Virus record (IMG/VR): IMGVR_UViG_3300032313_000518
Span: 32,001 to 96,000 of that record
Direction: 5' to 3' (one strand)
Length of the DNA: 64,000 bases
Origin: a virus
Shown: piece after piece, positions 1 through 64,000 of the stretch
Layout: every line of letters begins with the position of its first letter
Numbering within the stretch: the first letter of the stretch is position 1
The notes under the pieces: generated by a model
Databases searched by the model: none
What the model saw: the letters and a program-made list of their open reading frames with translations, nothing else
Told to the model about the DNA's origin: nothing
Translations under genes and position numbers: made by a program

Positions 1-132
1 GGATATACCGAATCAACTATCAAAAGAGCATTCGGAGAAGAGGAATACAATCACACCGAAGATGAGTTACGATTCAGAGAATTTTTAGAAATAATCAATG
101 TTTACACCGGTTCACTAATAAACACAATATAA
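1..132 (+). CDS. 3' end of a hypothetical protein (partial)
   Basis: Frame 1 is open from the window edge (GYTESTIKRAFGEEEY...INTI*); its TAA overlaps the next ATG (TAATG). Confidence 0.7.
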   Translation, partial: GYTESTIKRAFGEEEYNHTEDELRFREFLEIINVYTGSLINTI

Positions 133-377
133 TGAACGAATTAGAAAGACAAATATTATCATCACAAATTTTAGTAGAATCGTTGGCAGATATACTAATC
201 CAAAAAGGAATTATGACTCAAGCTGAAATTCAAGAGTTATGCCAAGAAAGAGTTGATTCACTAACTTCAGAATTAAAGAGGGAACAAAAGAAGCAAGTAA
301 AGAAAACAAAAACAAAACAATCCGATTCAGAGATACTTACATCAATGTTTATGGGTAATCAAATTGGGGAAGCATAA
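132..377 (+). CDS. hypothetical protein
   Basis: 81-aa ORF translationally coupled to the upstream gene. Confidence 0.7.
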   Translation: MNELERQILSSQILVESLADILIQKGIMTQAEIQELCQERVDSLTSELKREQKKQVKKTKTKQSDSEILTSMFMGNQIGEA

Positions 378-392
378 AAACTTTCCCAATAA

Positions 393-424
393 TTTGGTTT
401 ATTCAAAATAATGTTGTATCTTTG
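393..424 (+). promoter_or_regulatory. Bacteroidota primary-sigma promoter (-33/-7)
   Basis: TTTG at 393-396, 20-nt spacer, TATCTTTG at 417-424; matches TTTG-N19-21-TAnnTTTG. Confidence 0.75.
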
Positions 425-445
425 TAAGATATAAACAAATAAATT

Positions 446-712
446 ATGATATTGTTATATACAATCCTAACAATCTCCATTCTATTGAATATCCTCCTTT
501 TTATAAGAGGAATGATATTAGTGAGACAAAACGAACAATTAGCAGATGCAGTTATCGAATCTGATAATGTGGTTGAAGAATCACAAGCAACATTAGAGAA
601 GATGTTAGAAGAGATGAGAACCCTTGATATAAAAGGTTCTTTTGAAGCAGATGATGAAGTAGGTACTGTATTTACGGAACTGAAAGAACTCATCCAAAAA
701 TATAAAAACTAA
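446..712 (+). CDS. small membrane-anchored coiled-coil protein
   Basis: N-terminal hydrophobic helix followed by an acidic helical region. Confidence 0.7.
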   Translation: MILLYTILTISILLNILLFIRGMILVRQNEQLADAVIESDNVVEESQATLEKMLEEMRTLDIKGSFEADDEVGTVFTELKELIQKYKN

Positions 713-720
713 TCTAATAG

Positions 721-1470
721 ATGCCAAGAAAGAAAAAAAGTAAAATATACTTTTCGCAAGATACCGAAAACGCAATTATAGAGTATAATAAATCAAAAGA
801 TTATGTAAGAAGAAATAGGATATATGTAGAAAGTATTCAGTATCCTTTTGAAAAGTTAGCAGAAAATATTCTAAACACATTTAAGTTCACATACTTCGAT
901 GTACCTAAAGCAGATGTTCAAAGAGAGGTGGTATCTACTCTAATTGAAAAAATACATATGTTCAAAGAAGGACGGGGTAAAGCGTTCTCTTACTTTAGTA
1001 TTGTTGCTAAGAACCACTTAATCTTAAAGAACAACGGAAACTATAAAAGGTTTAAGAAAACTGCTTTATTATCCGAAATGCCGGAGACTTGGAATCCACC
1101 AAATGATTTTGAAGAAACTCAAGCAGGTGCAGAGTTTATGGAGTTCAGAGATTTAATGTTGGCTTATTGGGATAAACATCTAACAAGAGTATTCACAAAG
1201 AAAAGAGATATCCAAATTGCAGATGCAGTATTAGAACTATTCCGTAGAAGTCAATACATCGAAAACTTTAATAAGAAACATCTATATCTCCTTATTAGAG
1301 AAATGACAGATTGTAAGACACACTACATTACAAAAGTGGTAAACGAAATGAAGAAACATCAGACAAAGATGTTAAATGATTACTTAGACCACGGATATGT
1401 AAAGGATGAGAATAACGATTTTTGGGAAGAGGAATATTTATATGAAACGGAACAAATAGACGAAGATTAA
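721..1470 (+). CDS. phage RNA polymerase sigma factor, probably late (gp55-like)
   Basis: Sigma region-2-like segment KIHMFKEGRGKAFSYFSIVAKNHLI; basic N-terminus followed by YFS; acidic tail; downstream of a host-type promoter. Confidence 0.65.
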   Translation: MPRKKKSKIYFSQDTENAIIEYNKSKDYVRRNRIYVESIQYPFEKLAENILNTFKFTYFDVPKADVQREVVSTLIEKIHMFKEGRGKAFSYFSIVAKNHLILKNNGNYKRFKKTALLSEMPETWNPPNDFEETQAGAEFMEFRDLMLAYWDKHLTRVFTKKRDIQIADAVLELFRRSQYIENFNKKHLYLLIREMTDCKTHYITKVVNEMKKHQTKMLNDYLDHGYVKDENNDFWEEEYLYETEQIDED

Positions 1471-1472
1471 AA

Positions 1473-1844
1473 ATGGAAGATATAGCATCAATGTTTTTTC
1501 ACAGTAGAACACAAGCACACGAATTTCATACGAAAGTAACTGGACCTGGTTCTCTTGCTATACATAACGCATTACAACAATATTACGAAGATGTAGTACC
1601 ATTAATAGATGGAATAATAGAAGCATATCAGGGTATGTATGGTTTAATTTCTTACAAAAAAGTTGCAGGTGTTGATAATGATGCTACTAAAGAAAACATA
1701 TTAAATTATTTTGATGATTTGATTAAGTTTTTGGAAACAAAAAGAAAAGATGAAAAACTACAAGTAAGTTGGATTCAGAATGAGTTGGATAATTTAGCAA
1801 AACTCTTATACTCAACTAAATATAAACTAACTTATTTAGGATAA
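1473..1844 (+). CDS. Dps/ferritin-like protein
   Basis: AHEFHTKVTGPGSLAIHNALQQYYE..DGIIEAYQG mirrors the Dps HWNVxG..xHxxxExxY..DxxAE ferroxidase pattern. Confidence 0.7.
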   Translation: MEDIASMFFHSRTQAHEFHTKVTGPGSLAIHNALQQYYEDVVPLIDGIIEAYQGMYGLISYKKVAGVDNDATKENILNYFDDLIKFLETKRKDEKLQVSWIQNELDNLAKLLYSTKYKLTYLG

Positions 1845-1870
1845 TAAAAAAATAAGAAATTACTAAAATT

Positions 1871-1906
1871 AAGGTGTTTGATATTTATATTCGGACACCT
1901 TTTTTT
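1871..1906 (+). terminator. rho-independent terminator with the late-promoter motif in its loop
   Basis: Stem AAGGTGTTTGA/TCGGACACCTT, loop TATTTATAT, then a T-run. Confidence 0.7.
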
Positions 1907-1963
1907 ATGTCCAACTAATATGTTATAGAATTAAAAATTAAACTGGGGTCAATACCTATTTTT

Positions 1964-2632
1964 ATGAAAAATAATGTAACATCAATTGGTTCAAACATTA
2001 GTGAGTTAGGTACTAACTTTCTATTGTTCATCGTATCTTCTATTGTAGCAATAGGATTATGTACTCAAGCATATTTTGTGTATCTTAACGTTTCTGGTAA
2101 CAATGAAACTGCAAAAAACTTATCAACTAAATTTGATGAGAAGTTTAATGGATATTACAAAAACACACCTGGTAATATATTCTATAATGATGATAGTATA
2201 TACTATATGGAAGAAAATGAAGTGTGGGTTGATGGTGTAACTAATCAGGTTAAGATTGGTAAGTTAGCCGGAAATCGTAATTTAGAATTTGGAGTTAAAA
2301 ACATATTAGAAGAATATATCCAAGAAACAGGATATGCTCTTACTGAAAACGCAAGTAAAAAAATTAAAGTTGAGATAATCTATTTAGATGTACTCACAAC
2401 AAAAAAGAACATATCGGTTTTTCATAGTAATGAAGAAGAGGTAGTTATTCGTTTACGTGGAATGTTATATAAAGATGGTAAAAAAGTGAAAGATGTTATA
2501 GTGGAGGAATCATCATCGGAAGTATCAATGTCAACGCTGATAGTAGACGGTGGTGGTAAGTTCAATCAAACTTCTTTAAGCAATGCGCTGAAGAAAGGTT
2601 CTGGTAAACTTATTACTAAACTATTTCAGTAA
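1964..2632 (+). CDS. membrane-anchored CsgG/FlgO-like envelope protein
   Basis: N-terminal TM helix; alpha/beta pattern NLEFGVKNILEEYIQE..KIKVEIIYLD..FNQTSLSNALKK resembles the protein at 8937 (FNQSTIGTSTKKAL). Confidence 0.5.
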   Translation: MKNNVTSIGSNISELGTNFLLFIVSSIVAIGLCTQAYFVYLNVSGNNETAKNLSTKFDEKFNGYYKNTPGNIFYNDDSIYYMEENEVWVDGVTNQVKIGKLAGNRNLEFGVKNILEEYIQETGYALTENASKKIKVEIIYLDVLTTKKNISVFHSNEEEVVIRLRGMLYKDGKKVKDVIVEESSSEVSMSTLIVDGGGKFNQTSLSNALKKGSGKLITKLFQ

Positions 2633-4255
2633 ATGAAAAATTTCTTATTGGCTCTGGTACTATCACTAGTATCATTAACATCTTTTGGTCAATTAATCAT
2701 TAACCAAGAGGTAACTAACTCTAAACCTTATAGAGTTGGTGATACACTAACGGTAAGGTATAACGTTATTAAAGGAACTACAAACCCTAGATTTCTTTGG
2801 ATGCGTTATCAATACTCAAACAAACACCTACAAAAATTAGGTAATACTGTATTCTCACAAGGAGCAACTGCACAAAATTTTGAAGCAACTTGGCCCAACT
2901 ATATGTTCACACAAAACCCAGCAATTGGAGTTGGTGAATTGGATAAACAATATGGTTCAACCCCTTGGAACTATACCGCAAACAATGATTGGATAGCGAA
3001 GCAATTTACAACACAAAGAGCAGATGCGGTAATTGATGGTTTGTGGGCAACTGAAAAGTACATCTTATTAGAAAACTCAACATATCAAGCAATACACAAA
3101 TTGGATTTAGCAACTGCAAATGGAACAAACGATGCGGCAATTACACCAATTGGTTCTCAAGTTCTTCAATTATCATTTGCTGATGCAGATGTAAAGCACG
3201 TATCGGCATTTAGAGTAAGAGTTGGATATCCAGCTAACTTTCCAATTACTTCATTATCAGTATTAATCCAACCATTAAACACAGATGGAACTACCAATTT
3301 TACTGCTCCACAAATAGCAAAGAAATCATTAAACTCAGCAGGAATTGCAGATTTTGAACAATTTAATATTGGTGATAAATTTGGTGTATATATTGTTCCA
3401 ACTACTGGAGCAGATTATCTAAACAATGTAATAACTGTTACCGATGCTTATAGAGCATTTTTAGCAGTAACCGATGTTGGATTAAATGGAACATCATCCG
3501 TATTTCAATATCCTGCAATTGAAAAAATGATTGGTAATGTAACAATTGGAGATGGTGATTTTAACAACAACGATGCTTACTATTTATTTGCACATATTTT
3601 AGGACAAGATGTGACAGCAAAAGCAAACATAACTAAACAAAGTGCAAATCCATTACGATTTATATCAGTAAAACAATCAGTATATCCTACTATTACAAAT
3701 GCAGCAACTAACAATTCAGTAAACATAACATCTGCAAATCAAACTGAAATATTCTCTTATGCATTTAGTGGTGATTTGGACTTCTCTCATTCATCTAACC
3801 CAGCTATACCAATAACAAATAGTGTAGGTGGGCAAGGAACAATGAATAGAACGATAACTAATAAAGGAATATATTCAAATCAATTAGCTGGAAATGCAAC
3901 ATTAAGTTTATCATCTAAAATTGAAAACAACAAAGTTATCCTAAGTGGTAACTTAACGCAAGCTGGATTAGCAGGTTTGGAAGTTATTTTGAAATATGAT
4001 AATTCTAAATTAACTTTGGATGGTATTGTATTTGATGCGGGTTCATCTATAACTAACTTCTCAACGGATAAAGATGGTAGATTAACGTTTGGTTCAATGG
4101 ACCAAATTAAAACTGCTAGAATCAAAACGGGTACACCATACAAATTAACTTTCACATCCAATGTTCCCTTAACAAATACTGCAGGTTTATTTTATACTGA
4201 ATTAGCAGATGCAGTTGATGGAAACGGAAATAAGATTGGATTAAATGTAGAGTAA
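2633..4255 (+). CDS. secreted protein with cohesin-like, dockerin-like and cohesin-like domains
   Basis: Signal peptide; VGDTLTVRY..RYQYSNKHL; dockerin-like ITVTDAY..GNVTIGDGDFNNNDAYYLFAHILG..GDLDFSHS; C-terminal LAGLEVILKYDNSKL cohesin pattern. Confidence 0.6.
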   Translation: MKNFLLALVLSLVSLTSFGQLIINQEVTNSKPYRVGDTLTVRYNVIKGTTNPRFLWMRYQYSNKHLQKLGNTVFSQGATAQNFEATWPNYMFTQNPAIGVGELDKQYGSTPWNYTANNDWIAKQFTTQRADAVIDGLWATEKYILLENSTYQAIHKLDLATANGTNDAAITPIGSQVLQLSFADADVKHVSAFRVRVGYPANFPITSLSVLIQPLNTDGTTNFTAPQIAKKSLNSAGIADFEQFNIGDKFGVYIVPTTGADYLNNVITVTDAYRAFLAVTDVGLNGTSSVFQYPAIEKMIGNVTIGDGDFNNNDAYYLFAHILGQDVTAKANITKQSANPLRFISVKQSVYPTITNAATNNSVNITSANQTEIFSYAFSGDLDFSHSSNPAIPITNSVGGQGTMNRTITNKGIYSNQLAGNATLSLSSKIENNKVILSGNLTQAGLAGLEVILKYDNSKLTLDGIVFDAGSSITNFSTDKDGRLTFGSMDQIKTARIKTGTPYKLTFTSNVPLTNTAGLFYTELADAVDGNGNKIGLNVE

Positions 4256-6189
4256 TGAGAAAACTGCTTGTTGTAATATTAATATTATTATCCAGTAGTA
4301 TATCCATAGCACAATCCATTACACAACCAACCGCTAGAAAGTTTGAATTAAACCTAAGTGGGCAGGCGTGTAGTGGATTTGTTTTGAATGGATTTACTTC
4401 TACTGATATTTTGTTGGCATCCATAGGGTTTATTAATCCACCAGCAGGTACAACATTCAATTTAACCACAACAACGGGATTATCACCCGCATCTGGATTT
4501 ACTTTAAGTGGTAATAAAAGTAAATTAGTTTTTACGGGTACAATGGCAAACATAAACAATGCATTGGCAACCTTAAAAATAAATACGGGTGCAACTGCGG
4601 GTAGTGTTCAGGTATCCGTATCAGCAACTATAAATCCAACTGGGTTTTATTATAATCCAATAAACGGACACTTTTACAAACCTGTAACAACCGGTGTTAC
4701 CTATACTGCAGCTAGAGCGGCAGCATTAACAACAACATTCAAAGGACAAACAGGATATTTGGTAACAATTACTTCTGCTGATGAAAATTCTTTTATATTT
4801 GTTAATGTACCACAAGCTAACATATGGTTTGCGGCAACGGATGAAGTAACGGATGGAACTTGGGTAATCGATGCAGGACCTGAAAAAGGAACTGTAATGA
4901 AAACATCGAATGGGCAAACTGCCGGAAACAGACCTGGTGTATATAACAACTGGGCAGGTGGTGAACCCAATGGATACAATCATAGTGAGGATTATGCAGT
5001 AACTAATTGGAATGGGCAATCAACTTGGAATGATTTATCAAATAATTGGAGTAACCCATACATAATTGAATATGGAACTTGGACTAATCCAGATTCACAA
5101 ACATTTACTGATTTTTATTCAGCAAACGTAATAAACCCCATAGACGTACCATCATCAAAAGTTAATTTTTATTTTGGTGGTAATATAAATCCATCACAAT
5201 GGTCTATAAAAGCATATACTGCAAATGGTGTAACTCCTGTTAGTACAACTACTGGTTTAACTTTGGGTGCAAATGGCAGTGTGGTTAATACAACGGATTT
5301 TGTTAAATCTAAAACTGATATGGTACTATATTTATCAAAACTACCATCCGCCACTTTAACAAGTCTATATGGTAGTGTATTAACTGTTGGTGATGCGTAT
5401 TTGGCATTTCAAGAGTTATCTGATAGAGGATTAACTGGAACTGAAAGTAAAGCATTTACAAGTGGAGTACAATTTTTAAATGGAGATGTAGATGGTAACA
5501 ATGTATTTAATGAAATAGATTCCTACAAAATATTACAACACGTTATAGGTAGTACACCAATTGTTTCTACTTGGAGTGAAAGTAATTTATTTAGATTTGT
5601 AAAAAAATCTACATTCGATGGTATAACTAAAGCAAATTGGGCAACAACCAATACACCATATTCAGCAATTTATCCTTTGGCAGTTAATGCAACTATAAAT
5701 GATTATGTGTACGATGTGGTGGTGGCATTAAAGGGTGATGTAAACCTTTCACATACAGTAGCACAAAATAGACCTACTACTCAAAGTACAAATCGTACAA
5801 TGAATTTAAGTATGCCTATGGAAGTATCAACCTATGTATCAAGCGAAATAGTGGATGGTAAGGTAGTAGTAACTATAAAAGTTAATACATTGGGGCAATT
5901 GGTAAAAGGGATTCAATTAAAGTTAAACTATGATAGTGATATTTTAAAATATGAAAATACCGAATATACAACTTCTGGTAATCCTTTAAACTTTTCAAAT
6001 GATATTGGCAACTGCATAAGTTTTGGTTCTTTAATTTATAATAGTAATGGTTTATTAAACAATAATACGGAATACAAATTAACATTTACACCAAAAGAAG
6101 TCATAACTAATACAATTGGTTTAACATCAATTGAGGGAATTGATGCGGTAAATGTGAGTGGTTCAACTCTTAAAATTAAAAACTTATAA
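4255..6189 (+). CDS. secreted C-type lectin + dockerin + cohesin protein
   Basis: Signal peptide; C-type lectin GYLVTITSADENSFI..IWFAATD..YNNWAGGEPN..EDY..WND; dockerin GDVDGNNVFNEIDSYKILQHVIG; cohesin VKGIQLKLNYDSDIL. Confidence 0.75.
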   Translation: MRKLLVVILILLSSSISIAQSITQPTARKFELNLSGQACSGFVLNGFTSTDILLASIGFINPPAGTTFNLTTTTGLSPASGFTLSGNKSKLVFTGTMANINNALATLKINTGATAGSVQVSVSATINPTGFYYNPINGHFYKPVTTGVTYTAARAAALTTTFKGQTGYLVTITSADENSFIFVNVPQANIWFAATDEVTDGTWVIDAGPEKGTVMKTSNGQTAGNRPGVYNNWAGGEPNGYNHSEDYAVTNWNGQSTWNDLSNNWSNPYIIEYGTWTNPDSQTFTDFYSANVINPIDVPSSKVNFYFGGNINPSQWSIKAYTANGVTPVSTTTGLTLGANGSVVNTTDFVKSKTDMVLYLSKLPSATLTSLYGSVLTVGDAYLAFQELSDRGLTGTESKAFTSGVQFLNGDVDGNNVFNEIDSYKILQHVIGSTPIVSTWSESNLFRFVKKSTFDGITKANWATTNTPYSAIYPLAVNATINDYVYDVVVALKGDVNLSHTVAQNRPTTQSTNRTMNLSMPMEVSTYVSSEIVDGKVVVTIKVNTLGQLVKGIQLKLNYDSDILKYENTEYTTSGNPLNFSNDIGNCISFGSLIYNSNGLLNNNTEYKLTFTPKEVITNTIGLTSIEGIDAVNVSGSTLKIKNL

Positions 6190-7088
6190 TGAAAAAGTTT
6201 ATAATTACTCTTATCTTTATACTTACAGTACAAATGTGGGGATATTCTCAAACTGTATCAATACCGGATACTATGCAACTATCCGCAAAGGAATTATTTG
6301 ATGAAAGCGATGATTGGAATGATTTGGGTATATTAGAATCTTATATTGATTTTTCAAAAGATGTTCTATCATCATCTAATCTATCAGTTGGTATAATTGG
6401 AAGGCAAGTATCAACTACTATAAATTTAGGATATAGTAAGTGGTCTAAAAATGGTATGTATGGGCATTCATTTTCAACATCAATAAATCCAATATGGAAA
6501 TACTATGGGTTGGGTTATGGATTTAGTAAAAATACGGATAAAAGAACAACAACTTTACAATCATTTTATTCAACCGATTTTGATTTTCAAAAAGATATTA
6601 ACCTTTCATTCATAGATGTTTATAGAACTAAAAAGTGGGGAACATTTGGATATAGTTTAATAGCATCAAAAACATATTGGGGTTCTTATGAGGGAGAGTG
6701 GGAAGGAAAATATACAGTAGATTCGGATGGCAACTTTTTGGATTTGATATATCCAACAATTCCTGCATCATCTCAATTAACTTATAAAGGAATGTTGATG
6801 TACACTTATACATTTAAAACAAAGATGGTTGATATATCGCCACAACTATTTGGTATGAGTGATGTTTATGTAGATTTTAAAGATGGTACTGAATCTGATT
6901 TGGCTTATGTAAATGATTTCAATTTAGACTTGTATTATGGTACATCTTTGGATTGGAAACTAACTAAAAGATTCGTATTGAATACTAACATTAGATTTAA
7001 TAAGACTTGGGATAAATTATCAAAATCCGTTGGTTATAAAAAGAGTAACCCAATAATGTTTATGATTGGAACAAACTTTCAATTTTAA
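6189..7088 (+). CDS. outer-membrane beta-barrel protein
   Basis: Signal peptide, amphipathic aromatic strands, C-terminal Phe (MIGTNFQF); similar to the C-terminal domain of 17936-19546. Confidence 0.65.
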   Translation: MKKFIITLIFILTVQMWGYSQTVSIPDTMQLSAKELFDESDDWNDLGILESYIDFSKDVLSSSNLSVGIIGRQVSTTINLGYSKWSKNGMYGHSFSTSINPIWKYYGLGYGFSKNTDKRTTTLQSFYSTDFDFQKDINLSFIDVYRTKKWGTFGYSLIASKTYWGSYEGEWEGKYTVDSDGNFLDLIYPTIPASSQLTYKGMLMYTYTFKTKMVDISPQLFGMSDVYVDFKDGTESDLAYVNDFNLDLYYGTSLDWKLTKRFVLNTNIRFNKTWDKLSKSVGYKKSNPIMFMIGTNFQF

Positions 7089-7091
7089 GGT

Positions 7092-7436
7092 ATGAAGTGG
7101 AGTAAAATTATAATTTGGTGTTGTGTACTTTCTATAATATCTTGTCAAAATGAATATATAGTAGAACCACAAATAATTGATATTTTTAAAGTAGAACAAT
7201 CTACTCTATCAAATAAAAGTGAAATTAGTTTTAATGTGCAAAAGGAAGGGATATACATTGTAACTATGGTAGATAAAAATACCAATCAAGTTCTAAGTAG
7301 AGAAAAAATAAAATGTATTATAGGTAAAAATAAAATAAAGGTTTATACGAAAACAATACCAAGTCAATATTTATATTTGACATTGGAAGATAGTTTTGAT
7401 AATCAGTTAGGAAAAACAACAATAACAATAAAATAA
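7092..7436 (+). CDS. lipoprotein consisting of a T9SS C-terminal-domain-like fold
   Basis: Lipobox IISC; GIYIVTMVD..GKNKIKVYTKTIPSQYLYLTL..LGKTTITIK; paralog of the next ORF. Confidence 0.55.
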   Translation: MKWSKIIIWCCVLSIISCQNEYIVEPQIIDIFKVEQSTLSNKSEISFNVQKEGIYIVTMVDKNTNQVLSREKIKCIIGKNKIKVYTKTIPSQYLYLTLEDSFDNQLGKTTITIK

Positions 7437-7438
7437 AG

Positions 7439-7810
7439 ATGAAAAAAGTATTAGGATTATTAGCAATGATTTGCATAGTTGCAAGTTGTACCAATGAAGA
7501 TTTGTTAGTACCAACAACAACGGAAGTAACTGAAAAATTACAAATAGTTGGCAATATGGGTATTAAAGTAGAAACTCCATTTGTAAAAAATGAAGTTGCT
7601 ATGAATGTAAAAGCTGAAACTGCTGGAACATATGTAGTAAAGATATTAAACATAGCAAACAAATCAGTATCAAAAGAAGAAGTAACTATAAAAGCTGGTA
7701 ACAATCTATTAAAGATTTATGCAAACGCTTTACCATCTTCAGCATATAGAATTGGTCTATTCGATTTAGAAGGAAACTTACTTGGGATAGCAGATTTTAA
7801 CAAGTTATAA
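7439..7810 (+). CDS. lipoprotein consisting of a T9SS C-terminal-domain-like fold
   Basis: Lipobox VASC; TPF..GTYVVKILNIANKSV..IKAGNNLLKIYANALPSSAYRIGL..FNKL resembles the type A Por secretion tail. Confidence 0.6.
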   Translation: MKKVLGLLAMICIVASCTNEDLLVPTTTEVTEKLQIVGNMGIKVETPFVKNEVAMNVKAETAGTYVVKILNIANKSVSKEEVTIKAGNNLLKIYANALPSSAYRIGLFDLEGNLLGIADFNKL

Positions 7811-7837
7811 TTAAAACAAATATAAATAAAGAATAAA

Positions 7838-8164
7838 ATGTCAGAGGAAACAGAAAACTCAGGAGGCGGTTCATTAAAGAGTATTTTAATTGGACTTGCT
7901 AGCACAGTCGCATTGGGAGTTGGTGGTTATGTAACCAAACAACTAACAGGTGAAAAAGATGAGCCGGCAGCTGCAACATCAGCACCAGCACCGGTAATCA
8001 ACATTACCAATTCACAAACGCAACAACAATCTGCTGGTGGTAAAACTATAATCATCAACAAAGGTGGTAATGGAAACGGAGCAGCAGCGCCAGCAGCAGC
8101 ACCAACTCCTAAACCAAAGAAAAAAGAAGGAGACGAGTTCAAAGAAGAAAAACCACAATGGTAA
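7838..8164 (+). CDS. single-TM protein with a Pro/Ala-rich tail
   Basis: One hydrophobic segment, low-complexity linker, C-terminal KPQW. Confidence 0.7.
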   Translation: MSEETENSGGGSLKSILIGLASTVALGVGGYVTKQLTGEKDEPAAATSAPAPVINITNSQTQQQSAGGKTIIINKGGNGNGAAAPAAAPTPKPKKKEGDEFKEEKPQW

Positions 8165-8170
8165 TATAGT

Positions 8171-8506
8171 ATGGAGAATCAACAACCGGATGGATTTAAG
8201 CAACTCTTAAATCAAATGATGAAACGCAGGTGGTTAATTACATTAATTGTGTTAATTACTTTTATGTTTACTACATTTGGAATTATGATTTCTATTCATA
8301 TAGATACGGCTGTTGGACAAGAATGGAAAGAATTATTATTACTTTTATTAGGGGCATTTATTGGTTCTTATGGTAAGATTATAGATTACTGGTTTTCTGA
8401 TACTGATAAAGATAAGATGTTAGTTCAGAAAATGGATGAAGAAGATGGAGTATCTCTTTCAAATACCGGTGGAGCAGCAGAATCATCGGAAGAAGAATTA
8501 GGTTAA
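8171..8506 (+). CDS. two-TM membrane protein (holin-like)
   Basis: Two TM helices, KIIDYWFS motif, acidic tail ending EEELG. Confidence 0.55.
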   Translation: MENQQPDGFKQLLNQMMKRRWLITLIVLITFMFTTFGIMISIHIDTAVGQEWKELLLLLLGAFIGSYGKIIDYWFSDTDKDKMLVQKMDEEDGVSLSNTGGAAESSEEELG

Positions 8507-8580
8507 ATTTTATAATAATAAGTTACACCCAAATACGTTTTAATAATTGGTTATATTAAATAACAATTAAATAAAAGATT

Positions 8581-8868
8581 ATGGGATTTTTTAAAGAATT
8601 ATTCAGCGATGACAATCAAATAAATGAGAAATCGGTAGTTGGATTCGCATCATTCGCAGTAATGGTAATATGTATCGCTGTTGATTTAGTAACCGGATAT
8701 ATTGGAAAAGAATTAGTGATTAACGAATATGTGTTTAACGCATTTCTAACACTAACATTGGGTTCATTCGGTATTGGTTCAGTTGATAAGTTTATCAACA
8801 AAAAAGCTGAAAATGATAAAGCTAAAATTGAAGCAGATAGTTCATCCGATGAGGAAGAGTTAGGATAG
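8581..8868 (+). CDS. two-TM membrane protein (holin-like)
   Basis: Two TM helices, GSFGIGSVDKF, acidic tail ending EEELG. Confidence 0.55.
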   Translation: MGFFKELFSDDNQINEKSVVGFASFAVMVICIAVDLVTGYIGKELVINEYVFNAFLTLTLGSFGIGSVDKFINKKAENDKAKIEADSSSDEEELG

Positions 8869-8871
8869 TAC

Positions 8872-8904
8872 AAAAGGGAGAAAGTTTTTTTCTCCCTTTT
8901 TTTT
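8872..8904 (+). terminator. rho-independent terminator
   Basis: AAAAGGGAGAAA / TTTCTCCCTTTT stem plus T-run, directly followed by TATTTATA. Confidence 0.8.
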
Positions 8905-8905
8905 A

Positions 8906-8913
8906 TATTTATA
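8906..8913 (+). promoter_or_regulatory. putative late promoter TATTTATA
   Basis: 23 nt before the CsgG-like ATG. Confidence 0.65.
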
Positions 8914-8936
8914 CATAAACAAAAACAAAATTATGT

Positions 8937-9656
8937 ATGAAAAAATTATTGCTATTATTAAGTTTATGTTCGTTAAGCAGTGTTGCAGTAGGACAAACGG
9001 TAGGAAAAACTCAAACTGAAAACTACAAAGCATCATTTGAAACGAAGGTTGACATTAGTGAGTTGATGGACTATGATGGACCAACAATTCCAGTACAAAT
9101 CTTAAAATGTGGAATCAGCGATGAAATTTTGGAACAGTATCCGGAACTTAAAGAAAAGAAGGTGGGCCTTGGTGTTGCTAATATATCTATGGAATACCTT
9201 GAAAATCTCAATCGTTTTACTTTTACTGAAGATAAGACGGAGTTAAAGAACAGAATGGTTGCTCAATTCAAAGCATCCCAATCTGGTATCTCTCAGGACA
9301 AATTAGATGGTAGAGGTAAAATTCGTTTAGCACATTACTTTGTTACAATCGAAGTATATGATTTCTCCGTTTCCGAAGATGAGACAGTTAATCTAAAAGA
9401 TGGAGTAAAGAATAAGATGGTTACTCGTCTGGGTTTGCAAGTTCGTTTTACTGATGCTGAAACCGGAGAGGTATTTGGCGCAAGTGGTTTGGGTGAAGCA
9501 ACTACAACCAGAGAGTTATCTTTAATATCCGATGCAACAATCGATGATGTTAAATTTAACCAATCAACAATCGGAACATCTACAAAGAAAGCATTAGATA
9601 TTGCTTGTAGTAGAATTCTTCTTCGTATGATAAAGAAGGGGAAGTTCCCAAAATGA
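8937..9656 (+). CDS. CsgG/HfaB-family envelope protein
   Basis: Signal peptide; GVANISMEYLENLNRFTFTE..SQSG..GKIRLAHYFVTIEVYDF..LGLQVRFTDAETGEV..GLGEA follows the CsgG pattern. Confidence 0.7.
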   Translation: MKKLLLLLSLCSLSSVAVGQTVGKTQTENYKASFETKVDISELMDYDGPTIPVQILKCGISDEILEQYPELKEKKVGLGVANISMEYLENLNRFTFTEDKTELKNRMVAQFKASQSGISQDKLDGRGKIRLAHYFVTIEVYDFSVSEDETVNLKDGVKNKMVTRLGLQVRFTDAETGEVFGASGLGEATTTRELSLISDATIDDVKFNQSTIGTSTKKALDIACSRILLRMIKKGKFPK

Positions 9657-9662
9657 TAAATT

Positions 9663-10403
9663 ATGACTAAAAGAGAAGTATTATATAATGCTAGTTTAGC
9701 AGTATTAGCATATTCAAAAGAAGAGCAAATTAAGTGGAGTGATTATGGGTTAGAGTTAGTGAAGTGGATTCACAACGATAAATCAGATACACAGGGATTT
9801 GTAGCAACGCGGGATAAAGCAATCTATGTTGTGTGGAGAGGTAGTGAATCAAAGAAGGATTTTCAAAATGATGCTTCAATTGATAAAGTACCATTTATAA
9901 ACGATGGAGAGAAAGTACACATTGGATTTAAATATTGTTGGGAATCGGTAGTGGGTGATACCTATGATGCAATCGATATTGCAATAGAAAACCTACAAGG
10001 AGAAACTACGGATATTGTAGTTTGTGGACATAGTTTGGGTGGAGCAATAGCAACATTGTATGCACACTCAATTAAGAAACACTATCCACATTACAACATT
10101 AAATCCGTAACAATTGGAAGTCCAAGAGTTGGCAACAAAACATTTAAGGACAATTACGATTCATATGAGATTGATACTTTGAGAGTGGTACACAATAACG
10201 ATTTGGTAACACATACACCATACATTAGATTTTATCACGTAAACTATCAATTAAGATTAGATAGTGATGGTAATGTATTAAAGAGAGATACATCATTAAA
10301 TGCATTATGGTTATACCTTAAAGCAATATTTTCAGGTAGTAATATCAAAGACCATATGGGTGATGGGTATATGAAAGCATTACAAAATTGGGTAACAAAA
10401 TAA
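9663..10403 (+). CDS. class 3 lipase (alpha/beta hydrolase)
   Basis: VVWRGS, KVHIGF, GHSLGG nucleophile elbow, GSPRVGN, HNNDLV, C-terminal DHM. Confidence 0.9.
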   Translation: MTKREVLYNASLAVLAYSKEEQIKWSDYGLELVKWIHNDKSDTQGFVATRDKAIYVVWRGSESKKDFQNDASIDKVPFINDGEKVHIGFKYCWESVVGDTYDAIDIAIENLQGETTDIVVCGHSLGGAIATLYAHSIKKHYPHYNIKSVTIGSPRVGNKTFKDNYDSYEIDTLRVVHNNDLVTHTPYIRFYHVNYQLRLDSDGNVLKRDTSLNALWLYLKAIFSGSNIKDHMGDGYMKALQNWVTK

Positions 10404-10406
10404 TAT

Positions 10407-10715
10407 ATGTCAACAATAAGGGTTACATTATATGAGGATGAAGAAGTATTAGTGGAATGTGATTATCTTTTCAATAGAACTAAAGTTGCTATGCATATAA
10501 GTTTTAATGAAGAAGTATGGTCACATTCTTTTTTTAAAAGAATGAAATATTTATATATTGATATTCTTCAAAACTTTAAGAATGAGGGTTATAACGAAAT
10601 ATACGGAGCACCCCCAAACGGAAATATTAAAGCAAAGAAATTAGCACAAATGTTTGGATTCAAAGATTTTTTTGAAAACAACGAGTTATATTTAATGAGA
10701 ATGGAAATAAACTAA
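10407..10715 (+). CDS. hypothetical protein, possible GNAT-like fold
   Basis: C-terminal NIKAKKLAQMFGF resembles the GNAT NxxAxxLYxKxGF motif. Confidence 0.45.
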   Translation: MSTIRVTLYEDEEVLVECDYLFNRTKVAMHISFNEEVWSHSFFKRMKYLYIDILQNFKNEGYNEIYGAPPNGNIKAKKLAQMFGFKDFFENNELYLMRMEIN

Positions 10716-10727
10716 ACAACTAAAATT

Positions 10728-11528
10728 ATGGGAAGTGCTGGAAAAGCAATTGAAAACGCATTTGTAGATGCGGGAAATGCAATTAACGATAATGTTATTA
10801 AACCAATCGCAGATGTAGTAGTAGATGCGGGAAATGTGATTAATGATAATGTAATTCAACCAATCGCAGGTGGTATAAACACTGCAATAGGTAGTGTAGA
10901 AGATGCATACAACTATTCAGTAGCATTTGCTACCGATAGTGCACATAGAGTAGAAAGCGCAGCTTGTACTATTGCAAGTACTACTGAAGAATTTGCAAAG
11001 GTAGGATTCGATGTAACTCAAAACGAATTTGTTCAATTATCTAAACAAGCCGAACAACAAATTGTTGCAGGTGTTGAAATAGTGGCAGCAGGTGCAGTAG
11101 CTGCATATAATTGGGCAGATGCAAATGCTTGTACAATTGGAATAACTGCAGCAATCTCTACGGGTTGTGTTTTAGCATTTACACCGGCACAACCTGCTGG
11201 AGCAGCAACTTCAACTACATTATCATTGATGGCTACGCCGGTTCTTTACGTTGCAGATATGGCAGCTAAAATGGCAGTATCAACGGCAATGGGTGTAATA
11301 GTGGCAGATGGATTTTTAGCAATACCTGGTGTTGGTGGAAATGTTGACCCACAATTATTAAGAAATGTATGTTCAAATTGTATCTATTATAGTTTAGATT
11401 CAGCTGCATTATGGGCAACGCCTGCTGGAGTTGGTATCGCAATAGGAGCTGCAGTAGCACCAGTTGTTGCATCTTTGGTATGTACTAGAACTTGTCCTAA
11501 TGGATTCAGTAAAGCATTGGGTGCATAA
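10728..11528 (+). CDS. Ala/Val-rich hydrophobic protein with an N-terminal tandem repeat
   Basis: VDAGNxINDNVIxPIA repeated twice; hydrophobic Cys-containing C-terminal half. Confidence 0.65.
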   Translation: MGSAGKAIENAFVDAGNAINDNVIKPIADVVVDAGNVINDNVIQPIAGGINTAIGSVEDAYNYSVAFATDSAHRVESAACTIASTTEEFAKVGFDVTQNEFVQLSKQAEQQIVAGVEIVAAGAVAAYNWADANACTIGITAAISTGCVLAFTPAQPAGAATSTTLSLMATPVLYVADMAAKMAVSTAMGVIVADGFLAIPGVGGNVDPQLLRNVCSNCIYYSLDSAALWATPAGVGIAIGAAVAPVVASLVCTRTCPNGFSKALGA

Positions 11529-11612
11529 TACAAACTTAACAATTTGATAATATTAAAAGTATAATTTTATTAAGGTAGTTTCCTATATATTGGTGAAAAT
11601 TAAAACATCAAT

Positions 11613-14096
11613 ATGAGGAAACTACTTTTATTATTAACGTTACTAATTCCCATAATATCCTTTTCACAAACCTTATCGGGTAAAACAAAATCAAATAAAG
11701 AAGAACTCATTGGAGTTACAATTTGGCTAACTAACAAAAATACAAATAAAAAAATTGGAAGTACATCTGATATCGAATCCAAATATCAATTCCAAAATGT
11801 AGTAGCTGGAAACTATTCAATCAAAGCATCATTTGTTGGATATAAAGAATATACAAAAGATATTACAATTAATGGAGATACCAATTTAGATATCCTAATT
11901 GAAGAAGATACAAAAGTATTGCAAGAAGTTGTAGTAAAGCAAGTAGCAAAGAAAGAAACTGCAACCGCACTTATCAATACACTTAAAGCATCTTACATTG
12001 TAGCAGATGGTTTATCAATCGAATCAATAAAGAAAACACCAGATAGAACTGTTGGAGATGCACTTAAAAGAGTTAGTGGTGTAACAATCCAAAACGATAA
12101 GTTTGTTTTAGTTAGAGGTTTAGCTGATAGATACAACTCGGCTCTACTAAACAAATCAATCCTACCATCAACCGAACCCGATAGAAGAGCATTCTCATTT
12201 GATATTATACCAACATCACTAATAGATAATATTATCATCAACAAAGGAGCATCGGCAAACCTACCGGGTGATTTCGCAGGAGGTTTGGTACAAATTACAA
12301 CAAAGGAAGTTAGTGGTGATTTCTTAAATGTATCATTGGGAGGAAGTTGGGGTTCACTATCAACGGGACAGAATTTTAGATTGGTAGACCCAATACAATT
12401 CCCATCAACGTTCCCATCAACAAACGGATATAGGATTGCTGGATTGGGTGATAGAAGAGCATACACTAAACTAATAGGTTCGCCACAATCCGAAGAGTTT
12501 TCATCTATTCCAAACTTAAATGGTAACTTATCATTTGGTGTTGTAAAAAACAAATGGAACATCTTATTCAGTTCAACAGCAAGAAATACATATTCAGCTA
12601 ATACAACCGAAAGAATCGATTATCAATCATCAACTGAATTAGCATACAATTACAAAGACTTAAATTACTCAAATGTACAATCTCTAAATGGATTATTGAA
12701 CATAGTTTATTTAGGAGAGAATCGTTATAGTTGGAAAACACTTGCTAACTACCAAAACGAAAAATCATTTTTAAGTAGAGTTGGTGAGAACTATGATAAT
12801 GTTCAGTATGTAGATAGTAAATCATCCAACTCAATTCAAAAGTTAGTATTCAATACACAATTTGAAGGTAAGATTAAAACATTGGATTTTAATGTAGGAT
12901 ATAATCTTATGTTGAGAGACCAACCTGATTATAGAGTAACACCTTACATATCATCTTTATATACATCAACACCTTATTCAATAGCATGGAGAGATACCTA
13001 TCGTTTTTGGAGTGTAATGGATGAAAACTCATTCAATGGGGGATTAAACAAATCCATAGGAGATATTCGTTTAGGAGTGGGTTACTTGAAGAAATTGAGA
13101 AACTTCAAAGCAAGAATATTCAGATACGAATCAATGGATTTATTAAATGAGATTACAAACAACACCGATAGATATACTGCCGATTTTGATTTGGCAAATG
13201 GATATGTGATGTATGAAAAAGAAATCAATGACCTAAAAGTAAATACAGGTTTTAGAACAGAATACAATTTATTCAAAGTTCAAACATCTGATTTTAGTGG
13301 ACAACGGATTTCAGTAGATAGAGAGTATTTGGATTTACTCCCATCATTAAACGCAACATATTCAACATCAGAAAAAACAAAGGTTAGATTATCGGTAAGT
13401 AAAACATTAGCAAGACCAGAGTTTAGAGAGGTAGCTAATTTTGCGTATTATGACTTTGTTAGAAACGCACAACTATTAGGAAATCCAAACTTACAAAAAA
13501 CGGATATATTCAATTCAGATATAAAGTTCGAGTTGTATCCTAAATCAGGTGAGAATATATCAATCGGTTTTTTTGGTAAGAAGTTCTTCAATCCAATTGA
13601 GCAAGTTGTAGCAGATGGTTCAGTTCCATCAAATCTATTATTAACATATAAAAATCCAAATGAAGCATTGGTATATGGAGTTGAAATTGAACTTCGTAAA
13701 AAATTAAATGATTGGTTAGATTTATATTCAAACACATCATTCATCAATTCGGAAGTTGATATAAATGGAATTAAAAGACAATTGCAAGGACAATCAAACT
13801 ATGTAGTAAATGGTGGATTGAACTTACATAAAAACAACAATACGTTCAACATATCATACAATAGAGTTGGAGATAGAATATCAGCAGTAGGATTTCAAGG
13901 ATACCCCGATATATTTGAAAACTCTCGTGATGTAGTTGATATTGTTATTCTTCGTAAAATTAAAAACGGAGAAATTAAATTAGCAGTATCGGATATATTC
14001 AGACAACCATTTGAGTATTACCAAAAACCAAATAGAACTTTAATTAAAACAAACAACGAAACAACAGTTTCACTAACACTAAATTACAACCTATGA
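11613..14096 (+). CDS. TonB-dependent receptor (Bacteroidota type)
   Basis: Signal peptide, carboxypeptidase-regulatory-like N-domain, LQEVVV, plug DALKRVSGV..VRGLADRYN, TLARPEFRE, GNPNL, C-terminal LNYNL. Confidence 0.92.
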   Translation: MRKLLLLLTLLIPIISFSQTLSGKTKSNKEELIGVTIWLTNKNTNKKIGSTSDIESKYQFQNVVAGNYSIKASFVGYKEYTKDITINGDTNLDILIEEDTKVLQEVVVKQVAKKETATALINTLKASYIVADGLSIESIKKTPDRTVGDALKRVSGVTIQNDKFVLVRGLADRYNSALLNKSILPSTEPDRRAFSFDIIPTSLIDNIIINKGASANLPGDFAGGLVQITTKEVSGDFLNVSLGGSWGSLSTGQNFRLVDPIQFPSTFPSTNGYRIAGLGDRRAYTKLIGSPQSEEFSSIPNLNGNLSFGVVKNKWNILFSSTARNTYSANTTERIDYQSSTELAYNYKDLNYSNVQSLNGLLNIVYLGENRYSWKTLANYQNEKSFLSRVGENYDNVQYVDSKSSNSIQKLVFNTQFEGKIKTLDFNVGYNLMLRDQPDYRVTPYISSLYTSTPYSIAWRDTYRFWSVMDENSFNGGLNKSIGDIRLGVGYLKKLRNFKARIFRYESMDLLNEITNNTDRYTADFDLANGYVMYEKEINDLKVNTGFRTEYNLFKVQTSDFSGQRISVDREYLDLLPSLNATYSTSEKTKVRLSVSKTLARPEFREVANFAYYDFVRNAQLLGNPNLQKTDIFNSDIKFELYPKSGENISIGFFGKKFFNPIEQVVADGSVPSNLLLTYKNPNEALVYGVEIELRKKLNDWLDLYSNTSFINSEVDINGIKRQLQGQSNYVVNGGLNLHKNNNTFNISYNRVGDRISAVGFQGYPDIFENSRDVVDIVILRKIKNGEIKLAVSDIFRQPFEYYQKPNRTLIKTNNETTVSLTLNYNL

Positions 14097-15295
14097 AAAA
14101 ATTATTAGTATTGTTCGCAAGTTTAACAATCTTTGGATGTTCTAAAGATTTGGGTGGAGAAGTTACACCAATCAATGTACCAACCTCAACAACTTTGAGT
14201 GGTAACATCACATCAACTACAACTCTTACATCGGATAAAGAGTGGGTATTAAAAGGATATGTTTATGTAACCGATGGTGCTAAACTTATCATTCAACCTG
14301 GCACAACAATCAAATCTGATATAAGTGAGAAAGGTGCATTGTGTATTGAAAGAGGAGCACAAATTGTAGCAGAAGGTACTGTAGCAAAACCAATCATATT
14401 CACATCTGGTAGACCTGCTGGAGAAAGAACACCTGGTGATTGGGGTGGTATTGTAATATTGGGTAGAGCAAAAACCAATAGAACGGCAGAACCAACTATC
14501 GAAGGTGGTATCGGAAGACCTTATGGTGGAACAAACGATTTAGATAATAGTGGTGTTCTAAAATATGTAAGAATTGAATACGCTGGAATTGCAGCAATGC
14601 CAAACTCTGAAATCAACGCACTAACATTGGGTGGAGTTGGTAGTGGAACAATTATTGAGAATGTTCAAACTATCTACGCTAACGATGATGCATTTGAATT
14701 CTTTGGTGGAACTGTAAATGCTAAAAACTTATATGCATATGGAACTGCGGATGATGATTATGATTTTGATTTTGGATATAGAGGAAAAGTATCTTTTTCA
14801 GTATCAAAGAGAGACCCACAATTCGTAGATAATGGTGATGCGGGAAATGGTGTAGAGTGTGATAATGATGGAACAGGTTCAACAGCAGAACCATTTACAC
14901 ATCCTATTTTAGATAATATGATTTTAGTTGGGCCTAACGATGCAACATCTTTAGCAAACCACAATTTAGCAATGAGATGGAGAAGAGCAACTCAATTTGA
15001 GGTTTACAATTCTACAATCATTGGATATATGAAAGGTGGTTTCTCAATGGAAAGTAATGAAACTGCACAATTCTACAAAGATGGTGTAAGTAAGTTTCAG
15101 AACAATAAAATTGGTTCATACAACTTATTAAACTTTATCAGTAAGGCAACTACTATTATTACATCGGATGTAGTTAAAACAAAAGCATTAAGTGAAGGTA
15201 ATACTGAAATAACTTTAACTCCAACCGAAATAGAAACCTTATCTAAACCAATTTGGACAGCAGGTTGGACTAAATTCCCAACGAAAGGAAACTAA
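14093..15295 (+). CDS. surface lipoprotein with a right-handed beta-helix, partner of the TonB-dependent receptor
   Basis: Lipobox IFGC; KPIIFTS..PGDWGGIVILG, DNSGVLKYVRIEYAG, DDAFEFFGG, DDDYDFDFGY; overlaps the receptor stop (ATGA). Confidence 0.8.
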   Translation: MKKLLVLFASLTIFGCSKDLGGEVTPINVPTSTTLSGNITSTTTLTSDKEWVLKGYVYVTDGAKLIIQPGTTIKSDISEKGALCIERGAQIVAEGTVAKPIIFTSGRPAGERTPGDWGGIVILGRAKTNRTAEPTIEGGIGRPYGGTNDLDNSGVLKYVRIEYAGIAAMPNSEINALTLGGVGSGTIIENVQTIYANDDAFEFFGGTVNAKNLYAYGTADDDYDFDFGYRGKVSFSVSKRDPQFVDNGDAGNGVECDNDGTGSTAEPFTHPILDNMILVGPNDATSLANHNLAMRWRRATQFEVYNSTIIGYMKGGFSMESNETAQFYKDGVSKFQNNKIGSYNLLNFISKATTIITSDVVKTKALSEGNTEITLTPTEIETLSKPIWTAGWTKFPTKGN

Positions 15296-15296
15296 A

Positions 15297-16010
15297 ATGA
15301 AAGATAAATTAACTATCATCATCCCATCAAAAAACGAAAGCGATACTTTATATGATTGCTTACAATTTTTGTATAATCAAACGGATATAGATGGTTTTAG
15401 AGTTATAGTAGCAGATATATCAGATGACCCATATTCGGTTGGTATTTTATATAAAGCAAGAAGTAATTTCAAAGATAAATTAAAAATTGAAGTAATAAAA
15501 GGTGGGTATCCATCGGAAGGTAGATTGGCAGGTTCTAAACTTGCCAATACTCCTTACATTCTGTTTTTAGATGCAGATGTATTTCTTACAAACCATAGTT
15601 TGTTAAGTGATATATTCAAAAAGTTGGAAACAACAAAGATAGAACTATTAACTACACCATTTCAAACTTCTAAAAAATGGAATTGGGTGTTTCGTATTTT
15701 TGATATATTCCAATGGTTGAGTGTAAAGATAAACTCACCATTTGCAGTAGGTGGATTTCAGTTATGGGATAGACAAGCATATTGGAAAGTAGGGGGATAT
15801 AAAAAAGATGAATTGTTTGCGGAAGATTATTCACTTTCATCAAAATCAAATCCAAAGTATTTTCATATACATAAAACAAACGGAGTTTGGACATCACCTC
15901 GTAGATTTCAAAACAAAGGAGTATTCTATATGGTTTCTTTAATGATGCAAAGTTACATCAACAGAAATAATCCTGAATTTTTCAAACAACATCACAATTA
16001 TTGGGTTTAA
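15297..16010 (+). CDS. family 2 glycosyltransferase
   Basis: LTIIIPSKNE, ILFLDAD, VGGY..FAED, TSPRRF. Confidence 0.9.
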   Translation: MKDKLTIIIPSKNESDTLYDCLQFLYNQTDIDGFRVIVADISDDPYSVGILYKARSNFKDKLKIEVIKGGYPSEGRLAGSKLANTPYILFLDADVFLTNHSLLSDIFKKLETTKIELLTTPFQTSKKWNWVFRIFDIFQWLSVKINSPFAVGGFQLWDRQAYWKVGGYKKDELFAEDYSLSSKSNPKYFHIHKTNGVWTSPRRFQNKGVFYMVSLMMQSYINRNNPEFFKQHHNYWV

Positions 16011-16012
16011 TT

Positions 16013-16108
16013 ATGGGCACTATATTTCCTTTTCTTTTTGGATTTGCAGTTGTTATAGCAGGTTGTATTGTTATGATGATTGTAGACCAAATTTCTAAAA
16101 AAAGATAA
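16013..16108 (+). CDS. 31-aa single-TM peptide (not in the ORF track)
   Basis: MGTIFPFLFGFAVVIAGCIVMMIVDQISKKR*; fills the gap and its stop overlaps the next ATG (TAATG). Confidence 0.6.
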   Translation: MGTIFPFLFGFAVVIAGCIVMMIVDQISKKR

Positions 16109-16818
16109 TGTACAAATATATCATAGTATCAGATTTACATTTAGGTACTAAACATAGTAAAGCAAAGGAGTTCTTACAATTCATAGAAGAGAACCCATGC
16201 GAACAACTTATTCTCAATGGGGATATAGTTGATGGATGGGCATTGCAAAGAGGAACTAAATGGAGAACATCTCACACAAAGGTAATTGCTAAACTAATAA
16301 AACTATCCACAAAGCAAAAGGTAGTTTGGATACGGGGAAATCACGATGATTTTCTTAAAGATTTTATTGGTACTAATTTGGGTAATATAAAAATCAGAGA
16401 AGATTATATTATTACCGCAGATAAAAGATACTTCATATTTCACGGAGATATTATAGATGTATTTATTACAAAATACAAATGGTTATCACAAATAGGAGCG
16501 GTTGGATACGATTTTGCTTTATTACTAAATGACGTGTATAATTGGTATCGTAAGTGGAGAAATCTACCTTATTATTCAATATCACAAAGAATAAAAGAGG
16601 GTGTTAAAATAGCAACCAATTATGTTAATGATTTTGAAACAACCGCAATCCGAATGGCAGGTGATAAGATGTGTGATGGTGTTATTTGTGGACACATTCA
16701 CCAACCCGCTGACAGAATGATTGGTAAAAAACACTATCTCAATTCAGGAGATTGGGTTGAGAATATGACAGCAATCTGTATAAATGATAACAATAATATA
16801 ACAATTAAAAGAATATAA
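16108..16818 (+). CDS. plcP: PlcP-like metallophosphoesterase (phospholipase C; LpxH superfamily)
   Basis: SDLHLG, GDIVDGW, GNHD, HGD, KWLSQIG..Y, PYYSIS..IK..VK, DGVICGHIH, YLNSGDWVE..TA. Confidence 0.75.
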   Translation: MYKYIIVSDLHLGTKHSKAKEFLQFIEENPCEQLILNGDIVDGWALQRGTKWRTSHTKVIAKLIKLSTKQKVVWIRGNHDDFLKDFIGTNLGNIKIREDYIITADKRYFIFHGDIIDVFITKYKWLSQIGAVGYDFALLLNDVYNWYRKWRNLPYYSISQRIKEGVKIATNYVNDFETTAIRMAGDKMCDGVICGHIHQPADRMIGKKHYLNSGDWVENMTAICINDNNNITIKRI

Positions 16819-16824
16819 TTGTGA

Positions 16825-16832
16825 TATTTATA
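16825..16832 (+). promoter_or_regulatory. putative late promoter TATTTATA
   Basis: 20 nt before ATG 16853. Confidence 0.65.
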
Positions 16833-16852
16833 TATACAAACTAAACAAATAA

Positions 16853-17893
16853 ATGTCATCCTCAAAAACTCTGTTTATATTAAAAAGAAAACAAAACTAT
16901 AATCTTTCAACCGATTATAGTGTTGGATTAAGCACCGGCCTGTACAATTCGGCTCAATTTATGAATCAAATGCTATTAGATGGCGGGTTTGATTCTCAAA
17001 TGGTAGTTGTAAATGATAATAACGATATAGATAGAGAAGTAACTCTACACAAACCAACCCACGTTATTATTGAAGCTCTTTGGGTTGTTCCATCTAAATT
17101 CGAAGTTCTTTGCAAATTACATCCAAACGTTAAATGGGTAATTCGTTTACATAGCGAAATACCATTTTTAGCAAATGAAGGAATGGCAATGGATTGGATT
17201 GGGGAATATAGTAAATTTGATAATATTATTATTTCTTGCAACTCACCACAAACTACCAAAGATATTGAGTTTTATATGAGTACAAAATTGGGTATTAAAA
17301 AGAATATAGCTTTTTTACCAAATTTTTATCCACAACAATATAAAACTAAATCATTCAATAAGAAAGGTGATACGATTCACATAGGATGTTTTGGTGCAAT
17401 TAGACCTCTAAAAAATCATCTTATACAAGCATTTGCAGCAATTAAGTTTGCAGATGAAATTGGTAAAAAATTACATTTCCATATCAATTGCGATAGAGTT
17501 GAACAAAAAGGAGAACCAATATTAAATAACTTAATAAGTATGTTCAATCATTTAGAACATAAAGGTCATAAGTTAGTTCATCATGAGTGGAGTGTTAGAG
17601 AGCAATTTATTCAATTATGTTCTACGATGGATATTGGAATTCAGATATCATTTAATGAAACTTTTAATATTGTAGGAGCTGATATAGTTTCACAAGGAGT
17701 TCCTTTGGTATCTTCACCTGAAATCCCTTGGGCTAATTCATTATTTACTGCAAGACAAACTAATACTGATGATATTGTAGATTCACTATTATGTACTTAC
17801 GCATATCCAAAAATAAATGTATTATTAAATCAAAGAGGTCTTGAAAAATATACAAATAAAACAAAACATATTTGGTTTAAGTTTTTCAAATGA
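16853..17893 (+). CDS. GT-B (family 4-like) glycosyltransferase
   Basis: IGCFGAIRPLKN and SFNETFNIVGADIVSQGVPLV (variant of the E-x7-E motif). Confidence 0.7.
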   Translation: MSSSKTLFILKRKQNYNLSTDYSVGLSTGLYNSAQFMNQMLLDGGFDSQMVVVNDNNDIDREVTLHKPTHVIIEALWVVPSKFEVLCKLHPNVKWVIRLHSEIPFLANEGMAMDWIGEYSKFDNIIISCNSPQTTKDIEFYMSTKLGIKKNIAFLPNFYPQQYKTKSFNKKGDTIHIGCFGAIRPLKNHLIQAFAAIKFADEIGKKLHFHINCDRVEQKGEPILNNLISMFNHLEHKGHKLVHHEWSVREQFIQLCSTMDIGIQISFNETFNIVGADIVSQGVPLVSSPEIPWANSLFTARQTNTDDIVDSLLCTYAYPKINVLLNQRGLEKYTNKTKHIWFKFFK

Positions 17894-17901
17894 TATTTAT
17901 A
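17894..17901 (+). promoter_or_regulatory. putative late promoter TATTTATA
   Basis: 34 nt before the start at 17936. Confidence 0.6.
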
Positions 17902-17935
17902 TCCGGTTACACTTTTAAATATAAATCGGATATGA

Positions 17936-19546
17936 TTGAAAAAGTTAAAAGTTTTATTAAGTGTATTATTCATATTCTGTCTAGCTTCCAAAGCTAACGG
18001 ACAAACAACATTTACACAAACATTTATAGATAAGTGTACTGGAGAAGTAAAACTCGCCACCACTACCTATGTCAATGGAAATGCCTTTGTATCATTCTAT
18101 GACCAAATGAAAGTATTCTCACCCGAAGAAGTTCAAAGTGGTGCAATGAAAATTTGGTTACAAGCAGTTTACCTTGCTTATGCAAATAAGACTTGTGCAA
18201 CTGCAACGGTAGTTCAACAAACCATTCAACAAACGGTAAACCAAGCAGTTCAACAAGCAGCATCTCAAGCGGCTCAACAGGCAGCAGCTCAAGCCGCATC
18301 ACAAGCAGCAGCTCAAGCGGCTTCACAAGCAGCAGCTTCAGCCGCACAATCGGCAGCAGCTTCGGCAGCTCAATCAGCGGCAAGTTCAGCTGCATCATCT
18401 GCTGCTTCTTCTGCGGCAAGTTCAGCGGCAAGTTCAGCTGCATCATCTGCCGCTTCTTCTGCGGCTAGTGGAGCGGCTTCATCGGCAGCTGGTTCTGCGG
18501 CTAGTGGAGCAGCAGCTTCGGCAGCCGGAGCGGCAGTACCACCACCCCCACCAACTCCATCCGCACCTGCTCCTAGCGCTCCGGCTCCTTCTGGTGGAGG
18601 TTCACCTACCCCATCATCAAATAGTTCTTCTGGTGGAGGAAACGGAGGTGGTAGTTCATCACCAAAAGCAGAAGCAAAAGCTGAGGCAAAAGCTGAGGCA
18701 AAAGCCGAAGCTAAAGCTGAATCAAAATCGGAAAGTAAGAGTGAATCTAAATCAGAATCCAAATCCGAATCCAAAGAAGAAAGTAAATCCGAAAGTAAAA
18801 GTGAGGAAAAGAAAGAAGAATCAAAATCGGAATCTAAAAAAGAAGAAAAGAAAGAAGAGAAAAAGGAAGAGAAGAAACAAAAAGCAGCACCAATAAATCC
18901 ATTATTATTGGCATCGGATTTAAGTGTAGTAGAATCCGAACCTGGTAGTTGGCAGGCAATCCTATCAACTGGTGTATCTCGTTCATCAATGGCTGGAGAT
19001 GAAAGTTATTCAGCTAGTTCAATGATTTGGAGTAATCTAAAACAATTTGCCCTAAGTGGTGGTTATACTAAGATGAACTTCAAAGATGGAGCATTACATT
19101 CTATGAACTCATACTCACTAACTGGTGCATATTTGGATAGAACCTATATGAGTTTAGTTGGATTGACAGTAATAATACCACACCCAAAGATTGGAGTATA
19201 TGGATACAATGTTGGTTTAGTTAATCTATTCTCACCAAAAGAAGGTGGGGGATATGGATATAGTGTAAGTAATTCTGGTGTTCTATTTTGGACTAAACCA
19301 TATCAAACTACAAAGAAATTAACACTATCACCGCAAGTGTTTACAATGTTACCTGGTGGAAGTTGGGATACAACCAATGGTACATTCACTTATAGTTCCG
19401 ATGTTGGATTATTATTGGGTACTTCGATTGATTACAAAATCAGTAAACGTTTTGGATTTAGTTTTAATTACAAAATCAATACGTCTACTGCTGCAGGGGC
19501 TCCGATATTAAGTAACTTTTTAATTGGTTCTAGATTGATGCTTTAA
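17936..19546 (+). CDS. secreted protein: small Cys domain, Ala/Ser and Glu/Lys low-complexity stalk, C-terminal beta-barrel
   Basis: TTG start, signal peptide, (AASS)n, poly-Pro, (EAKA)n/(ESKS)n/(EEKK)n; barrel similar to 6189-7088. Confidence 0.7.
   Translation: MKKLKVLLSVLFIFCLASKANGQTTFTQTFIDKCTGEVKLATTTYVNGNAFVSFYDQMKVFSPEEVQSGAMKIWLQAVYLAYANKTCATATVVQQTIQQTVNQAVQQAASQAAQQAAAQAASQAAAQAASQAAASAAQSAAASAAQSAASSAASSAASSAASSAASSAASSAASSAASGAASSAAGSAASGAAASAAGAAVPPPPPTPSAPAPSAPAPSGGGSPTPSSNSSSGGGNGGGSSSPKAEAKAEAKAEAKAEAKAESKSESKSESKSESKSESKEESKSESKSEEKKEESKSESKKEEKKEEKKEEKKQKAAPINPLLLASDLSVVESEPGSWQAILSTGVSRSSMAGDESYSASSMIWSNLKQFALSGGYTKMNFKDGALHSMNSYSLTGAYLDRTYMSLVGLTVIIPHPKIGVYGYNVGLVNLFSPKEGGGYGYSVSNSGVLFWTKPYQTTKKLTLSPQVFTMLPGGSWDTTNGTFTYSSDVGLLLGTSIDYKISKRFGFSFNYKINTSTAAGAPILSNFLIGSRLML
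18240..18880 (+). repeat. coding 12-nt-period low-complexity repeats
   Basis: Degenerate tetrapeptide repeats QAAS, SAAS, EAKA, ESKS, EEKK. Confidence 0.85.
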
Positions 19547-19683
19547 GAAATAACTTCTTTATCTATATGTAAAGGTTCAGTATGTTGTCTTTGCTTTCTA
19601 ACACCATAATGAGTTGTTGTTTTTGCAATTGTAGCTCCTAAAGAACCACAAATTAAAATTATTGTAATTAATAAATTTATCAT
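19543..19683 (-). CDS. 46-aa membrane peptide (not in the ORF track)
   Basis: MINLLITIILICGSLGATIAKTTTHYGVRKQRQHTEPLHIDKEVIS*; TACTTATA motif upstream on the minus strand (19722-19729). Confidence 0.6.
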   Translation of the reverse strand: MINLLITIILICGSLGATIAKTTTHYGVRKQRQHTEPLHIDKEVIS

Positions 19684-19865
19684 TTTTTTGTATTATTTGT
19701 ATTGTTTTATCACTTTTCTAATATAAGTATTGGAAAAATACTAAAAAGATAATAAAAATAGGATTTTCCCAATAAGTTAAAAAAGGTTCTTTATATAATA
19801 CAAAAATATTATAATTTTATTGATTATTAAGTATTTAATATTTATTGGTGTAAAAAATATACATT

Positions 19866-20492
19866 ATGAACACGTTTCTTAAATTAGGTGTAATCGTTAT
19901 AGCAATCGCAGTTGGAATATTTATATTCCGTGAATGTTCTTCATCGGATACGCCGGGTGAAACTGTGAATGTGGATGGTAAAAAGTATGAGTTAATAAAA
20001 CACAAAATTGATACTTTTGTTGTTGAGCACACTCAAATAAAATATAAAAGAGGACAAGATATCTACCACGAAACAATTGTGGAAAAAGAAAAGAGAGTAG
20101 AAGTACCTATTTATATTAAATCTGATAGTGAAAGAATTGTCAGAGAGTATCATCAAAAAGTTTTGTATAAAGATAAGTTAGTATTAGAAAATAATTTGGG
20201 AACAATTGAATTAACTGATACTATATCTATGAATAAGATTATTGGCAGAAAGTGGAACGCTCAAATAAGAGAAAGAACCATAACTGATACCAAAATAGTA
20301 AAAGAGTTACCAAAGAATCAAGTCTACATTGGAGCACAAACTATAATTGGGAATTCAACTGTAATGGCTGGACCACAACTTACATTGAAAACTAAAAAAG
20401 ATAATATGTATGGTGCCGGAGTATTGATTGATGGTAATGGAAACAAATACTTAGGAGTTTCAGTTGGTTGGAAAATTAGACTTAAAAAATAA
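19866..20492 (+). CDS. membrane-anchored protein with C-terminal amphipathic beta strands (possible spanin-like lysis protein)
   Basis: N-terminal TM, extended beta-rich linker, four terminal strands ending YLGVSVGWKIRLKK. Confidence 0.5.
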   Translation: MNTFLKLGVIVIAIAVGIFIFRECSSSDTPGETVNVDGKKYELIKHKIDTFVVEHTQIKYKRGQDIYHETIVEKEKRVEVPIYIKSDSERIVREYHQKVLYKDKLVLENNLGTIELTDTISMNKIIGRKWNAQIRERTITDTKIVKELPKNQVYIGAQTIIGNSTVMAGPQLTLKTKKDNMYGAGVLIDGNGNKYLGVSVGWKIRLKK

Positions 20493-20493
20493 A

Positions 20494-21300
20494 ATGCTCA
20501 ACGAGTGTATCATTGTATCTAAAGAAGTTGGTGATAAGTTCATCTTAGCTAAAAATAGAGATAGAGCTTACAAACCAAAATTAGAAATTATCCACACTAT
20601 CATAAATGGTGTGGAGGTTGCATACATTCACGATATGATTACCGATTGGAGTGAGGGTATGAACGAGTTTGGAATTGGTATTGTAAATTCAGCTCTAATG
20701 GTAGGACATGATGAGGCAGAAGCAAAGTTGGTAAAGAAGAGTGGTAAACCATCCAAAGATGGAAAGAAAATTAGAACTGCACTTTCACAAAAAACTTTAA
20801 GAGAAGCAATCAAAGCAGCAGTATTAACTGATGGTGGTGTAAACGGACATACATTTGTTTCATCTCCAAAGTATATGGTTAGTATTGAAAAGACATCAAA
20901 ACACAGACCTAATATTATTTTACACAATATGGAAAATCCAGTTGTTCGTACAAATCACGGACATATGTTTACTGATGCTGGATACACACATGGACAAAAA
21001 TACTTATCATCTAAAATGAGAAAGATATCAGCTGAAAAATCAGTTGATAAAGTTGAAGATTGGAAAGAGATTGCAAATGCAATGAGAAAAGAATTCTTTC
21101 CAAAACAATCTCAACTTAATATGGCAAGAAAATCTAAAGAGATGTTCACATCATCTCAAACTGTACTTAACCTTACTGATAGAATATTACAAATAGAATA
21201 TTTTACTGATAACGTCCAAGAGTTTGTTGGTATAACTAATAAGTTACCAAAGGACTACAAAGCTAAAATCAGTATCGTAGTAAAACCAATTCAATCCTAA
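20494..21300 (+). CDS. Cys N-terminal-nucleophile (Ntn) hydrolase, C45/C69-like
   Basis: MLNE-CIIV..LAKNRD..SEGMNEFGIGIVNS..VRTNH; ATG at 20494 preferred over the track start 20464. Confidence 0.75.
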   Translation: MLNECIIVSKEVGDKFILAKNRDRAYKPKLEIIHTIINGVEVAYIHDMITDWSEGMNEFGIGIVNSALMVGHDEAEAKLVKKSGKPSKDGKKIRTALSQKTLREAIKAAVLTDGGVNGHTFVSSPKYMVSIEKTSKHRPNIILHNMENPVVRTNHGHMFTDAGYTHGQKYLSSKMRKISAEKSVDKVEDWKEIANAMRKEFFPKQSQLNMARKSKEMFTSSQTVLNLTDRILQIEYFTDNVQEFVGITNKLPKDYKAKISIVVKPIQS

Positions 21301-21316
21301 CTTTTTATAGTTTAGA

Positions 21317-21324
21317 TATTTATA
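21317..21324 (+). promoter_or_regulatory. putative late promoter TATTTATA
   Basis: 27 nt before ATG 21352. Confidence 0.7.
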
Positions 21325-21351
21325 TACAAGCAATATATAAATAAAATTACT

Positions 21352-21744
21352 ATGTCAACCGATTTCGAATTATTCAAAGGTAAAACATTAGGTTCACTTT
21401 TTGAGGACATCTATAATAACCAAACACAAAAGAAAGCAAAAATATCCGAACTAATCATTGAACTAAAAAAAATGGTTAGACACGCAGGTGATATGGCTGT
21501 TATAGGTCCTTTAATTAGAGATTTAATAGATACATCGGTAAAGAATGATGACCAATTGGTTAAGTTGGCAAACCTTGCTCAAAAACTAATAGTATCTGAA
21601 AAAAAATCGGAGGGGGATGATGGATTCCTTTCAGCATTTGAAAAAGAACAATTACTAAAAGATATTGAAGATACTCAATTAGAATTAGAAAGAGTAGATG
21701 AATTAGAAAACGAAATAGAGGAGCTTAAATTAAAAGTTAAATAA
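21352..21744 (+). CDS. hypothetical helical phage protein
   Basis: 130-aa ORF preceded by TATTTATA; first gene of the baseplate cluster. Confidence 0.7.
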   Translation: MSTDFELFKGKTLGSLFEDIYNNQTQKKAKISELIIELKKMVRHAGDMAVIGPLIRDLIDTSVKNDDQLVKLANLAQKLIVSEKKSEGDDGFLSAFEKEQLLKDIEDTQLELERVDELENEIEELKLKVK

Positions 21745-22977
21745 ATGTCGGAAAGAACAGACGCACTTGCAAATTTAGATAAAGAATTATTAAAAAAAGG
21801 TGTTGATTTGGTCACTATTGGATATGTTCATGATGTGATTTTAGATGAAACGCATCCAAAAGCCGAAGGTAATTCCGCTTATATTGGTGCTATTTTATAT
21901 TCAAATTCAACTACCATTTCTGGTGATACTGATTTATTTATAGCACTACCAATAGATAGAAATATAAAAAATTTACCAGTAAAAAATGAAAGAGTTCAAA
22001 TACATCATTTTGGTCAAAGTGAAAAATACTCTTTAATAGAAAATTCATCAAATCCATCGGTAACTGCAAATGAAAGTCAAATAGCAGGAGCTATAGCTGG
22101 TGGTTCTACTGGAAACCAACCACCACCCAAAATTGATATAGATGTAGCTGTAACTGAAACTGCAAAAACAAATACGGATACTTCTAAAAAATACAATGGG
22201 TATGGTAAATATTATAAAGGTCAAATAGGAATTCATAATTTAAAAATGTACGAAGGTGATAATGTAATTCAAAGTAGATTTGGACAATCGATACGTTTTA
22301 GTGGTTATAATAATCCAAACAGTACATTTTCACCAACAATCATTATTAGAAATAAAGAAACTTCACTAAATCAAGGTAACACCAAAGCCAAGATATCAGT
22401 AGAGGAGGATATAAATAGGGATGGTAGTAGTATAGTATTATCTTCCAATGAATACCAATTACCATTTCAGCCTGGTAATTTAGATGAAAAAGGAAATAGT
22501 GATTGGAGTGAAAATGCAAGTCCAATAAGTTGGCTGCCAGGTACATTTCCATCAAAATTGGTTGGTGACCAAATTTTAATAAATTCTGGTAGAATTATAA
22601 TATCATCAAAATCAGCAGAAATGCTTTTTTATTCTAAAAAAGATTATGGATTTATATCAGAGGGAATGCTTCACATAGATAATAAGCAAGGTATAAGAGC
22701 AATTGTTGGTGATAAAATACTTATAAAAACAAATAGTCAAGATATAAAATTTATAACAGACCAAGGAAAAATTGAATTAGGTAATATTAATTTAGAACCA
22801 TTGGTTATGGGAAATAAATTGGTAAATATTTTAAAAGATTTAATAAGTTTAATTACTCAACAGCAATATCTAACTCCATCTGGTCCAAGTGCGGAAGGGC
22901 CGGTAAACAAACCGCAATTTGATTCTCTAGCATCTAAATTAGATACTATATTAAGTGCTTTAAATAAAACATCATAA
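21745..22977 (+). CDS. baseplate hub/central spike protein (gp5/gpV-like)
   Basis: LPVKNERV OB-fold-like start, EGDNVIQSRFGQSIRF, beta-helix-like repeats, EPLVMG..TPSGPS tip; upstream of gp25. Confidence 0.6.
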   Translation: MSERTDALANLDKELLKKGVDLVTIGYVHDVILDETHPKAEGNSAYIGAILYSNSTTISGDTDLFIALPIDRNIKNLPVKNERVQIHHFGQSEKYSLIENSSNPSVTANESQIAGAIAGGSTGNQPPPKIDIDVAVTETAKTNTDTSKKYNGYGKYYKGQIGIHNLKMYEGDNVIQSRFGQSIRFSGYNNPNSTFSPTIIIRNKETSLNQGNTKAKISVEEDINRDGSSIVLSSNEYQLPFQPGNLDEKGNSDWSENASPISWLPGTFPSKLVGDQILINSGRIIISSKSAEMLFYSKKDYGFISEGMLHIDNKQGIRAIVGDKILIKTNSQDIKFITDQGKIELGNINLEPLVMGNKLVNILKDLISLITQQQYLTPSGPSAEGPVNKPQFDSLASKLDTILSALNKTS

Positions 22978-22978
22978 T

Positions 22979-25126
22979 ATGTCTTGGGACACATTTAAAG
23001 AAACTATATTAATAGTTGCAAACAATCCTAAAAGTATACCTGATAGAAATACTGTTGCAAAACTTTATGCAAATGCATATGATACTGCTATAAAAAATGG
23101 AGGAGATACTAAAAACCAAACCCGTTTAATTAAAGGTAATGTTGAAAGTATGAGAGTAGCGTTTTTAGCTGCATTGGAAAAGGGTGTTACAACCTATGGA
23201 CCTTATGATTTAGTTGCTCAAATGGGAGATGGTGTTAAGGCATATTGGGCAAATGCTACAATGGATAAGTATCCGGTTCCAATTGAATTACCCAATGGTG
23301 CGGTTGCCAACATAAACATTGTAGAAAATAACATAATTGAGGTAGGTGAGTGGTTAGAACCACTATCAACACCATCTGCACCAAAGCCAGCAAATACACC
23401 ACCTCCTGCACCAAAACAAAACCCAAAACCTTCCGATGATTATAATTTAAGAAAAATGTTGGATGATGCTGGTTATGCGGCCATAAAAAAATATGAAGAT
23501 GAGGATGGTTGTGTTTCTTTAATAAGTGGTAAAACGGGATTGCAACTTACGGATTATAAAAAAGTTGGATGTGGTGGGTATAACCCTGGACAAGATGCTC
23601 AAGAAAGAATTATAAAAGAAAGAATAAAAAATGTATTAGGATTTGATGTTTGGGCTAAAATACCACCCATATTTAGAATGCAAATATATTCATTTATGTA
23701 TAATGCCGATTCTACTGCAGATACGGCAACTGTAAAGGGTGACAAATTCAGATGGATTGCTGGCTTGTTGCAGGCAGCAAAAAATGAAACATCTCAATAT
23801 AGAGCAAGCGTTAGAACGAATCAAATAATAAGAGATTTTGAAATACCTTATTTGAAAACATTAACAACTGCTGATTTTCAAAAAATCTATCCAACTTATC
23901 TTAAAGTTTTAGATGAGATGTACAAAGCCATTAGTGATGCTGAGTTACAATCGTTAGCAAATAAAACAACAAATGCAGAAAAAGCATTAGTTGTAAAGAA
24001 AGCATCAGGTTATAATCTTACTTGGAAAGATAGACCTTCTAAAATTCAAACACATTACGAATCCTCTATTTTTGGAAAAAAAGATAAATCACCGCAAGAA
24101 GTTGGACAAACTAATGACCCATCGAAACAAACAACGGAAGAACCAACATCTAATATTCCATTAAAATCAGGTCCTATTCCACCAACAAATAATACTTCAC
24201 TATTTGTTGATTATTTTATAAGAACCGCAATTGACCATTTAAATACAATAAAAGGAATAATTATTACACAATCAAGTTATGGTATAATTAATGGACCTGG
24301 TGTATTAAATTGGAAAGGATATACGGTAAAAGGTACTGTTCAGACAAGACAAATTATTTCAGTTGGTGATTTTACAGACAAATTAAAAGATTATTTAATA
24401 TCTCAAGGTATTGTAGAAACAGAAGAAATAGTAGATGAAAATTCAGATGAAAAGGGAGGTGATGCCGTAACCTACACAAAATATAAAGGAGGAAGCAAAC
24501 AACAAAAAAATGCAATGGCAAGTGCACTATTAAATGTACACAAAATCGGTACATATACAGATTATAAAGATTGGAAACAACCAAAGGGTAAAAATAATTT
24601 TTCAGTAGGATTTGATGTGGGACTTTGTGCTCAATGGACATTTAATATAGCTAAAAATTATGTTTTTTATCTTAATGGGTTTGGTTCAAAATCAGATGGT
24701 CCTGCTTATAGAGCAGGTGCTAATGCAAATGAACGTGGATACTGGACTTCATTAAAATTTTTAGGTTATAGATTGGATATTGATACTACGTTTGAATCCA
24801 AAGCACCTTTAGTAGCATTATTATCAGATGCTGAAAAATTTAATATAGGTGATGTTGCTGTATATTTTGGAACAGATGGTATAGAATTACCAGGTCATAC
24901 ACAAATATTTACAGGTGGATATGGTAGCGATTATCCTAAAGCCGGATATGGTACAGCAGCACCCAATCGTCCCAAGAAAAAATATTTAGAAAAGGGAGGG
25001 TGGGATAATGTTTCAAATTGGGAAACTGATGCTTACAACAACTATGGGAGTTCAATGGTTTATAGAAGTAAATCCAGTTCATCAAAAACTTGGAGATTAT
25101 TGATATTTAGAGCACCATCCAAATAA
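22979..25126 (+). CDS. baseplate-associated protein with putative cell-wall hydrolase domain(s)
   Basis: C-terminal CHAP/NlpC-like GLCAQW..GANAN..GDVAVY..GHTQIF; Pro-rich linkers bound a central domain. Confidence 0.5.
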   Translation: MSWDTFKETILIVANNPKSIPDRNTVAKLYANAYDTAIKNGGDTKNQTRLIKGNVESMRVAFLAALEKGVTTYGPYDLVAQMGDGVKAYWANATMDKYPVPIELPNGAVANINIVENNIIEVGEWLEPLSTPSAPKPANTPPPAPKQNPKPSDDYNLRKMLDDAGYAAIKKYEDEDGCVSLISGKTGLQLTDYKKVGCGGYNPGQDAQERIIKERIKNVLGFDVWAKIPPIFRMQIYSFMYNADSTADTATVKGDKFRWIAGLLQAAKNETSQYRASVRTNQIIRDFEIPYLKTLTTADFQKIYPTYLKVLDEMYKAISDAELQSLANKTTNAEKALVVKKASGYNLTWKDRPSKIQTHYESSIFGKKDKSPQEVGQTNDPSKQTTEEPTSNIPLKSGPIPPTNNTSLFVDYFIRTAIDHLNTIKGIIITQSSYGIINGPGVLNWKGYTVKGTVQTRQIISVGDFTDKLKDYLISQGIVETEEIVDENSDEKGGDAVTYTKYKGGSKQQKNAMASALLNVHKIGTYTDYKDWKQPKGKNNFSVGFDVGLCAQWTFNIAKNYVFYLNGFGSKSDGPAYRAGANANERGYWTSLKFLGYRLDIDTTFESKAPLVALLSDAEKFNIGDVAVYFGTDGIELPGHTQIFTGGYGSDYPKAGYGTAAPNRPKKKYLEKGGWDNVSNWETDAYNNYGSSMVYRSKSSSSKTWRLLIFRAPSK

Positions 25127-25149
25127 ATCCCAAAAATAAACAATTTAAA

Positions 25150-25157
25150 TATTTATA
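25150..25157 (+). promoter_or_regulatory. putative late promoter TATTTATA
   Basis: 24 nt before ATG 25182. Confidence 0.7.
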
Positions 25158-25181
25158 TTAACAACAACGAAAGATAATCAA

Positions 25182-25688
25182 ATGAATACGGATAAATTAT
25201 TAAAAGCTATTCAAATTCTTATCAAAGAGGAGTTAAAACAACAACTCCCTGCTTTGATTAAAGAAGGAGTAAAAGCGGAAATGAAAAAGGTTTTAGCGGA
25301 AGGAAATACTAAACCGCAACCTAAAAAAGAAAGTGAAGGTTTTTCAATGGCTAAAGCAATATTGGGAGATGATACTATTAAAGAATCGCTTGAAACTAAA
25401 GTAGTATCAAACAAACAATTTAGTAAAAACCCAATGATTAACCAAATTCTAAATGAAACTGCAATGGCTCCTGTGAGCAACGATGGCGGATTTAGAACAA
25501 TGAATTTTGGACAGGGTGATATGGGGTCTGTTGTAGGTAGAACCGCAGTAGCTGAAAAAATGGGATATGGTGATTTAGCTAGAGGACCTCAACCAAGTGG
25601 ATTGGGTGTTCAAACTGGAGTGCCTGAATTAGATAAAGCATTGAATAGAGATTATTCGGAATTAGTAAAACGATTTAATAAAAAATAA
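25182..25688 (+). CDS. hypothetical virion protein
   Basis: Late motif upstream; repeated I/L-x-E motifs (LIKEE, LIKEG, VLAE, ILNET). Confidence 0.65.
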   Translation: MNTDKLLKAIQILIKEELKQQLPALIKEGVKAEMKKVLAEGNTKPQPKKESEGFSMAKAILGDDTIKESLETKVVSNKQFSKNPMINQILNETAMAPVSNDGGFRTMNFGQGDMGSVVGRTAVAEKMGYGDLARGPQPSGLGVQTGVPELDKALNRDYSELVKRFNKK

Positions 25689-26116
25689 TGGCAGTAATAT
25701 TAGGTAAAAAATTAGTTAAAGATACTAAAAATTATAATGATTATGCAGTTGGTATAACATTGCCAATACAAATTGGAAATACTGCATTTAATCAATCATT
25801 TAGTGTTACCGAACAAGTAAAATCTAATATTAAAAACTTACTATTAACAAAGAAATATGAAAGAGTTATGCAACCTGAATTAGGAAGTGGATTGCAAGAA
25901 CTTTTGTTTCAATTTAACAATGATGATTTGGCTGGGGATATTGAAGATACAATAGTAAACGCATTATCTTTGTGGCTTCCATATGTAACAGTTGATACTA
26001 TATTGATTGAGCAGTCAAACGAATTAAAAGATATGAATTCATTAAATGTTTCTGTTAAATTTAAAATATTAAATAATCCATCTCTTGAGGTAGTAACATT
26101 TAAAGTAAGGGTATAA
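25688..26116 (+). CDS. baseplate wedge subunit, gp25-like
   Basis: QVKSNIKNLLLTKKYERVMQPELGSGLQELLF..WLPYV (GPW/gp25 family pattern). Confidence 0.9.
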   Translation: MAVILGKKLVKDTKNYNDYAVGITLPIQIGNTAFNQSFSVTEQVKSNIKNLLLTKKYERVMQPELGSGLQELLFQFNNDDLAGDIEDTIVNALSLWLPYVTVDTILIEQSNELKDMNSLNVSVKFKILNNPSLEVVTFKVRV

Positions 26117-26120
26117 TTAT

Positions 26121-28154
26121 ATGGCAATAACTACAACAAATAAAAACTTTAAAAATAAAGGAAAAGATATAAAATATCTTGGTAAAGATTTTACTAGCTT
26201 TAGAAGTAATTTAATAGAATTCGCTAAAACATATTTTCCTAAATCATATTCTGATTTTAATGAAACTTCACCAGGTATGATGTTTATTGAAATGGCGTCA
26301 TATGTTGGTGATGTTCTTTCATATTATGTAGATGATACTTTTAAAGAATCATTAATGCCATATGCAGAAGATATTCAAAGTGTAATTGCATTATCTCAAT
26401 TTTTAGGGTATAAACCAAAAGTAACGGCTCCTGCAATTACTGATATAGCTGTCTATCAATTAGTTCCATCGATTGGTACCGGTACATCAAATATACCCGA
26501 TTCAAAATATTATTTAAGAATAAAAGAAGGAATGGTTGTGGAATCAACCAATACTATTCAATTCAGAACAACTAGTTTATTGGATTTTTCAGATTCAAAT
26601 AATAGACAAATAACTGTTTACCAAAGAGATTCAAATACAGGAGAACCAACTTTTTATTTGGTAAAAAAATACGTTCAGGTTATATCTGCAATACAAAAAC
26701 AAGAAACTTTTACATTTGGTACATATCAACCATTTCAAACTATTGATTTGATTGATACGAATGTAATACAAATATATGATGTAAGAGATTCTAATAATAA
26801 CAAATATTATGAAGTTCCGTATTTAGGACAGGAGATGATATTTGTTGATGAACCAAATAATGAAATAAACGATCCTGATTTGGTTCAATTTAAAGACACA
26901 GTACCTTATGTATTAAAAACTATAAAAACGCCAAAACGATTTGTAGCTAAAGTAAATCAAGATAGTACAACTACATTACAATTTGGAGCAGGTGACCCAT
27001 CTGCTAGTGATGAACAATTAATTCCAAATCTTAAAAACGTTGGATTGGGATTACCAAACTCTATTAGTAGATTAGAAGAATCATTTGACCCAACAAATTT
27101 CTTAAAAACAAAAACTTATGGTACATCTCCATCAAATACTAATATAATTGTTAAGTATTATGTAGGTGGTGGGGTTGAATCTAATGTAGCACAGCGTACT
27201 ATAACAAAAATAGCATCTGTTGAATATGATGAAAATTCTTCAACATTTACAAATCAACAATTACCCGTTTATAATTCAATAAAAAAATCATTATCAGTTG
27301 ATAATGAAATGCCTGCGGTTGGTGGTCGTGGTGGTGAAACCATAGAAGAAATTAGACAAAATGCATTAGCAAACTTTGGCGCACAAAATAGAGCAGTAAC
27401 TGCACGAGATTATCAAGTAAGAGCATTATCTTTACCATCTAAATATGGTGGTATAGCTAAAGTATATGCAACTGCAGATGGTACATTAGATAATAATTCA
27501 CCCGCATCTATATTATCATCACCAAATCATTTACAAGAGTTTACTGATTTAGTAATGAGTTTTGTAAATAAACCTGACATACAAGAACCAACATCAGCTG
27601 TAGTTAAGCAAGAACTTACTAAATATTTAGTTGGTAAAGAATCTAATTTAAAAGAAAAAAATAATCCATTTGCAATTAATCTTTATTTGTTGGGTTATAA
27701 TTTAAACAATCAATTAACAAATTTAAATAGAGCAGTAAAGGAAAATCTTAAAACATACTTAAATGAATACAGAATAATGACCGATGCTATTAATATAAGT
27801 GACGGATTTGTTATTAATATAGGAATTGATTTTGAGATAATTACTTATAAAAATTATAATAAGAGTGAAGTTTTAACAAATGTAATTACTGAATTAAAAA
27901 ATTATTTCAATATTGATAATTGGACATTTAATCAAACTATAAATTTAAGTGAGGTTGAGTTAATGATTGCAAATATAGAGGGAGTATCATCAGTACCAAT
28001 GTTAAAAATAACAAATAAATGTGGTGGTAACTATTCAAGTAATTCATATAATATAGATGCGGCAACTAAAAGTAAGGTAGTATATCCATCGTTAGACCCA
28101 TCGGTTTTTGAAGTTAAGTTTCCGGATTCAGACATTAAAGGAAGAGCAAAATAA
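26121..28154 (+). CDS. baseplate wedge subunit, gp6/baseplate-J-like
   Basis: KDFTSFRSNLI..DFNETSPGMMFIEMASYVGDVLSYY; LQFG; GGRGGETIEEIR..AQNRAVTARDY. Confidence 0.9.
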   Translation: MAITTTNKNFKNKGKDIKYLGKDFTSFRSNLIEFAKTYFPKSYSDFNETSPGMMFIEMASYVGDVLSYYVDDTFKESLMPYAEDIQSVIALSQFLGYKPKVTAPAITDIAVYQLVPSIGTGTSNIPDSKYYLRIKEGMVVESTNTIQFRTTSLLDFSDSNNRQITVYQRDSNTGEPTFYLVKKYVQVISAIQKQETFTFGTYQPFQTIDLIDTNVIQIYDVRDSNNNKYYEVPYLGQEMIFVDEPNNEINDPDLVQFKDTVPYVLKTIKTPKRFVAKVNQDSTTTLQFGAGDPSASDEQLIPNLKNVGLGLPNSISRLEESFDPTNFLKTKTYGTSPSNTNIIVKYYVGGGVESNVAQRTITKIASVEYDENSSTFTNQQLPVYNSIKKSLSVDNEMPAVGGRGGETIEEIRQNALANFGAQNRAVTARDYQVRALSLPSKYGGIAKVYATADGTLDNNSPASILSSPNHLQEFTDLVMSFVNKPDIQEPTSAVVKQELTKYLVGKESNLKEKNNPFAINLYLLGYNLNNQLTNLNRAVKENLKTYLNEYRIMTDAINISDGFVINIGIDFEIITYKNYNKSEVLTNVITELKNYFNIDNWTFNQTINLSEVELMIANIEGVSSVPMLKITNKCGGNYSSNSYNIDAATKSKVVYPSLDPSVFEVKFPDSDIKGRAK

Positions 28155-29224
28155 TGGCATACTATTTTTTAACAGCATCAAAAGATGCATCGGTTTATTT
28201 ACAACAGCCTAACCAAAATACTGGGCTTGATGAAATATTAGAAATTAGTAAAGTTTATTATGGTAACATAAAAGATGTTGCTAGAAGTATAATTAAATTT
28301 GATGTTGGATTTTTATCATCATCAATTTCAACCGGTACAATTGGATTGGATTCTGCTAATTTAATTTTAAGAGAAACTGAAAGTGAAGAACTTCCATTAG
28401 AATATACTATATATGCAAATCCACTTTCTGGAAGTTGGGATATGGGTATTGGTACACGATTTGATAATGTATCTACGGCTGGTGTAACTTGGAATTACAG
28501 AGAGGGTGATACTAAAAAAGACTGGTTAGAAAATAATCTTAATTTAGGAACTGATGCCAATCCAAATAATGGAACTGGTGGAACTTGGTGGACTGGTTAT
28601 GGTGGTACTCAATCATATAGTTACCAAACAGCGGATATTAATATGGATGTTAAATCTATATTAAACGCATGGATGAGTAGTTCTATTCCAAATGATGGAT
28701 TTTTATTAAGATATTCCGATGTGGTTGAAAATAATACTGAAGATTATGGAATACTTAAATTTTTTAGTAAAGAAACACATACTATATATCAACCTAAAAT
28801 TAGTATTGGGTGGAATGACCAATCATTTGTAACAGCTTCATTGACTGCTTTGACTTCCGAAGATATTAAAGTTAGTATATCTAATCTAAAAAAAGAATAT
28901 AAATTAGGTAGTACTCCAAAATTAAGAATATTAGCTAGAGAACTATATCCATTAAAAACTTTTACAAATACATTCGCTTATAATAGCGTTAAGTACTTAC
29001 CACAAACAACATATTATCAGATAAAAGATTTTTCATCTGATGATGTAATAGTACCATTTTCGGACTATTCAAAAGTAAGTTGTGATTCAAATGGAAATTA
29101 TATAAATTTAAATCTTTCAAATTGGGAGGCTAATAGAACATATAAAATAGAATTTAAAATTGAACAAAATGGTGGTGTTCAATATTTTGATAATAGTATA
29201 ACATTTGATATAGTCAAATACTAA
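28154..29224 (+). CDS. structural protein with a DNRLRE-like beta-sandwich domain
   Basis: ASKDASVY..NTGLDEILE..RSIIKFD..NDGFLL..FFSKE..PKI pattern; position in the baseplate cluster. Confidence 0.6.
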   Translation: MAYYFLTASKDASVYLQQPNQNTGLDEILEISKVYYGNIKDVARSIIKFDVGFLSSSISTGTIGLDSANLILRETESEELPLEYTIYANPLSGSWDMGIGTRFDNVSTAGVTWNYREGDTKKDWLENNLNLGTDANPNNGTGGTWWTGYGGTQSYSYQTADINMDVKSILNAWMSSSIPNDGFLLRYSDVVENNTEDYGILKFFSKETHTIYQPKISIGWNDQSFVTASLTALTSEDIKVSISNLKKEYKLGSTPKLRILARELYPLKTFTNTFAYNSVKYLPQTTYYQIKDFSSDDVIVPFSDYSKVSCDSNGNYINLNLSNWEANRTYKIEFKIEQNGGVQYFDNSITFDIVKY

Positions 29225-29226
29225 AA

Positions 29227-30231
29227 ATGGTAGTAGACACTAGTGGTTTAAAAAACGAACAAAAAATTAAAGAACTTTTAATTAAAGGTTCTGAAGCAAT
29301 CACGACTAAAAATGATTTTGGTGTTCATATATTTAGTGGTTCTGCTATGGATGATGGAATCATATCTGCCAAACTACAAAAACCAAAATATGATAATTCT
29401 GAAATTCAAAAAACAGTCGATGTTCGAATAATAGAATTATTACCCCCATCCACTCCTGATGTTCCTGATACTGTTTTGAGAAGCGTATATAATCCCGTAA
29501 CTCAATCTGTAATAGATTTAACTTTTCAAGTTCAAACATTAAATGGTATTGTAAGTAATTTAACTGCAAAAGTTAAAGAAATAGAAATAGTTTCTCAAAG
29601 TTTAAAAATTGATATTGATTCAAAGGAATTAATAGTTGCAACTGCACAAAATCAAACCACACAAACAAATACAAAGATATCAACAACTGTTATTAATTTG
29701 CAAAATGCAATACAAAAAGCAACTAACGAAGCACTACAAAGAGTTTCACTTTTTGCAAGAAATCAATCGTTGCAAACGGAAAATGAAAATTTAAAAGACC
29801 AATTATTTGGAAAAGCTGCAAAAATAGCAGAAGGAGCTAAAGTTGGGCAAGATTTCTCTGTTAAATCAATTGCTAAATCTGATACAAATTTAGGTGATTT
29901 GGCATTTACTGCAAAGTGGGATGGTAATGGTGGTGTAACATGGATAAATGGGCCGGATATTGAAGTATATAATTTTACAAAAGATGCAATAACATTATCA
30001 TTTTTTCCAAGCGGACAAGTTGGTGATGTATTCTACACTCCAAGTTCAGTAACGTTACAACCATCCGAAACTAAAATTGTAAAAATAGCAACAAAACCAA
30101 ATGTTATATCTGATAAACCACCAAGAAGTGCTAATCAAGGTGATGTTACTTATACAGCTGCATTAACTGTTAAATCAAAAACATCATCAGCTACACTATC
30201 AGCTACATTTAAGAAAATAGGATTTGTATAA
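29227..30231 (+). CDS. structural protein with a coiled coil and an Ig-like C-terminus
   Basis: Central heptad region; position in the baseplate cluster. Confidence 0.6.
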   Translation: MVVDTSGLKNEQKIKELLIKGSEAITTKNDFGVHIFSGSAMDDGIISAKLQKPKYDNSEIQKTVDVRIIELLPPSTPDVPDTVLRSVYNPVTQSVIDLTFQVQTLNGIVSNLTAKVKEIEIVSQSLKIDIDSKELIVATAQNQTTQTNTKISTTVINLQNAIQKATNEALQRVSLFARNQSLQTENENLKDQLFGKAAKIAEGAKVGQDFSVKSIAKSDTNLGDLAFTAKWDGNGGVTWINGPDIEVYNFTKDAITLSFFPSGQVGDVFYTPSSVTLQPSETKIVKIATKPNVISDKPPRSANQGDVTYTAALTVKSKTSSATLSATFKKIGFV

Positions 30232-30242
30232 ATTAAAATAAA

Positions 30243-31853
30243 ATGGCATTACAAACATTTAAGGAGGTAATACAAAACAAAGGATATAGAATTAGTTCTA
30301 AAGATAGACAAATTTTTGAAAAAGAAAATTTGCAATCTTTCTTTGGATTAAGTGATTCTGATGTAATTGAATTTGTAGTTTATGATGCAAACGATAATCA
30401 ATTATCACAAGCTAATTATGGATTGGTTAGATATATAAAATTATCAACCCAAAATATTAAAGATTATATCTTAATTCCAACTGGTACTGTTTTTCAAAAA
30501 TACAAATTCCCAAAAGAATATTTTATTGATGTAGAACGATTACTTAAAGAAGCTGGATATACAAATGGTATATTTAAAACACAAGTAACATTATTAAATA
30601 AAAGGGTTGGTAGTGGTGAAGAACCAAATAATAAATTATGGATTTCCGAAATATCACCATCTAGAACAGAGATAAGATTATATCCTCTTAAAAAAGGTTT
30701 AGAAGAACATGCTGATTTGCAAGAAAGATTTAATATATTTACAAATAATAAAAATTTTAGAGAGGATACTATATACAATATATCTACTTTTTTAGAAAAA
30801 ATAAAAGCCGATTATATAACCGAACTTATTAAAAATAAATATACGGCAAAATGGTTTGATACATTAAGAGCTGAATTTAAAATAGCAAATTTTGATGAAT
30901 TTGCTACAAAGATAAGAAATGTATTTGTACAAGCATCTGAATATGAATTTTCTAATAGATTTTCAACAATAGGACAGCCTAATTATGGACAGGTAAAATC
31001 AACTAAACAAAATTTAGATTTATCTGTATTGGATATAACAAATACTTGTAAAAGAATTTTAACAGAAGTTATAAGTCATTATTTATTGTATCCTGATGTT
31101 AAAACAAAAGCAACTTTTGATTATGGATTTAATGTAAGTAATGATTATGTTACATCCGTATTACAAAGAAATGAAAGTGATACTGTGATAAATACGTTAT
31201 TTCCGGTTCTTAGACAAACTACTATTTTAAAAGCTCCTGCTACTCCATTGGATACGGCTGTAACAAAGGAAGACCCAAGTAAACCAGCAGGTCCTGTTAT
31301 TATAATAGAACAACCAAATCCAGAAAAACCAAAAACACCAGGCACAAATAATCCATACGATGGACAAATTGATAAACCAAGCGATGCACCGCAAAGACCA
31401 AAACCACCGGTAGGAGGACCTCCAAAAGCAAATCCAATCGAAACCGACCCATTTGGAAATCCGACAGGTGGAGTTGCTGATCCTGTTCCACCACTTGGTG
31501 GCGGTGGAAATACTATTCCACCGGAGGGTGGAGCAACTACAAATCCATTGGAGGAAAATCCCGATGGAACTTTAACTGGTGGAGGAACTACTCCTACTGA
31601 TATACCTACTGCGGGTGGGGGAACTACTGGTGCACCAACCAATCCTTTTGCTGGAATTTATATACCTCCTATTCAAATAGCAATAGGTCCGCAAATACCT
31701 AATATTCCAAACCCACCATATGATGATAATCCGGTAATTACTGTACCTCCTGATAGTAATCCATATATTGATAATCCATTTACAAATCCTAGTGATTTAG
31801 GTGCAAGTCCAGTAGATGGTGGTTTGGGATATGATGGATATTTTGGAAGTTAA
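30243..31853 (+). CDS. baseplate structural protein with a Pro/Gly-rich tail
   Basis: LWISEISPSRTEIRL motif; ~200-aa disordered C-terminus. Confidence 0.6.
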   Translation: MALQTFKEVIQNKGYRISSKDRQIFEKENLQSFFGLSDSDVIEFVVYDANDNQLSQANYGLVRYIKLSTQNIKDYILIPTGTVFQKYKFPKEYFIDVERLLKEAGYTNGIFKTQVTLLNKRVGSGEEPNNKLWISEISPSRTEIRLYPLKKGLEEHADLQERFNIFTNNKNFREDTIYNISTFLEKIKADYITELIKNKYTAKWFDTLRAEFKIANFDEFATKIRNVFVQASEYEFSNRFSTIGQPNYGQVKSTKQNLDLSVLDITNTCKRILTEVISHYLLYPDVKTKATFDYGFNVSNDYVTSVLQRNESDTVINTLFPVLRQTTILKAPATPLDTAVTKEDPSKPAGPVIIIEQPNPEKPKTPGTNNPYDGQIDKPSDAPQRPKPPVGGPPKANPIETDPFGNPTGGVADPVPPLGGGGNTIPPEGGATTNPLEENPDGTLTGGGTTPTDIPTAGGGTTGAPTNPFAGIYIPPIQIAIGPQIPNIPNPPYDDNPVITVPPDSNPYIDNPFTNPSDLGASPVDGGLGYDGYFGS

Positions 31854-31861
31854 AAAAAATA

Positions 31862-31869
31862 TATTTATA
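31862..31869 (+). promoter_or_regulatory. putative late promoter TATTTATA
   Basis: 26 nt before ATG 31896. Confidence 0.7.
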
Positions 31870-31895
31870 AAGTAATAACACATAAGAAATAACAA

Positions 31896-34800
31896 ATGCT
31901 AACAGAAGCAGAAAAAGCCGAAGCAAAACTAATTGGTCTTACAGAAGAACAATACCTAATGTTAAAAAAAAATAACACATTAGAATTGTATAAAGCTGCA
32001 GGTAATTTAGCAGATATTGGTAAAAAAATATCATCGGGTGAAATTAATTTGTTTCCTAATGGGTTAAATATACCATTACAATTGTCAGCATTACAATTTG
32101 GTGATACTGTAATGCCATCTTATACTGTAGTTGAATATCCAGATGGTAGACCTCCTTTTATTTATAATTCAGCAAACCCATACAACGTACCAAAAAGCGA
32201 GAAAGAATGGAAAGACATATTAAAAGGTGCAATATCTGCTAAAAATGATTTAACTGGTGATATACCATTACCACCGGTGGACCCAACTGATTTAAATTTA
32301 CCAGAAAATACTATATTTACTGTATTTGTTGCATTAAATGGGGCTAATAATTCTGCAGCTTTTATTAAAGGTGGTGAAACGTTTAGATTAAAACAAGGTT
32401 TAAATGAAATAAAAGTAGATGTTGGTACAAAACTTACATTTATAAGTGCTGACCAAAAACTATATAACGTATCGGAAATAAATGTAGTATCCGCTAATGT
32501 AAAGAAAAATGTAAAATCATCAAAAACTACTCCAATTATTACATGTGAAATTACTGTGAATGGGGTTTACAATGTAGATATTTATACGGAATCGAATACA
32601 GTAACTCAAACTACAAATCTTATTTTACCTGAAATAAAATTAGGAAACTCCGAATTAAAACGCTACAATATAAATACTGATACTGGAATACCAATTGGTA
32701 TTATTAAAATAGGTAAAGTTGAGCAAGTAACGGCATACATAAATCGAAAATCTTATAAATTTACAAATTTAGGCACAGAAACAAATGCAGTAATTGTAAT
32801 ACCTGATTCTGCATTTACACAAGTTGGAAGCTATAAAACTATTTTAGTTCCTTATAATTCAAGTGTAGGTGATGGTAATGCGTTAGAATTTCAAATTAGT
32901 GCGGTTGAGGAAATGAATGTGGGTACGCCTGATATACGAAACATAACATTCCCATCAGTATTATATGGACCAGATTATGTTGGTACGGATGTTGATTTTC
33001 AAATTTCTTATGATTCTGTTGATACTGATTTTGTACGAATAAAAAAATTAGGAGGAACATCTTATATTCAAGTAACCAAAGCTGGAACTGTTGATTTAAA
33101 TTTTAAAAAATTATTAGAATTAGATGGTACGCAAATTTCGGAAGATGAAGATAAAATACGTCTTAGTTTAGTTTTAACTCCATATAATGTAAGTGGATAT
33201 AAAGTATTAACAGGACTGGGAGAAAGAATTTCAATTAACTTTGATAAAGGTAATTTAACAATACCAAGATCAGTAGCTATCAATAGAATTGCGGAAGCAT
33301 TTACTTCTCAATTTGATGATAGTATATTTGTAGATGAAACTTCAAAATACCTTACTCACTTATTACACTTAGGTAATGGTGATAATAAAGTAATTACAAC
33401 TTGGGTTGGTAGTCAAAATTCTTTAATTGTAAAATTATATGAACCACTATCAACTACCATACAAACAAATAGACAAGTTTGGATTTCAAAAGTTCAATCA
33501 AATCCAATTGTTGAAACCGTAACTTTAAATGAAACTGTACAAAATGTATGTACACCATTAAAAGGACCTAATTTTTCATTAGAGCCTGATAATGGAATTG
33601 GGTATAAAGTATTTAATGATTTAATTGGTAGTGGTTCTAATACTTCAAATGATTTAGTAACAAAATATTTAGAAACATCTGGTATTGATACTACTAAATT
33701 AAGTATAGCTTACGCAAGTGGTTCATCTACATCAGCCGAATATTTGTTTACTAATTTTGTAAACTTTAGTTCTGCTGAAGAAAGAGTTAATAATTTCTTT
33801 TATAAAATACAATTATTACAAAATTATAAAACCAGATATTCCGAATTAATAGCAGATACATTTATATCACCATATGAAGATGTTGATGCAACCATATTAA
33901 CAGAAGATGGATTGTTTAAAACAGTTACTGAAGATGGTATTTTTGAAATTAACTGGGAAATTTTTCAATATAAAGGTGTTGCTCAATTAGAAGAAGCAAA
34001 AATTTTATTAAATACAATAAATGGTATAATTAAAGGATTTGATGGATTTGAAAATTGGTTATATACAGATACCACATATACAACATTATCGTACCCAAAA
34101 ACAACATATACTCATCCTATAACAGGCTTAACAACAAACATTATCAAACCAACAACTGATAATGATGTAATTAGTTGGTATGAATATATTATAGATGTTT
34201 GTGCTGAATTTGATAAATACAATCCAAATTATTTAGTAAATAATATACCAACATTTATAAGCGAAGACTATGATAACAGTGATTTCATAGTGTTCTTAGA
34301 TATGATTGGGCAGCATTTTGATATTATTTGGGTGTACATAAATGCTCTAAAAGGAAATAAAATATTAGAAGAAAAACAAATAAAAGGGGTTACTAATAAA
34401 TTTATTTACAACCTATTGGAATCAATGGGTTGGGAAGGTAAGCGAGCGTTTGATTCGGAGTTTTTATGGGAATATGTATTTGGAACTAATAAAGAAGGTT
34501 TTCAAAAATATTCAATGCCATTAGAAGATGCAAACAATCAAGTTTGGAGAAGAATCTTAAACAATCTACCATATCTATTAAAACATAAAGGAACATCAAG
34601 AGCTATGAAAGCTGTAATGGCTTGTTATGGCGTACCCCAATCCATGTTGACGATAATGGAATTTGGTGGACCTCAAGACCCAACCAAAAGTGGTAGTACT
34701 AAATTTACATTTGATGATAGAACTGCTGCAATTAAATTAAAAAATGATTCATCTGTTGTTGTACCTTGGAAATCGGTAAATGGTTCATACCCTAAAAGTA

Positions 34801-36839
34801 TTGAATTCAGAATAAAACCTGATAGTGTAAAAAATACTAGAATAATATCAAGTTCTCAATTCTATTTAGATATAGAACAAACTACTGGTTCATTTGCAAC
34901 CTTAACATTTGGATTGGGCAATAATGCAATATCAGCACCTTATATAGAAACACCATTTATATCGGCTTCCGTATCAACTACATATTTTCCATCTGGATTT
35001 GATTATGTTTTAGGACCTGATACTGTTAGTGGTAGTTCATATTTTCCACTATCTACTGAACATTATAGTAATGTTTTAATAAATAGATATCCTTTGGGGG
35101 GTCAATTATCATCTGCATCTTTGTATGAAGTATTACTAAAAACATCCGATGGGCAACGAATAATCAATTCGGTAAGTATGTCTTTTGTTAGTACAAAAGA
35201 ATGTTGGGAAAGTGGTTCTTATTTATCAATTGGTAATGATTTTATAGGTAATTTAGATGAATTCCGTTTATGGAAAGTTCCATTACAACCATCTAAATTT
35301 GAAAATCATACATTACACCCAGACGCAATAAATGGTAATTCATATACTGCATCAACTGCAGATTTAATGTTCCGTTTGGATTTTGAATATCCAAAAGATA
35401 GAATATTAGACCCTTATATTAAAAACGTATCATTGAGTAATCAATACGCTGAAAATTCAGCTACTGCAAGTAATATTTGGGCAAATTCATCATATCCATA
35501 TCAATACGAAGCATATGATAGAACAGTAACAGCTACTGTTCCATCTTTAGGATTAAATTATTCAAACAAAATAAGATTAGAAGAACAACAACTTATTGGT
35601 AATTTATCACATAAAGTAAGAGCAACCAACAAATCATTTGATAGAGCACCAATTGATTCAAACCGATTGGGTATATTCATGTCTCCAATAAAAGAGTTGA
35701 ATATGGATATTGTAAAAGCATTTGGTGATTTTAATATTGATAATTATATTGGAGACCCATCGGATGAATACAAAAATTCATATAGAGAACTTGATAATTT
35801 AAGAAAATATTACTTCCAACGTTTGGATAGAAATATGAATGAATATATCCAATTAGTAAGATATATTGATAAATCTTTATTTGATGTATTGGATGATTTA
35901 GCTCCTGCTAGAGCAAAAGTTTCTAAAGGTCTTTTAATCGAACCTCATTATTTAGAAAGAAGTAAAACTAAATGGGATAAACCAAAATCAGAAAGAGGTG
36001 ATTATGAAAGTGTTGTAAATGCAAATCAGTACAATGAAATAGAATTTTCATATGAAAGTAAAGATGCTTTAATAGATGCAACTCAAATAGCAACATTAGT
36101 TTCCGATTTACCATCGTATGATGCTTTAGTAAATACTGATGAAGTTTATCTAATTGAATCGGAAAACAATGGATATGAAACGGAAATATCCACTAATGAT
36201 GTTTATGTAATAGAAACGGAATATCCAACATATCCACCTACTGGTTCTGTAGAAATATATATACCAACTGGTGCCACTATAACTGCTGAAATTGATTCGT
36301 TTAATACAACCATTGTTGGTATGAATCCTGAATCATTGGCAAACGCTGGTTTTGGTTTATATGGAGAAAATGGTAATGCTATTGTATCTACTATTGAACC
36401 TATTTTTGGTAATTATCAAACAAGTGGAAGTAGAAAAAGTGTATTTTTAGTAAAAGAACAATTTACTACAAAAGTTTCAACTCAAACAAAAGGATGGCCT
36501 GTAAATGGCGCACCTTTGGGTGAGCAAGTTTTATATGAAGATATAGTAAACACAAAATACAGATATAAAGTTTCAGTTTTACCATTTAGTGGAAGTATCA
36601 CTATTGGAAATCAAACAACAGAAGTGACTTCATTGAATGGGTATTTTCCAACACACTATAAGTTTGTAAACAACTTATCCAACGGATTGCAAAAATTATT
36701 TTGGAAAGGTTCTGTACAAAGTGCAGCAACAACACCTGATGGTTTAGACCCAGTTGAAATATTTACTACCAATCCTAATATACTTAAAGTTGCTAAAACG
36801 GGTAGAGGAAGTGGTGAACCAATACTTATTGTGGAGTAA
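31896..36839 (+). CDS. large baseplate wedge protein (gp7-like) with a LamG-like domain
   Basis: FLDMIGQHFD..WRRILNNLPYLLKHKGT (tail protein I/gp7-like); SIEFRIK..FIGNLDEFRLW LamG pattern. Confidence 0.65.
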   Translation: MLTEAEKAEAKLIGLTEEQYLMLKKNNTLELYKAAGNLADIGKKISSGEINLFPNGLNIPLQLSALQFGDTVMPSYTVVEYPDGRPPFIYNSANPYNVPKSEKEWKDILKGAISAKNDLTGDIPLPPVDPTDLNLPENTIFTVFVALNGANNSAAFIKGGETFRLKQGLNEIKVDVGTKLTFISADQKLYNVSEINVVSANVKKNVKSSKTTPIITCEITVNGVYNVDIYTESNTVTQTTNLILPEIKLGNSELKRYNINTDTGIPIGIIKIGKVEQVTAYINRKSYKFTNLGTETNAVIVIPDSAFTQVGSYKTILVPYNSSVGDGNALEFQISAVEEMNVGTPDIRNITFPSVLYGPDYVGTDVDFQISYDSVDTDFVRIKKLGGTSYIQVTKAGTVDLNFKKLLELDGTQISEDEDKIRLSLVLTPYNVSGYKVLTGLGERISINFDKGNLTIPRSVAINRIAEAFTSQFDDSIFVDETSKYLTHLLHLGNGDNKVITTWVGSQNSLIVKLYEPLSTTIQTNRQVWISKVQSNPIVETVTLNETVQNVCTPLKGPNFSLEPDNGIGYKVFNDLIGSGSNTSNDLVTKYLETSGIDTTKLSIAYASGSSTSAEYLFTNFVNFSSAEERVNNFFYKIQLLQNYKTRYSELIADTFISPYEDVDATILTEDGLFKTVTEDGIFEINWEIFQYKGVAQLEEAKILLNTINGIIKGFDGFENWLYTDTTYTTLSYPKTTYTHPITGLTTNIIKPTTDNDVISWYEYIIDVCAEFDKYNPNYLVNNIPTFISEDYDNSDFIVFLDMIGQHFDIIWVYINALKGNKILEEKQIKGVTNKFIYNLLESMGWEGKRAFDSEFLWEYVFGTNKEGFQKYSMPLEDANNQVWRRILNNLPYLLKHKGTSRAMKAVMACYGVPQSMLTIMEFGGPQDPTKSGSTKFTFDDRTAAIKLKNDSSVVVPWKSVNGSYPKSIEFRIKPDSVKNTRIISSSQFYLDIEQTTGSFATLTFGLGNNAISAPYIETPFISASVSTTYFPSGFDYVLGPDTVSGSSYFPLSTEHYSNVLINRYPLGGQLSSASLYEVLLKTSDGQRIINSVSMSFVSTKECWESGSYLSIGNDFIGNLDEFRLWKVPLQPSKFENHTLHPDAINGNSYTASTADLMFRLDFEYPKDRILDPYIKNVSLSNQYAENSATASNIWANSSYPYQYEAYDRTVTATVPSLGLNYSNKIRLEEQQLIGNLSHKVRATNKSFDRAPIDSNRLGIFMSPIKELNMDIVKAFGDFNIDNYIGDPSDEYKNSYRELDNLRKYYFQRLDRNMNEYIQLVRYIDKSLFDVLDDLAPARAKVSKGLLIEPHYLERSKTKWDKPKSERGDYESVVNANQYNEIEFSYESKDALIDATQIATLVSDLPSYDALVNTDEVYLIESENNGYETEISTNDVYVIETEYPTYPPTGSVEIYIPTGATITAEIDSFNTTIVGMNPESLANAGFGLYGENGNAIVSTIEPIFGNYQTSGSRKSVFLVKEQFTTKVSTQTKGWPVNGAPLGEQVLYEDIVNTKYRYKVSVLPFSGSITIGNQTTEVTSLNGYFPTHYKFVNNLSNGLQKLFWKGSVQSAATTPDGLDPVEIFTTNPNILKVAKTGRGSGEPILIVE

Positions 36840-36860
36840 TTGGAAAATAAAAATAAGTTA

Positions 36861-36868
36861 TATTTATA
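36861..36868 (+). promoter_or_regulatory. putative late promoter TATTTATA
   Basis: 24 nt before ATG 36893. Confidence 0.7.
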
Positions 36869-36892
36869 TAATATAGAATAAACGCATAACAA

Positions 36893-37522
36893 ATGGCATA
36901 TTTAGATAATTCAGAAATAACAGTAGATGCAATTTTAACCAAAAAAGGTAGACAAAAATTAGCATCCGGTCAATCTCTAAACATTACAAAGTTCGCTTTG
37001 GCAGATGATGAAATTGATTATACATTATACGAACCAGCACATCCAAAAGGTTCGGCATATTATGATTCTGCAATCAGAGCAATTCCTGTAACGGAAGCAT
37101 CTCCTGATGAGACTCAAGTATTAAGATATAAATTGGTAACTTTACCAAAAGGAACAACACAAATCCCAGTGGTTAAATTGGGTGTAACTGCAATTGCAGT
37201 AAATCAAACCGAAGGTGGTGTGGGATTAACTCCAACAACTTCTCCTGCTGGAAATCAAAATTCTGGATACACTGTTGTATTAGCAGACCAAAGAGCAGGT
37301 ACATTAACTGTAACTTCTGGAGCAACTGGAACTGGAACTATTCCTGTATTCTTAGGTGAAGAAATTACAACAACCGCACAGGTAGTTAGTGGTTTAGAAT
37401 TTAGATTTACTCCAAATCCTAACTTAACTATTTCTGTTGCAACAACAATAACGGTTTATGGTAATGAAACAGGAGGTTCTCAAACAATACCGGTAACTGT
37501 AACATACAAACAAACAGTATAA
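36893..37522 (+). CDS. baseplate/tail structural protein
   Basis: AILTKKGRQKLA..ITKFALADDEIDY resembles the N-terminus of tail-collar-fibre/baseplate proteins. Confidence 0.65.
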   Translation: MAYLDNSEITVDAILTKKGRQKLASGQSLNITKFALADDEIDYTLYEPAHPKGSAYYDSAIRAIPVTEASPDETQVLRYKLVTLPKGTTQIPVVKLGVTAIAVNQTEGGVGLTPTTSPAGNQNSGYTVVLADQRAGTLTVTSGATGTGTIPVFLGEEITTTAQVVSGLEFRFTPNPNLTISVATTITVYGNETGGSQTIPVTVTYKQTV

Positions 37523-37535
37523 TAAAATATAGAAA

Positions 37536-38774
37536 ATGGCACTAATAAATAACGCAGCAGTTTCGGCAGAGATTTTACGAATAGTAAACGCTGGTACGTT
37601 CACATCCGAAGAAGTCGTTGCAGCTCTTAATAGAGCATTACCAGCTGGACAGCAAGTTGCATCTGGTACTGGAACTACAACTGGAATATACAAAAGATTT
37701 GGAGAATTTGATAAAGTAAACGCAAAAACTGAAGTAGTAACTACTGGTTTATGGAGTGGTGATGCTGGTTCATTAACTACATTCTTTACATCATCAACTC
37801 AAGCAATAAATACTAATAAAAGTGGTTTTTATTATTACAATGCATATTCGGTAAATCCAGAAACGGATACAACTGCGGAAGTTCAATTTGCAGTAGCATA
37901 TGGACACGTTGATGGTAGTGGTTCAATTACATTATCAAATGATGATAACTCATTATTAGCAACAAAAGCAACATATGCACAATATCGTTCAATGTTGTTA
38001 GACCCAACTGATAGTAAATTCTCATTTGATAATAGTTCAAACATATCGGTGGATTCAAATGATATCTATGTAATCAATTTAGCTAGAAATAGATTTAGAG
38101 AAAAAATTGATGCTGGTAACTGGTCATTAAGTTTGAGTGGTTCTAGTGGAATATTTACTTTTATTGATGATAGTGGTAAGAAATTTAGTGATGAGGATGG
38201 TTTAAGTGGTAGAGTATTTAAAGTTGTTCATGGTACATTAAATTTAGGAACACAAAATGCAGCAACTGTAACTACAACAACAGCACCAAACGGATTGGGA
38301 TATGGATTATTTTATCCTGATAGAGGACTTATTGTACTAAATCCATCCGCAATTGCATCTAAAGTTGGTGATATATTAACTCAAACAGTATATACACCAA
38401 TTGGTTCTACTATTATTAGTGGTAGTTTGGCTGGTAATTTGGCTGTTGATAAAGAACAAATAAATCAAGCTAGATTATATCAATCTATTAAAGGTGGTGG
38501 TGATTTTGAAATGAGAAGAACTGAAAACATTTCAACTCAGCATTTCTTTGTAAGAGCAACAAATAGAGAGTTCAACTACTCTAACAACCCAACGTATGTA
38601 AATACAGATGGAACATTTGTTGAAACTACATTTAAAACTGACCCATATACTTATATTACAACAATAGGTTTATTAAATGATGCAAACGAATTAATTGCGG
38701 TGGCTAAAACATCTCAACCAATTGCAAAATCATTTGATAAGGAAGTTTTAATTAAAGTTAAATTATCATTCTAA
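37536..38774 (+). CDS. baseplate/tail structural protein
   Basis: C-terminal EFNYSNNPT..YITTIGLLNDANELIAVAK..PIAK; paralog of 38860-39831. Confidence 0.65.
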   Translation: MALINNAAVSAEILRIVNAGTFTSEEVVAALNRALPAGQQVASGTGTTTGIYKRFGEFDKVNAKTEVVTTGLWSGDAGSLTTFFTSSTQAINTNKSGFYYYNAYSVNPETDTTAEVQFAVAYGHVDGSGSITLSNDDNSLLATKATYAQYRSMLLDPTDSKFSFDNSSNISVDSNDIYVINLARNRFREKIDAGNWSLSLSGSSGIFTFIDDSGKKFSDEDGLSGRVFKVVHGTLNLGTQNAATVTTTTAPNGLGYGLFYPDRGLIVLNPSAIASKVGDILTQTVYTPIGSTIISGSLAGNLAVDKEQINQARLYQSIKGGGDFEMRRTENISTQHFFVRATNREFNYSNNPTYVNTDGTFVETTFKTDPYTYITTIGLLNDANELIAVAKTSQPIAKSFDKEVLIKVKLSF

Positions 38775-38795
38775 TACAATTAATTAGATAAATTG

Positions 38796-38828
38796 AAGAC
38801 CTCCAATTCGTTGGGGGTTTTTCTTTTT
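38796..38828 (+). terminator. rho-independent terminator
   Basis: AAGACCTCCAA-TTCG-TTGGGGGTTTT hairpin with a UUCG loop and T-tract. Confidence 0.85.
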
Positions 38829-38833
38829 ATTCA

Positions 38834-38841
38834 TATTTATA
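38834..38841 (+). promoter_or_regulatory. putative late promoter TATTTATA
   Basis: 18 nt before ATG 38860, directly after a terminator. Confidence 0.7.
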
Positions 38842-38859
38842 TAAAAGTAAATAATTCAA

Positions 38860-39831
38860 ATGCTTAAAGAAATTTCAAAATCTGATATTATTGTTAGACC
38901 TTTTAAGGTTTATAAAGAATGGACATTAGATGAAAACGATATACATCCTATATTTGCTTTAAGTGGAAGTAGTGGTAATTTTGATGATACCATTGATGAA
39001 GTTAGTTATGGTGTTTCTAAAAAAAGTTTATACGCTTCGATTAAATCGCAGTTCTACCGTAATTCAGCAACAGCATCTATTTTTACCGAAGTTGGTAGAC
39101 GAAAATCATATGCTTCAACCGATGAAAGAAATTTAGAAGATGAGTTGGTTGTATTTTCAATTCCACAAACTTATTATGGTGAGGGTATTAAAGTTGGTAC
39201 TGTTACTTTATTGGATGATGACACAAATAGGACTTTATCCGATGATGGGTATTCTAATTTAATAGATTCTGGAAGTAACATAAAAGGAAATATATTCTAT
39301 GATAGAGGTATGGTTATTGTAACGAAAGATATTACATCTGGTTCAAACTTCAATACTTTTAGATTAGATTATCGTTCTACCAAAACAATTTATGAAAATG
39401 AAATATTCATATCAGTTTTAGAAAACGAATTTAATCATTCTCAAAATCCAACTGCGGTTTATGAATCTGGAGCAGGAACACAAACATTAATATTTACAGA
39501 CCCAAATGATATAACAGGTGTAAACAAATTTTCAAAGAAAGTATATGCATCTGGTGTAAAATATGTAAAGAAAAAAACTAATTTACCTAACGGAAGTGGT
39601 TCTTTGGATTATAGAATACAATCAAAATTAGACCCAACAAAGTACGGAAGTTTTGATGATTATGATGAGTATGGAACTACTGATAGAACTGGTTCTTATT
39701 TAGCTCCTTATATCACAACAATTGGGTTATACGATGATAGTTTAAATATGGTAGCTGTTGCAAAATTACCCCAACCCATAAAATCACTTCCAGATTACCC
39801 TGTAAACTTTATAATACGTTTCGATACATAA
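38860..39831 (+). CDS. baseplate/tail structural protein
   Basis: GNIFYDRG, EFNHSQNPT, PYITTIGLYDDSLNMVAVAKLPQPIK; paralog of 37536-38774. Confidence 0.65.
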   Translation: MLKEISKSDIIVRPFKVYKEWTLDENDIHPIFALSGSSGNFDDTIDEVSYGVSKKSLYASIKSQFYRNSATASIFTEVGRRKSYASTDERNLEDELVVFSIPQTYYGEGIKVGTVTLLDDDTNRTLSDDGYSNLIDSGSNIKGNIFYDRGMVIVTKDITSGSNFNTFRLDYRSTKTIYENEIFISVLENEFNHSQNPTAVYESGAGTQTLIFTDPNDITGVNKFSKKVYASGVKYVKKKTNLPNGSGSLDYRIQSKLDPTKYGSFDDYDEYGTTDRTGSYLAPYITTIGLYDDSLNMVAVAKLPQPIKSLPDYPVNFIIRFDT

Positions 39832-39836
39832 TGTTA

Positions 39837-39844
39837 TATTTATA
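39837..39844 (+). promoter_or_regulatory. putative late promoter TATTTATA
   Basis: 20 nt before ATG 39865. Confidence 0.65.
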
Positions 39845-39864
39845 GGTAATTAAATAATTTAAAA

Positions 39865-40065
39865 ATGTCAAAAATATTAGAATTATACGGTAAAAATGGA
39901 CCTAAAACAGGTCAAATAGATACAAAGGGTAGAGATAAAACTCCAATTGGAAATGAATTTCCATTTCCAGGTTCTAAAGATTTATCAAGAGATGAAACAG
40001 TCTTACAAAAATCAAGAAATGGAAAATTGAATACAACAAAATATTCAACTACCATAAAGAAATAA
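39865..40065 (+). CDS. small hypothetical protein
   Basis: 66-aa ORF with TATTTATA 20 nt upstream. Confidence 0.65.
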   Translation: MSKILELYGKNGPKTGQIDTKGRDKTPIGNEFPFPGSKDLSRDETVLQKSRNGKLNTTKYSTTIKK

Positions 40066-40066
40066 A

Positions 40067-40474
40067 ATGAATTGGTTATATGAGGGAAATATTGTTACGG
40101 AAGAAGACGTACCTGTTGGTGCGGTGGGATTCGTATATAAAATAATTCACACTCCAACTGGTAGATATTATATAGGTAAGAAATCACTTACATCAACTAG
40201 GAAATTAGCACCACTCAAAGGACAAAAAAGAAAAAGAACAGTAACCAAATCTTCGGATTGGGAAAAATACTATTCTTCAAACGATTGGATTAAAGAACAA
40301 ATAAAGGAAGGTAAAGCTGAAGAATTCAGTAGAGAAATCATCCAATACTGCTTCTCTAAAAAATCATTAACATATTACGAAATCTATTGGCAGTTTCATT
40401 ATAATGTACTTGCCGATGATAATGCAATAAACGAAAACCTAATGGGTAAATTCTATCGTAGGGATTTACTTTAA
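40067..40474 (+). CDS. GIY-YIG family endonuclease
   Basis: GFVYKII..TGRYYIGKK..Y.SS..FSREI..E..N. Confidence 0.8.
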   Translation: MNWLYEGNIVTEEDVPVGAVGFVYKIIHTPTGRYYIGKKSLTSTRKLAPLKGQKRKRTVTKSSDWEKYYSSNDWIKEQIKEGKAEEFSREIIQYCFSKKSLTYYEIYWQFHYNVLADDNAINENLMGKFYRRDLL

Positions 40475-40485
40475 ACACAAAAGTT

Positions 40486-40686
40486 ATGACAATACCTGAA
40501 ATATCAAAAAAATACGGAATCTCCGAAGCATATTTAAATGCAAAAGATGATGCAGTACAAATTGCAGCAGCATCTATATTAGATTTAAAAGCTATGGTTG
40601 AGCAAAATCATCCAAAAGAAACCATCACAAAGAAAATGCAGTTTTTAGCAGACTTCTTATATGATGTAAAAAATTCTAATCATTAA
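40486..40686 (+). CDS. hypothetical protein
   Basis: 66-aa ORF in operon context. Confidence 0.6.
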   Translation: MTIPEISKKYGISEAYLNAKDDAVQIAAASILDLKAMVEQNHPKETITKKMQFLADFLYDVKNSNH

Positions 40687-40718
40687 TTTGGAATTGTAAA
40701 ATAATCTTCGTATATTTG
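40687..40718 (+). promoter_or_regulatory. Bacteroidota primary-sigma promoter (-33/-7)
   Basis: TTTG at 40687-40690, 20-nt spacer, TATATTTG at 40711-40718, ahead of the primase. Confidence 0.8.
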
Positions 40719-40737
40719 TAAGATTATAATCCAAATT

Positions 40738-41676
40738 ATGCTATCTGGTAAAAATAAAATTGTAGTTATATCGATTTTAGACACAACGCTTGGTGTTGGT
40801 TCATCTCTTAAAGGGAATGAGCAACAACACCATTGTCCATTCTGTCATCATCACAAAAAGAAACTACAAGTAAATTTAGATACACAACAATGGCATTGTT
40901 GGGTGTGCAACTCCAAAGGACGTTCTATTACATCTCTTCTTCGTAAACTAAATGTTGATAGGAGAGATTTGGATAGGTTACATAAAATCTATGGAGATGA
41001 ACCTGCATACTCACCAACAGAAGAGTATGTAATCAAATTACAATTACCTAAAGAGTTCAAACAATTGTATTTCAAACCATCAGGTCTATTCAATCCAATA
41101 TACAACACTGCAATCCATTACCTAAAACAAAGAGGTATTAAAGAATCGGAGATTGTAAAATATAACATCGGATATTGTGAAGATGGATTATATGGTGGTA
41201 GAATTATTATACCATCCTATGATGATAGTGGTGAGTTAAACTATTTTATTGCTCGTTCTTTTTATGAGGATGAAAAGATGAAATACAAAAACCCACCTGT
41301 TAATAGAGATGTGATTGTGTTTGAAAATCAAATTAATTGGAATGAACCCATCACATTAGTTGAGGGGGCATTTGATGCATTCTCCGTGAAGAGAAATGTA
41401 ATTCCTCTATTGGGTAAATTCTTATTAAGTAAATTAAAGAATAAGATTTTTGAAAAAGGTGTAAAAGAAATTACCATAATGTTAGATTCAGATGCTATTG
41501 AAGATTCCACAAAGCATTCGGAATGGTTTATTAAAAACGGAATCAAAGTTAAGAATATAATACCTACCGGTAAAGATGCTGGGGAGTTGGGATACGAAAG
41601 AGTAAACGAACTTATTAAAACTACTACTGAAACTGGTTGGGATGATTTAGTCCTTGCCAAATTAAACAACGTATGA
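40738..41676 (+). CDS. DNA primase (DnaG/gp61-like)
   Basis: Zn finger CPFC..WHCWVC; YLKQRGI; RIIIP; KYKNP; Toprim VEGAFDA..LDSDA..KDAGE. Confidence 0.92.
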   Translation: MLSGKNKIVVISILDTTLGVGSSLKGNEQQHHCPFCHHHKKKLQVNLDTQQWHCWVCNSKGRSITSLLRKLNVDRRDLDRLHKIYGDEPAYSPTEEYVIKLQLPKEFKQLYFKPSGLFNPIYNTAIHYLKQRGIKESEIVKYNIGYCEDGLYGGRIIIPSYDDSGELNYFIARSFYEDEKMKYKNPPVNRDVIVFENQINWNEPITLVEGAFDAFSVKRNVIPLLGKFLLSKLKNKIFEKGVKEITIMLDSDAIEDSTKHSEWFIKNGIKVKNIIPTGKDAGELGYERVNELIKTTTETGWDDLVLAKLNNV

Positions 41677-44600
41677 GTATAAAAAGAATATATCACATTG
41701 CAGATGTTCATATCCGTAATGTAAAAAGACACAACGAATATAGACAAGTATTTGAAAAAATGTTTGAAGAGATTCGTAAGAGGGGAACTGAAGATTCACT
41801 CATTTATTTAGCTGGAGATATTGCCCATGCTAAATTAGAAATGAGTCCTGAATTATTAAAAGAAATTAGTTGGTTATTTACGGAGTGTTCTAAACATTGT
41901 GAAACTATCCTCATTGCAGGAAATCACGATTGTAATATGAACAACTCTGATAGATTGGATGTTTTGACTCCAATCGTAGATGCATTGAATCTACCAAACT
42001 TTCATTACCTTAGAGATACGCAAGTATATTCAATTGGTGGAATCGATTTTTCAGTATTCTCTATTTTTGATAAAAGGGATAATTGGATTACAGCAGATAA
42101 ACTATTTGGTAACAAAAAGATTGCACTATTTCACGGACCATTAGATACATCCACAACCGATGTAGGATATGTGGTAAGTAGTAGACACTTTAAGCCGGAG
42201 ATATTTGATGGGTTTGATTTAGCTCTATTGGGAGATATCCATAAGAGACAAGAAATTATATCGGAGGCAGGATGTAAGATTGTATATGCTGGTTCATTAG
42301 TACAACAAAATTTTGGAGAGAGTTTAGATAAGCATGGATTTGTAGTTTGGGATATGGATACTCTAAACTATGAAGAAGTTGATATCCAAAACGAATACGG
42401 ATACTACACTATGAATGTGGATAATGGTATTGTGCCCGATGTGGATGATATGCCTGTTCATCCCCGGTTAAGGGTTAAATTATCCAACACCGATACTGCG
42501 GATACTAAAAGAGTGGTAACGGAGATTAAGATGAAGTACAACGTAGATGACTTTACAATCATTCGGACAGACTCATTCTCAAAGAGTAAGACGGGTAATA
42601 GAAGTAGTAAGTTGGACTTCGAAGATATATCCGATATTAACCACCAGAACTCTCTCATATCGGAGTATGTTAAACGAATGATGCCATACACTACCGAAGA
42701 TGATTTGAAGGGCTTAGAAACGATAAATAGAGATGTAAATAGTAGAATCGTAACGGAAGATATTCATAGAAATATTCATTGGAAACCTGTAAGATTCGAA
42801 TTCAGTAATATGTTCTCTTATGGGGAGGATAATACAATCAACTTTGATAAGATAGGTGGGTTAATGGGATTGTTTGCACCAAACGCAGCTGGTAAATCCT
42901 CACTCTTTGATGCCATTTCATTCTGTCTTTTTGATAAGTGTAGTAGAGCATTCAAAGCAGGAAACATTCTAAACAATCGTAAGGATACCTTTAGTTGTAA
43001 GTTGGAGATTGAGATTGATGGGGTAAGGTACTTTATTCAAAGGGAAGCAAAGACAGTGAGTAAGGGTAAGAGTGTTAAGGTAGATGTACAATTTTGGAAA
43101 GAGAATGGAGATGGTACGGAAATTCTAAATGGAACGGAACGTAGAGATACCAATAACATCATTGAGCAGTATGTTGGTAGGTATGAAGATTTTGTTCTAA
43201 CTGCCCTTTCATTGCAAGGAAACAACGCCCTATTCATTGATAAATCTCAAAGTGAAAGAAAGGAATTACTTTCTCAATTTATGGGATTAACTATCTTTGA
43301 TAAATTATATGAAACGGCAAATGAAGATATTAAAGAAGTAACAACACTTATCAGAAATTTTAAGAGGACCGACTTTACTTCCGAATTAGCAGAAAAGCAA
43401 AGTGAACTCAAAGAAAAGAAAGAAGAGTTTAATACATTGGATACTGAATCTAAGGAGTTGGAAACCCAAAAGAGTGAGTTAGAAAAAGAAATTATTCAGC
43501 TATCACAACAATTGACTCCAATGGATGGTAATTTAAACATTGATAGTTTGAATACCAAAAAATCAAATTTGGATGAAAGTATTGAAAAGCAAATTGAAAA
43601 GATGACCGATAAGGCATCTAAATTGGAAGAGTACGAATCTGCATTAGAACAAATCGGAAAGAGTATTACGGAAAGTAAATTATACGATGGTAATCCAATT
43701 GATTATATGTACACTAAATTTACAACTCTTCAATCTACATACACATCATCATTACACTCGATTGATAAATTACACATATCATTAGATGCTAACAAAGAAA
43801 AGTTATCTCATTTAGAAAAGCATGAGTATGACCCTAATTGTAATTTTTGTATGAACAACGTATTTGTAAAGGATGCAAAGGAAACCGAAAAGATAGTTGG
43901 GGAGCAGTTGATTGTATTAGAAGAATTGGAAAGAGGTTCAAAAACAATTACTCAAAATCTACAATCATTGAAGGATGTTAAATCTCAATATGATTTATGG
44001 ATTTCTTTAACTGAAAAACAAAAGAAAGGTAATACATTATCTGATAGTACCAAATTGGAGTTAGAGCAGATGGAAACTCAATTGCGTTTATTCCAACACC
44101 AATTGGAAGCAGTTGAGGGGGATATCCAACGTTATAATGATAATTTGGAAACTATTTCTAAAAACAAAGAGATACAAACCAAAATATCAGAACTAACAAC
44201 ATCTAAAAAAGAAATTGAAAGTAAGATAGAAACTGCTAAAAAGAAACTTCTAAAGTTATCATCCGATACCGGTTCTATTAACACATTCATTAAAGATATG
44301 AAAGCTAAGATGGTTGAGGTTAAGGATTTGGAAACAAAGAATCAATTGTACACATTTTATTTAGATGCGGTTAAGAGAGATGGAATTCCATATGAATTGA
44401 TTACTAAAGCTCTACCTGTAATTGAAGAAGAGATTAATAACATATTAGGACAGGTTGTTGATTTTGGAATTGTAATGGATACTGATGGTAAAAACATCAA
44501 CGCTAAGATAGTTTACGATGACCAGGAATGGGCATTGGAAATGTGTAGTGGTATGGAGAAGTTTGTTAGTGGATTGGCAATCAGAGTTGCTCTTATTAAC

Positions 44601-44816
44601 ATATGTAATCTACCTAGACCAAACTTCTTAGTAATTGATGAGGGGTTTGGTACATTGGATTCCGATAATCTATCATCCCTATTTATGATGATGCAATATC
44701 TTAAAACTCAATTTGATTTTATTTGGATGATTTCTCATCTGGAACAAATGAGAGATATTGTAGATGGACTAATTGAAATTAAAAAAGATAATGGTTTCAG
44801 TAAGATTAACTTTTAA
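41673..44816 (+). CDS. fused Mre11/SbcD nuclease and Rad50/SbcC ATPase (gp47-gp46 fusion)
   Basis: ADVH, GDIAH, GNHD, GDIH phosphoesterase motifs; Walker A APNAAGKSS; Zn hook CNFC in a coiled coil; signature CSGME; Walker B IDEGFGTLD; ISH. Confidence 0.92.
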   Translation: MSIKRIYHIADVHIRNVKRHNEYRQVFEKMFEEIRKRGTEDSLIYLAGDIAHAKLEMSPELLKEISWLFTECSKHCETILIAGNHDCNMNNSDRLDVLTPIVDALNLPNFHYLRDTQVYSIGGIDFSVFSIFDKRDNWITADKLFGNKKIALFHGPLDTSTTDVGYVVSSRHFKPEIFDGFDLALLGDIHKRQEIISEAGCKIVYAGSLVQQNFGESLDKHGFVVWDMDTLNYEEVDIQNEYGYYTMNVDNGIVPDVDDMPVHPRLRVKLSNTDTADTKRVVTEIKMKYNVDDFTIIRTDSFSKSKTGNRSSKLDFEDISDINHQNSLISEYVKRMMPYTTEDDLKGLETINRDVNSRIVTEDIHRNIHWKPVRFEFSNMFSYGEDNTINFDKIGGLMGLFAPNAAGKSSLFDAISFCLFDKCSRAFKAGNILNNRKDTFSCKLEIEIDGVRYFIQREAKTVSKGKSVKVDVQFWKENGDGTEILNGTERRDTNNIIEQYVGRYEDFVLTALSLQGNNALFIDKSQSERKELLSQFMGLTIFDKLYETANEDIKEVTTLIRNFKRTDFTSELAEKQSELKEKKEEFNTLDTESKELETQKSELEKEIIQLSQQLTPMDGNLNIDSLNTKKSNLDESIEKQIEKMTDKASKLEEYESALEQIGKSITESKLYDGNPIDYMYTKFTTLQSTYTSSLHSIDKLHISLDANKEKLSHLEKHEYDPNCNFCMNNVFVKDAKETEKIVGEQLIVLEELERGSKTITQNLQSLKDVKSQYDLWISLTEKQKKGNTLSDSTKLELEQMETQLRLFQHQLEAVEGDIQRYNDNLETISKNKEIQTKISELTTSKKEIESKIETAKKKLLKLSSDTGSINTFIKDMKAKMVEVKDLETKNQLYTFYLDAVKRDGIPYELITKALPVIEEEINNILGQVVDFGIVMDTDGKNINAKIVYDDQEWALEMCSGMEKFVSGLAIRVALINICNLPRPNFLVIDEGFGTLDSDNLSSLFMMMQYLKTQFDFIWMISHLEQMRDIVDGLIEIKKDNGFSKINF

Positions 44817-44973
44817 CAGATGGTAATATATTTTTTGGTTGGGGTTTTGATGATACTTTTTCTTTTATCAAAGCTTCAACTAACCCATTTATTTTATAAC
44901 CCCTTTCTTTACAAAATTCTTTTAGTGATTGATGTATCTCTACATCAATTTGTATCATTGCATACTTTTTCAT
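44806..44973 (-). CDS. ribbon-helix-helix DNA-binding protein (55 aa, not in the ORF track)
   Basis: MKKYAMIQIDVEIHQSLKEFCKERGYKINGLVEALIKEKV..: beta strand, helix, G turn, helix (Arc/CopG-like). Confidence 0.7.
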   Translation of the reverse strand: MKKYAMIQIDVEIHQSLKEFCKERGYKINGLVEALIKEKVSSKPQPKNILPSVKS

Positions 44974-44991
44974 TCTTTAGATTTCTTTAGA
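44973..44991. repeat. tandem TTCTTTAGA x2 (10-bp period), putative operator
   Basis: Directly at the RHH start codon; inverted counterpart at 46088-46107. Confidence 0.55.
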
Positions 44992-45016
44992 TATAATTAT
45001 ATGATATTTATAAAAT

Positions 45017-46087
45017 ATGGAAGAAAAATATTTATCTTTTGATTCTTGGTTGGGTGGTGTTTCTAATGTTAAAATGTCTTATGAACTAATAGCAGCTATT
45101 AGTATTATTACAAATAGAACAATTATATTACCACCAAAAGTATATTGTTGCTTTTTTTCAAATGTGAATGAAAAATCTACATTTTTTGATATATGGAATA
45201 TTTTAGATAAAGAAGCATTTATTACCCAATTTAAATGTGTGGAATACGAAGATGTTCCAGAATATAAAATGCTTGAAAATGATTGTCAGTATTTTGAAAA
45301 TGTAAATAATATTGCATTAACTATAATGTTTGGTGATGAATTTAAACAAACAGGTGTACAAGAGGCAATTGGAAATAGAGTTATTGTAAATACTATAAAT
45401 GATACTGATGATTTTAACCAATTTAGTGTTAATAGAGAAGAGGTTAGTGTAAATTACAATCATAAATTTATACATTTTCCAAGAAATTTATTTGGTCATT
45501 TTTACTATAACATTTACGGAAATGGGGCTGTAGAACGGAATTTAATAAAACAAAAAATAAAAAAAGGAATAGTTTATAAAAACCAATATTTTGATTTAGC
45601 AAAAAAAGTAAAATTAAAAATAGGAGAATATAATTCAATTCATATAAGAAGAAATGATTTTATTCATGTTAATGCTAATCATGCAATACCACAATTGGAT
45701 AATTTAATGAATGATATAAAGGATAGAATACCAAACAATATTCCACTATACATAGCCACAGATGAAAAAAACAAAATTTTATTTGATTTTTTAAAAGAAA
45801 GATACACTATATATTTTTTAGAAGATTTTTTTAAAGATTTAAATCAATATGAATCATTGGTAATTGACCAAATAATATGTAGTGAATCTGATATATTTTT
45901 GGGAAGTAAATTATCAACATTTAGTGATTATATAAACATAATAAGAGGATATTTTGGAAAAAAAGATTTTCACAGAGAAGGAACTAATTTTAAAATGAAA
46001 ACTTTGGTTTATAATAAATTTCCTTGGGAAGTTGAAGAGCATTGCTGGGACAAGATACATTCCTATCGTTGGAATGATGAAATTTAA
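45017..46087 (+). CDS. GDP-fucose protein O-fucosyltransferase-like GT-B enzyme
   Basis: GGVSNVKM..NRTIILP; SIHIRRNDF; LYIATDE; IDQIICSESDIFLGSKLSTFS. Confidence 0.8.
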   Translation: MEEKYLSFDSWLGGVSNVKMSYELIAAISIITNRTIILPPKVYCCFFSNVNEKSTFFDIWNILDKEAFITQFKCVEYEDVPEYKMLENDCQYFENVNNIALTIMFGDEFKQTGVQEAIGNRVIVNTINDTDDFNQFSVNREEVSVNYNHKFIHFPRNLFGHFYYNIYGNGAVERNLIKQKIKKGIVYKNQYFDLAKKVKLKIGEYNSIHIRRNDFIHVNANHAIPQLDNLMNDIKDRIPNNIPLYIATDEKNKILFDFLKERYTIYFLEDFFKDLNQYESLVIDQIICSESDIFLGSKLSTFSDYINIIRGYFGKKDFHREGTNFKMKTLVYNKFPWEVEEHCWDKIHSYRWNDEI

Positions 46088-46107
46088 TTCTAAAGTTTTC
46101 TAAAGAA
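46088..46107. repeat. tandem TTCTAAAG x2 (10-bp period), inverted relative to 44973-44991
   Basis: TTCTAAAGTTTTCTAAAGAA. Confidence 0.55.
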
Positions 46108-46144
46108 AAATTTATAAAATAATTTTAATAATAAATTATCTAAA

Positions 46145-46152
46145 TATTTATG
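46145..46152 (+). promoter_or_regulatory. putative late promoter variant TATTTATG
   Basis: 20 nt before the tail fibre ATG. Confidence 0.6.
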
Positions 46153-46172
46153 ATTAACAATACTAGAATCTT

Positions 46173-49100
46173 ATGGCAAGAATTAAAAAATATGCACCAA
46201 CGTTAAATGAAAAATTAACAACTTTTCAAACATTTATTGTTGATACAAACCCCAATTCCGACTATTTTAGAATTAGTGAATTTAAAGAAACATTAACTGG
46301 TGGTAAGAACGGATTTCAAATTGAAGGTTCTGAACATTTATTAGAAAGTACCGAAATTAAAATAGAAGTATTAGATGTTGAGGGAAATACAGTTTACTAT
46401 GAACCTGGCGATGGTATACCTGAATACTATGAAGGTATATCAAAAATTGTATCAGTTCACATCTATGAAGATACTCCTATTGGTGAAGCAATAATTACCG
46501 TATTAGGTGAATTAAAAACATATGTAGATGAAGATGGTGTTGTTAGAGATGTTCCAACTGAATGGAAAGGAATTTATAATTGTAAGTGGGAACGAAGAGT
46601 AAAAATAAATAAATTTCTTTCAAATGAAGATAAGGTTAGATTTTATAGAAGACCTAAAGTAACAATAGCAGAAATTGTAAAACCATTATTTTCAAATGTA
46701 GTAACTCCAAAAACAAATACTGGAAATGTAAGTGGAATACCATTATTTCCAATTGCTGGAACTAATTTAAGTCAATACACATTACCAACATCTTATTTAT
46801 TAAAAATCACCGATACCGGTAACTTTAGTGCATGGACTGGGTCTGTTGTTGAAAATACAATAAGCATACCATCATTAGATTATACAACAACTGCTCAAGA
46901 AGTAATAAACAAAACGGAGTTAGTCGTAACAACTCCATACACCCAAAATGGATTAGTAAGTTCTTTTACAAATACACCATATACAACTACATTCAATTAC
47001 ACAGAAGGTCTTGATAATTTAGCAACCGCATTAACTGGTTCATTTGCAAAAATAACACTTACCGATTTAACATCTTTTGTTGGGGATGTTGCTAGAGTTA
47101 AAGTATTTAGAAAATCACAAACTGATTTATCCGATTATCAATTTGTACAAGAAATAGCATTAGAAGCAAATGAATTGTTGGTAGATTTAGCTACAACAAC
47201 CAAAAACCAAGAAAATTACGGATTATTTACAACCAATATTATCAATAATTATTGGATTGAATCTTCAGCAAATATAACAGCTACTTACAATCAAACATAT
47301 TTGTACGATTCTGCTAAATTAGATAGTGTATCCGGTGTTAATAAATTTTACACATCCGAATATATTCCTATAACAAAAGATGTAGAATATACTTTAGATT
47401 TTAATATTAGATTGGGTGCTAACGTATCGGCTAATAATTATATAAGAGTATTTTTAAGTGGTTCTTTGAATGGAGGAGCTGTTCAAATTGAACAAAATAT
47501 AACTACAATAACATCAAGCGATTCTTTATTACAAAAAACAATATCCACCAATAATATAAAAGCTGAAGAAATTCAAAATGCTAGATTATATTTTGAGGTA
47601 GTTGGTAGTAATTGGTATATTGCAAATGTTAGTTTACGAGCATCCAAAGAAACAGCATTTTCACCCGATGAAATAACATTTATACAACCAGTACCAAGAA
47701 GTTTACCGGTACAAACATTTATATATAAATTTGAGTTTTATGATATAAATAACAATTATATACCTGTATTAGTTGAAAAACAAAAAACATTCAATGGTGG
47801 TAATTTACAAACAATACAAAAAAGTTTACAATTACTACCATCATCTTTGTATTTTCAATTTGATTCCGGTTCAAATCCAGTTCCACCAACTTCTATAAAC
47901 ATTAAAGTTGTAAAAACATTATTAACTGGTTCTGTTCGATATACATCTCAATCATTTGATTATGATGGTAGTACCCACACTGCTTTACAATATGCAGGTG
48001 GGCAATATCCTGGTGTATTAAATCAAGCAAATCCTGATAATGTAATATTAACTGTTGCAAACTTTACTGGTAGTAGAAGTGATAAAAATGTACAATATTT
48101 AGAAATAACTGGTGAAGTGGAAGGATTTACTGATACTATTGTTATAACAAAAGTATTGGATGGATTTGGTGGTGTAAACTATATTATTAGACCGTATAGA
48201 GGAACTCAAATCAGAAATAGTAGTACTGCTTCATTAGAAATTCAAGCGGTAAGAATTGATGGTGTTAATGAGATTATTTTAAATGATACAATTGGAAGAC
48301 CAAAAGGGTGGCATACTTATCAACTTCACGTATTATCAGCATCATTAGACCCATTGAACGAACCCGAAAAGTTTATCAATTTACAAAAAGCAGTCAATCA
48401 AAATTATATTAAAGGATTATCTGTTGGACAATTGGGTAGTAAACAACTAAACTACAATGCAATATTTAATAGAGATTCTATAAATAAAGTAAGAGTAGTT
48501 TATATATTATCTTCTGGTTCAATAACACAACAACCTGCGTTTATAGCATCTGCATCTGTATTATCATCTATAAATTTGGAGGATTTGCAAGATGGTTTAG
48601 ATGCTGGGTTTATGGCATATAATACGGATACGTTTACTATCAATCCAAGAACACAAACTATATTCACACCGGTATCGGCAAGTGTTACTGGTTCATTTTA
48701 TAAAAGAGGAACTAACGCAGAACCATTTACCGCATCATTTGAGGTATTCCCATCAATGTCTTTAAATTTAGATTATGAGCCTGAATATTGGATGTATTAT
48801 GTAACTGGTAAATTTCATCCAAATATTTCGGTAGTAGCAATTGATGAAAAGAAAAGAACAATTCCATCAAGAGCAGTTAGTTCATATACAGGATTACCAA
48901 TATCTCAAAGTAAAACATTAACTGTAACTTTAACTTATACTGAAGATTATACATCATCATCTATAAGTTTAGATAAGACATTTACAATAGTACCTGAAGG
49001 AAAGCCTGGTGATGAGAGTATTGTGTTTGAAGTAGTACCTGCTAATGTAACTTTAAATTCAAATTCGGAAGGAATTGTTTTGGATTACAAACCATCCATA

Positions 49101-52100
49101 ACTGATATTAAATTAAAGCAAGGTAGTAGATATTTGGTATTTACTGGTAGTAGAGATGCTGGTACGTTTCATATTGCATCATCTTCAATTAGTTCACAAA
49201 ATATAACTCCGGGTAATGTACACTTTACATCATCATTTGGAGTACCATATACGGCATCTTTAATAGTATCCGCATCTTCAAATCTTACGGATTTAAGTGG
49301 TAGTATAACATATCCATTGATTATACATCCATATTATACATCATCGATATATACACAAAGTATAGTACAAAATTATACAAAAGCAGTTGATGGGCCTCCG
49401 CAAATTGATGTAATAATAACACCCGCCAATATTACATTAAATGCCGATGAGGTTGGATATGTATCAACATACGCATCTGCACAAACTACAATTCAATTAA
49501 AAGAAGCTGGTAAGTTTTTGGTATTTAATACAGCATCAACTTCACCTGGTACATTTAGATTATTAACATCAGCTAGTAAAAATATAACCGCAAGTTTAAG
49601 TGGTGTTGGAACTACTACTGTTACTGCATCATTTAGTAGATTTGATTATCCATATGTATCAGCTAGTATTGTTTATAATATTTTAGCACATCCATATTCA
49701 TTAGGACCCGGTCATAGATTTACATCATCAGTATTTGAAAGAACTCAAAATATTACAAAAAATGTTGCATCATCTGCCGCAAGAAGTGTTAAATTAGCAG
49801 CATCATCGTATAGTGTAACATATGATAGTGATGGACAAGTTGTTAATCCAACGGATGGTATTACTTTAGTAGCAACCGCATTTAATACATCGGGTTCAAA
49901 ATATTATCAATTTTTCAAAGATGATGTTTCACAAGGACCTATAACGGCAGTTGCAACTAGAACAATTGGACCTGAAGATGCGGTTGCTGCTGGTGAAATT
50001 GCAACTTGGAAAGTAACATTGAGAGATGGTAGTAGTTCAACCGCTGCACCAATTAAAGCACAGGATTCTATTACAATTACTGGAATACGGGAAGGTATAA
50101 AATCATATAATGGGTATCTAACAAATGAAAGTTCTACGATTGTATATACGGTACAAGGTACAATATCATTTACAAATACAGGTACAACAATAGTAGCATC
50201 AAAAGGTAATACAACATTAACTGCGGTAACTTCATTTAGTGCACAATCTCAAGACCCATTTGGAAATAACATTGGTTCATTGGGTGAGTACAAAGTAACA
50301 ATACATTCTAAATCAGCTAATATAACATTGGCTGGCTCTTTAGTATCTGGAAGTACAGTGCCTGTTGTTAGTGGACAAGCTACTATTGGAAACGTAATTG
50401 GATGGACCTCACCAACAACAATTTTAACTGGGGCTGTTGTTTATAGAATTGATTTTGAAAATGGAAAACAAGTTCTTTTCAAAACACAATCTATGGCAAT
50501 TCAATTGGAGGGTAAAGTTGGACCTGGTATTGTATTCAGAGGTCCTTGGAGTTCAACTGTTGACCAGTATTATTATGACCCATCTATTGGAAGAAGAGAT
50601 GCGGTTTTATATGGAGGAACGGGTGGAACATACTATGCAGCTAAATCCGGTAGTGGGGATACTACTTATTTAAATCCAAGTGCAAATACATACTTCTCTG
50701 GTTCTGTTGGTGATGCTACAGCTGGTGGTTATGTAACTTATTTAAATTACAAAACGCCGGGAATTGATACTGATTATTGGGAAGCATTAGGAACACAAGA
50801 ATTATTTGTGGCAGCTAAGATTGCAATTTTTGAAGAATCATATGTTCAAAATACAATCAACGTTGGTACAAACGCATTGGGTTCTGCCGCAAATATTATC
50901 CTTTATGGAAACGTTGATAGACCTTATATTTCAATAGGTCAAACTGGTACAATTGGATATGGAAATAGTGGTATATGGTTAGGTACATTTGGTTCTCCTG
51001 GTTTCACAAGTCGTTTATCTTTAGTTGGTAGTGGTGGTTCATTAACATGGGATGGTAATAATTTATCAGTTAGTGGGGCTGTAAACGCAACCACTGGTAC
51101 TTTTAGTGGATATGTTACGGCGGGTGGAGTACAATTGGGAGCTGCTCTTCCAACTAATCCAATTGGGTCTGGTACTGCTAATGGTTTATATATAAATACA
51201 CACAATTATTTTGTAGATAATGGAACAACTACCGTATTTAAAGCAGGTAATGCTTCAAATTATGTAAGTTGGGATGGGAGTAATCTTAATATAAGTGGTG
51301 GTGGTACATTTACAGGTGAACTTAGTGGTGGTACTATTAATATTGGTGGAAATGATGCAACTAGTTTCCACGTAGATTCTGCAGGACAAATGTGGCTAGG
51401 TGCAGGAAATAGTGGATTTGCTACGGCACCATTTAAGGTTACTGCTGCAGGTGCTTTAAGTGCAGCAAGTGCAAATATAACTGGTTCTATATCGGTAAGT
51501 AGTGGTACATTTACTGGATTTATTGATGTTGATGGATTTTATATTGGTAAAAATGTATATTCAACTTACTCTGGAATTTTTAATGGCACCAGTCGTTGGA
51601 CTACCGATGGTTCGATTACTCTTAACGCAGGTAACATTGGTGGTGATACAACACAAGGATTGAGTATATTAAATAACTCATTTTGTTCATATAGAGGAAA
51701 TCTTTTAGTTGCTACACCTGCTAATTATGATTCAAACCATTGGTTAAGTTATGTAACAATTGGAGTTTCACCATCTACATTTGGTGTTTTGGATAATAAT
51801 ACAATGTATTTGGGTAGAAGTGTGAATGGTTCAAATAATGGTATTTATATGAACTCTACAAACTATTGGTACGCTGGTAGTAATTCAACAAACCCATCTA
51901 TGAAAGCTGATATAGTTGGTGGTTCTATAAGTGGTATATCATCATTAGGTGTTAGTGGGGCAATTACTGGAACCAGTTTAGCTATATCTAATGCAACTGC
52001 TGCAAATGGTACTATAACCGCAACTGGAAATATTACGGCATTTTTTTCCGATGAAAGATTAAAAACAAAATTGGGTAATATTGATAATGCAATAAATAAA

Positions 52101-52382
52101 ATATCTAAACTAAACGGATTTTACTATACAACCAATGAGTTAGCAAATTCATTTGGATATACTGATACCAAAACACAATTAGGTTTATCCGCACAAGAAG
52201 TACAAAGTGTATTTCCTAATATTGTATCATTGGCACCATTTGATATGAAAGAAAATACTATGGATGAATCTAAATCTGGAGAAAATTACTTAACAATTGA
52301 TTACTCCAAATTAGTACCTGTATTAGTTGAGGCAATAAAAGAATTGAAAGCAGAAATTGAAGAATTAAAAAGAAATAAATAA
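46173..52382 (+). CDS. large tail fibre with a C-terminal intramolecular chaperone (peptidase S74)
   Basis: 2069 aa; Gly-rich beta repeats; FSDERLK..GLSAQEVQSVFP..DYSKLVPVLVEAIKELKAEIEELK. Confidence 0.85.
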   Translation: MARIKKYAPTLNEKLTTFQTFIVDTNPNSDYFRISEFKETLTGGKNGFQIEGSEHLLESTEIKIEVLDVEGNTVYYEPGDGIPEYYEGISKIVSVHIYEDTPIGEAIITVLGELKTYVDEDGVVRDVPTEWKGIYNCKWERRVKINKFLSNEDKVRFYRRPKVTIAEIVKPLFSNVVTPKTNTGNVSGIPLFPIAGTNLSQYTLPTSYLLKITDTGNFSAWTGSVVENTISIPSLDYTTTAQEVINKTELVVTTPYTQNGLVSSFTNTPYTTTFNYTEGLDNLATALTGSFAKITLTDLTSFVGDVARVKVFRKSQTDLSDYQFVQEIALEANELLVDLATTTKNQENYGLFTTNIINNYWIESSANITATYNQTYLYDSAKLDSVSGVNKFYTSEYIPITKDVEYTLDFNIRLGANVSANNYIRVFLSGSLNGGAVQIEQNITTITSSDSLLQKTISTNNIKAEEIQNARLYFEVVGSNWYIANVSLRASKETAFSPDEITFIQPVPRSLPVQTFIYKFEFYDINNNYIPVLVEKQKTFNGGNLQTIQKSLQLLPSSLYFQFDSGSNPVPPTSINIKVVKTLLTGSVRYTSQSFDYDGSTHTALQYAGGQYPGVLNQANPDNVILTVANFTGSRSDKNVQYLEITGEVEGFTDTIVITKVLDGFGGVNYIIRPYRGTQIRNSSTASLEIQAVRIDGVNEIILNDTIGRPKGWHTYQLHVLSASLDPLNEPEKFINLQKAVNQNYIKGLSVGQLGSKQLNYNAIFNRDSINKVRVVYILSSGSITQQPAFIASASVLSSINLEDLQDGLDAGFMAYNTDTFTINPRTQTIFTPVSASVTGSFYKRGTNAEPFTASFEVFPSMSLNLDYEPEYWMYYVTGKFHPNISVVAIDEKKRTIPSRAVSSYTGLPISQSKTLTVTLTYTEDYTSSSISLDKTFTIVPEGKPGDESIVFEVVPANVTLNSNSEGIVLDYKPSITDIKLKQGSRYLVFTGSRDAGTFHIASSSISSQNITPGNVHFTSSFGVPYTASLIVSASSNLTDLSGSITYPLIIHPYYTSSIYTQSIVQNYTKAVDGPPQIDVIITPANITLNADEVGYVSTYASAQTTIQLKEAGKFLVFNTASTSPGTFRLLTSASKNITASLSGVGTTTVTASFSRFDYPYVSASIVYNILAHPYSLGPGHRFTSSVFERTQNITKNVASSAARSVKLAASSYSVTYDSDGQVVNPTDGITLVATAFNTSGSKYYQFFKDDVSQGPITAVATRTIGPEDAVAAGEIATWKVTLRDGSSSTAAPIKAQDSITITGIREGIKSYNGYLTNESSTIVYTVQGTISFTNTGTTIVASKGNTTLTAVTSFSAQSQDPFGNNIGSLGEYKVTIHSKSANITLAGSLVSGSTVPVVSGQATIGNVIGWTSPTTILTGAVVYRIDFENGKQVLFKTQSMAIQLEGKVGPGIVFRGPWSSTVDQYYYDPSIGRRDAVLYGGTGGTYYAAKSGSGDTTYLNPSANTYFSGSVGDATAGGYVTYLNYKTPGIDTDYWEALGTQELFVAAKIAIFEESYVQNTINVGTNALGSAANIILYGNVDRPYISIGQTGTIGYGNSGIWLGTFGSPGFTSRLSLVGSGGSLTWDGNNLSVSGAVNATTGTFSGYVTAGGVQLGAALPTNPIGSGTANGLYINTHNYFVDNGTTTVFKAGNASNYVSWDGSNLNISGGGTFTGELSGGTINIGGNDATSFHVDSAGQMWLGAGNSGFATAPFKVTAAGALSAASANITGSISVSSGTFTGFIDVDGFYIGKNVYSTYSGIFNGTSRWTTDGSITLNAGNIGGDTTQGLSILNNSFCSYRGNLLVATPANYDSNHWLSYVTIGVSPSTFGVLDNNTMYLGRSVNGSNNGIYMNSTNYWYAGSNSTNPSMKADIVGGSISGISSLGVSGAITGTSLAISNATAANGTITATGNITAFFSDERLKTKLGNIDNAINKISKLNGFYYTTNELANSFGYTDTKTQLGLSAQEVQSVFPNIVSLAPFDMKENTMDESKSGENYLTIDYSKLVPVLVEAIKELKAEIEELKRNK

Positions 52383-53545
52383 TGGCATTACAATCATCAG
52401 GACCAATTTCAATGAATGATATGAATACCGATAGAAGTATTGCGTCTGGTACTCAAATAGATTTAGCAACGGCCGGTACTGCGTATGGTGTTTCTTATAA
52501 TACAATTGGAACTGATGATTTAAAATTTTCTGAGTTTTATGGATTAAGTGTACCATCACCAACACCACCAACACCACCATCTTATAGAACTATTCAATTG
52601 GGTAATCCACCGGGTGATAATACCACCGCAGCAGCTTGTGCTATAACAAGTGGATTGACTAAATATATATCTTATAGTTTTGCAATTACAAATGGTTTGG
52701 TAATATATGATAATTCTGCATTATCAACACAAACATATAATAGTGACCCTTATAGTGGTAATTATGCTATGTTATATGATACAAATGCTGGATTTAGATA
52801 TGCGGTTACATTTGATTCGGCTGGTGTTGTAGCTACTGTTTATGATTGTTTAGGTGGTACACCTGTACCTCCATCACCACCAACCCCACCAACGCCTACG
52901 CCTACGCCAACGCCAACGCCAACACCAACGCCAACACCAACGCCAACGCCAACACCTACGCCACCACCACCAACACCACCACCAACACCACCATATTCAT
53001 ATTTATTGAATAATGGAGGAGAAGCTACTGGAGTTGATGCATGTAATGAATACAATTCATTTGTAAGAGCAACTTATTATTCCAATCAATCAAGCATTAC
53101 AACTGGAACGACTTTGTATTTGTCGGATTATGTAACGGTTGTATCTGATGGATATTATTCAAATGGTACTAATTATTGGTATTTTGGTGGGGGTGTTACT
53201 TCCGATTTGGGTACATCTTGTGGAGGTTCGCCAACACCTACACCAACACCAACACCTACACCAACACCTACACCAACGCCAACGCCAACACCAACACCAA
53301 GTTATAATACTTTCTTCTTAGGAATTGGAAAAGATAACTTTGGTGATGCTTGTCTTGAAAGTAGTTATCCAATTACTGTATATGCTCCCAATACACCTAT
53401 TGATTACAATACTACATTGTATGATGATATTACTTTTACTACTCCGTTTAGTGCATTGCAAGATTATTGGTATAAAGACCAAGATTCTGGTAAAGTTGTA
53501 GAACTTAGTAGTGGTGCAGTTATACAACAATATATTCAATGTTAG
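52382..53545 (+). CDS. tail-fibre-associated adhesin with three Cys-bounded repeat domains and (PT)n linkers
   Basis: MALQSSGPISMND..FSEFYG N-terminus typical of fibre-tip proteins; three AC...C domains. Confidence 0.65.
   Translation: MALQSSGPISMNDMNTDRSIASGTQIDLATAGTAYGVSYNTIGTDDLKFSEFYGLSVPSPTPPTPPSYRTIQLGNPPGDNTTAAACAITSGLTKYISYSFAITNGLVIYDNSALSTQTYNSDPYSGNYAMLYDTNAGFRYAVTFDSAGVVATVYDCLGGTPVPPSPPTPPTPTPTPTPTPTPTPTPTPTPTPTPPPPTPPPTPPYSYLLNNGGEATGVDACNEYNSFVRATYYSNQSSITTGTTLYLSDYVTVVSDGYYSNGTNYWYFGGGVTSDLGTSCGGSPTPTPTPTPTPTPTPTPTPTPTPSYNTFFLGIGKDNFGDACLESSYPITVYAPNTPIDYNTTLYDDITFTTPFSALQDYWYKDQDSGKVVELSSGAVIQQYIQC
52861..52992 (+). repeat. hexamer (CCAACR)n Pro-Thr repeat
   Basis: Visible ccaacg/ccaaca tandem array. 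Confidence 0.9.
53231..53299 (+). repeat. hexamer (CCWACR)n Pro-Thr repeat
   Basis: Second PT linker. Confidence 0.9.
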
Positions 53546-53594
53546 TATTATAACTCCTTTTTGGGGTGTAGTTATTAAAAACTAAAAAAACATA

Positions 53595-53602
53595 TATTTA
53601 TA
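53595..53602 (+). promoter_or_regulatory. putative late promoter TATTTATA
   Basis: 22 nt before ATG 53625. Confidence 0.7.
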
Positions 53603-53624
53603 TATAAACATATAGAATAAAATT

Positions 53625-53906
53625 ATGGCACAAAAAACTGAAAAATTAGCAGAAGAAACCTATAAAAAATTGGTTGATTTGCAAACTGAAATAAATGGTT
53701 TAGTAAATACAATTGGAACTGCACATTTACAAATTAGAGCATTGAATGGGGAATTAAAAAATCTAAATCTTTCATTGATGGGTGTTGAAAAAACATTTGA
53801 TGAAAAAAACGAAGAGTTAAATGATGTTTTAAGGGTATTGGAAAAAACATATCCATCAGCAGAAATAGATTTAGCAGATGGTACAATTACTTATCAAGAA
53901 AATTAG
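53625..53906 (+). CDS. small coiled-coil protein (paralog of 57315-57677)
   Basis: EKL.EE..IG..H..EKTYPSAEIDLADGTITY. Confidence 0.7.
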   Translation: MAQKTEKLAEETYKKLVDLQTEINGLVNTIGTAHLQIRALNGELKNLNLSLMGVEKTFDEKNEELNDVLRVLEKTYPSAEIDLADGTITYQEN

Positions 53907-53934
53907 GAAATATAAAAAAAGTTTCGTATATTTG
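53903..53934 (+). promoter_or_regulatory. Bacteroidota-type promoter (-33 variant/-7)
   Basis: TTAG at 53903-53906, 20-nt spacer, TATATTTG at 53927-53934. Confidence 0.6.
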
Positions 53935-53939
53935 TTACA

Positions 53940-56120
53940 ATGAATAATACACGTAAAAAAATATTATACGTTGCTCCTCACTTATCTACTGGAGGGCTTC
54001 CACAATACCTATTAAAGCAAATTGAACATTTCTACAAAGATTACCAAATAAAGGTAGTTGAAGTTAGAAATAGTGGTGGTGATGCATTTGTGGTTCAAAA
54101 AAACAAAATCAAAGCATTAGTTCCCATTCACACTTTATATGAGGATAAATCGGATATACTAAAAGTTATAGATGATTTTGAACCTGATATTATACACTTT
54201 CAGGAAATTCCACAGCATGATTTGGATTATGATATATTAGATAAAATTTGGGATACCAATCGTAAGTATTTTATTATATCATCAACACATGGTTCATTTA
54301 CAGACCCTGATGCAATTATTTATCAACCCGATAGATATATTTTAGTATCTGAATGGAGTAGAAAAAAGTTTGAACATTTGGGTATTGATACTATGTTATG
54401 GGAGTATCCAATTGAAGATATCAAATACGATAAAGATAAAGCAAAGGAGGTATTGGGATTTGAAAAAGATTGGAAGCACGTTCTCAATATGGGATTGTTT
54501 GCTCCCGGCAAAAACCAAGCTGAAATCTTTGAGGTAGCTAGATTGTTGGAGAAATACAAAATCAAATTTCACTTTGTAGGAAATCAAGCTATGAACTTTG
54601 AGGATTATTGGAAACCTTTAATGGAAGATAAACCATCTAATTGTGTAATATGGGGAGAACGAAATGATGCTGATAAGTTTTACGCAGCAGCTGATTTCTT
54701 TTACTTTTCAACACTTTGGGAATTAAATCCATTATCAATCAAAGAAGCACTTTCTTATAAACTACCATGTATCTTTAGAAGGTTACATACCTATTTGGAT
54801 ACATATGATACCAACCCATTGGTAACTTATATTGATGGTAATGTACCTGAAACTAAAAAAATTATATTAGAACAACTAAAGCCTGAATTTGGAGAAATAA
54901 GTGGATGGTTTAGTTATAAAGATATGTACAAAGATATAGTTCAGGCTGGTTATGATGGGTGTGAATTTGTGGAGATTGGGACATGGATGGGTAAATCTAC
55001 CAACTATATGGTTCAAAAAATAAAAGAATCTGGTAAACGTATTCACTTTACAACCATAGATACATTTAAGGGAAGTCCATCGGAAGATTGGCATACGCCT
55101 GTAATACAAGATTATAATGGAGATTTATTTCCTGAGTTCATTGATAATACACTCCTATCAAACAATTATGGATTATTTGATATTATAAAAGATGATTCAC
55201 TAAATGCGGTTAATCAATTTAAGAATAATAGTATTGATTACATAATGATTGATGGAGGACACTCATATACCGAAGTTACTAATGATTTAAACTCTTGGTA
55301 TAAAAAAGTAAAACCGGGTGGAATTATTAGTGGAGATGATTATACTATTTCAACTGAAACAACTCAAGCAGTTGATGATTTCTTTTATGGACAATTTGAT
55401 AAAACATATTATAGAGCATTCCTAAGAAAGAAACCAAGAATACAAATTAAACATCTATTAACATCTCCATTTAACGCAAGAGAATATATTAGTATTGCTT
55501 CTATAAAACAATTACAAAAGTATGGAATTGATTATACTCAAAGTATAACTGAAGTGTATAAGGATATTCCACCTATTGAACATTGTAGAAGACCTGAACA
55601 TATAAGTAAAGATAATAAGCCGGGTGAGTTATGGCCTGGTGCTGGATTGGGTTGGATAACTGGTGGACATTATGGGTGTTATTTAGCACATAAGAACGCA
55701 GTTGATAGTTTGGATTCTAAATACGATTACACTCTTATATTCGAAGCAGATGCGTTCATATATACCGGCTTAGAAGAGTTTGTAGATATAGTTCATAAAG
55801 CATGTTTCATTTCAGAAAGAGATGATGTGTACTACATTGGATTGGCAAATAATCCATCTCGTTCAAAAGAAAAGGTAGATGAGTTATTTTCACAAACTGC
55901 ACATAACCAAGACCTTGCACATGCGTATTTAGTCCGAAACAAAGATAAACAATGGTGGAACGATAGAATAGCAGATTGTGAATGGGATGTTGGTGATTTA
56001 TGGTACAACCACATATTTGCTAAATATCCAATGAAACGATACACTACAAACAAAATGTATAGTAATCAGACAGAGGGATTCTCATTATTAGACCAAACAA
56101 TTAAAACTTGGAACGTATGA
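53940..56120 (+). CDS. trifunctional GT4-like glycosyltransferase / class I SAM methyltransferase / GT25-like glycosyltransferase
   Basis: HLSTGGLPQ..GLFAPGKNQ..ELNPLSIKEALS; VEIGTWMGKS..IDGGHSY..KPGGIISGDDY; GHYGCYLAH..LIFEADA..AHAYLV. Confidence 0.8.
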   Translation: MNNTRKKILYVAPHLSTGGLPQYLLKQIEHFYKDYQIKVVEVRNSGGDAFVVQKNKIKALVPIHTLYEDKSDILKVIDDFEPDIIHFQEIPQHDLDYDILDKIWDTNRKYFIISSTHGSFTDPDAIIYQPDRYILVSEWSRKKFEHLGIDTMLWEYPIEDIKYDKDKAKEVLGFEKDWKHVLNMGLFAPGKNQAEIFEVARLLEKYKIKFHFVGNQAMNFEDYWKPLMEDKPSNCVIWGERNDADKFYAAADFFYFSTLWELNPLSIKEALSYKLPCIFRRLHTYLDTYDTNPLVTYIDGNVPETKKIILEQLKPEFGEISGWFSYKDMYKDIVQAGYDGCEFVEIGTWMGKSTNYMVQKIKESGKRIHFTTIDTFKGSPSEDWHTPVIQDYNGDLFPEFIDNTLLSNNYGLFDIIKDDSLNAVNQFKNNSIDYIMIDGGHSYTEVTNDLNSWYKKVKPGGIISGDDYTISTETTQAVDDFFYGQFDKTYYRAFLRKKPRIQIKHLLTSPFNAREYISIASIKQLQKYGIDYTQSITEVYKDIPPIEHCRRPEHISKDNKPGELWPGAGLGWITGGHYGCYLAHKNAVDSLDSKYDYTLIFEADAFIYTGLEEFVDIVHKACFISERDDVYYIGLANNPSRSKEKVDELFSQTAHNQDLAHAYLVRNKDKQWWNDRIADCEWDVGDLWYNHIFAKYPMKRYTTNKMYSNQTEGFSLLDQTIKTWNV

Positions 56121-57265
56121 TATACGAAAATTTAAAAAGAAATATAAATAACATAACCGAAGTAAAAAACAACGTATCAGTTAATTTTGTTAAAGGTGCT
56201 TTTGTAGAAATCAAAGGACCTTATAAAGCAGAATACGTTGTTGATTTTATAGATAATAGAAGTGGTAAACGAATATTTTCTACTAATATTGGAAACAATT
56301 GTTGGACAAAATGTACACATGAATATTTTATAGAATGGAAAATACAAATTTATCAAAATGGTAAACTTTGGTATGAACATCTATATGATGCAACTGATAA
56401 AAGAGTTTACATTCCATTAGATTCAAAAGCATTGGGTGATACGATGGCTTGGTTTCCATATGTAGATGAGTTCCGTAAAAAACATAATTGTAAAGTTGTA
56501 ACATCTACATTTATGAATGAGCTATTTATAGATGAATACCCTGAATTAGAGTTTATTAAACCAGGTGAAGCGGCCGATGGTTTATATGCAATGTATTCAA
56601 TCGGATTATTTTATAATGATAACAATGAACCAAACCTACTAAAAAATCCAAACGATTTTAGAAAGCAACCATTACAAAAAATGTCTTCGGATATTTTAGG
56701 ATTGGAATATGTGGAGATTAGACCTAAAATAAAACAAAATCCAATTGAAATAAATTCAGAACTAAAACAAATTTGTATTGGTGTATTTGGTACGGCTCAA
56801 CCTAAATTTTGGAATAATAAAGATGGTTGGCAGTATGTAGTTGATTGGTTAAACTCAAAAGGATACACTGTTAAACTTATATCAAAAGAGGGAGATGATT
56901 ATATGGGGAATAAATTACCAACTGGAATTGTTAAACATCCAAACGGTCCTTTAAGTGATGTAATTGATGAACTTAGGAAATCAAAAGCATTTATAGGAAT
57001 TGGTAGTGGTTTAAGTTGGTTAAGTTGGGCAGTTAATACTCCAACGGTATTGGTGAGTGGATTCTCATATGATTGGGCAGAGATGCAAGATTGTGTAAGA
57101 ATTGCAGCACCAAAAGGAAAATGTGAAGGATGTTTTAATCGTTATAGATTAGATGCTGGGGATTGGAATTGGTGTCCCGACCACAAAGGTACGGATAGAC
57201 AATTTGAATGTACTAAATCAATAACACCACAATCAGTAATAAAAGAATTAGAAAAATTCTTATAA
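56117..57265 (+). CDS. autotransporter O-heptosyltransferase-like protein glycosyltransferase (TibC/Aah family)
   Basis: ALGDTMAWFPYVDEF..H.C; AQPKFWNN..GW; FIGIGSGLSWLSWA; CEGCFN..WCP.HK..QFECTKSIT; ATG 56117 overlaps the upstream TGA. Confidence 0.85.
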   Translation: MIYENLKRNINNITEVKNNVSVNFVKGAFVEIKGPYKAEYVVDFIDNRSGKRIFSTNIGNNCWTKCTHEYFIEWKIQIYQNGKLWYEHLYDATDKRVYIPLDSKALGDTMAWFPYVDEFRKKHNCKVVTSTFMNELFIDEYPELEFIKPGEAADGLYAMYSIGLFYNDNNEPNLLKNPNDFRKQPLQKMSSDILGLEYVEIRPKIKQNPIEINSELKQICIGVFGTAQPKFWNNKDGWQYVVDWLNSKGYTVKLISKEGDDYMGNKLPTGIVKHPNGPLSDVIDELRKSKAFIGIGSGLSWLSWAVNTPTVLVSGFSYDWAEMQDCVRIAAPKGKCEGCFNRYRLDAGDWNWCPDHKGTDRQFECTKSITPQSVIKELEKFL

Positions 57266-57281
57266 AAATTAAAAAAGAGTA

Positions 57282-57289
57282 TATTTATA
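57282..57289 (+). promoter_or_regulatory. putative late promoter TATTTATA
   Basis: 25 nt before ATG 57315. Confidence 0.7.
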
Positions 57290-57314
57290 TATAAACAAAC
57301 AAAACAATAATATT

Positions 57315-57677
57315 ATGGCATTAGATGTTCCACAAATACAAAACGTAGAGATTGCAACTGCAAAATTAGATGAAGATGTAATCAAACAAATTCAAGAGTT
57401 AAACCAAAAATCTGCTTTATTAATTCAGGAGTTTGGAGGAATCTACATTAGAAAACAACAAATTGAAGAAGAATTGCTTCGTATGGATGAGTTTTTAGAA
57501 AAAGGTAATGATGAATACAAAATGTATCAACAACAATTAAACGAAATTGGAGAGCAAGTTGATGAAAAATATCCACAAGGTAGAATCAACATTCAAGAGG
57601 GTACTGTTCAATATCAACCAGGTGCACCAACTCGTAAGCAATTGGCTGAGCAACAAACTCAACAAGCTAACCAATAA
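57315..57677 (+). CDS. small coiled-coil protein (paralog of 53625-53906)
   Basis: AKLDED..FGGIY..DEKYPQGRINIQEGTVQY. Confidence 0.7.
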   Translation: MALDVPQIQNVEIATAKLDEDVIKQIQELNQKSALLIQEFGGIYIRKQQIEEELLRMDEFLEKGNDEYKMYQQQLNEIGEQVDEKYPQGRINIQEGTVQYQPGAPTRKQLAEQQTQQANQ

Positions 57678-57689
57678 AAATTTATTCTA

Positions 57690-57697
57690 TATTTATA
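57690..57697 (+). promoter_or_regulatory. putative late promoter TATTTATA
   Basis: 26 nt before ATG 57724. Confidence 0.7.
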
Positions 57698-57723
57698 TAG
57701 TATAAAGAGTAATACTATATTTA

Positions 57724-60700
57724 ATGAGTGAATTATCTAACTTTTTAGTAGAAAGCATATTAGGAGAATCTGTCGAAATGGAAAACGTAATAGTTGTCTA
57801 TTCCGGCAGATTTCAACCGTTTCATAAAGGGCATTTCGCCACATACAAACAACTTGTATCAAAATTCGGAAAGAATGATGTTTATATAGCAACATCTAAC
57901 AAAACCGATAGCCAAAAATCTCCATTTGATTTCAGAGAGAAAAAAACTATAATGACTAAAATGTTTGGTATTCCATCAAACAAAATAGTTCAGGTTAAAA
58001 ACCCATACCAACCAACGGAAATTGTAAGTTCATACGATGCAGCTAAGACTGGTTTAATAGTTGTAGTTGGTGAGAAGGATGAGCAACGTTTAGGTGGAAA
58101 CTATTTTACTCCATATAAAGGTAAGGTGGAGATGGGATATTTGGATAAAGGATACGTTTACGCTTCACCATCACAATCAAACCCAATTAGTGGAACTGAT
58201 GTTCGTAATTGGTTAGGTAATGGGACTGATGAGGAAAAAAAAGAAGGATTCTTAAAAGCTTATCCAAAGTTTGATGCAACTGTTTTCAAATTCATTACAT
58301 TAAAATTAAGAAAACTTTCTGAAGATATTAACTTAGATGTAAATGTAGGTGATACTCTTTTAATGGGTAAGTTTAAGAATAAAAGAGTAGTTGTAAAAAA
58401 TATTGATAAAGATGAGCATGGTATGCCAACTATCAATGGTAAGAAAGCAACAACATTTAGAATACCACCAAAATCAAATCTATTTAATGAATCATCATTA
58501 GGCGGATACTCAGCTGAAGCAGGTGAGCCTGAAACTGGATATGTTGCGGATGGACAAAAAAGATTGATAAATAAAGCAAAACCAGAACCTTGGTTTAAGC
58601 AAGGTGGATATAAACAATTACATGTACCACAGGGTGATTGGATTAGAGGTAAAGGTAAAAATAGAGATAACGATTCAACATTTAGAAAAGTTTACTATAA
58701 AGTAACCAATATAGATACGAGTGATTTGGACCCTGCTAAAGACCCACATAAAGTTGAAGATTGGAAAGAAGTAAAACCAAAGAAAAAAATTAAAAAACCA
58801 AAAAGATTTTGGGAAGATACTGAATTGGATACAAACTTATCATTAATATCCGAAGAGGATTTAAATCAAATAGCAGAAGATTATATGGCTGCATTGGATG
58901 AAATGGGACTTGGTGGAGGAGCTGGTGTAGGTTTATCATTGCCAGGTGGATTCATAAATGGAGCACCAAAAGCAGATGATGTTGCCAAAGTAAGTAAGAA
59001 GTTGAAGAATAAAGGAATGAGTGGGTATGAGGAGATTGATGAAGATATTAATTCCGATACGATAGAATGTTCAAATTGTGGATGGGAATGGGAAAAATCT
59101 GAAGGTGGTGAACATCCATATACATGCCATAAATGTGGTAATGATAATTCCGATGAACCAATAGAAGATTTAACGGAGATGGCTGAAATGGCTAAATCTG
59201 ATTTAGACCAAGTTGAAAAATACGCAGATGCCCAATTATCTCCTGAAGATATTGAGTTGGGAAAAGAGAGTGACCATTTCTTCCAAAGATTAAATGACCC
59301 TCGTAATGGTAAACAAATATCTCCAGCTGAACTAACTGGTTTCTTTAAGAGATTAGCAAAAAATAAAAAGAAATTTTTAGATTTTATAAAACAATATAAG
59401 GAGTTTGTTGTTAAAGATAAGAGAACAAACATTAACATTCCGTTTATGGCAGTAGCAAACAAATTGATTGCTAAAACCATAATGAGAAAAGATGATTTCA
59501 AATCTTCAACACCCGTCTATGTAACGGAACAAATACTAAACGAAGGTGGAGCTTATGGACACATGCATCATCCGTTTGATATTGAAATGAACCTTACGTT
59601 CTCTGACCTAAAGAACATTGTTAAGAAGGCACTTACTGGAGATTTGGATGTAGCAAGAGAAAAGACAGATGGACAGGCATTGGCAATCAGTTGGGTAAAC
59701 GGAAGATTAGTTGCAGCTCGTAACAAATCACATCTAAAGAATAAAGGTGAGGGTGCTATGACAATAGGACAGGTAGCAGATAAGTTTGGTGGTAGAGGTG
59801 GATTAACCGATGCTTACAACTTTGCTATGAAAGATTTATCAAAAGCAATTGGCTCATTATCCGAACCACAAAGAAAAAAGGTATTCAATGATGGTAGTTC
59901 GTTTATGAATTTGGAAGTAATATACCCAACATCAGTAAACGTAATTCCATACAACCAACCGCTATTAGTATTTCACGGAACATTTGATTATGATATTGAT
60001 GGTAACATAACTGGTGAGAACCAAACATCAGCAAGAATATTAGCTGGTATGATTAAGCAGATAAATGCAAGTGTTCAATCCAAATACACAATACAAGGAC
60101 CTCCAATGCAAAAATTACCAAAGAGTGAGGATTTAACAAAACTACAATCAAAGTATATGAGTATGATATCTAAACTACAAAGTGAGTTTGGGTTATCTGA
60201 TTCGGATGGGGTAGCTGATTATCATCAAGCTTGGTGGAGTAACTTTGTGGATAAAAACGCAAAGGGTTTAGATGCACAAGAAAAGATTGGTTTGGTTAAG
60301 AGATGGGCATTTGGTGATAAAGGATTCAGAATAGCAACAATACAAGACCCTAAGTTAAGAAGTTGGGCAGATAATACCGAAAAGAAAGACCAAGCTAAAA
60401 TAGCAAAAGATAACCTAATGAAATTTGAAGAAATATTCTTAGGAGTTGGGGCAGATGTTCTTTCATTTATGGAATCCGTACTTACTGCAAATCCAACGGA
60501 AGCAACTAAACAAATGGTAGCTAGATTGCATAAGACGGTTGATGATGTTAGAAAGTTGGGAGACCCTAAAAAATTGGACAAACTTAAATTAGAATTGCAA
60601 AGATTACAGGCGTTGGGTGGTTTTGAAAAGATAGTTCCAAACGAAGGTATCGTATTTGTATATAACGGAAACACTTACAAATTAACAGGAGCATTCGCTC

Positions 60701-60735
60701 CACTTAATCAGATATTAGGTCTTTTTTACGAATAA
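57724..60735 (+). CDS. multidomain probable internal head protein: HxGH nucleotidyltransferase, Zn ribbon, ligase-like nucleotidyltransferase
   Basis: GRFQPFHKGH..ISGTDVR; CSNCGW..CHKCG; HFFQRLNDPRN domain; GHMHHPFD..EKTDGQ..EGIVF..YKLTG. Confidence 0.7.
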   Translation: MSELSNFLVESILGESVEMENVIVVYSGRFQPFHKGHFATYKQLVSKFGKNDVYIATSNKTDSQKSPFDFREKKTIMTKMFGIPSNKIVQVKNPYQPTEIVSSYDAAKTGLIVVVGEKDEQRLGGNYFTPYKGKVEMGYLDKGYVYASPSQSNPISGTDVRNWLGNGTDEEKKEGFLKAYPKFDATVFKFITLKLRKLSEDINLDVNVGDTLLMGKFKNKRVVVKNIDKDEHGMPTINGKKATTFRIPPKSNLFNESSLGGYSAEAGEPETGYVADGQKRLINKAKPEPWFKQGGYKQLHVPQGDWIRGKGKNRDNDSTFRKVYYKVTNIDTSDLDPAKDPHKVEDWKEVKPKKKIKKPKRFWEDTELDTNLSLISEEDLNQIAEDYMAALDEMGLGGGAGVGLSLPGGFINGAPKADDVAKVSKKLKNKGMSGYEEIDEDINSDTIECSNCGWEWEKSEGGEHPYTCHKCGNDNSDEPIEDLTEMAEMAKSDLDQVEKYADAQLSPEDIELGKESDHFFQRLNDPRNGKQISPAELTGFFKRLAKNKKKFLDFIKQYKEFVVKDKRTNINIPFMAVANKLIAKTIMRKDDFKSSTPVYVTEQILNEGGAYGHMHHPFDIEMNLTFSDLKNIVKKALTGDLDVAREKTDGQALAISWVNGRLVAARNKSHLKNKGEGAMTIGQVADKFGGRGGLTDAYNFAMKDLSKAIGSLSEPQRKKVFNDGSSFMNLEVIYPTSVNVIPYNQPLLVFHGTFDYDIDGNITGENQTSARILAGMIKQINASVQSKYTIQGPPMQKLPKSEDLTKLQSKYMSMISKLQSEFGLSDSDGVADYHQAWWSNFVDKNAKGLDAQEKIGLVKRWAFGDKGFRIATIQDPKLRSWADNTEKKDQAKIAKDNLMKFEEIFLGVGADVLSFMESVLTANPTEATKQMVARLHKTVDDVRKLGDPKKLDKLKLELQRLQALGGFEKIVPNEGIVFVYNGNTYKLTGAFAPLNQILGLFYE

Positions 60736-60762
60736 TTTTTAACGTTTTTTCCAAAAAGTATA

Positions 60763-60770
60763 TACTTATA
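60763..60770 (+). promoter_or_regulatory. putative late promoter variant TACTTATA
   Basis: 23 nt before ATG 60794. Confidence 0.6.
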
Positions 60771-60793
60771 TATACGAATATATAGGAAATAAT

Positions 60794-61483
60794 ATGGCAA
60801 AAGAATTCAATCGAAAGTACATGCATCCGACTCGTAGAAAGTTATCGGATATGGTATTACGTGGGCAGGAATATGAAACAAATGCACAAATCTCATTATC
60901 AGTAAATCCAGAAGCTAATATTACTAGAGAAGTTGGAGAAACTTGGACTGATTCAAATGGAGTTCAATGGGAACAAAAAAAATGGGGTAAGGAGCAAATA
61001 TCATCATTAAGTGAAACAATGTCTAGTGTAAGAAATTACCTATCAGAACTTAATAGATGTAAAGGTACTGAATGTAAAACAATCAAATTAGGTAGAGTAG
61101 ATAAAAAGTTAATATCTAAAACAGGATATTGTACAACTTGTCTTGCTAAAAAAGAATTTGAAATAAGAGTAGATGGGTTGTGGGATGCGTATGAAACCTA
61201 CAAATTAACATCAAATATGATTGACCACGGAACTGATGTACTTGCTCAATTTAATCAAGCATATAAAGATGCAAGACAGGAATATGAGTATGTAAACGAA
61301 AATGGTACAACTGAAAAGTGGACTATGGAAAGACCTGTTGAGGAATTAAAAGCAGAAATATTGCTTGAAATTACCAACGTAGAAGCTGAAGTTGCACAAG
61401 TTACAAAATTAAGAAATGAAGCTTGGGAGTTACTAAAAGATAAAAATTACGATTTAGTAAAGCCACCTAAAGATTTAGTATGA
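60794..61483 (+). CDS. hypothetical protein with a Cys cluster and coiled coil
   Basis: REVGETWTD..WEQK; C..C..CTTC; overlaps the terminase start. Confidence 0.7.
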   Translation: MAKEFNRKYMHPTRRKLSDMVLRGQEYETNAQISLSVNPEANITREVGETWTDSNGVQWEQKKWGKEQISSLSETMSSVRNYLSELNRCKGTECKTIKLGRVDKKLISKTGYCTTCLAKKEFEIRVDGLWDAYETYKLTSNMIDHGTDVLAQFNQAYKDARQEYEYVNENGTTEKWTMERPVEELKAEILLEITNVEAEVAQVTKLRNEAWELLKDKNYDLVKPPKDLV

Positions 61484-63072
61484 GTAACGGAATACAACAA
61501 AAGAAATCTCTAAAGCAAATCATAGGAGAAGAATACATAAAGTGTGCTAGTGACCCTATCCACTTTATGAAGAAATATTGTATGATTCAGCATCCGGTGA
61601 AAGGTAAAATACCATTTCATCTATTTCCTTTTCAAGAGAAAACACTAACCGAATTTAAGAACCATAGATTTAATATCGTTCTTAAATCTCGTCAAACTGG
61701 TATCTCCACATTATCAGCAGGTTATGCGTTGTGGAGTATGTTATTCAATACGGATTTTAACGTATTGGTTATTGCAACAAAACAAGAGGTTGCAAAGAAC
61801 TTAGTAACAAAAGTAAGAGTAATGTACGAACTATTACCATCGTGGTTAAAGGGTGGTGCATTGGAGGATAACAAACTCTCACTTAAATTACAAAATGGTT
61901 CACAAATCAAAGCAATTGCTTCCTCACCTGATGCAGGACGTTCGGAAGCCCTATCACTACTAATATTTGATGAGGCAGCTTTCATTGATGATATCGATGA
62001 GATTTGGAAAGCAGCTCAATCTACACTATCAACGGGTGGGGCGTGTATTGCCCTTTCAACTCCCAATGGTGTGGGTAATTGGTTTCATCAAACGTGGAGT
62101 GATGCAGAATCTTCTATAAATCCATTCAACACAATTCGTTTACATTGGACAGTTCATCCAGAAAGAGACCAGACGTGGAGAGATGAGCAAGAAAGATTGT
62201 TGGGAAGAAAAGGAGCTGCACAAGAATGTGATTGTGACTTTATTTCATCTGGAGATAACGTAATTGACCCAGAACTCTTAATGTTCTACAAAGAAACTTA
62301 TGTTCAAGACCCTGTTTCAAAAGGTGGTATAGATAATAACTTTTGGAGATGGGAATATCCTACATCAAATGCATCTTATATGGTTGTAGCTGACGTTGCA
62401 AGGGGAGATGGTGCCGATTATTCTACTTTTCACGTTATGGATATTGTAACTGCAACTCAAGTTGGTGAATACAAAGGTAAGATGGATACAAAAGATTTTG
62501 GAAATTTGTTAGTAGCAATATCAACTGAATATAATGATGCACTATTAGTAATTGAAAACGCAAACATTGGTTGGGCAACAATACAACAGGTAATAGATAG
62601 AGGGTATCGTAACCTATTCTATATGAGTAAAGATTTGAAATATGTAGATGTTGAGAATCAATTAAACAATAGATACAGAGCACAAGATAGAGGATTGGTT
62701 GCTGGTTTTTCAACAACATCAAATACAAGACCTTTAATCATATCAAAGTTGGATGATTATTTCAGAGAGAAATCCGTTATAGTTCGTTCATCTCGATTGA
62801 TTGATGAATTGTTTACATTTATATATTCAAGCGGTAGAGCACAAGCTATGAAGGGTTATAATGATGACTTGGTAATGGCATTCTCTATTGGATTATGGGT
62901 AAGAGATACCGCACTTCGTTTAAGACAAGAAGGTATTGATTTAACAAAAATGGCAGTAGCTGGAATTACTGCAAATACATACGAAGGTGTGTATTCACCA
63001 TCTAATATGGATGAGAATCCTTGGAAGATGAGAGTGGGTGATACGTTCGAAGATTTATCCCAATGGTTATAG
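61480..63072 (+). CDS. terL: terminase large subunit (gp17-like)
   Basis: LFPFQ, KSRQTGIS (Walker A), LIFDEAAF (Walker B), LSTPNG, ADVARG.G.DYS, IENAN.G, NDDLVMA. Confidence 0.95.
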   Translation: MSNGIQQKKSLKQIIGEEYIKCASDPIHFMKKYCMIQHPVKGKIPFHLFPFQEKTLTEFKNHRFNIVLKSRQTGISTLSAGYALWSMLFNTDFNVLVIATKQEVAKNLVTKVRVMYELLPSWLKGGALEDNKLSLKLQNGSQIKAIASSPDAGRSEALSLLIFDEAAFIDDIDEIWKAAQSTLSTGGACIALSTPNGVGNWFHQTWSDAESSINPFNTIRLHWTVHPERDQTWRDEQERLLGRKGAAQECDCDFISSGDNVIDPELLMFYKETYVQDPVSKGGIDNNFWRWEYPTSNASYMVVADVARGDGADYSTFHVMDIVTATQVGEYKGKMDTKDFGNLLVAISTEYNDALLVIENANIGWATIQQVIDRGYRNLFYMSKDLKYVDVENQLNNRYRAQDRGLVAGFSTTSNTRPLIISKLDDYFREKSVIVRSSRLIDELFTFIYSSGRAQAMKGYNDDLVMAFSIGLWVRDTALRLRQEGIDLTKMAVAGITANTYEGVYSPSNMDENPWKMRVGDTFEDLSQWL

Positions 63073-63090
63073 TGTTTTAATATTTTTACA

Positions 63091-63098
63091 TATTTATT
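63091..63098 (+). promoter_or_regulatory. putative late promoter variant TATTTATT
   Basis: 24 nt before ATG 63123. Confidence 0.55.
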
Positions 63099-63122
63099 GT
63101 ATATATCAAAATACTATTTACT

Positions 63123-63560
63123 ATGATTAAGTTAAAATCTTTACTGAACGAAGATGAGTATATTGACCAAGCATATGCTATGGGTGATACTCCGCAAGAT
63201 AATCCAATTGATGATTATGATGAATTGGATGTTGAGCAAGAAGATATGGATGATTTTATTACATTCTTAAAAGGGTACTCAAACGAATTGGATGAGGCGA
63301 ATTGTAATTGTGTATTTGAAGCAGAATATCAGGGAAGAGAAGTAAAGTTGGGTAAACCGATGCAAGGCGATGTGAAGAAATTTAAGGTCTACGTCAAAAA
63401 CCCAAAAACAGGTAAGGTGATTAAGGTGAATTTTGGACAGAAAGGAATGGTTATTAAAAAAGACAATCCAGCAAGAAGAAAATCATTTAGAGCAAGAATG
63501 AATTGTGATAATCCCGGTCCAAGAACAAAGGCAAACTATTGGAGTTGCCGAAAATGGTAA
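63123..63560 (+). CDS. probable internal head protein: acidic leader plus basic Cys/Trp domain
   Basis: MIKLKSLLNE leader; VKNPKTG..VNFG..RRKSFRARMNC..ANYWSCRKW. Confidence 0.7.
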   Translation: MIKLKSLLNEDEYIDQAYAMGDTPQDNPIDDYDELDVEQEDMDDFITFLKGYSNELDEANCNCVFEAEYQGREVKLGKPMQGDVKKFKVYVKNPKTGKVIKVNFGQKGMVIKKDNPARRKSFRARMNCDNPGPRTKANYWSCRKW

Positions 63561-63571
63561 AATAGAAAATT

Positions 63572-64000
63572 ATGGCAGAAGTAAATGATGATAGAAGTTT
63601 TTTTGGTAGATTAAGAAAGTTATTCTCAACACAAGCTGTTGTGCGTATTGATAAAGACGGTAGACGTAAAGTTGTAGATACCGATGAGAGACAATTCAAT
63701 ACAAACTTTATGAACCTACGTGATAGGTACACAAAGTTACAAAAATCATTCTACGAACAACAAGGTGGTGCACAATCAATGGCATATGCACAAGTTCGCA
63801 GAGAATTATTCAGAGATTATGATGCAATGGATAATGACCCGATACTTTCATCGGCATTAGACATTTATGCCGATGAATCAACTACAAAAGATGAGTATGG
63901 TGAGGTATTAACAATCAAATCATCTAACGAAAATGTAAAAGAAGCATTACACAACCTATTCTACGATGTAATGAACGTAGAGTTTAACTTATGGCCTTGG
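63572..64000 (+). CDS. portal protein (gp20-like), 5' part
   Basis: Open to the window edge: RRELFRDYDAMDNDPILSSALDIYADEST..; follows the terminase. Confidence 0.85.
   Translation, partial: MAEVNDDRSFFGRLRKLFSTQAVVRIDKDGRRKVVDTDERQFNTNFMNLRDRYTKLQKSFYEQQGGAQSMAYAQVRRELFRDYDAMDNDPILSSALDIYADESTTKDEYGEVLTIKSSNENVKEALHNLFYDVMNVEFNLWPW

Follow-up and report, generated by a model that had tools for sequence, protein, structure and literature searches.

Why would a phage devote a run of consecutive genes to proteins that leave the cytoplasm? The question is raised by a large lake-water phage of Flavobacterium-type bacteria: within the 64,000-nucleotide stretch analysed here (the window), positions 1964-9656 hold ten consecutive ORFs, all on the + strand and each with a signal peptide, a lipobox or a membrane anchor at its N-terminus. 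The initial annotation had proposed that this block builds an export and display apparatus on the infected cell, with two CsgG-like proteins bracketing cohesin- and dockerin-bearing cargo. Its ten co-oriented export-type genes are confirmed at these coordinates; the bracketing is an effect of where the block was cut, as the module extends past 9656, up to a gene at 17936-19546. In the infected cell, the products of the block probably assemble into an outer-envelope structure. The elements are as follows, each gene being named by its first coordinate.

1882..1889, + strand: promoter-like motif TATTTATA, 82 nt upstream of 1964
1964..2632, + strand: B-type CsgG-superfamily protein, 222 aa, with an N-terminal membrane anchor; smaller than the A-type protein
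2633..4255, + strand: secreted protein, 540 aa; a head, a degenerate dockerin-like segment (3404-3613) and a C-terminal cohesin (~3878-4252)
4255..6189, + strand: secreted protein, 644 aa; an N-domain, a C-type lectin (~4663-5073), a dockerin-like segment (5353-5559) and a cohesin (~5815-6186)
6189..7088, + strand: probable outer-membrane beta-barrel, 299 aa, signal peptide with Gln at +1; stalk-less paralog of the 17936 C-terminus
7092..7436, + strand: lipoprotein, 114 aa; mature part a beta-sandwich resembling a T9SS sorting domain
7439..7810, + strand: lipoprotein, 123 aa, paralog of 7092; surface-export-like motif x-K/N-D/E-D/E after the Cys
7838..8164, + strand: core small membrane protein; acidic N-terminus, one TM segment, Ala/Pro-rich tail
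8171..8506, + strand: small membrane protein; TM segment at residues 22-40, acidic tail at the C-terminus; resembles a holin in shape only
8581..8868, + strand: small membrane protein; the acidic C-terminal ending of 8171 recurs here
8872..8900, + strand: intrinsic-terminator-like hairpin (13 pairs and a T run) that ends the first transcription unit
8906..8913, + strand: promoter-like motif TATTTATA, 31 nt upstream of 8937
8937..9656, + strand: A-type CsgG-family protein, 239 aa; type I signal peptide, no lipobox; AF2 model with pLDDT 79
17936..19546, + strand: stalked core partner, TTG start; signal peptide, Cys-containing N-domain, low-complexity stalk of ~250 aa and barrel-like C-terminal domain of ~215 aa

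N-termini of the exported type are carried by 15 of the 51 window genes, all of them within the first 20.5 kb and five of them outside the block; since ten of these 15 clustered genes are consecutive, the run is far from chance. The shared orientation carries little weight, because every called gene of the window lies on the + strand. Type I signal peptides are found in 2633, 4255, 6189 and 8937, all four with Gln at position +1, and this residue, which is that of the Bacteroidetes Q-rule (PMC5837995), is kept in every homolog that was checked. Signal anchors or TM segments are present in 1964, 7838, 8171 and 8581. The two lipoproteins, 7092 and 7439, have a lipobox followed by an acidic motif that agrees with the LES consensus, the surface lipoprotein export signal of Bacteroidota (PMC5080379); the lipobox Cys of 7092 is kept across the family, with acidic residues coming next. 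As to transcription, TATTTATA has 24 copies on the + strand (~9 expected), 13 of which are located 12-82 nt upstream of start codons, those of the baseplate operon included. The motif is patchily kept in relatives, being found upstream of 8937 homologs in 15 of 48 distinct regions.

We found the A-type protein 8937 to be, on the evidence of its structural model and of profile comparisons, a remote homolog of CsgG with the CsgG fold, that is, an alpha/beta core and a long C-terminal helix. The top Foldseek matches of the model are CsgG structures (E 5e-7, 4uv2), and it superposes on CsgG 6lqh with Z 12.9 and an rmsd of 3.1 A over 179 residues (VIA). In line with the fold, hhalign pairs 8937 with E. 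coli CsgG at 91% (E 1e-6, 223 columns), and the Pfam CsgG model matches 19 of 34 remote homologs of 8937 (best 1.9e-17); the same model (PF03783) matches neither 8937 nor 1964 at E<=0.1, and at E<=10 it matches nothing in the entire phage record. The likeness to the E. coli protein of type VIII secretion (4uv3, 6lqh) extends over the whole length, and the Tyr-Pro of its constriction loop aligns with an invariant Tyr-Pro of the 8937 family. The fold matches next after CsgG include PelC, LptE, PqiC and TraT, ring-forming relatives among them, with PelC and PelBC (Z 9.7-9.8) among the best and TraT at Z 7.3.

Whether 8937 could form a pore of the curli kind is doubtful, on account of its anchor and its hairpins. 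In 8937 and its close relatives the lipobox Cys is absent, and a type I signal peptide with Gln directly after it stands in its place; bacterial and more distant phage homologs have the Cys, making the protein an outer-membrane lipoprotein in most relatives. Both hairpin regions are present; compared with E. coli CsgG they are shorter by 5 and ~10 residues, and 50-80% of the residues at positions 147-150 in this region are charged across the family; the AF2 model shows one long hairpin. The Pfam model for CsgF finds no match in the phage record at E<=10, and those for curlin and CsgE find none among the ten block proteins. Of the export and display apparatus proposed earlier, the parts list and the co-conservation of its genes stand, while a CsgG-like channel for the cargo is called into question by the missing lipid anchor, the short charged hairpins and the lack of CsgF and curlin matches.

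The second CsgG-like protein, 1964, earns that name only through an intermediate: its family matches a bacterial B-type paralog (hhalign 97%, E 1e-10, 141 columns) which itself matches the 8937 family at 99.7%. Among 20 homologs of 1964, 12 have weak Pfam matches to Lipoprotein_16 (YajG) and three to TraT, and in many relatives a cleavable signal peptide replaces the membrane anchor. The earlier count of two CsgG-like proteins can therefore be kept, for 8937 by fold, hhalign and the Pfam matches of its remote homologs, and for 1964 by way of the bacterial paralog.

The cohesin fold and the C-type lectin of the initial annotation are borne out, and its dockerins have support from profile matches. 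In the AF2 model of 4255 (pLDDT 78) the C-terminus (model residues 177-300) is a cohesin beta-sandwich, with Z 13.8 and an rmsd of 2.2 A over 123 residues against 4ums; the top 13 structure matches are all cohesins (Foldseek E 5e-7). The 4255 fragment has no match to Pfam Cohesin (PF00963) at E<=0.1, and 13 of 25 aligned homolog C-termini do match it (best 4.1e-6), with nine of the 25 matching Dockerin_1 (PF00404; best 8e-4). A profile of the 4255-type dockerin matches solved dockerins at E 2.6e-7 (8x39), 1e-3 (ScaH) and 0.004-0.03 (several of type I), and nearly all of its listed matches are dockerins. The segment itself consists of one canonical loop (D-x-D-x-N...N-x-x-D and a helix) and one degenerate segment, a fold that structure searches do not resolve. 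In 2633, whose C-terminal architecture can be aligned with that of 4255, the first two calcium-ligand positions of the dockerin-like segment are hydrophobic, and the segment lacks the calcium ligands; its head has no PDB relative in sequence searches. The lectin of 4255 scores 25.0 bits against PF00059 (Lectin_C; cut-off 22.6) over residues 165-270, with an EPN motif at residue 237 (4963-4971) and a WND motif at residue 258 (5026-5034). The usual disulfide cysteines of C-type lectins are absent from the sequence, and many 4255 homologs have a C-type lectin domain annotated too. No anchor joining 2633 and 4255 to the module core was identified.

The initial annotation had also called 6189 an outer-membrane barrel, and this it probably is, as judged from its signal peptide, its NFQF C-terminus and its neighbours in the Atlas, where the nearest named clusters are all outer-membrane barrels (a lead only). 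Aromatic residues make up 17% of the protein and period-2 segments are many. It matches the C-terminus of 17936 at 96% over 201 columns (hhalign) and with 36% identity over 72 aa (BLASTP). In 17936 the stalk is a long disordered stretch, the last residue is L and the barrel pattern is weaker than in 6189; no PDB or Pfam relative was found. Between 8937 and 17936 lies an 8-kb insert, which encodes a TonB-dependent receptor, a lipoprotein, a GT2 glycosyltransferase and a phosphoesterase, and which only 13-18 of the 80 close loci have.

We then counted linkage in 160 viral loci (80 close, 80 diverse). In these, the genes for the small membrane protein, the CsgG-like A protein and the stalked protein follow one another in an order that hardly varies: a 7838-type gene lies directly upstream of the A gene in 76/80 close and 72/80 diverse loci, a 17936-type gene follows it in 67/80 close loci, and an HMM of the 17936 N-domain matches 74/80 diverse loci, usually directly after the A gene. 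As a rule a cohesin and a B-type protein are there too, the latter in 64/80 close and 60/80 diverse loci and the former in 58/80 diverse loci. Genes of the 8171 type (68/80 close, 38/80 diverse) and 8581 type (45/80 and 39/80) are less constant, the 7092/7439-type lipoproteins occur in only 5-6 of the 80 diverse loci, and no family match was found for 8171. The cargo set varies between loci, and in other phages different lectin-type heads (PA14, Laminin_G_3) adjoin the module. The A gene itself has thousands of homologs in the protein database, most of the best of them on metagenome contigs, and it occurs on viral contigs by the hundred. The full core is present in a cultured phage, Flavobacterium phage immuto, where the genes for lectin, cohesin, TM protein, A, M and B follow one another directly; gp16 is the counterpart of 7838, gp18 of 17936 and gp19, which the 1964 family HMM matches, of 1964. 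With the listed parts correct and their genes conserved together, the refuting conditions that the initial annotation had set for itself (absence of such folds, scattered homologs, or an intact host operon already characterised) do not hold.

The phage core is also related, on sequence comparison, to an uncharacterised bacterial operon, A-M-B, which we found in Ignavibacteriales, Cloacimonadota, KSB1, Chitinivibrionales, Spirochaetia and other MAGs (loci L084-L097). Its A protein is 30-37% identical to 8937, homology links its B protein to the 1964 family, whose HMM matches it, and the order A, M, B is that of immuto. The bacterial A proteins are lipoproteins, unlike 8937; M resembles 17936 weakly (one HMM match, 7e-5), and no relative of cohesin, dockerin or 7838 was found in these loci. 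This operon, the most conserved partner 17936 and the place of 7838 in the core had been missing from the initial annotation.

How does the module compare with known systems? It differs from the curli system in that 8937 lacks a lipobox and has shorter, charged hairpins, in that genes for CsgE, CsgF and curlin are missing, and in its partners, a stalked barrel, a smaller second paralog and a small inner-membrane protein. With PelC-PelB (9h80) and LptE-LptD (5ixm) it has in common the fold class of 8937 (Z 8.3-9.8) and the placing of such a protein and a barrel gene in one operon; PelB and LptD are unrelated in sequence, the phage core is without polysaccharide or LPS genes, and a ring is here a prediction. 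Cohesin-dockerin assemblies are familiar from the cellulosomes of Clostridia, and non-cellulosomal cohesins are also known, e.g. in C. perfringens GH84C and Archaeoglobus (2xdh). The C-termini of 2633 and 4255 likewise have the cohesin fold, and 4255 has the dockerin-type calcium loop and helix. Unlike in cellulosomes, cohesin and dockerin sit on one polypeptide with one canonical dockerin repeat and putative partners, the setting is that of a phage and a Gram-negative envelope, and the cargo is a lectin, not an enzyme. Comparable, too, are the pelagimyophages (HTVC008M group) and the Methylophilales phage Melnitz, aquatic T4-like phages that carry CsgG/CsgF genes outside the usual curli context, as here, with guesses at their role from cell capture to lysis timing (PMC7029224, PMC9004378). 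Those phages have recognisable CsgG and CsgF and infect Proteobacteria, whereas the module described here is without CsgF, occurs in Bacteroidota phages and includes, in addition, a stalked barrel, a B-type paralog, a lectin and the proteins with cohesin and dockerin. The initial statement that no phage system of this composition had been described holds for the combined module, on which our literature search found no paper, but not for its parts: phage CsgG/CsgF had been published, and the GenBank record of immuto already names a lectin protein and a cohesin protein.

Taken together, these data suggest a conserved, Sec-exported phage module that assembles in the outer envelope of the infected Bacteroidota cell, and surface display is the best reading of it, if one that falls a little short of an even chance. 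We draw it from export signals, folds, homologies and gene linkage, and from these we infer ring formation, location, binding partners and purpose. The block products would exit the cytoplasm via the host Sec system. The core comprises the inner-membrane-anchored 7838, the A-type 8937, the stalked barrel 17936 (with its stalk-less relative 6189) and the B-type 1964. The two CsgG-fold proteins may form rings at the inner face of the outer membrane, beside or around the barrel, an arrangement seen in CsgG, PelC with PelB and LptE with LptD. The accessory proteins 2633, 4255, 7092 and 7439 would be held at the cell surface, or in the periplasm, through cohesin-dockerin contacts and would present a calcium-type sugar-binding lectin. 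The likely purpose would be altered binding by the surface of the infected cell: adhesion to neighbouring cells or polymers, or masking of the phage receptor, sparing progeny from loss on infected cells and debris. A bolder version, which is possible but which we think on the whole unlikely, is a self-contained surface organelle of Bacteroidota phages. Two CsgG-fold rings and the stalked barrel would then act as a translocon, derived from some bacterial envelope system, that places a self-assembling coat of cohesin-dockerin proteins, its lectin heads exchangeable, on the host cell as it dies, altering what that cell adheres to or what adheres to it.

Since the core recurs almost universally on phage backbones that differ widely, as an essential step would, lysis is a reasonable alternative and the main rival to surface display, even though we regard it as rather improbable. 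The module would then be a device for lysis or egress, its membrane proteins serving as holin-like elements or anchors and its rings and stalked barrel breaching or gating the outer membrane when infection ends, a task that falls to spanins in other phages, with lectin and cohesins as add-ons. The gene for an inner-membrane protein does lie immediately before that for what is in most relatives an outer-membrane lipoprotein, and 8171 and 8581 have the holin-like shape; yet no holin or spanin family was matched at the thresholds used, and the tail of 7838 is low-complexity, not coiled coil. Genes of the endolysin type do lie near the module in several diverse loci: the pooled flanks (<=4 kb) of 11 contain Pfam matches to GH19 (three ORFs), PG_binding_1 (three), Amidase_2 (one) and Peptidase_M15_3 (one), a class-3 lipase gene comes after 8937, and TATTTATA is common to the module and the baseplate genes; in the phage record, which is incomplete, the Glucosaminidase, Phage_lysozyme and Amidase_2 models find no endolysin. 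A lysis-timing role is in print for CsgG/CsgF of Melnitz (PMC9004378), but the relatives in bacteria, the A-M-B genes, belong to the cell and are not lysis genes, and neither the cohesin, frequent as it is in diverse loci, nor the recurring lectin-type heads have an obvious role in lysis.

The lipoproteins and the lectin invite another explanation, superinfection exclusion, in which T9SS-like lipoproteins and lectin would plug or coat the T9SS-gliding apparatus or a glycan receptor of the host against further phages. It would account for two lipoproteins that consist solely of a T9SS-sorting-like domain, for the sugar-binding motif of 4255 and for the resemblance to TraT, a surface-exclusion lipoprotein of the same fold class that some members of the 1964 family weakly match. 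The T9SS-domain matches all lie under the Pfam cut-off, however: 7439 scores 20.1 bits against the type A sorting domain (PF18962; cut-off 27), and the weak matches of its family (Por_Secre_tail in 13/27, DUF3244 in 12/27) are all below it. As cargo of the T9SS, 7092 and 7439 were considered and rejected, the matches being sub-cut-off and the domain making up the whole mature lipoprotein, unlike the architecture of cargo. Most diverse loci lack these lipoproteins, so that the core must have another explanation, and a core of four or more genes is unlike the usual exclusion genes, which are small, early and sporadic; we judge exclusion improbable. Transport of polymers or nutrients, be it uptake or export, seems to us more improbable still. 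Here the rings would funnel polysaccharide to the barrel as PelC and PelB do, together with the neighbouring TonB-dependent receptor, lipoprotein and glycosyltransferase, which fits the PelC and PelBC fold matches and the gene content of the insert; and macromolecule uptake is one published guess for pelagimyophage CsgG, as cited in PMC9004378. Yet that cassette is an insert that most close loci lack, the conserved core has no polymer synthase, and the cargo proteins suggest protein-protein assembly rather than polysaccharide export.

If, as the surface-display reading has it, the module rebuilds the surface of the infected cell, it would represent a widespread and previously unrecognised phage action on the host envelope. 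Flavobacteria process algal carbon in lakes and seas, and the consequences would reach aggregation, particle attachment and phage loss in these waters. The same reading, if true, would provide a first function for an uncharacterised three-gene envelope system of several bacterial phyla, and cohesin-dockerin biology would gain a Gram-negative, viral setting. Should the module instead carry out the outer-membrane step of lysis in Bacteroidota phages, it would fill a different gap. For either reading there is a cultured pair, phage immuto and Flavobacterium sp. LMO8.

The source record is an IMG/VR virus of 110,968 bp with an estimated completeness of 58%, of which the window covers bases 32001-96000. 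All genes called in the window lie on the + strand, and the G+C content is ~31%. On the 3' side of the block of ten consecutive exported-protein genes (1964-9656; genes are named by their start coordinates) we find T4-like myophage markers, namely a gp25-like baseplate protein, a baseplate wedge protein, SbcCD and the large terminase, and in view of these genes we rejected a host operon or a prophage remnant. As judged on the terminase, the closest cultured relative is Flavobacterium phage vB_FspM_immuto (immuto), at 56% identity. Two features of the exported proteins are consistent with a Bacteroidota host: in every type I case Gln directly follows the signal peptide, as in the Bacteroidetes Q-rule (PMC5837995), and the lipoproteins 7092 and 7439 have acidic residues immediately past the lipid-bearing Cys, the pattern of the Bacteroidota surface export signal (PMC5080379).

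All ten open reading frames were found where the initial annotation had placed them, and, as it had claimed, each encodes a protein with an export-type N-terminus (signal peptide, lipobox or membrane segment). Such N-termini occur in 15 of the 51 window genes, all 15 of them within the first 20.5 kb and ten of them consecutive. Pfam and PHROGs scans run directly on the ten block proteins gave almost no matches besides the lectin. Just 5' of the block, 1473-1844 encodes a DUF5856 protein (PHROG 'starvation-inducible transcriptional regulator'), adjoining a family-less 249-aa protein. Further features of the region are as follows.

8872-8900: terminator-like hairpin of 13 bp, dividing the block into two units
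9663-10403 (+): class-3 lipase lacking a signal peptide (Pfam 2.7e-30), immediately 3' of 8937
10728-11528 (+): 266-aa protein, tandemly repeated at its N-terminus and with several hydrophobic segments rich in Ala/Gly; no family match
11613-17893 (+): cassette encoding a TonB-dependent receptor-like protein, a lipoprotein with a surface-export-like motif, a GT2, a calcineurin-like phosphoesterase and a 346-aa protein
19866-20492 (+): membrane-anchored protein directly after 17936; the last window gene with an export-like N-terminus

Protein 8937 (type A) was unmatched by Pfam CsgG in a direct scan of the proteins and the phage record. A phmmer search of PDB sequences found no relatives for 8937, 1964 or the head of 2633, which is thereby left with no recognisable relative, and family profiles of 8937 and of 1964 likewise found none among PDB sequences. 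An exhaustive profile search yielded 219 representative relatives of 8937; when 34 of these were aligned, 19 matched Pfam CsgG (best 1.9e-17). The AF2 model of 8937 (pLDDT 79) has CsgG as its closest fold (Foldseek E 5e-7; Z 12.9, rmsd 3.1 A, 179 residues), followed by the outer-membrane lipoproteins PelC, LptE, PqiC, FlgT and TraT, several of which form rings. In hhalign the 8937 family aligns with E. coli CsgG at 91% probability over 223 columns, its invariant Tyr-Pro falling on the Tyr-Pro of the CsgG constriction loop. The lipobox is lost in 8937 and its close relatives and retained in bacterial and more distant phage homologs, the counterparts of the CsgG membrane-hairpin regions are shorter by 5 and ~10 residues and charge-rich, and Pfam searches found neither CsgF in the phage record nor curlin among the ten block proteins. 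For these reasons we disfavour the simple label 'channel' for 8937.

The other protein annotated as CsgG-like, 1964, is smaller, and 12 of 20 homologs weakly match the YajG family Lipoprotein_16. Since a direct hhalign of the 1964 and 8937 families spans a mere 26 columns, we drew the relation through a bacterial paralog, B, which aligns with the 8937 family at 99.7% and with the 1964 family at 97% (E 1e-10, 141 columns; hhalign). B is homologous to both families, and 1964 therefore belongs to the B type within the CsgG superfamily; in this sense the block does contain two CsgG-like proteins.

A scan of species-representative genomes retrieved bacterial relatives of 8937 with 30-37% identity from Ignavibacteriales, Cloacimonadota, KSB1, Chitinivibrionales, Fibrobacterota, Rhodothermales, Spirochaetia, Nitrospinota and others. 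The gene order there is A, a lipoprotein, then M, a secreted protein of ~410 aa with an aromatic last residue, then B (~210 aa), and Pfam has no family for A's operon partners in bacteria.

L084-L097 (e.g. L085:787-3591, L096:7725-10295, L091:7959-10326): three-gene bacterial operon A-M-B, in several phyla

This bacterial operon is uncharacterised. That true bacterial relatives have just A-M-B in common with the phage, at such identities, further counters the host-operon reading. The match between M and the phage protein 17936 is weak (10-17% probability after signal-peptide trimming), the N-domain HMM of 17936 matches one bacterial M protein at 7e-5, and A followed by M is common to phages and bacteria; the relation thus rests mainly on gene order and that one HMM match. 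Five contigs labelled as Flavobacterium, Sediminibacterium or Bacteroidetes MAGs (L098-L102) carry the phage block itself, with 54-77% identity to 8937 and relatives of 1964, 7838, 8171 and 17936, and probably represent either phage DNA that was mis-binned or prophages.

Turning to the putative cargo, 4255 contains a C-type lectin domain that scores over the Pfam cut-off and has both the EPN and the WND motif. In C-type lectins these motifs go with calcium-dependent binding of mannose, glucose or GlcNAc-type sugars. Over their final 300 residues 4255 and 2633 have a common architecture, and among 25 aligned homolog C-termini 13 match Pfam Cohesin and nine Dockerin_1. In the AF2 model of the 4255 C-terminus (pLDDT 78, pTM 0.75) the best matches of the C-terminal domain are exclusively cohesins (Foldseek E 5e-7; Z 13.8, rmsd 2.2 A, 123 residues), and the profile of the helical segment ahead of it matches solved dockerins at 2.6e-7 to 0.03. 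In this dockerin-like segment one calcium loop is canonical and the other repeat is degenerate; in that of 2633 the first two ligands are gone. The lipoproteins 7092 and 7439 are paralogs whose mature part is weakly like a T9SS sorting domain or DUF3244, below cut-offs.

While the parts list of the initial annotation is confirmed, its boundaries (1964-9656) are too narrow, as the core partner 17936 (17936-19546) lies outside them. The latter starts with a signal peptide and a Cys-containing N-domain (~70 aa), continues into a ~250-aa low-complexity stalk and ends in a barrel-like C-terminal domain (~215 aa); 6189 is a stalkless paralog of this last domain. Neither the N-domain nor the barrel-like domain had a PDB relative in profile searches, and a large protein search retrieved just unannotated relatives. 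A match of 17936 to the PHROG 'tail associated lysin' was discounted because it is confined to the low-complexity stalk.

Block order is preserved across 80 close viral loci. Of these loci, 64 have 1964, 76 and 68 have the small membrane proteins 7838 and 8171, and 67 have 17936, and the cargo is more variable (2633 in 51, 4255 in 58, 6189 in 23, 7092 in 39, 7439 in 41). In most relatives 8937 and 17936 are neighbours; in the window an 8-kb cassette with the lipase, TonB-dependent receptor, lipoprotein, GT2 and phosphoesterase genes lies between them, and its 11613-17893 part is found in just 13-18 of the 80. The class-3 lipase gene directly follows the CsgG-like gene in 21/80 related loci too. 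In a second set of 80 much more diverse viral loci, scored by family HMMs, the 7838 family is present in 72, nearly always immediately 5' of A, and the 17936 N-domain in 74, usually immediately 3' of A; B type is found in 60, cohesin in 58, dockerin in 22 and the lipoproteins in 5-6. In immuto the lectin (gp13), cohesin (gp15), 7838 family (gp16), A (gp17), M (gp18) and B (gp19) genes form one row, and the order gp17-gp19 is that of the bacterial operon.

The motif TATTTATA is over-represented, with 24 copies on the + strand against ~9 expected. Thirteen copies lie 12-82 nt 5' of start codons, including those of structural genes, and the motif precedes 1964, 8937 and 17936 as well as the baseplate operon and other large genes; a copy within 7092 is coding sequence.

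TATTTATA sites (+): 1882, 8906, 16825, 17894, 21317, 25150, 31862, 36861, 38834, 45005, 57282, 57690

By its placement TATTTATA looks like a phage-specific promoter element and hints at late expression of the module. We grade the latter as a weak inference because TATTTATA is kept upstream of 8937 homologs in just 15 of 48 distinct relatives; its standing as a conserved late promoter of the module is limited to the present phage and some relatives.

What is observed comprises the export signals, the folds, the homologies and the close linkage of the genes. Beyond this, the likeliest role of the module, at a little under an even chance, is surface or envelope display. The core (7838, A, M and B) would assemble in the envelope, CsgG-fold rings would sit with an outer-membrane barrel, by analogy with CsgG, PelBC or LptDE, and the cohesin-dockerin proteins would bind this assembly or one another and display the lectin. 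The initial annotation had an export/display apparatus presenting a lectin on the infected cell, a mechanism that is plausible but unproven. The main rival, a device for lysis or egress, is rather unlikely, although four observations favour it. The flanks of 11 diverse viral loci (within L107-L172) recurrently encode GH19 with PG_binding_1, Amidase_2 and Peptidase_M15_3, and in several of them such endolysin-type domains are no more than 4 kb away from the module; two small membrane proteins have the shape of holins, conservation of the core is very broad, and lysis timing has been proposed for CsgG/CsgF of phage Melnitz (PMC9004378). It is also conceivable that the class-3 lipase has a role in membrane breakdown during lysis. 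Against the rival, the core is repeatedly accompanied by cohesin and lectin heads, and a search of the 58% complete phage record with three common Pfam families yielded no endolysin. The flanks of the same 11 loci carry alternative cargo heads (PA14, Laminin_G_3, extra cohesins and T9SS sorting domains). That the module serves to block receptors is improbable, and transport of polymers or nutrients is more improbable still.

Phage CsgG/CsgF genes have been described in pelagimyophages and Melnitz, where their functions are untested (PMC7029224, PMC9004378). The present module differs from these in having no CsgF and in adding the stalked barrel, the B paralog and the cohesin-dockerin-lectin set. 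A full-text literature search for cohesin, dockerin or lectin in Bacteroidetes phages found no such module, and one on immuto no analysis of the module genes. We conclude that the phage envelope module is real, strongly conserved and uncharacterised, and that it brings known folds together in a new combination.

Follow-up and report, generated by a model that had tools for sequence, protein, structure and literature searches.

Phosphorus often limits the production of phages in lakes and oceans, and viruses are known to answer this with pstS, phoH and phoA, host-derived genes of cyanophages and pelagiphages that are thought to ease phosphorus limitation of replication. The closest bacterial system to the locus described here is the PlcP-Agt operon, represented by S. 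meliloti SMc00171, P. aeruginosa PA3219-PA3218, Phaeobacter MED193 and SAR11 HTCC7211, a lipid-renovation system in which the gene of PlcP, a metallophosphoesterase that strips membrane lipids of their phosphate head groups, is followed by that of Agt, a GT4 diacylglycerol glucosyl/glucuronosyl-transferase. In F. johnsoniae, the PlcP gene Fjoh_4577 is up 8.6 log2-fold on phosphate depletion, and Fjoh_0545 and Fjoh_0546, which belong to the phoBR operon, are up 8-10 log2-fold (PMC8115612). Fjoh_0545 is a TonB-dependent transporter (TBDT) with the domains pf07715, pf13715 and pf14905, and Fjoh_0546 is an FII lipoprotein with a pectin-lyase fold (PMC8115612); the data on the BT4055/4056-ElpS family also back a link of such pairs with phosphate (bioRxiv 10.1101/2023.03.17.533168).

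We analysed a stretch of 64,000 nucleotides (the window; positions 32,001 to 96,000) of the IMG/VR record IMGVR_UViG_3300032313_000518, a virus contig of 110,968 bp from a large uncultured phage of Bacteroidota. An earlier note on this DNA had described five tightly coupled genes, and a GT4-like gene after them, as a phosphate-scavenging and lipid-remodelling cassette of a phage. Both the gene set and the phage setting hold: all six ORFs lie closely spaced on the + strand exactly where that note placed them, the start of the lipoprotein gene (14093) overlaps the stop of the receptor gene, the stop of the 31-aa peptide overlaps the start of the esterase gene (TAATG), and terminase, tail fibre and baseplate wedge genes are found in the same window. 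The features are as follows.

9663..10403, + strand: class 3 lipase without signal peptide (PF01764, E 2.7e-30), outside the region covered by the earlier note
11613..14096, + strand: TonB-dependent outer-membrane transporter, non-SusC, 827 aa with signal peptide (PF13715, PF07715, PF14905)
14093..15295, + strand: beta-helix lipoprotein, 400 aa, lipobox IFG-C followed by SKD (PF28492)
15297..16010, + strand: GT2 (GT-A) glycosyltransferase, 237 aa (PF00535, E 6.7e-16)
16013..16108, + strand: hydrophobic single-transmembrane peptide, 31 aa, an ORF reading
16108..16818, + strand: PlcP-clade metallophosphoesterase (Metallophos PF00149, E 1.3e-15)
16853..17893, + strand: GT-B fold (GT4-like) glycosyltransferase, 346 aa (AF2/Foldseek)
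26121-28154: baseplate wedge
46173-52382: tail fibre
61480-63072: terminase large subunit

We rejected the idea that the region is host DNA on a mis-called viral contig, as same-strand phage structural and packaging genes flank it; this idea is also ruled out by the uniform composition (GC 0.28-0.38 in the window) and by a synteny common to dozens of viral contigs. An SbcCD-like nuclease gene and several more glycosyltransferases are encoded elsewhere in the window, and because of the latter, the sugar chemistry of the phage cannot be taken as specific to lipids. At the DNA level, the whole cassette had no useful match among GenBank phages.

On sequence grounds, the esterase (16108-16818) is a PlcP-clade enzyme and not LpxH, and it is predicted to be a phospholipase C that yields diacylglycerol and a phospho-head group. 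The earlier note had read it as PlcP-type from its motifs and had proposed a phylogeny as a check, and both lines of evidence agree. In a maximum-likelihood tree, the window protein, other viral copies and one Bacteroidota paralog (paralog B) join PlcPs that have been characterised in S. meliloti and P. aeruginosa, and a branch with an SH-aLRT value of 99 splits this group from a Bacteroidota LpxH-like paralog (paralog A) and from E. coli LpxH, which is the one proteobacterial LpxH in the tree and sits on a long branch. The window esterase is 39% identical to PA3219 over the full length (170 bits; 37-39% to the bacterial PlcPs; PMC4796936, PMC8528852), whereas it matches E. coli LpxH with 31 bits and at the N-terminus only. 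Among the metallophosphoesterase motifs that we sought (DxH, GD, GNH(D/E), H and GHxH), the metal-binding residues are intact in SDLHLG, NGDIVDG, GNHDD, HGD and CGHIH, which align with those of characterised PlcPs. The PlcP motifs GDI(V/I)DGW, WLxxxGxxxY, PY(W/Y)SxS and GDWVE, which the earlier note had seen as GDIVDGW, WLxxxGxxxY, PYYSIS and GDWVE, occur in the window protein as well as the two reference PlcPs, and are missing from E. coli LpxH and paralog A in the alignment. Unlike cellular PlcP enzymes, the viral enzyme has no C-terminal tail. A PDB sequence search with the esterase alone gave no match.

The two reference PlcPs were picked by gene context and identity from chromosome-sized records of a plasmid collection: the gene from S. 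meliloti has an AHL synthase gene and a LuxR regulator gene nearby, that from P. aeruginosa is followed by a GT1 gene, and the two proteins are 47% identical here, compared with a published value of 46% (PMC8528852). A MAG labelled Thalassobius was considered as a source of a roseobacter PlcP and rejected, since it behaves as class Bacteroidia; its label or its binning is wrong, because it shares sampled genomes with the Bacteroidota set.

Databases and viromes carry the gene as a true LpxH, that is, as an auxiliary gene of the lipid A pathway: JGI and GenBank label the homologs UDP-2,3-diacylglucosamine hydrolase, virome surveys list the gene as "lpxH" among LPS-related auxiliary genes (PMC10653327, PMC9611531), and the esterase does share with LpxH the metallophosphoesterase fold, the length and a distant full-length match to the LpxH model NCBIfam NF003743. 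However, this match scores 50.1 bits, far under the curated cut-off of 134, the tree places the protein in the other clade, and Bacteroidota hold a separate, better-scoring LpxH-like paralog. The name "LpxH" also stands on the records of PA3219 and the S. meliloti PlcP. We regard this reading as largely refuted and extremely improbable, and retain the PlcP assignment. Two LpxH-like genes were present in all five Bacteroidota genomes checked, the relative of the viral PlcP being the lower scorer against the LpxH model. Paralog B occurs in about 26 of the 61 sampled genomes of class Bacteroidia, 53 of which have at least one match. A GT-B gene (PF13528 / TIGR00661) is located directly 3' of the cellular paralog B in 43 of 80 loci, and other neighbours encode PI-PLC, two PhoD types, Ppk1, Ppx and TonB-dependent receptors (TBDRs).

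The earlier note had also supposed a coupling of esterase and glycosyltransferase like that of bacterial plcP, and this is what we found. Like the bacterial operon, the viral esterase gene is tightly coupled to a glycosyltransferase gene and has relatives with phosphorus-stress neighbours (PMC4796936, PMC8528852). However, the window esterase comes from a phage genome and is paired with a 237-aa GT2 (GT-A) protein without a close cellular homolog instead of a GT4 Agt, and the partner gene lies upstream and not downstream, with the 31-aa membrane peptide in between. Of 80 related viral loci, 77 have the GT2 gene directly 5' of PlcP, and this adjacency holds down to identities of 47% for PlcP and 34% for GT2. 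We also examined 80 loci of a second viral PlcP lineage, similar to that of Pelagibacter phage Mosig, in which a PlcP homolog adjoins pstS. The gene order in these loci is the reverse of that in the window; the neighbour of PlcP is Agt in 43 loci and a member of the GT2 family of the window in 20, and the two were never found together beside PlcP. As GT2 and Agt alternate beside PlcP in this mutually exclusive way, we argue that the viral GT2 does the job of Agt.

The GT2 is a virus-specific, conserved partner of the viral PlcP, with an invariant DxD motif (D92/D94) and no close homolog in 201 Bacteroidota genomes (best match 35 bits). It is a candidate diacylglycerol glycosyltransferase, and its alternation with Agt makes it a candidate for a new family of lipid glycosyltransferases. 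In a profile search against solved structures, its matches were generic GT2/GT-A enzymes, the best of them including chondroitin synthase and TarS, and BLAST and hhalign revealed no significant similarity to the two glycosyltransferases encoded after a PlcP-like gene in Fuscovulum (GT21-type; 237-aa GT). Membership in Pgt/GT21 was rejected, since similarity to lipid GT21/Pgt enzymes is not detectable; because of this and of the generic nature of the other matches, we propose the diacylglycerol acceptor from gene position. At least 576 IMG/VR stretches carry a gene for a PlcP relative, and the window PlcP is matched at 70% identity by thousands of proteins from metagenomes. We found no paper in the literature describing phage PlcP-glycosyltransferase modules; the pair is common, yet surveys place the gene under lipopolysaccharide synthesis (PMC10653327, PMC9611531).

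The 346-aa protein has the GT4-like nature that the earlier note gave it, since its AF2 model (pLDDT 93) matches the GT-B enzymes SenB, BshA and TarM with a Foldseek probability of 1.0, and 13 of 40 members of its family match GT4-type Pfams (Glyco_trans_1_4). However, the role in lipid remodelling given to it there is doubtful, because the gene is rarely near PlcP and in some loci co-occurs with true Agt. Members of its family were found on at least 564 IMG/VR stretches, and a PlcP gene lies within 8 kb in just 8 of 80 loci. Agt queries (PA3218, Roseomonas) and the 346-aa gene match different genes in viral loci, and three loci contain both Agt and a relative of the 346-aa protein. We found neither detectable similarity to Agt (hhalign probability 7.6%) nor a conserved adjacency to plcP that would make the 346-aa gene an Agt, the GT-B fold being the sole feature common to the two proteins.

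The transporter and the lipoprotein form an accessory module that is host-derived. The receptor contains the domains CarbopepD_reg_2 (PF13715), Plug (PF07715) and OMP_b-brl_3 (PF14905), scores 171 bits against TIGR01782, which is under the cut-off, and is 28-37% identical to Bacteroidota TBDRs encoded directly 5' of a lipoprotein homolog. The closest cellular homolog loci have a TBDR gene directly 5' of the lipoprotein gene in 26 of 28 cases, and lipoprotein homologs are found in 130 of the 201 Bacteroidota genomes with identities of up to 62%. That the second protein is a beta-helix lipoprotein, as the earlier note had it, is supported by its lipobox, its assignment to PF28492 Beta_helix_4 (Atlas, score 0.98), its all-beta AF2 model (pLDDT 82.5) and its Foldseek matches, every one of which is weak and every one a right-handed beta-helix. 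It contains conserved acidic clusters, including DDxxE, DDDxDxD and ExDN, is probably surface-exposed, and may serve the transporter as a lid or binding partner. We rejected the possibility that it is a tailspike, given its lipobox, its identity of up to 62% to cellular lipoproteins and the retention of its transporter partner.

In combining a TBDT with a pectin-lyase-type beta-helix lipoprotein, the pair resembles Fjoh_0545/0546, the BT4055/BT4056 lid family and Caulobacter ElpS, and it shares with Fjoh_0545/0546 the same three Pfam domains, gene order and strand, a likeness at the level of architecture. Unlike these pairs, it is phage-encoded, and its transporter is about 100 aa shorter than the cellular homologs, giving a compact form for studies of structure and function. 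The link of such pairs with pho genes, which the earlier note had stated, is found in the phoBR operon of F. johnsoniae (PMC8115612) and in the host neighbourhoods: a PhoB/PhoR-like two-component system adjoins 7 of the 28 cellular homolog pairs, and further pairs adjoin Pit and PhoU_div or Ppk/Ppx. PlcP lies within 10 kb of the pair in none of the eight closest cellular loci and in only one of the 28 surveyed. The pair adjoins PlcP and a glycosyltransferase in two cellular loci, and also in three loci of a second, distant viral group; the loci L128 and L134 have the phage lipoprotein beside GT2-PlcP without a TBDR. That a phage has a copy of the pair independently hints at a role of this abundant Bacteroidota system in nutrient supply.

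However, the cassette is a mosaic and not the single unit that the earlier note had assumed. Two close relatives (L245 and L246) have kept the transporter pair and the GT-B gene and are missing GT2-peptide-PlcP, and two others (L087 and L088) have kept GT2-PlcP without the transporter pair. Since each of these loci holds a subset, none of the parts depends on the others; three elements, namely the TBDR-lipoprotein pair, the GT2-peptide-PlcP block and the GT4-like gene, have been gained or lost independently among close relatives. What stands of the overall reading in that note is thus the PlcP identity, the coupling to a glycosyltransferase and the pho link, with the single unit given up and the role of the GT4-like gene weakened.

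We favour, with moderate confidence, the view that this large phage of Bacteroidota carries a mosaic of auxiliary genes for the host envelope and for phosphorus stress, consisting of a PlcP-GT2 core and a captured transporter pair. Since PlcP and GT2 adjoin a host-derived transporter/lid pair of the phosphate-starvation type, the phage probably taps both membrane and external phosphorus during infection. We infer the activities, substrates, regulation, timing of expression and benefit under phosphate limitation as follows. The PlcP-type metal-dependent phospholipase C would take the phospho-head group off host glycerophospholipids, and the virus-specific GT2 would then glycosylate the resulting diacylglycerol to a phosphorus-free glycolipid, so that phosphorus would be freed for phage nucleotide synthesis and the membrane left intact. 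The phage lineage has captured a host two-gene unit of a non-SusC TonB-dependent transporter and a beta-helix surface lipoprotein, which, when made in the infected cell, would provide extra uptake, probably of a phosphorus-containing substrate. The GT-B gene is a separate, widespread phage glycosyltransferase gene, adjacent here through the history of the lineage. Unlike pstS and phoA-type genes, which encode a periplasmic binding protein or phosphatase, such a cassette would target the internal pool of membrane phospholipids and add an outer-membrane TonB-dependent system, and the PlcP-glycosyltransferase pair would make the host membrane a phosphorus store open to phages. More tentatively, the whole may be a two-level phosphorus supply, in which GT2 displaced Agt beside PlcP and the complete TonB transporter with its lid imports an external phosphorus compound; if true, a TonB-dependent system for nutrient uptake would for the first time be known from a phage, and GT2 would represent a new class of diacylglycerol glycosyltransferases.

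An alternative reading is that the envelope is remodelled to exclude superinfecting phages or to protect progeny, where altered lipids and an added transporter and lid mask receptors and the gain in phosphorus is incidental. The lipoprotein Llp of phage T5 blocks the TonB-dependent transporter FhuA, and with this precedent in mind, the lipoprotein found beside GT2-PlcP without a TBDR in L128 and L134 is as expected of a receptor-capping protein. The many exported envelope proteins in the neighbourhood of the cassette, the further glycosyltransferases in the window and published work that ties lipid remodelling to phage adsorption (PMC9804370, PMC9938194) fit this reading as well. However, the viral pair retains a whole transporter, plug and barrel, and not the lid alone, the partner of PlcP alternates with Agt, an enzyme of the phosphate-stress pathway, Mosig has PlcP with pstS, and the cellular relatives are placed among phosphorus genes. 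We consider the reading rather unlikely. More improbable still is that membrane lipids are broken down to lyse the cell or to gain carbon and energy, with PlcP and the class 3 lipase degrading lipids late and the glycosyltransferases serving virion or cell-surface glycans. The lipase is cytoplasmic and encoded 5.7 kb upstream, in another lineage it is again found near PlcP and the GT-B gene, and the generic structural matches of GT2 would suit such a role; but GT2 and PlcP are strictly adjacent whichever comes first, and this and the exchange with Agt point to a two-step pathway, and no lysis genes are adjacent within the window.

In addition to the phosphorus-related reading that we prefer, a few features of the neighbourhood were noted. 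A sigma-70-like match is located at 11536-11565, such matches being no more frequent than by chance, and a scan for promoters and terminators gave counts at or below chance. The class 3 lipase gene is possibly a further lipid-active gene of the neighbourhood; it is kept in the nearest relatives, and in one locus it adjoins the GT4-like gene, with PlcP 6 kb off. The 31-aa peptide is kept at 61-100% in related loci, and is directly 5' of the GT4-like gene in two loci without PlcP.

The IMG/VR source record is 110,968 bp long and ~58% complete (CheckV), and the window covers its bases 32001-96000, with all long ORFs on the + strand and GC of 0.27-0.38 throughout. The window is clearly from a phage, since it carries terminase, tail fibre, SbcCD-like nuclease and baseplate wedge genes. 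The ORFs that the earlier note had placed at 11613-17893 are present as described:

11613-14096, + strand: TonB-dependent receptor, 827 aa, with signal peptide; CarbopepD_reg_2, Plug and OMP_b-brl_3
14093-15295, + strand: lipoprotein, 400 aa, with lipobox; its start overlaps the receptor stop
15297-16010, + strand: GT2 glycosyltransferase (PF00535)
16013-16108, + strand: hydrophobic peptide, 31 aa; its stop overlaps the phosphoesterase start
16108-16818, + strand: calcineurin-type phosphoesterase (PF00149)
16853-17893, + strand: 346-aa protein with GT-B fold (fold model and Pfam matches of its family)
26121-28154, + strand: baseplate wedge protein, phage marker
41673-44816, + strand: SbcCD-like nuclease, found alongside phage structural genes
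46173-52382, + strand: tail fibre, phage marker
61480-63072, + strand: terminase large subunit, phage marker

Judged by its sequence, the phosphoesterase is a phospholipase C-type enzyme (PlcP) and not a UDP-2,3-diacylglucosamine diphosphatase (LpxH). The NCBIfam LpxH model gives it 50 bits against a cut-off of 134, and it aligns with PA3219 over the full length (39% identity, 170 bits) and with E. coli LpxH over the N-terminal half only (31 bits). We took the named PlcP references of S. meliloti and P. aeruginosa from chromosome-sized records in a plasmid collection. The former is the sole match in its 3.7-Mb record, with genes for an AHL synthase and a LuxR regulator nearby, the latter is followed by a GT1 gene as in the PA3219-PA3218 arrangement, and the two are 47% identical, the published value being 46% (Jones et al., PMC8528852). 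Two LpxH-like genes, paralogs A and B, were found in 5/5 Bacteroidota genomes, paralog B, the relative of the viral protein, fitting the LpxH model more poorly; among 61 sampled genomes of class Bacteroidia, ~26 carry paralog B and 53 have at least one match. In a maximum-likelihood tree of 70 rows (viral, Bacteroidota and proteobacterial homologs, E. coli LpxH, and the proteins of phages Mosig and S-SRM01), a branch with SH-aLRT support of 99 separates E. coli LpxH and paralog A from the viral proteins, paralog B, both characterised PlcPs, Mosig, S-SRM01 and the other proteobacterial homologs, and the lineage of the window protein is sister to a small Bacteroidota group (support 95). This placement on the PlcP side agrees with the earlier note, whose PlcP-type motifs align with the reference PlcPs and are missing from LpxH; the metal ligands are all intact in the alignment with PlcPs. 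The nearest relatives are viral: of 80 IMG/VR loci, the closer half show 57-100% identity and the other half ~47-51%, and thousands of metagenome proteins are ~70% identical, while the top cellular matches are from Bacteroidota at no more than 50% identity.

Some of the database labels deserve mention. In both CP090106.1 (L226) and NZ_CP137508.1 (L227), the characterised PlcP bears the name UDP-2,3-diacylglucosamine diphosphatase, and the 3.7-Mb S. meliloti record labelled pSymB as well as the P. aeruginosa 'plasmids' hold chromosomal genes (plcP region). In a MAG labelled uncultured Thalassobius sp. (genome G206, locus L014), the PlcP contig groups with Bacteroidota and the 'class' sample has genomes in common with the Bacteroidota sample; either its organism name or its binning seems to be in error.

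Among cellular homologs, a GT-B gene of the PF13528/TIGR00661 family directly follows paralog B in 43 of 80 Bacteroidota loci, and other paralog B surroundings include a Ca-dependent PI-PLC, two PhoD types, Ppk1, Ppx and TBDRs. The proteobacterial homolog is followed by GT1/Agt in Pseudomonas and Roseomonas records and by a GT21-type gene in Fuscovulum, and lies by ppk1/ppx in Mitsuaria; that of Pelagibacter phage Mosig adjoins pstS. The PlcP-named gene of F. johnsoniae, Fjoh_4577, is up 8.6 log2-fold on phosphate depletion (PMC8115612).

In 77 of the 80 viral loci, GT2 is the gene just upstream of PlcP, with identities as low as 47% for PlcP and 34% for GT2. As this GT2 was found in none of the 80 cellular loci, and the best GT2 match in 201 Bacteroidota genomes reached 35 bits, the family looks virus-specific. 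By sequence it is a generic GT-A enzyme only, with an invariant DxD motif. A second scan, using a PlcP alignment headed by the Mosig protein, gave 80 further viral loci. Immediately after PlcP, 43 of these have an Agt-type GT4 (34-43% identity to PA3218 or the Roseomonas homolog) and 20 have a member of the GT2 family, and none has both. Thus, the PlcP-GT2 pair is kept in both gene orders, with GT2 alternating with Agt, the enzyme known to glycosylate diacylglycerol. This alternation, which is positional rather than chemical, is the best available evidence that GT2 may take the role of Agt on diacylglycerol.

The earlier note had also drawn the GT4-like gene at 16853-17893 into the lipid pathway. 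Its protein does have a confident GT-B fold by structure model and structure search, and its relatives give GT4-type Pfam matches; membership of the pathway was not borne out. The family is present in at least 564 viral stretches, being very common in large viral contigs, PlcP lies within 8 kb of it in only 8 of 80 loci, it accompanies a true Agt in three loci, and in two viral loci, L245 and L246, the receptor and lipoprotein are followed by the GT-B gene with the GT2-peptide-PlcP block missing. We accordingly class it as an adjacent gene whose membership of the lipid pathway is unproven. L245 (IMGVR_UViG_3300042387_000438) and L246 (IMGVR_UViG_3300042484_001250) are 94-100% identical to the window apart from the absent ~1.6-kb block, as if the module were naturally polymorphic for presence or absence. 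The 31-aa membrane peptide directly precedes the GT4-like gene in two loci without PlcP (L247 and L253), and its partner may be this gene instead of PlcP.

The lipoprotein belongs to PF28492 Beta_helix_4 (Atlas); its AF2 model is all-beta (pLDDT 82.5), and the Foldseek matches are weak, all being beta-helix enzymes or tailspikes. Of 201 Bacteroidota genomes, 130 contain a homolog (identity up to 62%), and 26 of 28 lipoprotein loci examined have a homolog of the window receptor directly upstream on the same strand. The link to pho genes named in the earlier note was found: a response regulator and a kinase, with PhoB and PhoR/PnpS as best family matches (both below cut-off), adjoin 7 of the 28 loci, Pit+PhoU_div or Ppk/Ppx adjoin others, and PlcP is near one. 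Similarly, Fjoh_0545 (a TBDT) and Fjoh_0546 (an FII lipoprotein of pectin-lyase fold) lie in the phoBR operon of F. johnsoniae and are up 8.0 and 9.9 log2-fold, respectively, on phosphate depletion (PMC8115612); Fjoh_0545 has the same three Pfam domains as the window receptor, a likeness taken from the published description. By description, too, the pair matches the BT4055/BT4056 'lid' family, of which Caulobacter ElpS is a member (bioRxiv 10.1101/2023.03.17.533168). In phages the pair is accessory: among the nearest viral relatives it is present in L083, L084, L086 and L119 and missing from L087 and L088, a distant viral group (L131, L135, L137) has it in swapped order, and L128 and L134 have the lipoprotein without the receptor. 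Two cellular loci, L003 and L008, have the pair beside PlcP-GT. An adjacent lipoprotein and TonB-dependent receptor (38% and 27% identity to those of the window) also lie at 77532-81045 of LR745206.1, a 635-kb uncultured phage in GenBank, so unrelated huge phages have captured the pair too. Within the 84 bp that precede the receptor gene, at 11536-11565, lies the region's top sigma-70-like match (TTAACA, 18-nt spacer, TATAAT); such matches are no more frequent than expected by chance, and promoters of Bacteroidota are different.

From the observed clade membership and gene coupling, we infer the chemistry, regulation and benefit of the cassette, which most probably serves to supply phosphorus under phosphate stress: PlcP would strip host lipids of their phospho-head groups, GT2 would cap the diacylglycerol left behind, and the captured transporter pair of Pho type would raise uptake. 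The main rival is an envelope change for superinfection exclusion or receptor masking; the phosphate-related neighbours of the cellular pair point to phosphorus supply. Plain membrane degradation is less likely beside so constant a GT2 partner, and so is a true LpxH role, which the annotations might suggest and the tree argues against. Our literature search found no paper describing a phage PlcP, and virome surveys enter 'lpxH' as a lipopolysaccharide auxiliary gene (PMC10653327, PMC9611531). The window contributes the physical linkage of a PlcP-GT module with a phage-encoded TonB-dependent transporter and lid pair.

Another lipid-active auxiliary gene is possible at 9663-10403, 5.7 kb upstream of PlcP: it encodes a class 3 lipase (PF01764, E 2.7e-30) without a signal peptide, and in locus L249 a 77%-identical copy directly follows the GT4-like gene, with PlcP 6 kb away. 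The gene at 17936-19546 encodes a secreted 536-aa protein with a long low-complexity stalk (Ala/Ser, Pro, Lys/Glu) and a beta-barrel-looking C-terminal part, which has no Pfam match and has homologs in 13 related viral loci. The window also encodes a further glycosyltransferase (45017-46087), a glycosyltransferase-methyltransferase fusion (53940-56120; phrog_2170 and phrog_2675), and a 1003-aa protein with a cytidylyltransferase domain (57724-60735).
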